NCBI GenBank assembly: GCA_002269645.1
Contig: NIVC01004384.1
Span: 1 to 47,885, forward strand
Reading direction: 5' to 3'
Source: Macrostomum lignano
Taxonomy: Eukaryota
Length of the DNA stretch: 47,885 nucleotides
Under the pieces are notes generated by a model. That model saw only the letters and a list, made by a program, of their open reading frames with translations. It was not told the DNA's origin and made no database searches. Position numbers and translations under genes: made by a program. Of this stretch, positions 1 through 47,885 are shown in pieces (the stretch's first letter is position 1; each line of letters starts with the position of its first letter).

Positions 1-520
1 CTGACAGATAGCTGGCCCATCTTCTACATATGCCGTGCGAATAATTTTCTGCTTGTCCACAATATGAATGAATCATGCGAATTCAAATGAGTAGTAAAAT
101 TCTACGGAAGCGGCAATGGACTATATAAATCACGGCGAGATCAGATTAGACTTTGCTAAAATTTAAATAATAAACAATTCTTAGAGTTAATTAATTTAAA
201 TCATTTGTTACTACACAAAAAATTCTTTCTCATAGAAAAAATCTTTATTTCTTAGAACAAATGTTCAAGCCAAGTTATGTTGTTATACTGCACTCAAATC
301 GTATGTACTAAACTTCCCACAACACGGCATATGTAGAAGATAGGGCAGCTATCTCGTCAGTGTGCCGTGCGGATAAGCAGAAAATTATTCGCACGGCATA
401 TGTAGAAGATAGGGCAGCTATCTCCTCAGTGTGCCGTGCGGATAAGCAGAAAATTATTTGCACGGTACCGTTGGAATAAGACAGAAATTATTCCTACGGT
501 ACCGTGGGGATAAGCACTGC
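1..520. repeat. Foldback/MITE-like element: inverted repeat plus a 69-bp tandem unit
   Basis: Bases 1-60 are the near-exact reverse complement of about 369-430. A 69-bp unit (CACGGCATATGTAGAAGATAGGGCAGCTATCTC...AGAAAATTATTCG) occurs twice at about 323-460, followed by shorter variants to about 520. The left end runs off the window. Confidence 0.7.
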
Positions 521-1036
521 CTTAAAATTATGCAACTTTACTTTTGTGCTGCAACAATAATAGACCTTTTTTCTATTGTTACATTTGATATTTATATATA
601 ACAAAATAAGTGTTGTGTCTATTTTTCCTTTATAAATAATTTGTAGTTACATACTTGTGCAAAGTTCTGATACTTAAATTCTTTAAATCATTATATTTTT
701 ATATCCAATTAATATTTATTCTTTTTTTTATTTGCACTCCCATCATCCGTCATCTCTTAACTGCAACCTTTTTCTTTGAAATGTTTTATCTTTGTTATAG
801 AAACTTGCACTTATTTTCAAATAGCTTTGTATACCACTTTTTATATGCTAAAAAAGTGGTTTGCTTTGTATAAAATATGCCAAATAATTTTTTTTAAGAT
901 TTAAGCATGCCAAACATGCATACCAAATGAACTATGAAGGGCTAATGCACACTGGAATTTTCAAGCAAAAAGGGCACCTTCCTGACTATGAAAAACATAG
1001 GCCTAGAGGGTGGCTATGTCCCTATTAGGCCTAGGC

Positions 1037-1499
1037 CTATACAATCCATTCAACATTGGAAACAGTGGCAGTCTCTTTATTGCCAAAAATTAAAGCAATT
1101 GTACCATATGTGCTTACAACATACATGGCACTGGCAGATGTGCCTATAAGCTTGAACCTTATAGACATAGTTGCCATTTCTAAAATGAATAGCCTAAGTA
1201 CTCCAAAACTAAAAATCAATCAATGTTGCCAATGTATAAGAACAATATTTTACAACTTACATGACAGACTTGGCAACAAAGAACAACAGCACAAGGGCTG
1301 TAAGAACACACAAAATCACTGCACTTTTTAGTAGTGTTTGTTTGTTTTCTAGAACAAAAGAGTTTACTTTATTATTCCACGTTGCTGTTGGATAAATAGC
1401 TGGAACTGGAACGGATGATGTTGGATTAACATAATAGGTAGTAGATTTCATCCAAGGCGAGCTCATAGTGTTGAAAGGACTAGGCGATAGTTTAGTCAT
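1037..1499 (-). CDS. Small orphan membrane protein, 136 aa, 2 exons (1499-1261, 1208-1037)
   Basis: ORF 1257-1499 ends at a GTAAGT donor (plus strand 1255-1260). A TTTTTAG acceptor (plus strand 1209-1215) joins it in matching phase 2 to ORF 1037-1219, giving a 52-nt intron and 411 nt of CDS. The product has a strongly hydrophobic helix (SAVILCVLTALVLLFFVAKSVIFGVL). I recognise no homolog. Confidence 0.55.
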
Positions 1500-1744
1500 A
1501 ATTATTTTATAAATAATAGGAATGACTAGGTCCTTACTCCTAGGATTAGGATACTTATTTTGCCCAGGCCCTATATATCAAGTCAAGACCAAGAACAAAA
1601 ACACAGCAATTAACTCCGGACAACAGAAGATTTTCTATTCTAAAAATGACTATATCAACCTAGCAGGACAAATAGGTTTATTACCACAGGATCGCAGTGA
1701 AAATTTTTGTAAATTTAGTTCAAACTGACTCACATGCTTTGAAT

Positions 1745-1757
1745 GTTATTCGACAAC
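1745..1757. promoter_or_regulatory. Degenerate RFX X-box-like motif in the region between the divergent genes
   Basis: GTTATT-C-GACAAC fits GTHNYY-N-RRNAAC, about 270 bp upstream of the dynein ATG. A forkhead-like TAAACAAA lies about 30 bp away. The match is short and degenerate. Confidence 0.2.
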
Positions 1758-2030
1758 GCAGCGGCGTGGTTGTGCGTTATAAATTCATAAACAAACGAAA
1801 ATTTTGAGGTTTATTATTTTGTTTTAAAAAAATTATAAATATTTTTTTGCGCGAAAAGTTATACATAACACGATAAACTAAGAACAAATGTCAAAAATTT
1901 GTTATAACTTAGTCGTAGCTAGCGAGCACGAAGTAAATTTAATTTCAATTTTTTGTGAGATTTTAGTAACATTTAGAACTGTAAGAATTTACATCACAGT
2001 CTTTTTTCTTGGATTTTTGTATATGGTGCC

Positions 2031-5000
2031 ATGAGCAGCAACGAAAAACTCCCCCAATCGCGGGGGAGAAACGATCTAATGGAAAGCATGATGTGAAAAG
2101 CAAATCCGGAGTTGAAGAGGGTGAATTCGCCGCTCTTAATTTGCATAACTACCGCCTGGCCGACAAGAAAAGAGATCAGTTGCAACAGTTCTTGTAAGTG
2201 ACATTATTTGGTGGTTAAAGCTTGACTTTTGCTGCCCCAGTTGATAAATTTTAGTGTTTAATCGATACTTTGATCCTTTTCTGTTTAGATCGTTGATCTG
2301 CATTTCAATTTTGCACTATTTATCTAACTATCAAATTTACATATATGTATTTAGAAACTTAGACATCTATATATATGCTTAATTGGTTATAAGTTGTATT
2401 TTACTTGCAACCTAAAACATTGGATGTGGCCTTAATAATGGTACGTTGGATTTCACCAAAAATATTAGATTCTAAAACTGTGAATTTACTCTATATTAAC
2501 AGGGTATATTTTGTACATACTGCAACATTCTTTCTCTGAACGCAATTTGCAGTAATTTATTGTTAAGTATCAAAAATTTATACTCAAACATTTTGGGGTA
2601 TCTAAATTTCATATCTGAAAAATTATATTTTAACTCTAATCTCATTTTTAATTAGAATCGAGAGGGCGCTGAAAACACAGCACGAAATGAAGTATGACAA
2701 CAAAGATCTGTCGAAACCAACTCCGCCGGAGTATCCACAGGAGGTGCGCCTTTCCACTGTGTTTTATTTTGGCTTGAGATGATTTTCAATCTCTGCAAAT
2801 ACTTGTCTTGCTTATAGAACTTTAGCTAGGCAAAAAACTACTTTTCAGATGATGAGCGATGACAGAAAAGTGCGATTAAACTACGAATTCCTACGAAAGT
2901 GCGTTGAAAGCAGCCCGATTCCGCCCATGTCGCCGGAATGGCTGGTCAACATAAAGCACAAGATTGCCGAACATCTTCGCGAAGGCAAGGACGATTTTCT
3001 GAACGAAGTGCTGGCTGAAGTAAATCAGAACTTTGACACAAGCATGAAGAAATCTCTTGGTGAGTAATTCAAAATTTTTAAACTAAAACCCGCTTGAAAG
3101 GGGTTGCTTTCAATGCAGATTATCTAATTTTACGAGCTGAAACATCGATTTTAGTTCAACTGTCTCTGAAGAAGCCTGATGTCCCTGGCCTGGAGGACGA
3201 TGATCTAGTGGAACCGTCAGAGGAACCAGTGTAGGTCATCAACTTTAATTTAACTGATCACTGAGAGAATTTAAGTAAGCCTAGCCTAGAAGCCTAAAAT
3301 TTAAGTAAGCGATTTCGAACTCAATAAAATTTTCAGAGGACTCGATTTCTCAAAGGAGTGGCACGAGAGTTTCGTAGCGAATAAGCGAGAAATTTCTTAC
3401 CGGCTGATGATTCTGTATCCACAAATGCCAAAGCTGCTGGAGCTGTGCCAGCGTGAGCTCGGCCAGCAGATAATTCTGGACTTGGCTGAGTACAAGGCCG
3501 AAAGCCCCATGGAGTTTGAGACATTGCGCACAAATGTTACCTACGAATGCGAAAAGATGGAAGAGCGATTACTCGGCCACTGGTACCGGGAGGTGATGAA
3601 GATCTTCTCTGAACGCACAACTTCAGTGCTTCGTGTGGACCTTCAGGAGCCGTTCTACAGCTGCGTAACCACTCTCATGTCAAACCAGCTCAAGCTGCTC
3701 AAAGAGGAAACCGTCAATGCGTGGGTTCTCCTCTTTGATGAGGAGCAGCGCTTCAGGCTGCCGCAGCTCAACATGTTCCTGTCCTTCCAAGATCGCCAAA
3801 TGAGCGTCGATCCAGAGTACGCGGTGTACGAGGACCTCCTACTCTCGGTTGTAGATGAGGTGAACAAGAGCCTAAGCTCGATTCCCACAGTGAGCTCGCA
3901 GCTGTCAGCCACGCCGAATGTGAACGTCCCGACGGAGCTGGCGGAGCACATCGTGCAGTTGGCCAAAGCCAAACTAAAATCCGCTGCTGCGCGCTACTTT
4001 GAAAGCGTAGAGAACAGCCTCAGGTCGTACCACGAGCGGTACGATTACCTGGTCGACGGTACGGCCAACTCTCGAGTAGAGAAGTTCCTAACCGAGGAAC
4101 ACACGTTCGCCGAGTACTGCGAGCTGATCGAAGAGTATCGCGCCATCTCGTACGCCATTCGGCGTAATCCAACCATAGAGTTCTACGATCTCATCCGGCT
4201 GAACGTCGAGGAGCTGAAGAACGGCCTCGCCGAAGTGGCTCAGGGCTACGCCGACCGCCTGCTGGAGCGGGTGGTGCGTGACCACCGTGCTGAGAACACA
4301 AAAATCTGCCAGCAGTTCGACTACGTCAAGGCCAGAGCTCAGAAGAAACCGGAGACCAGCGAGGAGCTCATGGAGATGATTAAATTTATGGAGCAAGCTC
4401 GTAGCACTGGCATGGTGACGCTGAATGAGAAGATCAAGGAATCACAAAACCGCCTGCAGTACTTGCTGGACGTCTGGATCTTCAACGACGACGATCTCCA
4501 GCTGAACAGTGAAGTCCTGACTTGGCCGAAGAGGATCTCGCCAATCTTCGATGAAAACGAGACGGTAAGTAGCTGCTGAATATGATAAATTAAAGTACGC
4601 ATTGAGTTACTTTGCTTCAATCAAATAACTCTTCCAGCTGCAAGAGGAGTCCAAGACTCAAGGTGAGAAGCTTCTGATTGAGCGCAAGGAGAAGCTAATT
4701 GCCGAGTTGCAGCGCATCCGCAACCGAGTGGATGAATTCAACGACTACGGCGAGATGGATCTCGAGATCATGAGCCAGTACGTGCAGGACGTCAACAAAG
4801 TTCAGCAGCGCCTGGACACCGCTCGGGCCGACTCCGAGTGGATCAACAAGGAGGAGCAGCTGTACAAGTACCCGTGACGCCATTCCCAGATATCGACGAC
4901 TTGACTAACCTGATGCAGCCGTTCCTTAGCATCTTTAAGAACACATTCCGATACTTGAATAAGGAGAACCAGTAAGTGCATGAAATAGTGTTTATCGAAC

Positions 5001-8000
5001 CATGGAAATACTTTAGCGTAATGTTTTATCTCTCTCTTCAGGTGGCTGAAAGGTGAATTCCTCGCCCTGGATGCCGAGCGCATTGCCGAAGAGGTGGATG
5101 AAATTAGCCGCGAAATTTTCCGCGTCTCCAAGGTGTTCAACAACCGGCTGAAGAAGATGCAGGCCGAAAAGGAAGAGCGGGAGCGCGAGAAGAAGAAGAG
5201 AAAGAAGCTGGAGGAAGACACTCAAGGTGAGGGTGGCGAGGAGGAAAAAGATGATGAAGAGGAAGTTAAGCCGCCCGCTGCACTGGACATTTGCAACACT
5301 CTAACGGAGAAGATCCGCGAGTTCAAGGAGAAGATCAACGTCATCGAAATTCTGTGCAACCCGGGCATCCGGCAGCGTCACTGGGAAAAAATGTCCAGCA
5401 TCTGCGGATTCGACATCACCCCGGATTCTGGAACAACTTTAATCAAGGTGCTCGGGCTCAAGCTGGACGCCTTCATGGAGGAGTTCGGCCAGATATCCGC
5501 TGCCGCTACAAAGAGCACAGCCTTGAGAAGGGTGAGTTCAGATTTGGCTTCTATCAAATTTCTAGTTCGTGGTTATTACACGCATTCCACATACCGGCAT
5601 TTCAGGCATGAAGAAGATGATCGAAGACTGGGAGCCAATCAGCTTCTCCCTGATCCCCTACCGCGAGACCGGCATCAACATTCTGTCCAGTGTTGACGAT
5701 ATTCAAACCCAGCTCGACGACCAGATCATGCGCACGCAGACGATGCGTGGCTCGCCGTTCATCCGGCCATTTGAAAAGGAAATCCGAGAGTGGGAAGAGC
5801 GCCTGCTGCGCATTCAGGAGACCATCGACGAGTGGCTGAAGGTGCAGGCGAACTGGCTGTACCTAGAGCCGATCTTCAGCTCTGAGGACATCATGCAGCA
5901 GATGCCGGAACAGGGCCGCCTGTTCCAAACTGTGGATCGCAACTGGCGCGACATCATGAAGAACACTGCCAAGGACCCCAAGCTGCTGAAGGCCACCGAC
6001 ATGCCCGGCCTCCTGGAGAAACTGAAAGACTCCAACGATCTGCTGGACAAGATCCAGAAGGGTCTGAACTCCTACCTGGAAAAGAAGCGTCTTTTCTTCC
6101 CTCGATTTTTCTTCCTGTCGAACGATGAGATGCTGGAGATTCTGTCCGAGACAAAGGACCCGCTGCGCGTCCAGCCGCATCTTAAGAAGTGCTTTGAGGG
6201 CATCGCGAAGTTGGAGTTCGATAGTGCGCTGGACATTCACGGGATGTATTCGAGCGAAGGAGAGAAGATCAAGTTTAGCCAGACCATCAGCACGTCTGAG
6301 GCGCGAGGAGCGGTTGAAAAGTGGCTCCTTCAGGTGCAGGACGTCATGTTGATGTCCATGCGCGATGTTATCGCTGCGTCCTACGACGTAAGTCCTGTTT
6401 CTCTCTCCCTCAGCTAATCCATTTTTAGAGTTTATTTAAACAAAAAATTGAGCAAATCTCCGTTCCATTCGTAGCGTTTGATCATTCTCGTATAATAGAT
6501 TCCGTCAGAGCGGCAACAACTCAACCATCGTAAAATCGTTTTTTAGGACTTGTGTGACAAACGAATCAACAACATCATGTTTGCGTCTAGTCCCGCCGAT
6601 GAGCTGATACGTTTTAAGCTTTAAAATTGTTTATTTAATTTTATTGGGCACACAATAGCATCAATAGCTTAAGCATTTTCTCTGGTCATATTTGCTAGTA
6701 CGAGTAAATTTAATTCGTTGCGTCCGATATATGTCACTAAGCATGGTAAACTATTAGGCTGTCACGATGTACAGTTCGATCGGTACTTTTTATACAATAC
6801 GATGAGATGCAGTTATTGTCGCACTGAATGCCAACGTTTCAGAAATATCCGTCGCTCTTGTCAGCGGACACGACGCATGTAATTTCTCAATTTGTCGTGC
6901 TTGTTTTTGTTCAGTTGTTGGTGAACTGAAGTTTGAAATTGAATGTTTGACCAGTGCCATCCCGAGACGCCAAAATCAATCCTTGCTGTTTCAGTGTATC
7001 AATTGTCAAGTCACTGTCTATTTTTGTTTTTAATCACGAAATTCTACTCGTACTAATAATTTTGTCGGTTAAATGACTCAATCAATAACAGTATTGAAAA
7101 TCACATATTTCCTTCCCTTCGCATGCAAACCATAAAATGTTTTTGTGTGCGCTGATTAATCAATCTTCATTAACTGCAAGGTCACCTCAACCGTTTTCTC
7201 TTTATAGGCCTATGCTATTGAGGCCCGAAAGAAGTGGGTCTGTGACTGGCCTGGACAGGTAGTCCTGTGTGTCTCCCAGATCTACTGGACAGCCGAGGTG
7301 CACGACTCGCTAAGCGCCGGTGTCCAGGGTCTTAAGGACTACTACAAGAAGCTGTCCGACCAGCTATCTGACATCGTTGTGCTGGTTCGTGGCAAGCTGA
7401 ACGCGCAGCAGCGCATCACTCTGGGTGCGCTGGTCGTTATCGATGTGCACTCCCGGGACGTGGTGGAAGACATGGTGAAGAAGGGCGTGTCCGATGAAAA
7501 CGACTTCAATTGGCTGGCGCAGATGCGCTACTACTGGGAGGACGAGAACGTGTTCATCCGCCTGACCAACGCCAAAGTTCGGTACGCCTACGAGTACCTG
7601 GGCAACTCGCCGCGTCTTGTCATCACGCCGCTTACGACAGGTGCTATCGCACTCTGATCGGCGCGTACCACCTCAATTTGAATGGCGCTCCCGAGGGTCC
7701 AGCCGGTACGGGCAAGACGGAAACAACAAAGGATTTGGCGAAGGCTCTGGCTGTACAGTGTGTTGTTTTTAACTGCTCGGACGGCCTGGACTACATTGCC
7801 ATGGGGAAGTTCTTCAAGGGCCTGGCATCCAGCGGCGCCTGGGCCTGCTTCGACGAGTTCAATCGAATCGAGCTCGAAGTATTGTCTGTGGTGGCGCAGC
7901 AGATTCTCAGCATCATCATCGCCGTGCGAAGCAAAGCCTCTGAGTTCGACTTCGAGGGACCCTGCTCAAGCTCAACCCCAACTGCTACGTGTGCATCACC

Positions 8001-11000
8001 ATGAACCCCGGATATGCCGGCCGCTCCGAGCTGCCCGACAACCTGAAGGTGCTGTTCCGGCCGGTGGCTATGATGGTGCCAGACTATGCCATGATCGGAG
8101 AGATCTCTCTTTACTCGTTCGGCTTCATGGACGCTCGAAACCTGGCCGTGAAGATTGTTACCACTTACCGACTGAGCTCCGAGCTGCTCAGTTCGCAGAG
8201 CCACTACGACTACGGAATGCGTGCCGTCAAGGCTGTGCTCTCAGCTGCCGGAAATCTCAAGCTGAAGTTTCCAGATGACGATGAGAACATCCTGCTGCTA
8301 CGCTCCATCCTGGATGTGAACTTGCCAAAATTCTTGTCGCACGATATTCCACTGTTTGAGGGCATCATCAGCGACTTGTTTCCGGGAGTTAAGAGGCCCG
8401 AAGCGGACTACAGGATCTTCCTCGACGAAATTCGTCGCGTATGCGAGGCTCACAAACTGCAGAGTGTTGACTTCTTTACCGAGAAAATCATCCAGACCTA
8501 CGAAATGATGATCGTACGTCACGGGTGAGTTGCCGAGTGAATGCTTTTGCTGATTGTTTATCGTATGAGCAAACAGTACACAATAAATGCTTTCCTATTT
8601 TAGCTTCATGCTGGTGGGCGAACCGTTCGGTGGAAAGACGAGTGTGCTTCATGTTCTGGCCGAGACGATGACCAATTTGAACGAGGCCGGCTACTCGGAA
8701 GACTACGAGAAGGTCATGTACCGGACCATCAATCCCAAAGCCATCACAATGGGCCAGCTTTTGGCCAGTTCGACCCGGTGTCGCACGAGTGGACCGACGG
8801 TATCACAGCCAACACGTTCCGAGAATTCGCTTCTAACGACACACCCGACCGGAAGTGGGTCATTTTCGATGGGCCCATCGATACGCTGTGGATTGAGTCC
8901 ATGAACACTGTTCTGGGTGAGCTTGGATTAAATAGATAGCACAATTTATCAATAAAATGTGAAATATTCAACGGCACTGTCAATATTTTTGTTTAATTGC
9001 AGACGACAACAAGAAGCTGTGTCTGATGTCTGGAGAAATCATCCAGATGAGCAAGGTCATGAGTCTCATCTTCGAGACCATGGACCTGTCGCAGGCGTCC
9101 CCGGCCACTGTCAGCCGGTGTGGCATGATTTACCTCGAGCCCAGCACTCTGGGCTGGCGCCCGTTGGTCAAGTCCTGGATCGAAAGCTTCCCCGAGGTGC
9201 TGATCAAGGACGGCAGCCAAGAAGTGATGTCGCACCTCATGGAGTGGGCCATTGATCCTTGCCTGGACTTTGTGCGCAAGAGCTGCCGAGAGTACATCAA
9301 CAGCAGCCAGACTAATCTGGTGCGGTCATGCATGTTCTTCATCGACATGCTCATGGACGAGCACGTCAACGCCGAGAACGCCAAGGACAACAAGCACCTG
9401 AAGACGTGGATTGTAGCTGCCTGGCTCTTTGCCATCCCGTGGTCCATCGGCGGCATTCTGGACGTCGACAGTCGAGAAAAATTCGACAAGTTCTTCCGCG
9501 AACTCATCAGTGGTCGCAATGAGGCTAACCCGATACCAAAGGAGATAGGCAAGATTGAGACCGTGTTCCCAGAAAATGGAATGGTCTATGACTACATGTA
9601 CGAGGTATGCACTTGCTACAACTAAGCTTCAATTCTGCCAGTCTGTCTAACAAAGCATAACGCAAGCTAACAAACAATTTCTTCTATCATGTGCAAACTT
9701 CCAGTTTAATAGGCTCAACCTTGTTGTAAGTTAATTGTCATGACCAAAGTGGCACAGTCACAGTGGCTAGAATCACGATTTTATTTGTGTCAAATTTCGT
9801 ATAAATGTGTTTTTTCAGCCAGTACAAAGAGGAAAGATTTTTTTATCTTTTTTATGAAAATGCTTTATTTCAAGAATTCACACGCATTTTCATAGGGTCA
9901 GCAGCAGAAATCTGACTTAGTCGGAAGTAGAGCAAGCACTGCCTTTGTTGCCATTGCAGACCAAGGCCAGAGGCCAGTGGCGCCACTGGAACGATCTGAT
10001 TCGCGGCTCGGATCTGTTTGCCGGCAAGAAGATCCGCGAGATCCTGGTGCCCACCATGGACACCGCACGCTACAAGTTCATCATGGATCTCTGCATTGAG
10101 AAATCACGGCCGCTCATGTTTGTCGGCCCTACCGGCACGGGAAAATCCGTCTACGTCCAGGACAAGATGATGAACGAGCTGTCAAAGGACAAATTTGTGC
10201 CTCATTTCGTGAATTTCAGTGCTCAGACAAGCGCCAATCAGACGCAGACCGTCATCATGTCAAAGCTGGACAGGCGCCGCAAGGGAATCTTCGGACCGCC
10301 GATCAACAAGCAGGCTGTCATTTTCATTGACGACATCAATATGCCGCAGAAGGAGGTGTATGGAGCCCAGCCGCCCATTGAGCTGCTTCGCCAGTACTTT
10401 GACCACGGCAACTGGTACGACTTGAAGGACACTTCCAAGATCATCCTTCAGGATGTTTACTTCATCGCCGCCATGGGACCACCGGGTGGCGGCCGCAACG
10501 ACATCACGCCGCGCTTCATGCGACACTTCAACATCGTCTCAATGACGCCATTTAACGATGACACAATGATTCGCATTTTCACAGCTCTGATGAATACGTA
10601 CATGAAGACGCAAGGCTTCACATCGGACTTCCTCGCCATCGGCAGTACCATCGTGCACTCGACCATGGAGGTCTACAAGGCAGCTATCAAGAATCTCCTG
10701 CCAACGCCGGCTAAGAGTCACTACGTGTTCAACCTGCGCGACTTCAGCCGAATCATCCTGGGTGTCTGTCTGATTAAGCGCGAGCAGGTGACAGAGAAAC
10801 GCGTCTTCACTCGCCTGTGGTGCCACGAGGTGATGCGCGTCTTTTACGATCGTCTAACAGACGACACGGACAGGAAATGGCTATTCAAGCTGCTGCAGGA
10901 CTCAGTAAAGAACCACTTCAAGGACAGCTTCGAGTCCGTGTTTGAGCATCTGGCCGGTGGCGGTACTGGGCAGGGGTCAGTCAGCGAGGAAGACGTCAGA

Positions 11001-14000
11001 TCGTTGATCTTTGGCGACTTCATGAACCCGGATCTTGAGCCTGATGAGCGGGTGTACGAAGAAGCAAAGAGCATTGACGATTTGTACCCGATTGTCGAGC
11101 AGGCTCTGGACGAGTACAACAACATTCAAAAGAACAAGATGCACCTGGTCATCTTCCGCTACGTACTAGAGCATCTATCAAGAATCTGCCGCATCCTCAG
11201 GACGCCAGGAGGTCACGCCCTTCTTGTCGGCGTCGGCGGCTCTGGTAGACAGTCGCTAACGCGGCTGGCCACCTCAATGGCTGGCTACATCATCTGCCAG
11301 CCGGAAATCTCAAAGAATTACGGCATGACCGAGTGGCGCGAGGACGTCAAGAAGATGATGAAGAAAGCCGGTGCTGAAGGAAAGAAAACCGTCTTCCTGA
11401 TGGCCGACACGCAGATCAAAGAGGAAACCTTCCTGGAGGACATTGACAATCTGCTAAACACGGGAGAAATTCCCAACCTTTTCCCCAACGACGAGAAGGT
11501 TGAGATCATGGAGACCGTGCGGCCATTTGCCCAAGCTGGCGACAAGAACGCCGACTTCTCTCCAATCGCCCTGTACGCATTCTTCGTGAATCGGGTGCGA
11601 GAGAACCTGCACATTGTGATCGCCTTCTCGCCTATTGGCGACGCATTCAGGAATCGGCTACGGAAGTTTCCCAGCCTGATCAACTGCTGCACAATTGACT
11701 GGTTCCAGCCCTGGCCACCAGATGCTCTGGAACGCGTGGCCATGAAGTCCTTCGAGTCAGTCGATATGGAGGATGACCACAGGACCGACGTGGTGAAGAT
11801 TGTGCAGAATTTCCACACCAGCATTCGACTGCTGTCAGAAAAGTTTTTGACGGAGATGGGACGTAAGACATACGTGACGCCCACCTCCTATTTAGAGCTT
11901 ATCCTCAGCTTCCGAGGCCTCATCAATGCCAAACAGGAGGAAACGATGCGCCAAAAGCGGCGCTACGTCAATGGTCTGGACAAGCTGGCCTTCGCTGGTG
12001 AGCAAGTGAAGGACATGCAGGAGAAGCTGGAGGCTCTGCAGCCGCAGCTGGTGCAGGCCAGCGCTGAGAACATTGAGCTTATGAAAGTTATCGAGCACGA
12101 ATCGGTTGTAGTTGCCGAGCAGGAGGACAAGGTGACCAAGGAGGAGGCGATGGTTAACGAGAAGGCGGCCTCCTCGCGTGCGTTAAAGGATGAATGCGAA
12201 GCGGACCTGGCTGAGGCCCTGCCAGCTCTTGAGGCCGCCCTGGAGGCGCTGAATACCCTGAAGCCCAGTGATATCACCATCGTGAAAACGATGCAGAATC
12301 CTCCCGAAGGCGTAAAGATCGTGATGGCCGCCGTGTGCGTAATGCGCCAGGTGCCGCCCGACAAGATTCAAGACCCGGCAGGCGGACCCAAAAAGGTGCT
12401 CGATTACTGGGGCCCGTCCAAGAAGCTGATCAACGACATGAATTTCCTGAATTATCTGAAAGAGTATGACAAAGACAACATACCCGTCGCGGTGATGACA
12501 AAGATCCGCAAGGAGTACATACCAAATCCCGAGTTCGAGCCCAGCAAGGTGTCACGTGCATCGTCCGCAGCTGAAGGTCTGTGCAAGTGGATCCTCGCCA
12601 TGGAGGTCTACGATCGCGTCGCCAAGGTGGTGGCCCCGAAGAAGGCCAAGCTGGCCGAGGCCGAGTCCGAGCTGAAGAGCAACATGGAGATTCTGGCGCA
12701 GAAGCAGGGCGAGTTGCGCGCCGTGCAGGACAAGCTGGCCCAGCTGAAGCAGCGGCTGGAGGACGCGCAGAATGAGAAGGCGCGCCTAGAGACGGAGGTC
12801 GATCTCTGCGCCAAGAAGCTGGACAGAGCCAAGAAGCTTATCGGCGGCCTTGGAGGGGAGAAGGACCGCTGGGATCAGGCGGCCAAGAACCTGCAGAGCA
12901 TCTACGACAACCTGCTTGGCGATGTGCTCATATCCGCAGGTGTTATTGCCTACCTGGGCCCATTCACCATGATCTACCGGTCCCAGACCACCAACGAGTG
13001 GGTGAAGCTGTGCAAAGAAAAGAATATTCCCTGTTCGGATAATTTCTCCCTGACCGTCTGTCTGGGCGATCCCGTGCAGATCCAGGCCTGGAACATTGCC
13101 GGCCTGCCGAGAGACGCGTTCTCCATTGACAATTCGGTCATTGTGTCCAACTCCAGGCGCTGGTGAGTGCTAAGCAATCGATTGTAATATACCATTTTGA
13201 GTCTCGACAGTGCAAAGACGCACAAATTCGTTGGTTTTTGCGTAAAAGCGTTGCTTCGATGGGATGCCGCAACTCCCCCAGTCCATCCGCATGGGATTCC
13301 GCAACTCCCCCAGTCCATCGATAGGATTCCGCAACTCCCCCAGTCCATCGATAGGATTCCGCAACTCCCCCAGTCCATCGATAGGATTCCGCAACTCCCC
13401 CAGTCCATCGATGGGATTCCGCAACTCCCCCAGTCCATCGATGGGATTCCGCAACTCCCCCAGTCCATCGATGGGATGCCGCAACTCCCCCAGTCCATTG
13501 ATGGGATTCCGCAACTCCCCCAGTCCATCGATAGGATTCCGCAACTCCCCCAGTCCATCGATGGGATTCCGCAACTCCCCCAGTCCATCGATGGGATGCC
13601 GCAACTCCCCGGTCCATCGATGGGATGCCGCTACTCCCTGGTCTTCACCAAAGGAACTCAATTGATTCTGCTGTCACGTGATTTAACATAAGCTTTCTAT
13701 CGACACGTTTAGGCCGCTCATGATCGATCCGCAAGGCCAGGCCAACAAGTGGATCAAGAACACATACAAGTCGACGCCAGGCTTCGCCGTGATCAAACTG
13801 AGCGACTCGAACTACATGCGCCAGATGGAGATGGCCATCAGCTACGGCAACCCGCTGCTACTAGAGAATGTCGGAGAGGAGCTGGACCCCAGCCTGGAAC
13901 CGGTGCTGCTCAAGCAGACTTTCAAGCAGAGTGAGTTTAGACAAAATTTCAGTAGGTTTTCTGCACTGCCTCGCGACAGTCCAAAGAACCGGCTTTTGTT

Positions 14001-17000
14001 TATTGAAGCTACAGGCACGATAGCTGAGATAAACCACCATTGTCTTTGATAATATAGTAATATATAATTTTTGCTAATTAAAAACAAAACAGTAGCAAAC
14101 CATATAATGCATGACAATATATGTATTGGTAATGTCAGGTATGCATGTCTCTCATACTCATAACAGCATTACTAATCATTGAAAATAACAAACTTATCGA
14201 ATATTTCAGCTAGAGGACAGAGTAAGACGATCATTTTTCCAGTTATAACAACAGATAGAACTATATTTGGTTACCATGGGAACAAAACCGTGTCACCTTA
14301 GTTTTGTTTTGTTCAATTTTTTCGAGTCGGCAATTCACAAACAGTTTGTGTGTGACTAGAGTTATGTATGTACGAGCATACACTGCATATATTGATTGAA
14401 TATCCCCAGCGGGCCACTCTATAAGAAAAACTGGTCCCACAATAAAACTGAGCCAATTACGGAGCGAATTATTTGTAGAATACCAAAGCTAATTTAATAT
14501 CGGCAAAAAATATTAGACGAATCTCGAGCCAGCAGCGGCAGCCGGTACGACATCTCAGCGTCAGCCTCCAGCCTGACTCGCGGCCTCGGTGAGCTCGCAT
14601 GTCGGCTCTACAAAAAGTACATAATAACCAGCTTGGTCAGTTGCCAGGCTGCACGATGAGGCCGTCTGTCTGTGCATCCGGTGCATGAGCGGTGCATGAG
14701 CAGCTTCTTTGGTCCGCATGTGTTCGGTCTTGCATCTGCATGATTCCACTGGCGGCAGATGATAGAAACTACTAAATAAACTATCTTAATGTATAATGCA
14801 TGGAGTCAGGATAGAGGGCTGTGTCACTGAGCCGAAGGATCGGGATAGAGGGCTGTGTCACTGAGCCGAAGGATCGGGATAGAGGGCTGTGTCACCGAGC
14901 TGAGGGATCGGGATAGAGGGCTGTGTCACCGAGCTGAGTGATCGGGATAGAGGGCTTTGAGAATTCCACCAAGGCACGATTCCTTAAGTTGGGCATGTGA
15001 AGACTATTGGAGATGGAGTGTAAAAGTTTTGTGCACTCGTTCGTCCCTTGAAATTCCATTTTCACAGAAGTCACTCACCTTTAATATTGAATTATTTCTT
15101 TTAGAGCAAAATATATTTTTTCATCGTTAATTTCATAGCTTTGCTTTGGAACGCACAGGAATGAGGAACATTTATTGCAGTTAGTTATACTCTAAAAATG
15201 ATCGAATCCCTCCAGGTGGAGTCGACATGATCCGTCTGGGCGAAACCACCATCGAATACTCGAAAGATTTCAAGTTCTTCATCACCACAAAGCTGAGGAA
15301 CCCGCACTACCTACCGGAGATCGCCGTGAAGGTGTCCCTTCTGAACTTCATGATCACGCCGGAGGGTCTGGAGGACCAGCTGCTTGGCATCGTGGTTGCT
15401 AAGGAGAAGTGAGTGGTGGTTTAGACACACCTGTTTTAGCTAGCTATGGCTGATTACTGTGAATTCTACTATCAGTAGGCTCAAACGCATTTTCCAATTC
15501 AAATCAATCCCACTAGGCCGGACCTGGAGGAGGAGCGGCAGTCGCTGATTAAGATGACCGCGCAGAACCGGCGCCAGCTGAAAGAGATCGAGGACAAGAT
15601 TCTGGCCACTCTGGCCGAGGCCGAAGGCAACATCCTGGAGAACGAGAGCGCCATCCAGATTCTCGACTCGTCCAAGATCTTGTCCGACGACATTCAGAAG
15701 AAGCAGAAGGTGAGGCGGTGCTTTCAAGCATGTACACTTATACTATGTCGCTAGCCTAGTGGCCTAGCGCATTCGCCACCATCACTACTGCAAAGGTTAA
15801 ACAGAGTTGGTTACGGTTAGCATGCAGCTGAATGGCACGTTTAAGATGGCCCTAAATATTAAACTTATCTGCGGAAGTCTAGAAGTTAAGAAATTGCTCA
15901 TCAATACATTATATTAGTGATAAAATCAGCACAAGTCCTATGTCGCCAGTGAATTTTTATACTAACTGCACATTTGATATTTAATTTAGGTGGCAGAGAA
16001 AACTCAAGAGAAAATTGATGCGGCCCGCATGGACTACGCGCCAATTGCGAACCACTCATCGATACTGTTCTTCTCGATCACGGATCTGCCTAACATTGAT
16101 CCGATGTACCAGTACTCGCTGACCTGGTTTGTCAACCTTTACATCAGCTCCATCAATGAAAGGTGAGAATATTGGTGATTTTATTGCCTCCTTTGAAGCT
16201 CCTCCTTTCCTCACACAATATTGGCTAGAGAGTTCTAGTCTACAAACGTGATGCTGATTGGCTGGAAAAATGATGCCTAGTCGTTTTCTACCTCTCATGG
16301 GCACCCACCTCACTCCACTCAAGCTGATTGGCTGTCAGATCAGTCAACTTCTCTCACGCGATGCCTATCATGTATTTCAGTGCTTTAGTATTACTATCAT
16401 ACATCATGCATAACTTATATTTAATTTTATCGTTTGCATCACTTTTGCCCAAATGTACGCGTCACTGAAAGATGCATAAATTTAACTCACAATATGTAAT
16501 AAAGTCGTGCATTCAATCCATCACCAAGTTAAAACAGTTAGTTAAAATAATTTTCAGCAACAAGTCAAAGATTCTGGAGCGCCGCATTCGCTACCTGAAG
16601 GACCATTTTCAGTACAATCTGTACGAGAATGTGTGCCGCTCCCTGTTCGCCAAGGACAAGCTGCTTTTCTCATTAAAGCTCTGCACCAATTTAGTGATGT
16701 GAGATCGAGTTCATAATCCCAGCTCGTAGATATGGATTATGATGACGAAAGCTCTGAGGCCGAATCGATTTCGGCAATATGATTGCGGTCCCGCTAATCT
16801 AGCATTGATTGATTTTATTATTATTAATAACAATTAACCACGGCTATTAATCAATAATTATGTATATAATATACGCTTACTAACAGTGATTAATTTGCTA
16901 TTTAACTAACTATTAGTAGCTTAGTAGCGCCAGCCCGCCTGGCCAACGCTTTCCACCGTCATTTCAGTAATAAGAGCCGCATTCTGGAGAAGCGAATCCG

Positions 17001-20000
17001 CTATCTGATTGAGCACTTCACCATATCGCTCTATACTAATGTCTGTCGGTCGCTATTTGCCACCGATAAGCTGCTATTCTCATTTCTAATGACCACCCAG
17101 CTCATGTCGTAAGTTAAACCCCAACCCCCGGTCTAATGAAGCTTGGCAAGCTAATTTAGACGATTTTGAAATACTTCTTCTTCTTCCGAGTTAAAATAGT
17201 TCTGTCTCTTCGCTGCTCCAGCCACTGTCCATGCTATACTTATCCAACCTGCCACTATAACACTGCGCTGTGAGGACTAATCTGAGCTTTTGTTGCTCTT
17301 TTTTATTATTTTTAATTGGATCTTTTGTTAAGCACATTACCGATTGCAGTGCTTCATGTCACCTACCGGTACAGTTGTTTTGCAATCAAATTTATCGGCT
17401 AGTTTGTATAAAACACTTTATATCACAATTGCCTCAAGTTTTGCAAACAGAAAATATTCACAGTCTATTTAATGCTCTATTGTAAGTAGTATACTTCAAG
17501 CACTTTGGTAGAGAGATTGAAAAAGCAAGAAAATCAGAGCTTGATTCACACAATCAATATAGTTGATTCACTAGTACCAGAACATTTGGAACTGCTCTAG
17601 TCATCGCCATTGCTCAAAACCCATATTGCAGTGCTCGAGGCGAACTTGACGAGAAGGAGCTGCTGTTCCTTCTCACTGGCGGAGTCGGACTGGAGAACAA
17701 GCTGCCCAATCCGGACCCGTCCTGGCTGTCCGAAAAGAGCTGGGACGAAATCTGCCGCATGTCTGACCTGCCTGCGTTCAAGGGATTCAGGTGAGAACGG
17801 GTGAACCCAGGTAACTGGAACAGGTGTGTGCTGATCACTCAGGTATAGCTGGGAGCAGGTGTTCCTGGAGCGTATCTCCAGGTTATCCAACGACGATCTT
17901 ACCTATGGACTCGGGGCAGCTGGTCAAAAAAACGGCAGGCAAGGTCCGGAGAGCACTCAGCTATTTAATGACGCACTTCTGTTAATTTTCCAGGCAACAC
18001 TTCTGCGACCACATCTCCGAATGGAAGCAGTTCTACGAGAGCAAAGATCCGCACGAGGCGACCCTGCCCGACCCGTGGCACACCAAGCTGGACGAGTTCA
18101 AGCGCATCATCGTGGTCCGCTGCATCCGGCCAGACAAGATCATCCCAATGGTGACGCAGTACGTCAGAGAGAAGCTCGGCCCAAAATTCGTGGAGCCGCC
18201 GCCGTTCGATCTGAGCCGCTCCTATCAGGACTCGCGCCGCGATGTGCCGATGATTTTTGTGCTGTCGCCGGGCGCGGATCCCACCATGGCGCTGCTGAAA
18301 TTCGTGGACGACATGGGCTTCAGCGGGAACAAGTTCGATTCGATCTCGCTCGGCCAGGGCCAGGGACCCATCGCGGCCAGGAAGATTGAGAAGGCCATGG
18401 AGGATGGCAGCTGGATCATGCTGCAGAACTGTCACCTGGCCGTCAGCTGGATGGGCGAGCTGGAAAAGATCTGCGAGGAGTGGCTGGCCAGGGAGAACAC
18501 GCATCAGGACTTCCGCCTGTGGCTCACCAGCTACCCGAGTCCGAAGTTCCCCGTCACGGTGCTGCAGAACGGCGTCAAGATGACCAACGAGCCGCCGACC
18601 GGCCTGCGGCAGAACCTGCTGCAGTCGTACCTCAACGATCCCATCTCTGACCCATCATTCTTCAACGGCTGCCCCGGCAAAGAGGCCACGTTCGAGAAGC
18701 TGCTGTACAGCCTCTGCTTCTTCCACGCGCTGGTGCAGGAGCGCCGGAAGTTCGGCCCGATGGGCTGGAATATCCCCTACGGCTTCAACGACTCTGACTT
18801 GAGCATCTCCGTGCGCCAACTGCGCATGTTCGTCAACGAGTACGAGCAGGTGCCCTACGACGCCATCACCTACCTGACTGGCGAGTGCAACTATGGCGGC
18901 CGCGTCACCGACGACCGCGACAGGCGCTGCCTCATGACGATCCTGGCCGACTTCTACAACCCCGGCGTGGTCACCGAGCAGAAGTACAAGCTGAGCCCAT
19001 CCGGCAACTACTACATCCCCAACAAGATGGACTACGCCGACTACCTGGAGTTCATCAAGAAGCTGCCGGCCTACCAGCACCCGGAGGTGTTCGGTATGCA
19101 CGAGAATGTTGACATCAGCCGGGAGCTGCAGGAGACGCGCGGCCTGTTCGACTCGGTGCTGCTCACCCTCGGTCAGGCGGGATCGAGCAAGGCCGGCCAG
19201 AGCGACTCCTACCTGAACGAGATCGCCACCGACATTCTGAAGAAGCTACCGCCAAACTTTGACCTCGAGGCGGCGGTTCGCAAGTTCCCGGTGGTGTACA
19301 CGGAGAGCATGAACACCGTGCTCACCCAGGAGATGGAGCGATTCAACAAGCTGGTTGGCACGGTCCGCTCCTCGCTGCAGTCCCTGGAGAAGGCCATCAA
19401 GGGTCTGGTGGTGATGAACGCCGACCTCGAGGCCCTCGGCGGCAGCCTGGCGGTGGGCAAGGTGCCGGCCCTGTGGATGCGCGCCTCCTACCCGAGCCTC
19501 AAGCCGCTGGGCAGCTACATCAACGACCTGCTGGAGCGCCTGAAGTTCCTCAAGAAGTGGTACGACGAGGACAAGCCGGCGGTGTTTTGGATCGCTGGCT
19601 TCTTCTTCACGCAGGCCTTCCTGACGGGTGTGACGCAGAACTACGCTAGGAAGTACACCATCCCCATCGACTTGCTCGGCTTCGACTTCCAGGTGCTGGC
19701 CGTGGACAGCATGTCCACCGCGCCGAAGGATGGCGCCTACGTTATTGGACTGTACCTGGACGGGGCCAGGTGGGATCGAGACAGGTGAGTCCGGGATGCT
19801 AGTAGATTTTAATGGCCATAAGAAAGAAAGTAGCTGCAGATTATAACAAAAATAAATCAAATATTTTAGTAACTGCTTCTATCACAAAATTTTAGTCTGT
19901 TGCAATAAGTAAACTCTGCAAAAAAGTTTAGGATCTTCTACAACCGGGGTCCGGGATTAGAACTCCAAACTCAAAGGCCAGGACTGCTTTTCTGAGTCTT

Positions 20001-20996
20001 TACTCTTCGTCAGCTGGTCTTCACCTATAAATACACTTGTTTGAAGTTCTGTGCGGTTGATATTTGCTCAAAATATAAAATATTGGCTTCTTTCGTACTT
20101 CGTACTTCGAGCTACTCTTTAGTAGGCGATACCTAATACAGTTCTCTAGCAGCAACCGGATTTTTGTAATTATAATCTAGGATTAAACTTCAGCTTATAC
20201 CCTTAAATAGTACTTACTAGTAGTTTAGCGATCAAGTAGACAAAAAAGTTGAGATAGAAATATATGAAGATGGCGTCAAAAAATAAGTTGCTTACAATAT
20301 ATTATAGATGGATTATATGTTACAGTACTCGTTCCCATCTCCCTCGTGTATTTTTACTGCACGGATTGTTCTCGTCCTTAAATAGTCTATGGTAAAACCC
20401 CATTAAATACTGTGCGCTTAAAAAATCTTTTCAGAGAATTTTTTAGACCAACTGTCCACACTACACTGTCTATGGTCCAAACCCCTTAGTCCAGCTTTTT
20501 ACACTGTCTATGGTTCCGACCCCTCCTCAGTCCAGCTTTTTACACTGTCTATGGTTCCGACCCCTCCTCAGTCCAGCTTTTTACACTGTCTATGGTCCCG
20601 ATCCCTCACTCTAGCTTTTTACACTATCTATGGTCCCGACCCCTTAGTCCAGCTTTTTACACTGTCTATGGTCCCGATCCCTCAGTCCAGCTTTTTACAC
20701 TGTCTATGGTTCCGACCCTTCTAATTCAATTCAGAAATTGCCTAGCCGAGCAGCTGCCAAAGATTCTGTACGATCACGTGCCAGTAATCTGGCTTCGACC
20801 GATGAAACGAGAAGAGATTGACGAGAATTCAAATCGGTACACCTGCCCGGTATACAAGACCTCCGAGAGGCGAGGCGTTCTGTCCACCACAGGTCACAGC
20901 ACCAACTTTGTGCTGCCAATCCTGCTCAACTGCACCGAGAAGCCGTCGCACTGGGTGAAGCGAGGCTGCGCTCTGCTTTGCCAGCTCGATGATTAA
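2031..20996 (+). CDS. DNAH12: Axonemal inner-arm dynein heavy chain, DNAH12-like (DNAH3/7/12 group), about 3,980 aa after correcting six -1 deletions
   Basis: Exons by GT-AG and phase: 2031-2193, 2656-2743, 2849-3059, 3155-3230, 3337-4564, 4638-4971, 5042-5531, 5606-6387, 7208-8524, 8604-8916, 9003-9604, 9960-13162, 13713-13930, 15216-15408, 15517-15709, 15990-16162, [16558-16698 or 16968-17108], 17632-17790, 17994-19784, 20735-20996. P-loops: AAA1 [11 protein letters not shown]2 [11 protein letters not shown]3 [11 protein letters not shown]4 GVGGSGRQ. Stalk and microtubule-binding domain are in exon 12; the C-terminus ends [15 protein letters not shown]. The tail ([38 protein letters not shown]) matches vertebrate DNAH12 as I recall it. 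Exon sum 11,937 + 6 nt = 11,943 = 3,981 codons. The family call is very secure; the ortholog call is less so. Confidence 0.93.
3337..4564 (+). CDS. DNAH12: Dynein exon 5 (N-terminal tail)
   Basis: TTTCAG acceptor at 3331-3336 and GTAAGT donor at 4565. Open frame [11 protein letters not shown]...PIFDENET; corresponds to ORF 3407-4579. Confidence 0.9.
5606..8524 (+). CDS. DNAH12: Dynein exons 8-9 (linker/DHC_N2 and AAA1); intron at 6388-7207
   Basis: [97 protein letters not shown]. Confidence 0.95.
9960..13162 (+). CDS. DNAH12: Dynein exon 12 (AAA3, AAA4, stalk and microtubule-binding domain, start of AAA5)
   Basis: Uninterrupted frame of about 1,070 aa: [51 protein letters not shown], coiled-coil stalk, [15 protein letters not shown]. 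Confidence 0.96.
13257..13638. repeat. 30-bp minisatellite, about 12.7 copies, in dynein intron 12
   Basis: Unit GAT(G/A)GGAT(T/G)CCGCAACTCCCCCAGTCCATC in direct tandem with no spacers. Confidence 0.95.
14270..14283. promoter_or_regulatory. Consensus-matching RFX X-box in dynein intron 13
   Basis: GTTACCATGGGAAC fits the 14-bp consensus GTHNYYATRRNAAC exactly. Similar motifs also occur inside invertebrate repeats, so function is unproven. Confidence 0.35.
14808..14956. repeat. 34-bp minisatellite, about 4.4 copies, in dynein intron 13
   Basis: Unit GGGATAGAGGGCTGTGTCAC(T/C)GAGC(C/T)GA(A/G)GGATC. Confidence 0.92.
16558..16698 (+). CDS. DNAH12: Dynein alternative exon 17a (141 nt)
   Basis: TTTTCAG acceptor, GTGAGA donor, phase 2 at both ends. 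Encodes (S)[46 protein letters not shown](I). Confidence 0.85.
16968..17108 (+). CDS. DNAH12: Dynein alternative exon 17b (141 nt)
   Basis: ATTTCAG acceptor, GTAAGT donor, phase 2 at both ends. Encodes (S)[46 protein letters not shown](S). The ORF track misses it because it is short. Confidence 0.85.
17994..19784 (+). CDS. DNAH12: Dynein exon 19 (AAA6 and C-terminal domain)
   Basis: [83 protein letters not shown]. Confidence 0.95.
20463..20720. repeat. 38-41-bp minisatellite, about 6.5 copies, ending just before the last dynein acceptor
   Basis: Unit ACACTGTCTATGGT(T/C)CCGACCCCT(CCT)CAGTCCAGCTTTTT; it ends about 14 bp upstream of exon 20. Confidence 0.92.
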
Positions 20997-21241
20997 TACC
21001 GCGCTGTCACGTGACTGTAGCTTATATCAAACCGTGTAAAAGTACTTAATATTTTGTTGACTTTCACCACAAAAACTATTTCTATTTTGGCTGCCTGCAA
21101 GTTGGTTTTTTAACTATCGAGAGAGGATTGACTATATGCCAGCTCCTACGATGTGAGTTTTATATAGCTTATATGTTTTGAGATTTTTTGAGATTCTGAT
21201 TCCTACAGATTGGACCAGGCCATGTTGCTTGTTGGTTGTAT

Positions 21242-21247
21242 AATAAA
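21242..21247 (+). terminator. Candidate polyadenylation signal of the dynein gene
   Basis: AATAAA about 245 nt after the TAA stop, in an A-rich context. Confidence 0.35.
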
Positions 21248-21674
21248 AAATAAAAGAAAATACTATACGAAGACAATTGAATTTTTCCAAAGATTACAGA
21301 AAAAACTCGATTATAACAAAGAACATTAATTGACAAGCAACAGGTTTCCCTGAAAACTGCCCATAAACTTAAGTGTTTTAATAATCTTAATTTACCTTAT
21401 TACCATTTTTTCAAAGATAAACAACTTTGCTTCACAAAATCTGTTCAAAATATTCTGCCTAGCCTACTCGAAGAATAGGCTACTCGAAGTTGGCCGATCG
21501 GGACGACAGATTTCAAATTTTAAATATACACTCGTATAAAAAACTTCTTAAGCGATTTTCGTACGATTCACGAAGCGTTCTACTTATTAAACTGGTGCCA
21601 AGTCTGTTCGGCTGTGGAATCTCCATTGACAGAGAGAGGAAAAGGAGAGAGAAAAATAAAGAACCCTTAAGAAA

Positions 21675-21903
21675 CTCGACTCTTCACAAACTCGACTCTT
21701 CACAAGCTCGACTCTTCTCAAGCTCGACTCTTCACAAGCTCCAATCTTCACAAGCTCGACTCTTCTCAAGCTCGACTCTTCACAAGCTCCAATCTTCACA
21801 AGCTCGACTCTTCTCAAGCTCGACTCTTCACAAGCTCCAATCTTCACAAGCTCGACTCTTCTCAAGCTCGACTCTTCACAAACTCGACTGTTAACAAGCT
21901 CGA
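21675..21903. repeat. 16-bp monomer array organised as a 48-bp higher-order repeat
   Basis: About 14 monomers of three types (A CTCGACTCTTCACAAG, B CTCGACTCTTCTCAAG, C CTCCAATCTTCACAAG) in the order A A (B A C)x3 B A plus one degenerate monomer. Confidence 0.92.
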
Positions 21904-23419
21904 AAATTTAAATCTCCACAAAAGTTTACCCTTGGTTTTTAATTAGATGAGTAATTCTACTCTTGAGATCTAGCTCTGTGACTTTCATGCGTTAGCAATA
22001 ATTTCCCAGCAGTCTAGTGACGAGCACACCGCACGGAAAGGGTCGCGCGACCTGCCCCACATGCCCCAGGCACTTATTTTTAACAAATGTGCTTTATCAA
22101 ATTTCAAACAACTTTTACAGGATTGCCTTGCGGTAACTGAGAGCAGTTTTAAAGCATTGCCCGACAATAAGCTGCTCCTAAATGAGTTTTAATAGACTTG
22201 GTGCGTCGGCTACCCCCTGTCTTTGCTTTTACGCACTTTGTTAAAGTTTCTTTGAAGATTAACTCTAACCAATGCGATAAGACCCAATTTTACCCAAGAT
22301 CTTATCGAATTAGACTCCACGCATGTACTTATATGAGTTGAATAAGATGTTTAAAAGCTCTTCTGTGGACAAAAAAAGATGCTCAAGAGGTTTTGCTGTT
22401 CCATCCGTTCGTCTGCGGCCTTCCCGAATCTGTAAGCTGGTAGACCTCAGAGCAAGCGCTTCAAAAAGCCCAGCTACTGATGCAGCACAGCTCGCCAAGC
22501 ATCCCAGCAGCAGCGGTGCAACCCCAAACGAGTTAATCCAGCGAAGTTCAGCAGCTGCGGTACACTATGCAGAGTCTGCAGGCATCGGTGAGCACAAAAT
22601 TCCCAGTTGCAGCAGCTGACAGCCTGCAGAGTGAGAACAAGCATCACGACAAGACCGCATTGCCAGAGATTGCTACGGCAGGCGACAGCGGGAAACGCCA
22701 GAGGCTGGGGTGTGCGGGCCCGCAGCAACCCCGGCCTGCAGTAACTGCGGGCCCAGCAACGCCGGCTTCAACGCCAGCGCTCATAGCCTTCAACGGGTGC
22801 AGCGTCGCGCCCGAAAGACTATCGCAGTGTGAGTGCAATCTTGATGACAGGATTGTGTAGGTGTCGAAGGCGCGACACCGGAAGCCAGCACTTTTGTAGA
22901 CCGTGTCTACTGCGGAAGAAAGATTGAAGCCCCGAAAGAGCCAGTCGCTTCTATATATTTAGCAAGCACCGTACGCAAGCAACAAAGACCCTCGAGGGTC
23001 TCTCATACATGTACGCAAAGCAAAAGGGGCAAAAGGAAAAGGAAGGAACGAACAAGCAAGCAATGGGTGACGCATCGCGACAAAGAACAATCCTACCCCA
23101 CTTCCCTCAACCCCTCTCACACAACACAACTACACTGTACGTCATCACAAGCACTCACTAGTTGAGTCCAGCATCATGACAAAATCTCAGCTCAGACAGA
23201 CAACCACAGCCAGAGTGCAACTTCATTCAGTGAACAAGCAGCCAATTAGCATAGAATTGCCACTCAATCCGCTCGGCAATTTTTTCGTTTTGTCAGGTTT
23301 GGTATTGACTTAGCTCGTACTTTGACTCAGCTGCCAAGTAAGTGTCCATAGACACAGCGGGGAGGCGAGGGTCGCCCAAGGGTAATCCCAAATAATTTAG
23401 GGTAATCCCAAAACATTTA

Positions 23420-26330
23420 GTCTGCTTGCAGAAGGGGATTTCCCGTAAAGCGTGAGCGGCCGAATTTGCCACATTGTCCTGCTGGGGAACATGATCACTG
23501 CCGTCTTAGTCTCAGAGAGTTTTAGACCGCAACGATCCGCCATTGCTCAGGGGCGTAAATGAAATTCTGAAGGAAGTCCCTGAGGGTGTCAGGGGACGGA
23601 CCAGATGCCACCGCGGCGACATCGTCCGCATATCCTACTTTCAGGCCGAGTCAGGCCGAGCATCCGGAAGGAGCTCATCGATGACCATGTTCCAGAGAAC
23701 TGGAGTCAGCATCCCACCTTGCGGGCTATCTTTGCAGACGAGGACCGTCCTCTGGTAGCCCAGCAAACTGGCAGTGGCCGTGCGATGGCTGATCATGTAC
23801 ATATTCCACCTGGTGAGATGCCGAGTGCGTTTGCCTCTCACAGAGGGATCTCAGGAACGCCTCGAAGGGAACGTTATTAAAGGTGCCAATGATATCAAGG
23901 AAGATCCCCAGAGTGAAGCCGTTTCCAAGCATAGCCTTCTCTAGTTTACCGTCCAGGACGTGCAGCGCGCTTTCGGTGGAGCGACCCTCCCGAAAAGCGT
24001 GCCGGTTCTCGCTGACAGGCTTGTTCTTCAGCTCCACAGAGAGAAGGCGCCAAAGCACCAGTCTCTCCATCAGCTTGACCAGGGAGGAGGTCAGGCTGAT
24101 CGGTCTGAAGGATTTGATAGAATGGTAGTCCGGGCGGCCTGGCTTAGGGATGAAAATCACCTTTGCCACGGTCCAAGCCTGTGGGACGCATCCAAGCGTG
24201 ATGCATGCCCGTAAAAGGCTGCAAAGTTTACGCAGGAAGCCTGGGCATTTAACCGCCCCTCTTAGGAGAAGCAAGTACAATACCGTTAGGTCCTGGAGCT
24301 TTGATGGGCTTGAATGAGGTAGCTGCTTTAACGATGCGGTCCTTCATGATGATAGAGGCAGCGAGCGCGTGACCTCCCTCAGAGTGATCCGGGTGGTCGG
24401 TTAGCCGGCTCGTTAGGGAAAAACTCAGAAAGAATTATATCAAGCGTTTCCCGTGGGTTATCCGTGGACGTGCCGGCGTTCTGAGGCTTACTTTTGAGGT
24501 CCAGGGTTCCCAGACGAGGATGAGCCCCGGCATGTCGAGCTCGGCATAACGCATAATGTTGACATAGGCTATGACGTAGTGCTGCAGATTGATCTGAAAA
24601 CACCGGAGTCCCTGGCTGCTGATCATTTTCACAGTTGGGGAATCGTGGAGCAGGTCATCCTCCTTTTCAGAGCTGGTTGGCCCGCAGACCTCCATGGGGA
24701 GTTTCAGCGTCCTCGGCAGTCAGGGTGGCTGTGGAGTCCTCCGCGGGCGTGAGCGAGCCCAGCGTGGACGTAACCGTCGCCTCCCCTACGTGCTTCGGTG
24801 CCGTCACTACCCAGACCCTCTGCCTCGTTGGTCAGGTCGATGCGGGTGACGCCAGCCTTCTAGTGAGTGACAGCCTCGAACCAGTCAGTCAGCGCCTCCC
24901 CACTTTCAGCCCGGCCTTCTGGCTGTTGGGTTGGAGCGCGAGAAGTGCGGACCCGTTCAAGATGCGCCCGGAGGCTCCTGGCCTGGTCCAGCGCGCGATG
25001 AATCAGACCCGACCTTCGGGTGCTCCTGGCAGGTCTGCGGTTTCGGCTGCCGGTTTCAGCAGCGCGGACTGCCTTTCCGGGCTGGGGTCAGCCGTTTGTC
25101 TCAGCTTCTTTGTCGGAGGTGCCTGGGCCCCAGTTCCGGTTTCAGAAGCCTCAGCATGCTTCGTCAGCTTTTCGCTCCTCGCGAGTATGGTCAGCTGAAT
25201 CAGACCAATATGAATTGTGGACTTAGGCGGCAAGCGCTTAGCCCAGTCGTGAGAGAGCCCTAAGATCACAGTGGCCCCCTTCTCCTTGCCGGAAGTGGCG
25301 TGGTGTAGGAGCCCGTTGACCTCGAGGTCAGAGTGCAGCTTCAGCAGGACAATGGCACTAAATGGCACTGCCGGCCGGGATACGCGAAAGCGCTGGGTCT
25401 TTTGTCGCTCGCCCTCGCTAACGAAGACGAGTTTGCCGAGCTTCTTAGGCCAATTCTGTTTCGGCAGAAGCTCGCGTAGACTGCGGCTGCTCTCCTCCGA
25501 GTTGCAACAGATGAAGATGTAGCCGTCAGTCTTGGCTGATCTGACTACGCCCACGGAGCGGCCTGCCAGGAGCTGGTCAATAAGCGCAGCGTTGATGGTG
25601 CGCCAGGTACTGTCGAGTTGATCGGCAGTAAGGTCCTGCTCCTCCACCGGCTCCCGAAGGCCCGACTGCGCTGATGGAAGGTTTGCTGGGTGGCACACCA
25701 GCTGGGGGTGTTTCCTGGGGGGTGGGAGGCAGGGGTTGCTGTGGCTCCTTTCAGCTCAACAGCAGTAGCCTCACCCTCTGAGTTTCCCCCTCCGCAGGTG
25801 GCCAGCCCCCAGCCTCCCTGTCGTGTCGTCGTCGCCGCTCGTTGCAGCGTGAAAGCGGGAAGGAGTGAGCAAGTCACAAGGAAGAGAAGAAAGGAACAAA
25901 AAAGGAGGACCGCTAGCGACCGGTCTACTCCCGGCCTTCCAGCCCATCGGCGCGGTCAAACACCTTAGGCATTAGAGGGTACGTTAAGCAGTACCACGAC
26001 CTGCGGACTGGCGAGCCAGACCAGCAAACCCAAGTTCAGCCAACACCACTGGATGGGTAACCAGCGCCGGAGCCCAGACTGTCCAGCAGCCCTAGGGTCT
26101 CGCTTGAACACACGCGGGGACGAGTACCCTTCGGTCGACTTGCGAGACAGCGTGGGGGTCTGCGGCTGCCGGAGGCAAATAGAGGGTGCAGACCTCCCAC
26201 CAGCTTACCTGCTAAAGATAGGGGCAGGCGTGAGCATCGCAGACCTTAGTCCATAGGCCTGTCTGTCTCATACGTGTACTTTACTGGCATGCTGAATACG
26301 CCTTCACGAGCTCGGGTTTCGTCTGCCTGT
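23420..26330 (-). mobile_element. Degenerate non-LTR retrotransposon (LOA/Lian-like, I group) with ORF1, the APE N-terminus and a partial RT
   Basis: Minus-strand fragments: ORF1 (25003-25698, ILGLSHDWAKRL...HIGLIQLTI), APE start (FQINLQH...LILVWEPW), RT (KVIFIPKPGRPDY...FRPISLTS, HAFREGRSTESALH, LDIIGTF, PQGGMLTPVLWNMVIDELL). It has multiple frameshifts, lacks most of the APE, and has no RNase H or 3' end. Both boundaries are approximate. Confidence 0.88.
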
Positions 26331-26666
26331 TATTTTTGGAGTCGACTTGGAAAACGTACGGGAATGAAAATCTGAGCAGGAGACTATCTTTCAAAGGAGC
26401 AGTCCACTAATGAACGGTTGAACCTGCATGTGTTTCGTTAATCTTACGAGCGTAATTTTACGTCATTATTCACAGCGAATTTTCCATTTTGACTGCGCAA
26501 CTCTACTCTCGTAAGTTACTGAATGCTTATTAAACTGGCAAAGTTCAGAAGCCAGCACTTTATCAGTCGTTCCATGGAAGTCTAGTATTCCATGACTGCA
26601 GGTGTAATTTAAGACAGGGTGGTTAAATTTGTGCTCTAAAGATAAGGCGGGATCGACTTGGAGTTT

Positions 26667-26684
26667 AGTTTAAATATTTAAACT
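26667..26684. promoter_or_regulatory. Perfect 18-bp palindrome upstream of the XDH ATG
   Basis: AGTTTAAATATTTAAACT is its own reverse complement. An identical copy lies upstream of the second XDH copy (47298-47315). Confidence 0.3.
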
Positions 26685-26750
26685 CCGTTATACTCTGTTT
26701 TAACTCTATACTGAAACTCTATAGATACACTTGATTCTATTCTGAGACCG

Positions 26751-29700
26751 ATGGACATGGAGACCAAACTCGTATTCTACGTTAATCAGATGAAGGTAAG
26801 CTTGATTGAAAACTTTCTGCTGGATGGCCAATACTAATAGTTAGTGATAGTGACAGCTTTAGTGCCAGGGCCGCCTAATTGAGTGCTAGGGGCGCCTAAT
26901 TGATTTGTCACGACGCGCCTAATTGAGGGTCAAGGGCGCCTAATTAAGTGTTAGGTGGCATCTAACTGAGCGTCAGGGGTGCCTAATTGAGTGCCAAGGG
27001 CGCCTAATTGATAGTCAGGTGTGCCTAACTGAGTGTCAGGATAGGAGCTGCCACTGTCTTGTACTCTTAGTTTTAGGGTCTGCGACAGCTACTCGCAGCC
27101 CCCCACCTGTTGTTATCGCTCGCTCTTTGAAGCGCCTCTATCTCGCGTTATCTCTCACTCAACTGTTAACCCCTAACCCATTATATAGCTCACTTGCGTA
27201 CTGTAGGCTTGCAACCAGAGCTCATGAATTTATCGAACAAGCGCATCTTGCTCAAAATGTTCTTTTACGTTTTTCTTCGTTTTCAGTGCACTATAATTTG
27301 AGAATTCAACCTACAGTAACCCTAGAAACGATTTTATGTACTGTTATCAATTACTTAGATAAATTAGTCACTGTGAAGACTCTAAAAAAAGAAACCAGGC
27401 ATTGTGATAGCGTCATAATACTACTGTATGTTTTTGAAAATTAGTACGAGCTAGCACTAAAATATTCTAATTATATATTTCCAGATCGTAGAACCCACAC
27501 CGGACCCGGAAGAGACACTAATCTCGTATCTGAGGCGAAAATGTAATAACACTTGCTATTTTTGCTTGTTATGCATAAAAGTACACGGGCCCTTTCAATT
27601 GAACTGTAGATAATTCTACTAATACTCTAATATGTCCCAACACAGGCTAAACCCCTTTACACCAAATCGCTTTTCAGTGCACATTGCCTCCATTCCCCCT
27701 CACAGCTCTATACATCCACCCGTCCGCAATGTACATTGCCATTCTAATCTCACAGCTCTACACCCATCCGTCTCCGTACACTATAAGTAGACCCGCCCAC
27801 GCTCCGCCCCCAGTGCATCTCACCGGCACAAAGCTCGCCTGTGGAGAGGGCGGCTGCGGCGCCTGCACCGTGATGATCTCTCGATGGGACCGGCGGGCCG
27901 ACTCGCCGCTGCACCTCGCCGTCAACGCCTGTCTGGCGCCCCTCTGCTCGGTGCACGGCACCTCCGTCACCACTATCGAAGGCATCGGGCGAAGCGGGGC
28001 GCTGCACGCTGTGCAGGAGCGCCTGGCCAGGGCGCACGGCTCCCAGTGCGGCTTTTGCACGCCCGGCGTCCTGATGTCCGCCTACAGCCTGCTGCGAGAG
28101 CGGCCACATCCTACAGACGCCGAGCTGACGGCCAGTCTTCAGGGCAACCTATGCCGCTGTACCGGCTATCGGCCCATACTGGACGGCCTGAGGTCTCTGT
28201 GTTGCGGTGGCGGCGGCGACAGCAGCAGCGGTTGCTGCGGCGGCGGCCGAGGCTCCTCCGGATGCTGCATGGATGCAAAAGGCTCCGGGGTGGCAACGGA
28301 ACTGTTTGACACGGCCGACCTGCTGCCTTACGATCCCAGCCAGGAGCCGCTGTTCCCCAGCGAGCTGCAGGTTGTTCGATTTCGAACCGGGATTGAAAGC
28401 TGTGCATTTGTTCTGGAATTTAGTTTAACCAAATCGCCAATTTTAATTCATCTAGCTGACGGACCGGTACGACGCAAGTGAGCTACGCTTCACCTCCGAT
28501 CGGGTCACGTGGCATCGGCCAGTCAGCCTGGAGCGGCTTCTGCAGCTCAAATCTGAGCATCCCGAGGCTAAGCTAGTTGTGGGAAATAGCGAGATTGGTG
28601 AGTTGTGGTTCACAGATCATGAATTCTTGCCAGTAGGATTATTGGTAGTTGGAATATTGTAATTAGTACCGATAATATCAGTGGGTATCGTGTCAACAGT
28701 ATCAAAATCTGTGGCTTTCTTGTCAGTAGTAGCAATATCATGTCTGTAGAATGAATTTCAGTATCTTAGATAAATGCAATGCACCTCACCGAATGAACCA
28801 TGCCCAGGCATCGAGGCCAAGCAGAAGGGCGCCATTTATCCGCATCTAATTTGCACTTCCGGCGTGCCTGAGCTGACGTCAATCGAGGCGACACTCGCTG
28901 GTCTTGTGATTGGCGCCAGCGTAAGCCTAACACGCCTGGCGCAGCTGTGCCGGCGCCTGTGCTCGGACGCCAAGGCCGGCGGGCTGTCCTTGGAGCATCA
29001 GAAGCGCGGCTGCCGGGCCCTGCTGGACATGCTGGACCAGTTTGCCGGGCCGCAGATCCGCAACGTTGCGGTAATTGAGATGGGCTGGGGAACCAGCTCA
29101 AACTGCGAGTTAGCAGGGTAGCTCAGTGATTAACGCGTTTGACGCGTTCAAAGTAGTTAGACTCGATTCTGTGCGCAGCCACATGTAATTTGGGGCTCGA
29201 GCCCAACATGAATTAGGCTGTGATGCTTGTGCAGTTCTCGCCCATGAGGGCAGCAGGGAATGTACTAAAGTAAATGGAAAAGCTTAGGGGTCAACGAAAC
29301 GGGCAAGACTGCTTGACTCTTTGCTCTCTGTGAGTCGACTGTCGGCCTGATTCGCCTTCATCTGGAAACTGACCGACTTTTGCTTTTTCTGCAGGCAATC
29401 GGTGGCAATGTGATGACAGCCAGCCCGATCTCGGACCTGATTCCTCTTCTCGGAGCTCTAGGAGCCACCTTGACGCTGGCGTCGCTGCGTGAGTCTGAGC
29501 TGTTGTCTGAGCCATCTCTACGACAACATGCACCGTTTCATTAAACCAAATCATGTTCATAAACCGCAGAGCCCCATGACAACCCATAAGGACCCTTGCT
29601 TTGCCCGCAGGTGGAGAGCGCAACGTGGCAGCGGACCAAAGCTTCTTCGTCGGCTACAGACGCACGGCGGCCAGGCCTGACGAGGTCCTTCGCAGTGTGT

Positions 29701-32700
29701 CGATACCCTTCTGCTCCGAGCGGCAGCACTGCTACGCCGTCAAGCAGGCTCGGCGAAAAGAGGACGACATCGCCATCGTGAACGCAGCAATTTGGGTCGA
29801 CCTGGGGCCCGGCGGAGATCAAGTAGCCGCCGCTCGTCTCTGCTTCGGCGGTCTGGCGCCAACTGTGCTGTCGGCTGGACAGGCCGCCGCCGCCATGGTC
29901 GGGCGCCGCTGGGAGGACGGCGACGCGTTGGAGGCGGGCCTGCGCCAGCTGAAGACAGAGGCTGCGGTCGCCTGGGGCGCTCCGGGAGGACAGGCCGCCT
30001 ACCGGTCTACGCTAGCCGCCTCGATGCTGTTCCGCTTCTACCAGCGCGTCTGCCGCGACGTCGGACTTCCGTTCGACGAGTCCGCTGTAGACGAACTCGA
30101 CCGACGACCACTGTCGGCCACGCAGGTGTTTGAGTCCGTCCCGGCAGACCAACCGATCGAGGACCTCGTGGGGCGGCCAGTTTCCCACGCTAGCGCTATC
30201 GCCCAGGTGACGGGAGAAGCCATGTACACTGACGACGCGCAAGCGGCCGCCGGCGAGCTGTTCCTGGCGCCGGTGATGAGCGACCGGGCCAGAGCGACGG
30301 TGGTCGGCATCGACTTCACGGACGCCCTGGCGATGGACGGCGTGGCCGGTTTCGTGGACAGCCGAGACGTTCCGGGCAGCAACTTGTACGGCTACGCATT
30401 CGATGACGAGCCGGTCTTCGCAAGCTCCGACGTGATGTTTACTGGCCAGTTCCTGGCGGGTGTGCTGGCCGCGGACCGCGACACGGCGCGTCGAGCTGCC
30501 CGCTTGGTGCGCGTGCAGTACGGGCCTGCGGCGGGCTCGCCTGTGGTCACCATCTCAGATGCGGCCGCCTCCGACAGCTTCTTTCCGGAGGAACACTGGA
30601 AGCAGCTGACTGTTGGCGATGTTGACGAGGCGTTCGCCACGGCTGAGCACTGCGTTGAGGGCGAGATGAATGTCGGAGGCCAGGAGCACTTCTACTTCGA
30701 GCCCTTCTCCGTCCTGGTGGAGCCAAAGGACAGCGGCTCGGAGCTGCTAGTTTACGCCACCAGTCAGAACCCGAGCGGCATGCAGAGCGACCTGTCCAAG
30801 GTGACGGGGCTGGCCAGGAATCGCATCGTGGTGAAGGTCAAGCGGATCGGCGGCGGCTTCGGCGGCAAAGAGACGCGGCCGAGCCAGCTCGCCACTCCGG
30901 CTGCGGTGGCCGCGCTGAAGTTCGGCCGGCCAGTGCGGGCCGTACTGGACCGCTGGGACGACATGGCGGTGTCCGGAGGCCGTCACCCGGTCAAGGCGCG
31001 TTACAAGCTGGCAGCGGACAGAGATGGCCGGCTGATCGGGCTGCGCCTGCTCATCTTGCTGAACGCCGGCTGTACGCTGGACATGTCCGAGAACGTGGCC
31101 GGCCGGATGCTACGCGCATGCATGGAGACCTACCGGCTAGCCAGCCTGAGCATTGAGATCCGGCTGTGCCGCACCAACCTCGCCTCCAACACGGCCTTCC
31201 GGGCGTTTGGCACTCCGCAGGCCTGCGCCATCATGGAGACGGCGGTGTCACACCTGGCCGAATCCATGGGCCTCTCGCAGTGCCAGATTCGCGAGCTGAA
31301 CCTGTTCCGCTCCGGCGAGATCACGCCGAACGGAGCTCCGGTGAAGAGCGACAACCTGTGGCGCTGCTGGCAGGAGTGCCTGGCCGCCTCCGACTATCAT
31401 GGCCGCCTGCGAGAGCTTGAGGTCTTTAACCGCGCCAGCCGGCACAAAAAACGTGGCCTGTCTCTCTGCCCCATCGCTTACGGCATCGGCATGGGCAAAA
31501 AATTCCTCTTGCAGAGTGGAGCCACCGTCAACATCTATCTTGACGGCTCCGTGCTGATTTGTCACGGCGGAGTGGAAATGGGCCAGGGAGTGCACACCAA
31601 GCTGCTCCAGGTAGCCGCCAGGGCTCTTCAACTGCCCATCGGGCGGCTGTACATTGCAGAGACTTCCACGGATAAGGTTTGATTCTTTTGAGACAAAGGG
31701 ACATTGCTTGAAGTTCTTCCATATGGAACCTAAGCATAGCTAAAAGTATAAAGGCAGCTTATGAGCTAAGCATAGCAGAGACAGCACAGCGCAGGTTTGA
31801 GCATAGCAAACGACTGCGTAGTAACGGTGGTCGATTTGGGTTCCTAGCCCAGTAGCTCGTACAGCCTGGGTACAGAAGCGTTGGGACGCGCAATAGACCT
31901 ACTAGTTATTAGAACAATTTTTATGATCTTGGCGAGCTCCAGCTCAAATGTTTCAAGCCTGAGCACATTCCAACATATATACTTAATACATATGAGAACT
32001 TGTGGCGGATCTGGCAATCTCATACACAGGACAAAACACAGGAGATAGAGCTTACTGGTCGTATTACTTATGGCTGGCCGTTACTGGGTTAAATTGTTTA
32101 TTGGTAGTAAAAGACCGTCAAACGGCACAGAGCAGGGCAAATCGCCACAGGAGCCCAAGGTAGCGAAGGGGGAGGAGGAGAACAGACGGCAATATAAATA
32201 CCAAAAAAGGTTGGGGCGAGACAGCAGACGACTGACTGCCAAGCCCAGCCAATCAGCGCGCCGCGCAAGGCAGAGCTGATCGGCTGGACCAAGAGGAAGG
32301 GTCACTGAGAAGGTGGAAAGAGAGAAAAAGGGCAGGGAGGACTGGCCAATCAACTGCAGAAAAGCTGGGGGGAAGGAAAGCCGGGTCCCAAACAGAGGGA
32401 GAGAAACTGAGAGAAACAGAGAGAGAGCGAGGGAGCCCCCGGACCAGCCAATCGACTGGCGACCAGCCAGCACGGACTAGAGCTGAAGGTTATCCAGCGC
32501 CAGCACAAGTGCGCAGGCACCCCAAATCAACAATAAGTGCGTAGGCACCACAATGTAACAGGGCTTCTGAGACAGGCTATTCAGTGCATTGCAATAGATT
32601 TCAACACCTCTCCAGGTCCCAAACACAACGGCATCGGCCGCTTCCATAACAACCGACATCAACGCTCCGGCTGTTCTCGACGCCTGCCTGCAGTTGCGCC

Positions 32701-33777
32701 GACGCTTGGCGCCATTCGTCGAGGCGAACCCGACCGCCGCCTGGGAGGACTGGGTTGGCGCCGCCTACCTGGCCGGCGTCAGCCTCTCGGCCTGCGGCTT
32801 CTGCTTCAATCCGCCCAAGGAGGACGCGGACAGGCGCAGCGGCCGGGGCGACTCTGCCCTCTACTTCACCTACGGAGCCGCCTGCTCTGAGGTGGAAATC
32901 GACGCCCTGACCGGCGATCACGTGATCCGACGCTGCGACATCGTTATGGATCTCGGCGCCAGCCTCAACCCGGCTGTCGACATCGGCCAGGTGGAAGGCG
33001 CCTTCACGCAGGGCTGCGGCTTGTACACCATCGAAGACCTTCGCTACTCGCCCGATGGCCGCCTCCTGACCCGCGGGCCCGGCGCTTACAAAATTCCTGG
33101 CTTCTCCGACATCCCGGAGAAGCTGAACATCCGCCTGCTGAGAGGCAGCCGCTGCGAGCACCCCAAAGCCGTTCACTCGTCCAAGGCGGTCGGCGAGCCG
33201 CCGCTGAACCTGGCAGCCTCGGTGCTGACGGCCATCAGGCAGGCGGTGCTGGCGGCCAGGCTGGACAGCCAGGTCGAGCTTCCGAACGGTCATCAGGGCC
33301 AGCTCAGCTTCCAGCTGGACTCGCCGGCGACCTCGGAGCGAATCCGCCTGGCCTGCGGAGGTGGGCTGGTGGCTGAGGTGAGTGCCTGGGGAAACCCGTT
33401 GAGGGCTCATTTAAACCAAAACGATTTGTCCATGGCCAAAAGACGATTTATTCAGGGTAAAGCATGGTTGGGCCGGAGCAGCCTGTCAATATTATAGATG
33501 CTAAAAAATTGTCCAGACGTCGAGTTTCAAGAGCAGTGACTTGAAGCTCGAAATTTTGTTGAAACCGATCTTTTGAAAGTAACTTTAGCGATTGTTTTTG
33601 ACAATTTGAAGTGACCCCATCCATCACAATCCTTTTTTATTCATCGTTGGCAATGTGAGAATAATAGTTTTTGCAATCCTTCGCATCATTTTTACTCATG
33701 CCTTTACCCTCATCAATTGACGCCAGGTGAGCAACACTGACGGAAGCGCCCCATGGGAGGTCCGGCCGTCCGACTGA
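26751..33777 (+). CDS. XDH: Xanthine dehydrogenase/oxidase-family molybdo-flavoenzyme, 1,345 aa, 9 exons
   Basis: Exons 26751-26795, 27485-27542, 27814-28370, 28456-28597, 28808-29070, 29395-29488, 29611-31676, 32616-33377, 33727-33777 all join in phase (4,038 nt). [2Fe-2S] motifs: [34 protein letters not shown] domain: [44 protein letters not shown]. Moco domain: [38 protein letters not shown]. Ends [15 protein letters not shown] at 33856. Confidence 0.93.
26868..27042. repeat. Degenerate ~20-bp tandem repeat in XDH intron 1
   Basis: About 8 copies around the core G(G)CGCCTAATTGA with variable flanks such as GTGTCAGG. Confidence 0.8.
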
Positions 33778-34409
33778 GCTGCACGGGCCGCTGTGCTATT
33801 TGTAGGAAACTTGGCATGCTGGCTTTTAATTAAAATGCAATGCTCGTTTCTATGCAATAAATCAGAGGCATATGCATGAGAAAGGAACTTGGTGCACAAA
33901 CATTTTTTGTTGCCGTGCTGCTTTAAGTTTTTTTAGAGATCCTGGGACAAAAATTTATTTCATTTCTGTATCCGAGTAATTCGAGAATAAAAACTATACA
34001 AGTGAAGTTTTATATCTTATAAATAAACTTACTTTTGGTTAAAAGTATTTGCTTGGTATAAAATTAATTTGACTTCTTAGGTAATAAAATGAAGAAAAAT
34101 ATCATTAATTTAAATAAACTTTTTTCACTTGCTAATTGTTTTGTCAACCGATACGACAATGCTTTTTCCGTGATCGTTGTGTGTTAAATTTGTAAACGAT
34201 ACTTTCTGTGAACTCAGTCTCATCCTGTGAGCAATATTTAATATGTTAACTGTTTTTTTCTGGGAACCGTATTTACTTTTAAACTGTACTTAACAGTATA
34301 AAAGTGATTTAATAAGTCAATCAATCCAGCGGATTGTACGTTCAATTAAAAATCAGCACACACACAAAGTGTAAAAATGAAGCTCTGAGACCAGAATACT
34401 TGGTTTATA

Positions 34410-35705
34410 AGTCTCCACACCTTTTCCGTTTAAATCAACAAATCTCGAAATCTATTTCGGCAAACTGACATTCAATTTCATCATTCTATATTTAGCTACT
34501 GTGACGACGTCGTTAGCATCTTAAATTTTTAGTTTCTATGTGAGTTTTTATTACTTAAAATTATTGTAGTTGATTAATTTGCAGGTTCCCCAGCTATTAA
34601 TTTAATGTAATTTATTTAGAAAAAAATGTACTTTAAGTTTTATTTATATAAGTCCAAGTTATTACTACTTTTTTTGATAGATATCTTAGGTTTAAATGAA
34701 TCGGATTTCCCCGCCAATTTAAATGTTGCCTCGCGCTCGTTAATTGTACTTTCCTCTACTCGGCGTTTTGTCTTGTGCCCTGCGTGTCAACACTACTACT
34801 AATTGAACTAGCTAACGAATAAATAATTAAATAAATAATTAATTAAATAATCGCTTACTAAATCTCGAACTCGCTACGTCTACGCCACACTACTTCGATC
34901 AACCGTCATTCCAATTTTGATGGATATTCTATTTCATACCATAGTGACGGTGTTCATTCTGTCTATGGACAAAACTTGCTCCTGCATGCAGATTTCCCAT
35001 TCAATTTCGGTATGCAGCATTCAATTTAAACATGAAGCCGAAGGTACGAGGGCAGATGCACAGGCGGCTTCTTGAGTTGCGCCAGATGGACATAATCCTG
35101 CCCGTTCTCGTGTGCGTCAAGAAGGTGGGCTCTGTCTCCATCAGGCATTCGTCCGTATGGCCCTCGGGGCTCAATCTCATCATCTTCGTCACCGATATCT
35201 TCTTCTTCTGTTTCTTCGAACTTCTCGTCGCACATTTTTCTTCTTATTCGTTATATCTCTTCAAAAATGAAATCAGTGCATGCTCCCGTACATGAAGCTT
35301 CTGTCTTCTGGAAGCGAACTTCAAGGAGAGCACTCAGTTTAAAGAGGGATGCTATAGAGAGGGCCATAGACAGGTACAGTATTGTTGTTTAGTTTGAGAG
35401 GGAGGCTGTTGAAGATTATACAGTACACTAAAAACAGCGCGCCAAAGTGTGCTGAAATTGACTGCTGCATGCCGAAATTGAATGCGAAATCAGGAGAAAG
35501 TTTTGTCCATAGACAGAATGAACTATCTTACTATGGTTTGAAATAGAATATCTAATTGCCAAAATTAAATGTTGCTTGCCGAAATTGAATGGGTCATTGG
35601 CGAACTCGAATGACGGTTGAAGTCGCTAAATGTAGAATAATGAAATCGAATATCAGCTTGCCGAAATAGAATGCGAGTTTTGTTTAAATTGAACGGAAAA
35701 TGCAC
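34410..35705. mobile_element. Non-autonomous DNA transposon relic with long imperfect TIRs and a putative Tc1/IS630-like transposase N-terminal fragment
   Basis: About 35454-35625 is the reverse complement of about 34895-35027, and about 35625-35700 is the reverse complement of about 34420-34500. The left arm is split by an AT-rich insert of about 400 bp. The internal minus-strand ORF 35026-35235 has GDRAHLLDAHENGQDYVHLAQL, resembling the first helix-turn-helix of Tc1/IS630-type transposases. Confidence 0.6.
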
Positions 35706-35825
35706 CGCATGCTATACCGAAAAACGGCCCAAAAGCCCAGAGATTCAAAAATTCCTATGGCATCAAAAACCATCTCCCCATTCACTAAAGCAACTGCCCA
35801 GTATGAAAAAGTCCATCATGTATTT

Positions 35826-36110
35826 CCATGTGATAAGACTGTTGAGAAACTCTTCAGTCAGGAAAGTGAAAGAAAGTCTGTTATACCCTCGTCTGTATTC
35901 TCTGGTAGATCGATGTTTGGATTGATTGTCGAAAACCCTGGGAGTTTCGGCACCCCGTCTACATGTAAGTCAAATAAGTTGTCACTTCCAGGGGCTACTT
36001 CAACCCATTAGTCGCCTCATCTTGGCTCTCATCAGATTCTGAATCCATGCTTTCCGACTCCGTTTCTGACTCAATCTGCTTCGAGTCGTCCCTTGATAAT
36101 GCGTCTTCCG
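35826..36110 (-). pseudogene. piggyBac-like (PGBD4-type) transposase N-terminal fragment, distal part, interrupted by the LINE
   Basis: With two single-base corrections in homopolymers it reads DSEDALSRDDSKQIESETESESMDSESDESQDEATNGVEVAPG...PKLPGFSTINPNIDLPENTDEGITDFLSLFLTEEFLNSLITW. This parallels the acidic N-terminus and FL.D.F...L..W motif of the piggyBac ORF at 42804-43445. Confidence 0.6.
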
Positions 36111-36239
36111 AATCGGGAATCAACTTGACTTACTTGACTTAGCTGCAGGGGGCGTCCGGCGGATGCAGCGAGGAGGCGGAGGAGACCGCCCATTCCGCTA
36201 GCCCCTGGCGACCAAAGACTTCCATCGAAGTGATGTCGC

Positions 36240-39200
36240 TCAGGGGGACCCGTCGGTCTCGCCTGCAGCGCGGTCCTCCTCACCGGCGGTGGGGAAGAGA
36301 TCAGATCGTCCCGTGTCCCTGAGGTACCGGGCGAGCAGCGGGATGCTCTCGGGCCTGCAAACGTCGGAGAGAACCGGGTTTGGCCCGAGGTGAGTGAGCC
36401 TGGCCCTGGTGAAAACCGGGCAGTGGCAGATAAAGTGCTCGGCGTTCTCACTGCCTGAGCGGCAGAAGGGGCACCGCTCCTCGGGTACTTGGCCCTGAAG
36501 GAAACGGTGGCGAGAGAAGCAGCCATGCCCGGAGAGGGCCATGCTAACTGCTCTGAGGTCTCTGCGGTTGAGCCTGAGGAGGGCTCTACGCAGGAGAGGA
36601 GAGGGGCAGGGGACGGCCGCACGGGATTGCCTACAATTCCGGGTGTCGTGCCACCTGCGGAGATGCTCGGAGTCAGTCCAGCGCTTAACGCGGGAGTTGA
36701 TCACCGAGGCGGGGATGGGGGCTCCCGGGCCCGGCCCCAGCAGCGCGCCGGCGGAGCCAGCCTTGGCCAGCAGGTCAGCGCGCTCGTTGCCGAGGAAGCC
36801 GGCGTGGCCCGGGATCCATCTGAGCTCTACCTGGTTGCCTAGCGCAAGCCCGTTGAGCTGGGTGTTGCAGTCCAGGACGGACCTGGAGCTGGCGGTGCTG
36901 CGGCAGAGGGCCCGAAGGGCTGCTTGGTTGTCAGAGTGAAAAATTAATTTCCGACCGCTAAGCTGCCTTCGGCGCAGCTCTGCCGCGCAGGAGCTGATGG
37001 CAAGCACCTCGCTCTGAAAAACACTGGAGTTGGGCCCAGTGTGCTGGGAGTAGCTCCACACCACTTCTCCCTTGAAGAAGACGCAAGCTCCGAAGCCTGA
37101 AAGACCATGCCTCATAGAGCTGTCAGTGTAACAGTGGACTTCAGAATCGCTCCAGCTGTCACTCGCCTCGTGTCGAGGCTGAACAGTGACCTTATACCTT
37201 TGGCTCAGGAGAAGGGTGGCTGGGATCGAGTCCGAGAGGATGTTGAGCCCGCCACACTCCTCGAGAGCCTTGAGGCAGAGGTCAGAGTGCGGGATAAGCG
37301 ACCGCTTCTTAAAGGCCCGCACTTTTTTGAAGGCCACCCCAGCATCCAGAAGACGCCGGGTGCTCTTCGCCGCCTCTCATTTGATATAAATATCCAGAGG
37401 AGGGGTGCAGAGGAAGGCATTCATGCCTTCAAAAGGAGTAGAGGGTGGAGCGCCCATAGTCATGCGGCAGGCTCTGCCCTGGATTTTGTAGAGAGCGTCG
37501 AGGTTGCTCTTGACGCTCAGGCCGCTAGCCCACACGAGGCTGGCGTAACTGATCGAGGGGCGGATGATGGCAGTGTAAATCCACCACAGCTTCCTGGGGG
37601 TGAGCCCCCAGGTGGTGCCCACGGCGCGCCTGATCTGGGCTAGGACAGCCAGGGCTATTTTGGCTTTAGTTTGAATGTGCGGAGTCCAGTTAAGCCTGTG
37701 GTCCAGAGTGAGGCCCAGGCAGCAGACCTGCTTCTCCATGGAAATATTCTTTCCATAGAGGGTGAGGGGCTTAATGGTCCAGAGCAGTTTGTCGGTAAAC
37801 ATGACCGCTGTGGTTTTCGACTCTGAGAGTCTAAGACCACATTGGTTTGCCCAACGCTCCACTCGTCCCAGAAAGGCCTGCAGAAGGTCTCTGATGGTAT
37901 CAACCGAGGGGCCCGCGCATATCGCGGTCACATCATCGGCATAGCCCACCTTGAGAATGGGGTCGTGGAGATCACTGCAAAGCAACTCATCCACGACCAT
38001 GTTCCAGAGAACGGGGGTGAGAACTCCGCCCTGGGGGCCCCCTTTCTGGACAGGCGCGGAAAGAGAGCTGTCGTTCAGGTGGGCCACAACAGTGCGGTTC
38101 CGGATCATAAACATGATCCACCGGACAAGGTGAGGGTGCGTGGCCCTGGATTCCAGGGCTCTGCAAAAGGCCTCGAAGATGACGTTTTCGAAGGCACCCT
38201 CAATGTCCAGGAAAAGCGAGAGGGCAAAGCCGCTGCCAAGAACGGCCCTCTCCAGGAAGTCAACAATGACATGGAGGGCACTCTCGGTAGACCTGCCCGC
38301 GCGGAAGGCGTGCTGGTTCTGCGAGAGTGGGAAGCGCTTCAGCTCGACCGAAAGTAGGCGCCAAAGCACCAGTCTCTCGAGGAGCTTGAGGCAGAAAGAA
38401 GTGAGGCTGATAGGCCTGAAGGCCTTCACCGATTGGTAGTCGCTCTTTCCAGGCTTGGGGATAAAGACCACCCGGGCCTCTCTCCACGCAACTGGTACAT
38501 AGCCCAGCTCCATACAAGCTCGAAGGAGACGACAGAGCAGGTCCAGGAAGCGGTGGTTTTTCACCGCCTCGTGCAAGAACGCTGGGTAGATGCCGTCGGG
38601 CCCAGGCGCCTTGAACGGGTTAAAGGATCTTGCCGCTCTAATAATGCGGTCTTTGGTGATCATAGACTTTGCTAGGCCTTGCCCTGCCACGGTGTGGTCA
38701 GGCGGGCCCTGCTGAGTCGGAGATTTAGGGAAAGAAACTGTTGAGAATTAGCTCTAGAGTCTTTTCCGAGCTCTCTGTGACCGAGCCATCAGTTCTCTTC
38801 ACAACAGAGAGTTTAGAAAAACGGTCATTAGTGAGTGCCTTAACCACGCGGGCTACGGGGCGAGAGCCCTCAAGCCCTTCGCAGTATTGGCGCCACTTGG
38901 TCGTCTTGGCCCTTCTGACTTGGTCCTTAAACTCTTGGATCGCACGGGTATAGGCCTCTCTATCAGATGGGTCTTTGGTTTTGAGCGCTCGCCTTTGGAG
39001 GGTCCTGGCTCGGCGCCGAAGGGCCCCGAGCTCTGGGTTCCACCAGGGAGCAGATTTCTTGCCTTTGTAGGCCTTTAGAGGGCAGGCTGCTTCAAAGGCA
39101 GTGGTGATCGCCCCGCCCAGGGAGGAGGCGAGATCATCCACCACCTGGAAGTCAGAGAGGTCACTGGGGGGAAGGGGGTCAAGATCCCGAAGGCCGCGGC

Positions 39201-39948
39201 TCAGCTTCGAGCCAAAGGCGGCCCAATCGGTGTTCCTGACGTTCCGACTCCAAGTGACCTTGGGCTTTAGCTTGGTCGGCCCAATGCAAAAGCGGACAAA
39301 GCGGTGGTCCGAGAGCGAGTCCTCGTCCCACACTCGCCAGCCCGTGACTGCGGAAAGCAGTCCAGGTGAGGCGATGGTGGTGTCGATGACTTCGGCCCAC
39401 CGCCCATTATTGAACGTTGGTGCATTGCCCACGTTACAGAAATTGAGGTTTGTGCTGCTGACGTAGGCCAGCAGCTCCTGGCCTCTGTTATTGGTGTTCT
39501 TGCTGCCCCAATGCAGGTGGTGTGCGTTCACATCCCCTGCGATGAGCAGCTCGAACCGACGGGACGCGGCGTAGTCAATGAGGTTGACTAGTGCGCCGCA
39601 GACTACTGGGGCATCGCCTGGGAAATAGTCAGATGCTACCAGCACAGGTTTATTTGGAATGAAGTTATTGATTTGAACAACACAGATGTCCCCAGTCGAG
39701 AGATCAGGTCTCATCCATGCCTCTAAAGCTTTTGCAGCAAAGACCAGAGATCTTGGGCGAGGCTGAGTGTCCGCCATGCAAAAACAGTGGTAGCCAGATG
39801 GCACATTATTTGGCTTACCTTTAGTCATCCAGGGCTCCTGCACGAAGACCAGGCCCGGAAGCTGTTGCTCTGTCGTGCGCATCAGGTTGACTGACGCCGC
39901 CACGCAGTGCTGGGTGTTGATCTGCAGACACCAGGTAGCCGCTGGCAT
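36240..39948 (-). pseudogene. Retrotransposon ORF2 (APE endonuclease, reverse transcriptase, RNase H), broken by one +1 frameshift (about 38730) and one in-frame TGA (37377-37379)
   Basis: APE: LQINTQH, FVQEPW, GDVNAHH..WGS, TF....AEVIDTT, SDHRFV. RT: FIPKPGK..Y...KAFRPISL, PQGGVLTPVLWN, GYADD. RNase H: CYTDSS, VFQSEVLAI, FHSDNQAAL, WIPGHAGFLGNERADLLAK. Zinc finger: CPFCRSGSENAEHFICHC. Confidence 0.92.
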
Positions 39949-41245
39949 CAGTGCAGATCGGGCGTTGCAGCCGCCAGGAGTTCCTCCTCCTCCTCGGCGC
40001 TCACCAGCTTCGGGTCGGGGTCGCCGGTGTCCATGGGCTCCTCTTCAGCAAAAGGCCCCCGATTGGTCGGAAGGCAGTAGGCAGCGTTCGCCGCCCTTCG
40101 CCAGCCGGCCACGGGGTCCTCCGCTTCAGACTGGCCCAATGCCCTGGAGCAGCCAGCCGCCTGGGCAGGCGGGTCCGTCTCCAGTCGGCCCTGCCCCAAG
40201 GGGTTGGGCCAAGCTGGGACGTCCCTACCCTCCCTGGACGAGCTGGTGCGCCTAGGCGTCCCGGCGACCTCTCTCCTCAGCTGGGTGATTTTAGCGGTGC
40301 GGACCGCCTCAGCTGCGCGCTGGTACAGGCCGCGCCGCTTGGTGCTGCGCGCCAGGCGTCGGTCTTCTCCGCCCTCAGCAGCGCGTTCGGCTTTACCCGC
40401 GCGGCCGTGCTGCCGGGCGGGGCGGTTTGCTTTGGCAGCCTGAGCAGAAGCTTGCGCCTCGGCCCCGGCCGCCTCCGCATTCCGCCCGCCCCGCTCACTG
40501 CCACGGGGAGGGTCAGCCTTGTAGGAGCGGATGCGCAGCTTCCAAAGGCCGACGTTGATGAAGCTGCCGTGTGGATAGCGCCTCATCCAGGCGTCCGACA
40601 GCCCCAGGATGGCTGTAAAGCCAGTGCCATCGGTGCGCTTAAGGGTGTCATGCACCACTAGGCCCGCGGCGGGAAGCTCTCGGTTGACTGCTAGCAGTCC
40701 TTTCCGGAGCTCGTCAGCAGAGATAACGACGCTCCTGGCCCGAACCCAGATTCGATGCCTCTTGGTCCGGGGCGCTCGTCCTCTCTGCAGAAGGCTAAAT
40801 TGAAGTCCCAGCTCTGCTCGGGCAGCAGCTCAAGGAGCCGCCGACCCGAGTCAGCATCACTGGGCCAAATGAGAAGGCACGAGTCCCTCGTCGCATTCGA
40901 ATGAATGTTCAGAGGCGTGCCCTTCAGAGTTTGCTTCCACAGGAGGCCATCAACGGCACCTCTCACCTGCTTCAGCTGGTCGGGAGACAGGCGCGCGTCC
41001 TTCCCCAGAATGACAACCGCCGGTTGCCTCTTTGCCGCATCAGCGTAGGAGGCCCGAGGGTCGGTGGAGCATTCTTCAGGTGGGCTGTCCACCCTCCCGG
41101 CTGCATCGGCCTCCCTATCCTGGGCAGGGACTTCAGTGGGCTCGAGGCCCTCTTCCCCCACCGCCCCAGATTGGGAAGCTTCCGCTGCCGCGGGCCGTTG
41201 GCCCCTGGCGCCGGTTAGGCTTCCGCCCTCCTTGCCCGCCTCGCC
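39948..41245 (-). CDS. Retrotransposon ORF1 (split in the track by a probable -1 deletion in a C-run at about 40770)
   Basis: ORFs 40691-41161 and 39948-40658 join if one C is restored (EDERPRTKRHRIWVRAR...ELPAAGLVVHD). It aligns with ORF1 of the 23-26 kb element (ILGLS..W.......I.VGL..L.I). Its stop overlaps the ORF2 start as TGATG. The 5' start is uncertain. Confidence 0.7.
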
Positions 41246-42411
41246 TTGTTAAGTCTAAGTTAAGTTAACCGCTCAGAGTTGGCTCCACGGGTCTCGCCGA
41301 GCGTCCCCGATGGTAGCAGGTGGTATGGCCGCGGAGTCCACGTCCCCAGCCGAGGCCGGAGGCACTGTGTCATCCACAGCCGGTTGGGTAATTCGGTTAG
41401 AAGCCATTGGCTGGAAGTAAAAAGGTGGGACTTCCTGTAGAACACAGGCAAAGAGCCGCAAGACCGCAACCCCAAACCAAGCGGCAGGCCCCCAAAAAGC
41501 AAAATACCACCCTGCGGGGGGACCCAAAAGCGCAAGGGGAACCGTTAGTGACCAGACTACTCCCTGGCCAAGCGTCCATCAGCACGGAGTTACACTGGGA
41601 CATCAGAGGGTGCGTTTATATGATCACACCAGGACCCGGCGCCAACGAATCAGCTCGGCAAGGCCCAAGAGCCTGCCTTAACACCCACGGGACGAGTACC
41701 CTTCGAAGTGCGCCTTGCAAGGTGAAAAACAGGAGACAGAGTCTCTTGAGCTATCAGCCCGCCAGGGGAGGCAGGTGTGAGCATCGCTGGCTGGGATAAG
41801 GGCCATACCAGTCTCATACTGCACAGATAGTTCACCACGCCATTGCGTGCAGGACCTGGGTCCTGGGGCAACAGCCCCGGCAATCGGGAATCGAGTTCCA
41901 TGTAGTCTGTGCAAGGCGTCCTTTTTTAGCTTTTCTTTTCTTCACTTCCTTTTCTTTAAAACCACGAGTTTCCCGTTGGCAGAACTGCTGCCGCAGCTCA
42001 TATATACTCGCCTCCCGCAGCTGGGGAGTGAATTTTGTGTCTATGGCTTGCACGATCGCATCCAAGCAGCCCCGTTCTCTCCCGTAACGGCAGTTGAGCT
42101 GCCACAGTAGTATTTCGAAATTATTTAGATTTAGACATAGCAAAAAGTATCTATCACTTATAACAGATAGTCGCTTGTTTGTGTTATGCTTTCATGCATT
42201 AGCATTTCAATGCAGTTAAATGTTCATATGTTCTCTACGTTAACACGTCAGAGTTATATAAAATTGATTTCATTGCAATTTGCGATCAAGACTCACAAAT
42301 CCGACAAATTACTAACAGTGATTGAACTGTCATCTGAGGAAGAGCTGGTTCGCATGCAGAATTTATTGGTTACACGCAATGAAAAACAGCATTGACTCAT
42401 AGAAATTCAAA

Positions 42412-43445
42412 CTAACAGAACATGTAGGTGCACGCAATGACAAAAAAGAGCATTAGCTCATAGAAATAGGATAGGATGTCACGTGACAGTTCAACAACGA
42501 TACGTTCGGAGAGCGACAACTGCGGTGCATCTTGGCCGAATAAGTTGTTGTGGGCCTGCACCGTTGAATGAATAAGAAAGTTCCATAAGTAGCCGCTGCT
42601 TGATTCCGCCAGACAGTATAACTTGATGCCAAGTTTCGCTTTCTTGTTCGGCATGTACTGGCGAAAATGAAGCCTGCCTTTGAAAATTATCAATGACTCG
42701 TCGATCGAAATGTTCTGCTGTGGCATATATTTGTTCTGGCAGATCGCCTGCAACCAACTTCAGAAATGGTCGAATATTGCACAAAGGGTCAGCCTCGTCA
42801 ACCTCAGCACAGTTGTAGCAACGAAACCAAGTCAATATAAGTTGGAATCTGTTTCGCGAAAGGCAGGACTGCGCAGGATAAAAATCCTGGCGATACAGGA
42901 TCCATTGACCAGTATTGGCTGATATCAGGCTTTTGCACCAGACCCATGTCTAGCAGGATGCGAATAAGCTTTTTCATCTCGTTCATATTGCAAGGTTTCC
43001 AGCTACGCAGTTTCCATGGCAACTCTTCGCTACCCTGCTGAACCTGTTGAATCTCCATAGCTGCTCTGCTATTTGTCCAGTCGCACAAGGACTGTACGAA
43101 GCTGTCAGGAAGGAACTGTCCAATGATAGCCGAGATTCCATTCTCGATGTCCCCTGGCACTATGAAGTTTGGATGTAAGCCAGATGTTCCGAAAAATTCG
43201 GGAACTGGGTTTGGCCGAATATCAGTTTCCGTGCTTTTATCATGCCAGTTTTCGTCAGCTTCTGCTTGCTGAGCTTCGACAGGACCTTCAGGACCGCTGG
43301 CCTCGCTATCGTTTGATTCATCATCATTGTCAAGTGCGGTCGCAAATGAGTCATTATCTGAATCACTGTCCAAGATGAAGTTCTGTAGATCTGAGCCGGC
43401 GGCTTGCATTGTCTCATGCGCAGCTGGCCAAGGCGATTTGTACAT
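42412..43445 (-). pseudogene. piggyBac (PGBD4-like, DDE_Tnp_1_7-type) transposase remnant, frameshifted and C-terminally truncated
   Basis: FLPDSFVQSLCDWTN, WKPCNMNEMKKLI.ILL.MGL, YWSMD, SRNRFQLIL, ISIDESLIIFKGRLHFRQYMPNKKAKLGIKLYCL. Only the first catalytic Asp is present. TTAACACG at 42240 may be one terminus. Confidence 0.88.
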
Positions 43446-44437
43446 ATGATCTGCTGTCTCTGTTACTGGTTTAATTGATTCATAGACTGTTTGCTCTAAA
43501 CTAAATTCGATGCTATGTACAAATAGGCAAGGCAGTCACAAACCTGATATCTATGGTAATTACTGCTCTCTTTGAAATTGCATAGATTTCATAATTGAAC
43601 AGAGAAAAGAAAATCAATATTGCAGAGTGTCTGGGTTATTGGCCATAGACTATCTGAATTTGACTCAACAATTTTTTTCTTCAGCAACCTACCATCTGGC
43701 ATCTACTCTGGTAACAGATTCTACTCATACTACTTACTTTTTGGCTCTAAAAACTGTGGGAGGGTAAGGGAGTGAGACGTGCCTCAAGTTTTATTAAATG
43801 CTGCTTGTAAACTATGGCAGCAGAGCTGCTGTGGGAGGTAACGGGTGTGAGCAAAAATAGGCGCGGGAGGCTAGTGGTTTTAAGCTTCACTTTTAGAATA
43901 CATTTGTGGGTAAGAAAGGTTTAAACAGAAACTAGCAGAACTCTGTGGTATAATTTACTTCTGGGCTTTTAGGGCGTGCCCGGCCCTGATTCAGCAAAAA
44001 AGACTAATTGGTCTGTGACCTGCTTTGCAGGCCTTTGGGATTTTAAGCGATCTTTCAAAACCAAGCTTGGGCGCGAAGTAGGCTACCAGGTTCTCAGATC
44101 CTCAATAGCTGGGCCACCATCCCAGATCCTAAGCAACTTGGTTTGGCTCTGCAGTCTGTCTGAGAGTACGGCTGAGAATTGCGAGCTGCCCAGTTCATTG
44201 GCTCTATTGTCCATGGCCGAGTGCACAGTTCTGTTGCGACTTTTCTCGACTTGACTTTTGCAAAACTTAGGTTGAAACATAGGTACCGTGCCTTGCTTAG
44301 TTCATTTGTAATAAAATAGAGTTTAGTTTTTTCTACTTTATGTGTCAATGAGTCTACTCAACTCATAAAAATCATAAAATGTATAAAATCAAACTGCTGT
44401 CATATTTCGGCAAATTAAGGCATCAAGTTGAAGCGGC

Positions 44438-44985
44438 GTGGGATGGACTGGTCCTGCGAACTTGGTGAGAAGTGGGATAGACTGGTCCTGCGAACTTGGT
44501 GAGAAGTGGGATGGACTGGTCCTGCGAACTTGGTGAGAAGTGGGATAGACTGGTCCTGCGAACTTGGTGAGAAGTGGGATAGACTGGTCCTGCGAACTTG
44601 GTGAGAAGTGGGATAGAATGGTCCTGCGAACTTGGTGAGAAGTGGGATAGACTGGTCCTGTGAACTTGGTGAGAAGTGGGATAGACTGGTCCTGCTAACT
44701 TGGTGAGAAGTGGGATAGAATGGTCCTGCGAACTTGGTGAGAAGTGGGATAGAATGGTCCTGTGAACTTGGTGAGAAGTGGGATAGAATGGTCCTGTGAA
44801 CTTGGTGAGAAGTGGGATAGAATGGTCCTGTGAACTTGGTGAGAAGTGGGATAGAATGGTCCTGTGAACTTGGTGAGAAGTGGGATAGACTGGTCCTGCG
44901 AACTTGGTGAGAAGTGGGATAGAATGGTCCTGCGAACTTGGTGAGAAGTGGGATAGAATGGTCCTGTGAACTTAATGAGAAGTGG
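44438..44985. repeat. 34-bp minisatellite, 16 copies
   Basis: Unit GGGAT(A/G)GA(C/A)TGGTCCTG(C/T)GAACTTGGTGAGAAGT, head-to-tail with no spacers. Confidence 0.96.
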
Positions 44986-47381
44986 CGCAGCTATCAGGAG
45001 AAGATAAATTTTTAAAAAAGGCCAGCTAAATTCTACAGCAAAGTCTATAAATTCCCAACTTAGAAATCGAATTTTCGCCAGCTCTAATCTTTACAGGCTT
45101 ATATGCTGTTTCGGGCCACTCAATTTAATCCGGGGGGCACTTATTTCGCGTATTTATTTTAAAAGCTCTTACTTTTAAAGAAAAGTAACTTTCCTCCAAC
45201 ATTTGCAGCAGCGTGTTTGTGTGCATCTCTCCAAGTCTCTCGGGCGCCCTCTGATTTTCCCATTAACGCCCTTAAAGCTTGGGTATTAATGTACTATAGC
45301 ATTTCCCGGTCAATTTGGTCCTAGAATCACTCTATTTAATCCGCAATGGAGAATTCCAATTCATTCCGCCGTCACTAAAGATGTCGCCGCTCGTGTATCG
45401 CCGCTCCTATCTATGGCCATTACCATGTTTTCTCACTTCCAGCTAACTTCATTGGTCAATTTTTCCATCAGGATCCGAGTGGGAAGAGGGAATGGGAGTG
45501 TGGGGGCGAAGCCCGCCACTTGCAACCATAGACTATTTTATTTTACGCTCATAGACTCGTTCGTTTTCTAAAATGATATCCCGGTAAATTGCTTTATTGT
45601 CAATTTCAAACAATGATCGGTCATTGCTTGACATGTCATTGTGTTTATACTTTTACCCAGACGCAATAAAAAAATATTTTGGCCATTATTTCACAGTTTT
45701 GATATGTACCATAGACATTTGGATTGAAAAAATCCATCGCTCAGTATTTTTGTTAATAAATACAGAACAACAAGAAGTAAATGAACAAAAAGGAAAAATC
45801 ATGATCATTAAAACTAAAGTACCAGCTACACGAAAAGAGTTAATAATAAATGTCACAGCTAGTGCAGTTTATCAGTTTGTAGTAGAAATTTGACAATGTA
45901 AAAATCAATTTGTCACCCAAATTGAAACATACACAGTTCTCAAAGCCGCAGTTTCCAAAGATGCTCGACACTTTAGCCTGATGATTTGGCACTGCAAAAG
46001 GAGTTGGTCTATGTTGAATGTTTTCTATGAAAGAGAAATACAGGTGCTCAAGTATAGTTGCCGAACTTACCATTTGAAAGATGCACGACTTGGTTAAGTT
46101 GGCATGCGACTGATGAGCTTCGTCTGATGAGCTTCTTTGGTACCGCAGTATCCAAGCTGGGATTCTTTGGGACTGTCGGCTGCTCGACAGAATCGATTGG
46201 CCGCTTTCAGGCATCGTTTATAGCCGTCGAGGCGTTGAGGACTGCATGGTCGCGTTTTCTTCCTAGGTAGCGCCGCACGGTTCGTTCAGTCGTCGACAGG
46301 AAGATTTTTTCAATTAATCAGCGCGGCTGTTTGACGAGATGCACTACAGCCATAGTTGTTTGACAAGACAAATAGCTTTTTCTCCCACTACTCGCTTTCC
46401 TGATTTCTTGCAAGACGCAAGCAAAATCAGCACTCATCACAGTGTTGTCTATGGTCAAACTAAGCCACACAACTCAGTCGTCTATGGGTAAAACAACTCT
46501 TAAAACAGCCAATTGAAGCATGATAAAAAGTGTGGAATAATGACAGCAGCAGAAGTGTGGAATAATGGCCGCAAAAGTGTGGAATCATGACTGAGCGCTG
46601 AGTGAAAGTATAAATACTATACAATCTACCATTGCCTTAACGTAAATTACCATAGACATTTTGAACAATGACGCATTAATGCACGCTAATTGATCTTTTA
46701 TATGGTCTTCTCAACAGTTGGCTATACCAGTCGGCAATTCGATAGATGCACGGCTTGATCTTGCAATAATGCCATAGACACTCGTGCGCTAACGCGCACT
46801 CGTGGTCTAGGCATCGTTACACTCTCAAGCCGTGCACTATCTCTCCATTGGTGAGTAAGCATTAGTGGGTAAACATTGGTGGGTAAGCGTCGGCGGGTGG
46901 GTAACACCCGGTGGGGAAACGACTCGTGAGTAAAGTATCGGCTGGCAAATAGGTACATTCCATGGAACTTAAATGCACTTTAATTGCGTACAAGGAATGA
47001 AAAAATAGGAATTTAAAAGCCGATTATCATAAAACGAGAGAGCAACGAACACTGAGCGAAGACTAGCACGCAGAAGAGTAATTTAACTGGCAAGTGGTTC
47101 GTTATCTTATAGCTGCTCTAAATCTAAGCGCAGTTACTTTAGCAGTCATTCTCCTAGGGCCACTCATAAGGCGGCGACGCACACAGCCACTCTTATGCAG
47201 GGGCCTAAAAGATATTAAAAACTGCATGGGGGCAAGCCAAACGTCTCTAAGCTTAGTATTTCATGACTACAGATAAAAGTGGGATTGACTTAGAGTTAGT
47301 TTAAATATTTAAACTCTCTGTCATACTCTTTTTTAACTCTATTGAAGCTCAATCGATACATCTGAATCTATTCGGAGACCG

Positions 47382-47426
47382 ATGGACATGGAGACAAAAC
47401 TCGTATTCTACGTTAATCAGATAAAG
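47382..47426 (+). CDS. XDH: Exon 1 of a second, tandem XDH-like paralog (gene continues beyond the window)
   Basis: [15 protein letters not shown] followed by GTAAGT; 43/45 nt identical to 26751-26795. The upstream region and intron 1 are also homologous to about 26580-27470. Confidence 0.8.
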
Positions 47427-47494
47427 GTAAGTTTGAATTGACGAATTTCTACGGAATGGGCAAACCCAGGGTTAGTATTAGTAACAATTTTAGT

Positions 47495-47640
47495 GTCAGG
47501 GGCGCCTAATTGAGTGCCACGGGGCGCTTAACTCAGTGTCAGAGGCATTTACGAGCGTAATTGTTAGGGGCGCCTAATTGCCAGAGGGCGCCTAATTAAG
47601 TGTCAGGGGAGATTAATTGGGCGTCAGTGGTGCCAAACTG
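47495..47640. repeat. Degenerate GGCGCCTAATTGA repeat in intron 1 of the second XDH copy
   Basis: Same core as 26868-27042, with fewer and more degenerate copies. Confidence 0.75.
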
Positions 47641-47885
47641 TGTACTGCACGTTTGCACGCTGAGTTCATGAATATTATCGACCCAGAACGTCGCGCTGAA
47701 AATTTTCTTTTTCGTTTTTCTTAGTTTCTAGTGCACTTCTATAGCTTGGGCCTTCAAACTGCAGTGACCCTAGGAGCTGGAAACCATTTTATGTAGTATT
47801 ATCAGCTACTTAAATAAATTAGTCTCTGTGAATACTAAGAAAAAACAAAACAGGCAATATGATAGGTCATAAAACACTACTGTTT

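Follow-up and report, generated by a model that had tools for sequence, protein, structure and literature searches.

A tandem duplicated and probably mutually exclusive exon pair for part of the AAA5 small domain in a DNAH12-type inner-arm dynein gene of Macrostomum lignano

Introduction

The closest described system is SmDHC1, the cytoplasmic dynein heavy chain gene of Schistosoma mansoni, in which a mutually exclusive exon was reported and was judged to be so because other dyneins are single-copy at this place in alignments (Pillmann et al. 2011, PMC3228551). Beyond that gene, alternative splice forms of the motor domain have been noted in general terms for some DHC genes (Kollmar 2016, PMC5100056). 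A search of the accessible literature returned no relevant paper on mutually exclusive exons in axonemal dynein or Dhc62B.

Outside the dyneins, arthropod muscle Mhc has several clusters of mutually exclusive exons (MXE), which comprise as many as five variants and show documented tissue specificity, and the MXE clusters of Dscam and 14-3-3zeta are controlled by competing docking/selector RNA structures. Among axonemal motors, mammalian DNAH12 is a single-headed inner-arm dynein of both respiratory cilia and sperm, and is part of the axonemes solved in 8j07 and 9fqr.

The exon pair described here lies in a 47,885-nt stretch of M. lignano DNA (GenBank assembly GCA_002269645.1, contig NIVC01004384.1, positions 1–47,885; "the window" below). 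Like SmDHC1, it is a tandem duplicated exon in a dynein heavy chain gene, with strongly homologous copies that are equal in length and begin and end in split codons; unlike SmDHC1, it belongs to the axonemal DNAH12 clade and not to cytoplasmic DHC1, comes from another organism, and sits past the buttress, in the AAA5 small domain. With arthropod Mhc it shares the swap of homologous exons in one motor gene at corresponding secondary-structure elements of the motor domain, here predicted, although a single cluster of two is present. As in Dscam and 14-3-3zeta, the exons are a multiple of 3 nt long and the introns appear splice-competent, so that exclusion would have to be actively regulated; unlike in those genes, no pairing between introns was found above shuffled controls. 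Since DNAH12 loss in mouse and human harms sperm flagella, not cilia (PMC11949491), and mammalian DNAH12, which belongs to the orthologous clade, has one exon copy in the sequences compared, the cell-type specificity seen in mammals has no known dependence on this exon.

Results

Gene identity and exon anatomy

The dynein gene spans ~2.85–21.0 kb of the window on the + strand (2849–20996; start codon approximate, stop TAA at 20994–20996), and its Pfam domains follow the order DHC_N2, AAA_6, Dynein_AAA_lid, AAA_7, AAA_lid_1, AAA_8, MT, AAA_9, Dynein_heavy, AAA_lid_11 and Dynein_C, giving the linker, AAA1–AAA4, stalk, AAA5, AAA6 and C-terminal domain of a complete axonemal inner-arm heavy chain. 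Across exons 16–18, the top match among solved structures was human DNAH12 (8j07_g1, E = 3e-71), ahead of DNAH7 (7e-60) and DNAH3 (1e-52), and a distance-based neighbour-joining tree of the C-terminal 560 residues, calculated without support values, grouped the gene with DNAH12 of Nucella, Ciona, coral and vertebrates. Over the C-terminal 560–600 residues the product is 66–72% identical to DNAH12 of pig, turtle and paddlefish, and these comparisons resolved its origin no further than metazoan, with the DNAH12 nearest a gastropod and other, unassigned sequences. The closest database proteins or contigs had 66–75% identity to the dynein, with at most 70–75% at the C-terminus. By these comparisons DNAH12 is the gene's nearest counterpart, ahead of DNAH7, DNAH3 and the other paralogues. 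A neighbouring xanthine-dehydrogenase-like exon had its best matches, at 43–46% identity, in beetle, nematode, lobster, sea slug and fish, and an Rfam scan of the DNA returned no match.

Exons are numbered as in an earlier note on this DNA, and all features below are on the + strand. Constitutive exon 16 (15990–16162), located by tblastn of the orthologues P0124, P0126, P0131 and P0136, ends GAA AG|GTGAGA in phase 2 and is followed by an intron of 395 nt (16163–16557, GC 0.38) with two exact GCTGATTGGCTG motifs at 16253 and 16323. Exon 17a (16558–16698, 141 nt; acceptor ...TTTTCAG|C, donor AT|GTGAGA) and exon 17b (16968–17108, 141 nt; acceptor ...CATTTCAG|T, donor TC|GTAAGT) hold 46 complete codons each, with split-codon residues S (start) and I (end) in 17a, and S at both ends in 17b. 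A GT...AG intron of 269 nt (16699–16967) separates the copies, and an intron of 523 nt (17109–17631) leads from 17b to constitutive exon 18 (17632–17790), which starts T GCT CGA. Both copies have AG/GT sites, phase 2 at both ends and no stop codon, and each connects exon 16 to exon 18 in frame; joined together they also remain in frame (141 = 3 × 47), and the double-inclusion product is an open frame. The 269-nt intron, with branch-like motifs (TACTAAC, CTAAC) 85 and 59 nt upstream of its AG, looks splice-competent. The pair was the sole duplicated coding exon found in the gene.

Similarity of the copies and selection

The two peptides are identical at 31/46 complete codons (32/48 with the two split codons), the DNA at 83/141 positions (59%), and tblastn of one copy against the other gave E ~3e-18 to 3e-19, a similarity that on these measures is far above chance. 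Identity by codon position was 33/46 at first, 35/46 at second and 15/46 at third positions, with pN of 0.30, pS of 0.72 and synonymous sites saturated; GC3 was 0.74 in 17a and 0.63 in 17b, against an intron GC of 0.38. The intron flanks of the two copies showed no residual similarity, their best local alignment being equalled by 139 of 500 shuffles, and a direct repeat upstream of both exons (ATTTAACTCAC / ATTTAACTAAC), considered as a conserved flank, was set aside as chance on the same comparison. Recent gene conversion between the copies was also rejected, with only 6 of 15 third positions agreeing even across the 47-nt core of highest similarity. Duplicates that are allelic or recent artefacts, such as those from haplotype collapse or a mis-join, would be near-identical, flanks included; with DNA diverged to this extent, saturated synonymous sites and unrelated flanking introns, an assembly artefact is a barely conceivable source of the second copy.

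A model of neutral evolution in one copy from the duplication onwards was rejected (P ~9e-7). Of the 23 columns with conservation of 80% or more among homologues, 17a retains the residue in 21 and 17b in 20, and a profile of the homologue segments scored 87.8 bits for 17a and 82.8 bits for 17b, within the range of genuine homologues (74.7–102.9 bits). Since the copies have derived residues in common and each retains nearly all of these conserved residues, the duplication is, on this evidence, old and specific to the lineage, and the substitution pattern indicates that purifying selection acts on both copies. The same figures bear on a gene with effectively one isoform, in which one copy, likelier 17b, has become a relic or cassette with little or no use today. 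Of the two exons, 17b is less orthologue-like (53–70% identity to orthologues, against 72–79% for 17a), has the lower GC3, and carries K33T, found in 0/92 homologues, as well as L42M in a column with 90% conservation, and a loss of use, if recent, would so far have left no trace. Yet neutrality of one copy is rejected, 17b keeps its conserved residues and a score inside the homologue range, its frame is open, and it has a consensus GTAAGT donor and a better pyrimidine tract than 17a; moreover, 17a itself has a residue absent from all 92 homologues (T19Q), so neither copy looks degenerate. A relic is accordingly regarded as an unlikely reading.

Copy number in relatives and place in the structure

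Orthologous proteins align twice, once to each exon copy (P0126 residues 257–304, for example, with 79% identity to 16556–16699 and 59% to 16960–17106), which indicates that relatives are single-copy. One copy was present in 92 of 92 distinct homologue segments and in each of four genomic loci of relatives (three short contigs and a 77-kb spider contig), and 80 metagenome loci also had one copy each, most of them being intronless or transcript-like and hence weak tests. No entry turned up for the Nucella and Paramuricea genes, and a search among the database matches for isoform pairs, with identical flanks and a different middle, found none. When the sequence criteria of WebScipio/Kassiopeia for MXE clusters were applied (PMC3923563; default similarity threshold 15%), the copies were found to be equal in length, in the same phase, with compatible splice sites, homologous and adjacent, the element being single in homologues, and their similarity was 65–67% (BLOSUM62 score of 160 between copies, against self scores of 247 and 238). 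Mutually exclusive splicing of 17a and 17b is the best explanation of this arrangement, and probably the correct one.

The exon encodes a loop–helix–turn–helix of the AAA5 small domain, directly after the buttress and before AAA6, and by helix count the segment is probably helix H9 together with the first additional helix in the extension of AAA5S towards AAA6. In the model of a 66%-identical homologue, which agrees with the DNAH12 chains of solved axonemes, it is a confidently predicted two-helix hairpin within the compact lid domain, and the region has been described as a compact, highly conserved helical bundle adjoining the buttress (PMC4047620). Both copies keep the same core hydrophobic pattern; most of the 16/48 differing residues are either on the first helix, away from its conserved hydrophobic face, or in the C-terminal half of helix two. 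The ends of the hairpin are adjacent, and a second hairpin in tandem is topologically possible, an observation that counts against exclusivity.

Constitutive inclusion of both exons, with 47 residues then repeated inside the dynein's AAA5 small domain, would keep the frame and use an inter-copy intron with normal GT/AG ends and branch-like motifs, and neighbouring constitutive exons with the properties of MXE exist; in D. melanogaster they number 169, against 1297 annotated MXE exons, a base rate that favours exclusion (PMC3923563). However, two copies occur in none of the 92 homologue segments and in no aligned orthologue, the segment belongs to the conserved bundle described above, and a core pattern common to both copies is expected if each fits the same slot, making tandem inclusion a decidedly improbable outcome.

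The earlier note had placed an old tandem exon duplication, with both copies under purifying selection, in the motor of an inner-arm dynein between the AAA5 buttress and AAA6. Its exon lengths, phases, splice sites, 269-nt spacing and 31/46 identity were all re-derived from the sequence and hold, while the placement agrees with the Pfam order, the DNAH12 clade, the structural model and the solved chains, the selection with the pN, pS and neutrality results, and the orthologue search it had proposed, now run, gave a single copy throughout.

Candidate mechanisms of exclusion

Steric hindrance of the alpha-tropomyosin type places the first donor less than ~50 nt from the branch point of the second exon. 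Here, with an intron of 269 nt and branch-like motifs ~180–210 nt downstream of the 17a donor, it was rejected as the enforcer of exclusion, as was frame-shift with NMD, 141 being divisible by 3 and double inclusion staying open; the earlier note's view that neither could enforce exclusion was thus confirmed. Incompatibility of U2 and U12 splice sites was likewise rejected, the donors of exons 16, 17a and 17b being GTGAGA, GTGAGA and GTAAGT and the TCCTTRAY motif being absent from the cluster. With 141 a multiple of 3 and an inter-copy intron that looks splice-competent, neither inclusion nor skipping of both exons would carry a frameshift penalty, a point against exclusivity.

The introns were folded for the docking/selector pairings suggested previously, and none rose above the level of shuffled introns. 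The best duplexes between 30-nt windows (−20 to −22 kcal/mol) were equalled by 10–17 of 30 dinucleotide shuffles, and long duplexes over whole introns had z of −1.0 to +0.5 relative to dinucleotide shuffles, none above chance. Two further candidates were discarded: a 14-nt inverted repeat (16533–16546 / 16901–16914), which is at about chance level in 1.6 kb of AT-rich sequence, and a palindrome after the 17b donor (17130–17162), which is strong as a duplex and folds no better than shuffles (z = 0.12).

Discussion

In this lineage, tandem duplication of an ancestral 141-nt phase-2 exon in a DNAH12-type gene gave two copies, both of them retained as functional coding exons. Under mutually exclusive splicing, each mRNA would carry either 17a or 17b, giving two motors that differ only at the 16/48 residues. 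Since simple built-in mechanisms are excluded, the choice of copy would be made by trans-acting splicing regulators or RNA structure, and the isoforms may differ in function or cell type. More tentatively, the use of 17a and 17b could be regulated by cell type, for instance in sperm flagella versus somatic motile cilia, providing two inner-arm motors with a differing AAA5 small-domain surface; this is conceivable, and at present doubtful, and the earlier note's division between sperm and epidermal cilia is wholly speculative.

Automatic annotation pipelines often miss one copy of such an exon pair, or join both. The value of the finding is limited in that the event appears lineage-specific and the splicing is predicted from the DNA. 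Axonemes differ between cell types, and how they do so is poorly understood. If the swap is real, it would be a natural isoform exchange at a poorly explored part of the dynein motor, and motility assays or in-situ cryo-EM could draw on two naturally occurring variants. The transmission of ring movements to the stalk or to axonemal neighbour proteins would then be tuned at a defined surface beside the buttress, and the exchanged helix–turn–helix would mark one particular surface through which evolution adjusts an inner-arm motor.

Duplicated exon pair

The motor of the DNAH12-type dynein carries a real, old and lineage-specific tandem exon duplication with both copies under selection. Exon 17a (16558–16698, +, 141 nt) is preceded by …TTTTCAG/C and ends at the donor AT/GTGAGA, and exon 17b (16968–17108, +, 141 nt) is preceded by …CATTTCAG/T and ends at TC/GTAAGT, with a 269-nt intron between them. 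Exon 16 ends at 16162 with …GAA AG and exon 18 starts at 17632 with T GCT CGA, and the frame between them is restored by 17a or by 17b alike. The sequence thus matches exactly the two AG/GT-flanked exons described in the earlier note, including the peptide identity of 31/46; this count covers complete codons, and with the split codons it is 32/48. Searching one copy against the other by tblastn gave E values of about 3e-18 to 3e-19. At the DNA level the copies are just 59% identical (83/141) and their flanks are unrelated, so that an assembly artefact is essentially excluded. No other coding segment of the gene is duplicated; the remaining internal repeats are all intronic minisatellites.

Gene structure and classification

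A complete dynein heavy chain is encoded on the + strand, from ~2.85 kb to a TAA ending at 20996, with Pfam matches in the order DHC_N2, AAA_6, Dynein_AAA_lid, AAA_7, AAA_lid_1, AAA_8, MT (stalk), AAA_9, Dynein_heavy (D6), AAA_lid_11 and Dynein_C, and top database identities of 66–75%. Among solved structures, exons 16–18 matched human DNAH12 best (8j07_g1 residues 3121–3278, E 3e-71), followed by DNAH7 (7e-60) and DNAH3 (1e-52). A neighbour-joining tree of the C-terminal 560 residues (distance-based, without support values) placed the window protein in a clade with gastropod, Ciona, coral and vertebrate DNAH12, apart from DNAH7- and DNAH3-like sequences. Because of this structure ranking and tree position, the earlier assignment to the inner-arm dyneins holds and can be sharpened to DNAH12-type. 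Paddlefish and snail DNAH12 are ~71–72% identical to the window protein, about as near to it as any other sequence.

The gene has unusually few introns for an animal DNAH12, and two of its exons run to 1081 and ~597 codons; the 1081-codon exon (9921–13163, +) covers AAA3, AAA4 and the stalk. Within it, the MT model (stalk/microtubule-binding) was matched nearly full length (2–336 of 344; ORF residues 681–1024, nt about 11961–12992). Human DNAH12 has been described as being without a microtubule-binding domain (PMC11949491).

Structural context of the exon

The AAA_9 match stops within the tip of the hairpin that forms the buttress, and AAA6 (Dynein_heavy) starts in the next large exon, leaving the duplicated exon in a stretch without any Pfam model. 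An AlphaFold2 model was made of P0001, a homologue 66% identical that stands in for the window protein. In this model, long helices (62–95 and 104–131) make the buttress and shorter helices come next, the exon-17 equivalent forming a loop and then two helices, of 21 and 18 residues, joined by an invariant RSLF turn (block-mean pLDDT 87–96). Pfam limits and model together bear out the previously proposed position after the AAA5 buttress and before AAA6. The top Foldseek matches of the model were DNAH12 chains from bovine sperm (9fqr) and human respiratory (8j07) axonemes. Gleave et al. described the buttress as extended H5/H6 of the AAA5 small domain, with three extra helices past H9 (PMC4047620); judged by helix order, the exon most likely encodes H9 and the first extra helix. 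The 16 residues that differ between the copies leave the hydrophobic stripe conserved on the first helix (L7, I11, L14, F18, L22) untouched; they cluster on the remaining faces of that helix and in the C-terminal half of the second (LKLCTNLVI vs FLMTTQLMS).

Lineage of the duplication

Orthologous proteins align to the window twice with one and the same stretch of residues: residues 257–304 of P0126 at 79% to 16556–16699 and 59% to 16960–17106, P0131 at 79% and 70%, and P0124 at 72% and 62%. In 92 distinct homologue segments no tandem repeat was found. One copy per locus is also present in genomic contigs from four relatives, among them a 77-kb spider contig with a single exon bounded as in the window; 80 metagenome loci were also single-copy, most of them intronless or transcript-like and hence weak tests. 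The two window copies have in common residues that homologues seldom or never show, namely Ala where ~90% or more of homologues have Glu (the E of CRSLFEKDK) and the uncommon Ile of K/RRIRYL. Single-copy relatives and these shared derived residues place the duplication in the organism's own lineage, later than the Ala and Ile substitutions.

Inclusion of both copies in every transcript is quite improbable. The frame permits it and the adjacent ends of the hairpin make it topologically possible, but a repeat of this kind is absent from the homologues, and the domain forms a compact, conserved bundle.

Age and selection

Identity at codon positions 1, 2 and 3 is 33/46, 35/46 and 15/46. By the Nei–Gojobori method, pN is 0.30 and pS 0.72, and since synonymous sites are essentially saturated, the nominal dN/dS of ~0.17 is only indicative. 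Recent gene conversion as the source of similarity was ruled out by the most similar 47-nt core, in which third positions agree at just 6/15. The intron flanks have no leftover similarity beyond chance (139/500 shuffles score as well).

Had one copy been unconstrained since duplication with the other constrained, ~51% difference would be expected at positions 1+2; the observed 26% rejects this model (binomial P = 9e-7). Of the 23 columns with conservation of at least 80% across homologues, 17a retains 21 and 17b retains 20, and a homologue-segment profile scores them at 87.8 and 82.8 bits (homologues' own range 74.7–102.9). GC3 is 0.74 in 17a and 0.63 in 17b, in keeping with the other dynein exons, which are GC3-rich (0.66–0.90), and in contrast to the AT-rich introns (GC 0.38). 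Neither copy has a lesion. Given the rejected neutral model, conserved columns, profile scores and GC3, both copies read as coding exons under purifying selection through most of their history, and the old, doubly constrained duplication proposed earlier is upheld. That one copy is unused or barely used today is unlikely: 17b is the more diverged and carries K33T, never seen in homologues, but 17a too has a unique residue (T19Q), the signals are intact, and the selection test argues against it.

Splicing

All sequence criteria for predicting mutually exclusive exons (MXEs; PMC3923563) apply to the pair, namely equal length, same frame, conserved splice sites, adjacency and similarity (score 65–67% vs a threshold of 15%). 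In all relatives examined, the structural element encoded by the pair exists only once. Constitutive neighbouring exons that fit the criteria are comparatively few in D. melanogaster (169 exons vs 1297 annotated MXE exons; PMC3923563). For these reasons, mutually exclusive splicing of a two-member cluster is the best explanation and is probable; each mRNA would carry 17a or 17b.

Frameshift or NMD was ruled out as a means of exclusion by the length of 141 nt, divisible by 3; steric block by the 269-nt intron, with branch-like motifs ~180–210 nt from the 17a donor; and U2/U12 incompatibility by donors that are all U2-type and the absence of a U12 branch consensus. With these simple built-in mechanisms excluded by sequence, the earlier argument that exclusion would require active regulation is sound. 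No competing RNA structures above chance were found in the introns (best local duplexes −20 to −22 kcal/mol, equalled by 10–17/30 shuffles; long duplexes, z between −1.0 and +0.5), and a palindrome 3′ of the 17b donor folded no better than shuffles. Either copy may be the default: 17a is nearer to orthologues and higher in GC3, and 17b has a donor that fits the consensus (GTAAGT) and a pyrimidine tract better than that of 17a (0.70 vs 0.50).

The 12-mer GCTGATTGGCTG, which includes a CCAAT-box complement (extended form CTGATTGGYYRR), has 6 copies in the window when up to 1 mismatch is allowed, vs 0.36 expected. Exact copies lie in intron 16, the intron directly 5′ of 17a, 70 nt apart (16253–16264 and 16323–16334), and at 32246–32257 (−), with one-mismatch copies at 5632, 23239 and 32275. 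The motif may bind a transcription factor (internal promoter or enhancer), act as an RNA element or belong to a small repeat.

Other features of the window

Minisatellites (periods 16–76 nt, 4–16 copies) lie at 13256–13638, 14809–14956, 20462–20718, 21675–21903, 26861–27040 and 44438–44985, several inside dynein introns and one stopping 17 nt short of the last dynein exon (20735). A reverse-transcriptase fragment (23729–24343, −) separates the dynein from a xanthine dehydrogenase/aldehyde oxidase family gene (about 27650–33500, +; Fer2, Fer2_2, MoCoBD_2; 700-codon exon), a divergent member since its top matches are just 43–46% identical and from very different animals. A non-LTR retrotransposon (36243–40044, −) has Exo_endo_phos endonuclease, RVT_1 reverse transcriptase and RNase H in three consecutive open frames, and a broken piggyBac-type transposase (42415–43535, −; DDE_Tnp_1_7) is split across two frames. 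An Rfam search of the window gave no match.

Relation to known dyneins

MXEs in dynein heavy chains have already been described, the test case being Schistosoma mansoni DHC1 (PMC3228551), and Kollmar remarked that the motor domain has alternative splice forms in some heavy chain genes (PMC5100056). DHC1 is cytoplasmic, whereas the window gene is DNAH12-type, and MXEs are described in the former and predicted in the latter. Searches for MXEs with axonemal dynein or with Dhc62B returned no relevant paper in the incomplete literature searched. The structure matches place mammalian DNAH12 in both respiratory and sperm axonemes, and its loss in mammals affects sperm flagella, not cilia (PMC11949491). 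Presence in both axonemes with loss affecting sperm only, while not evidence for it, makes cell-type-specific use of two isoforms, such as the division between sperm and epidermal cilia suggested in the earlier note, conceivable in another animal.
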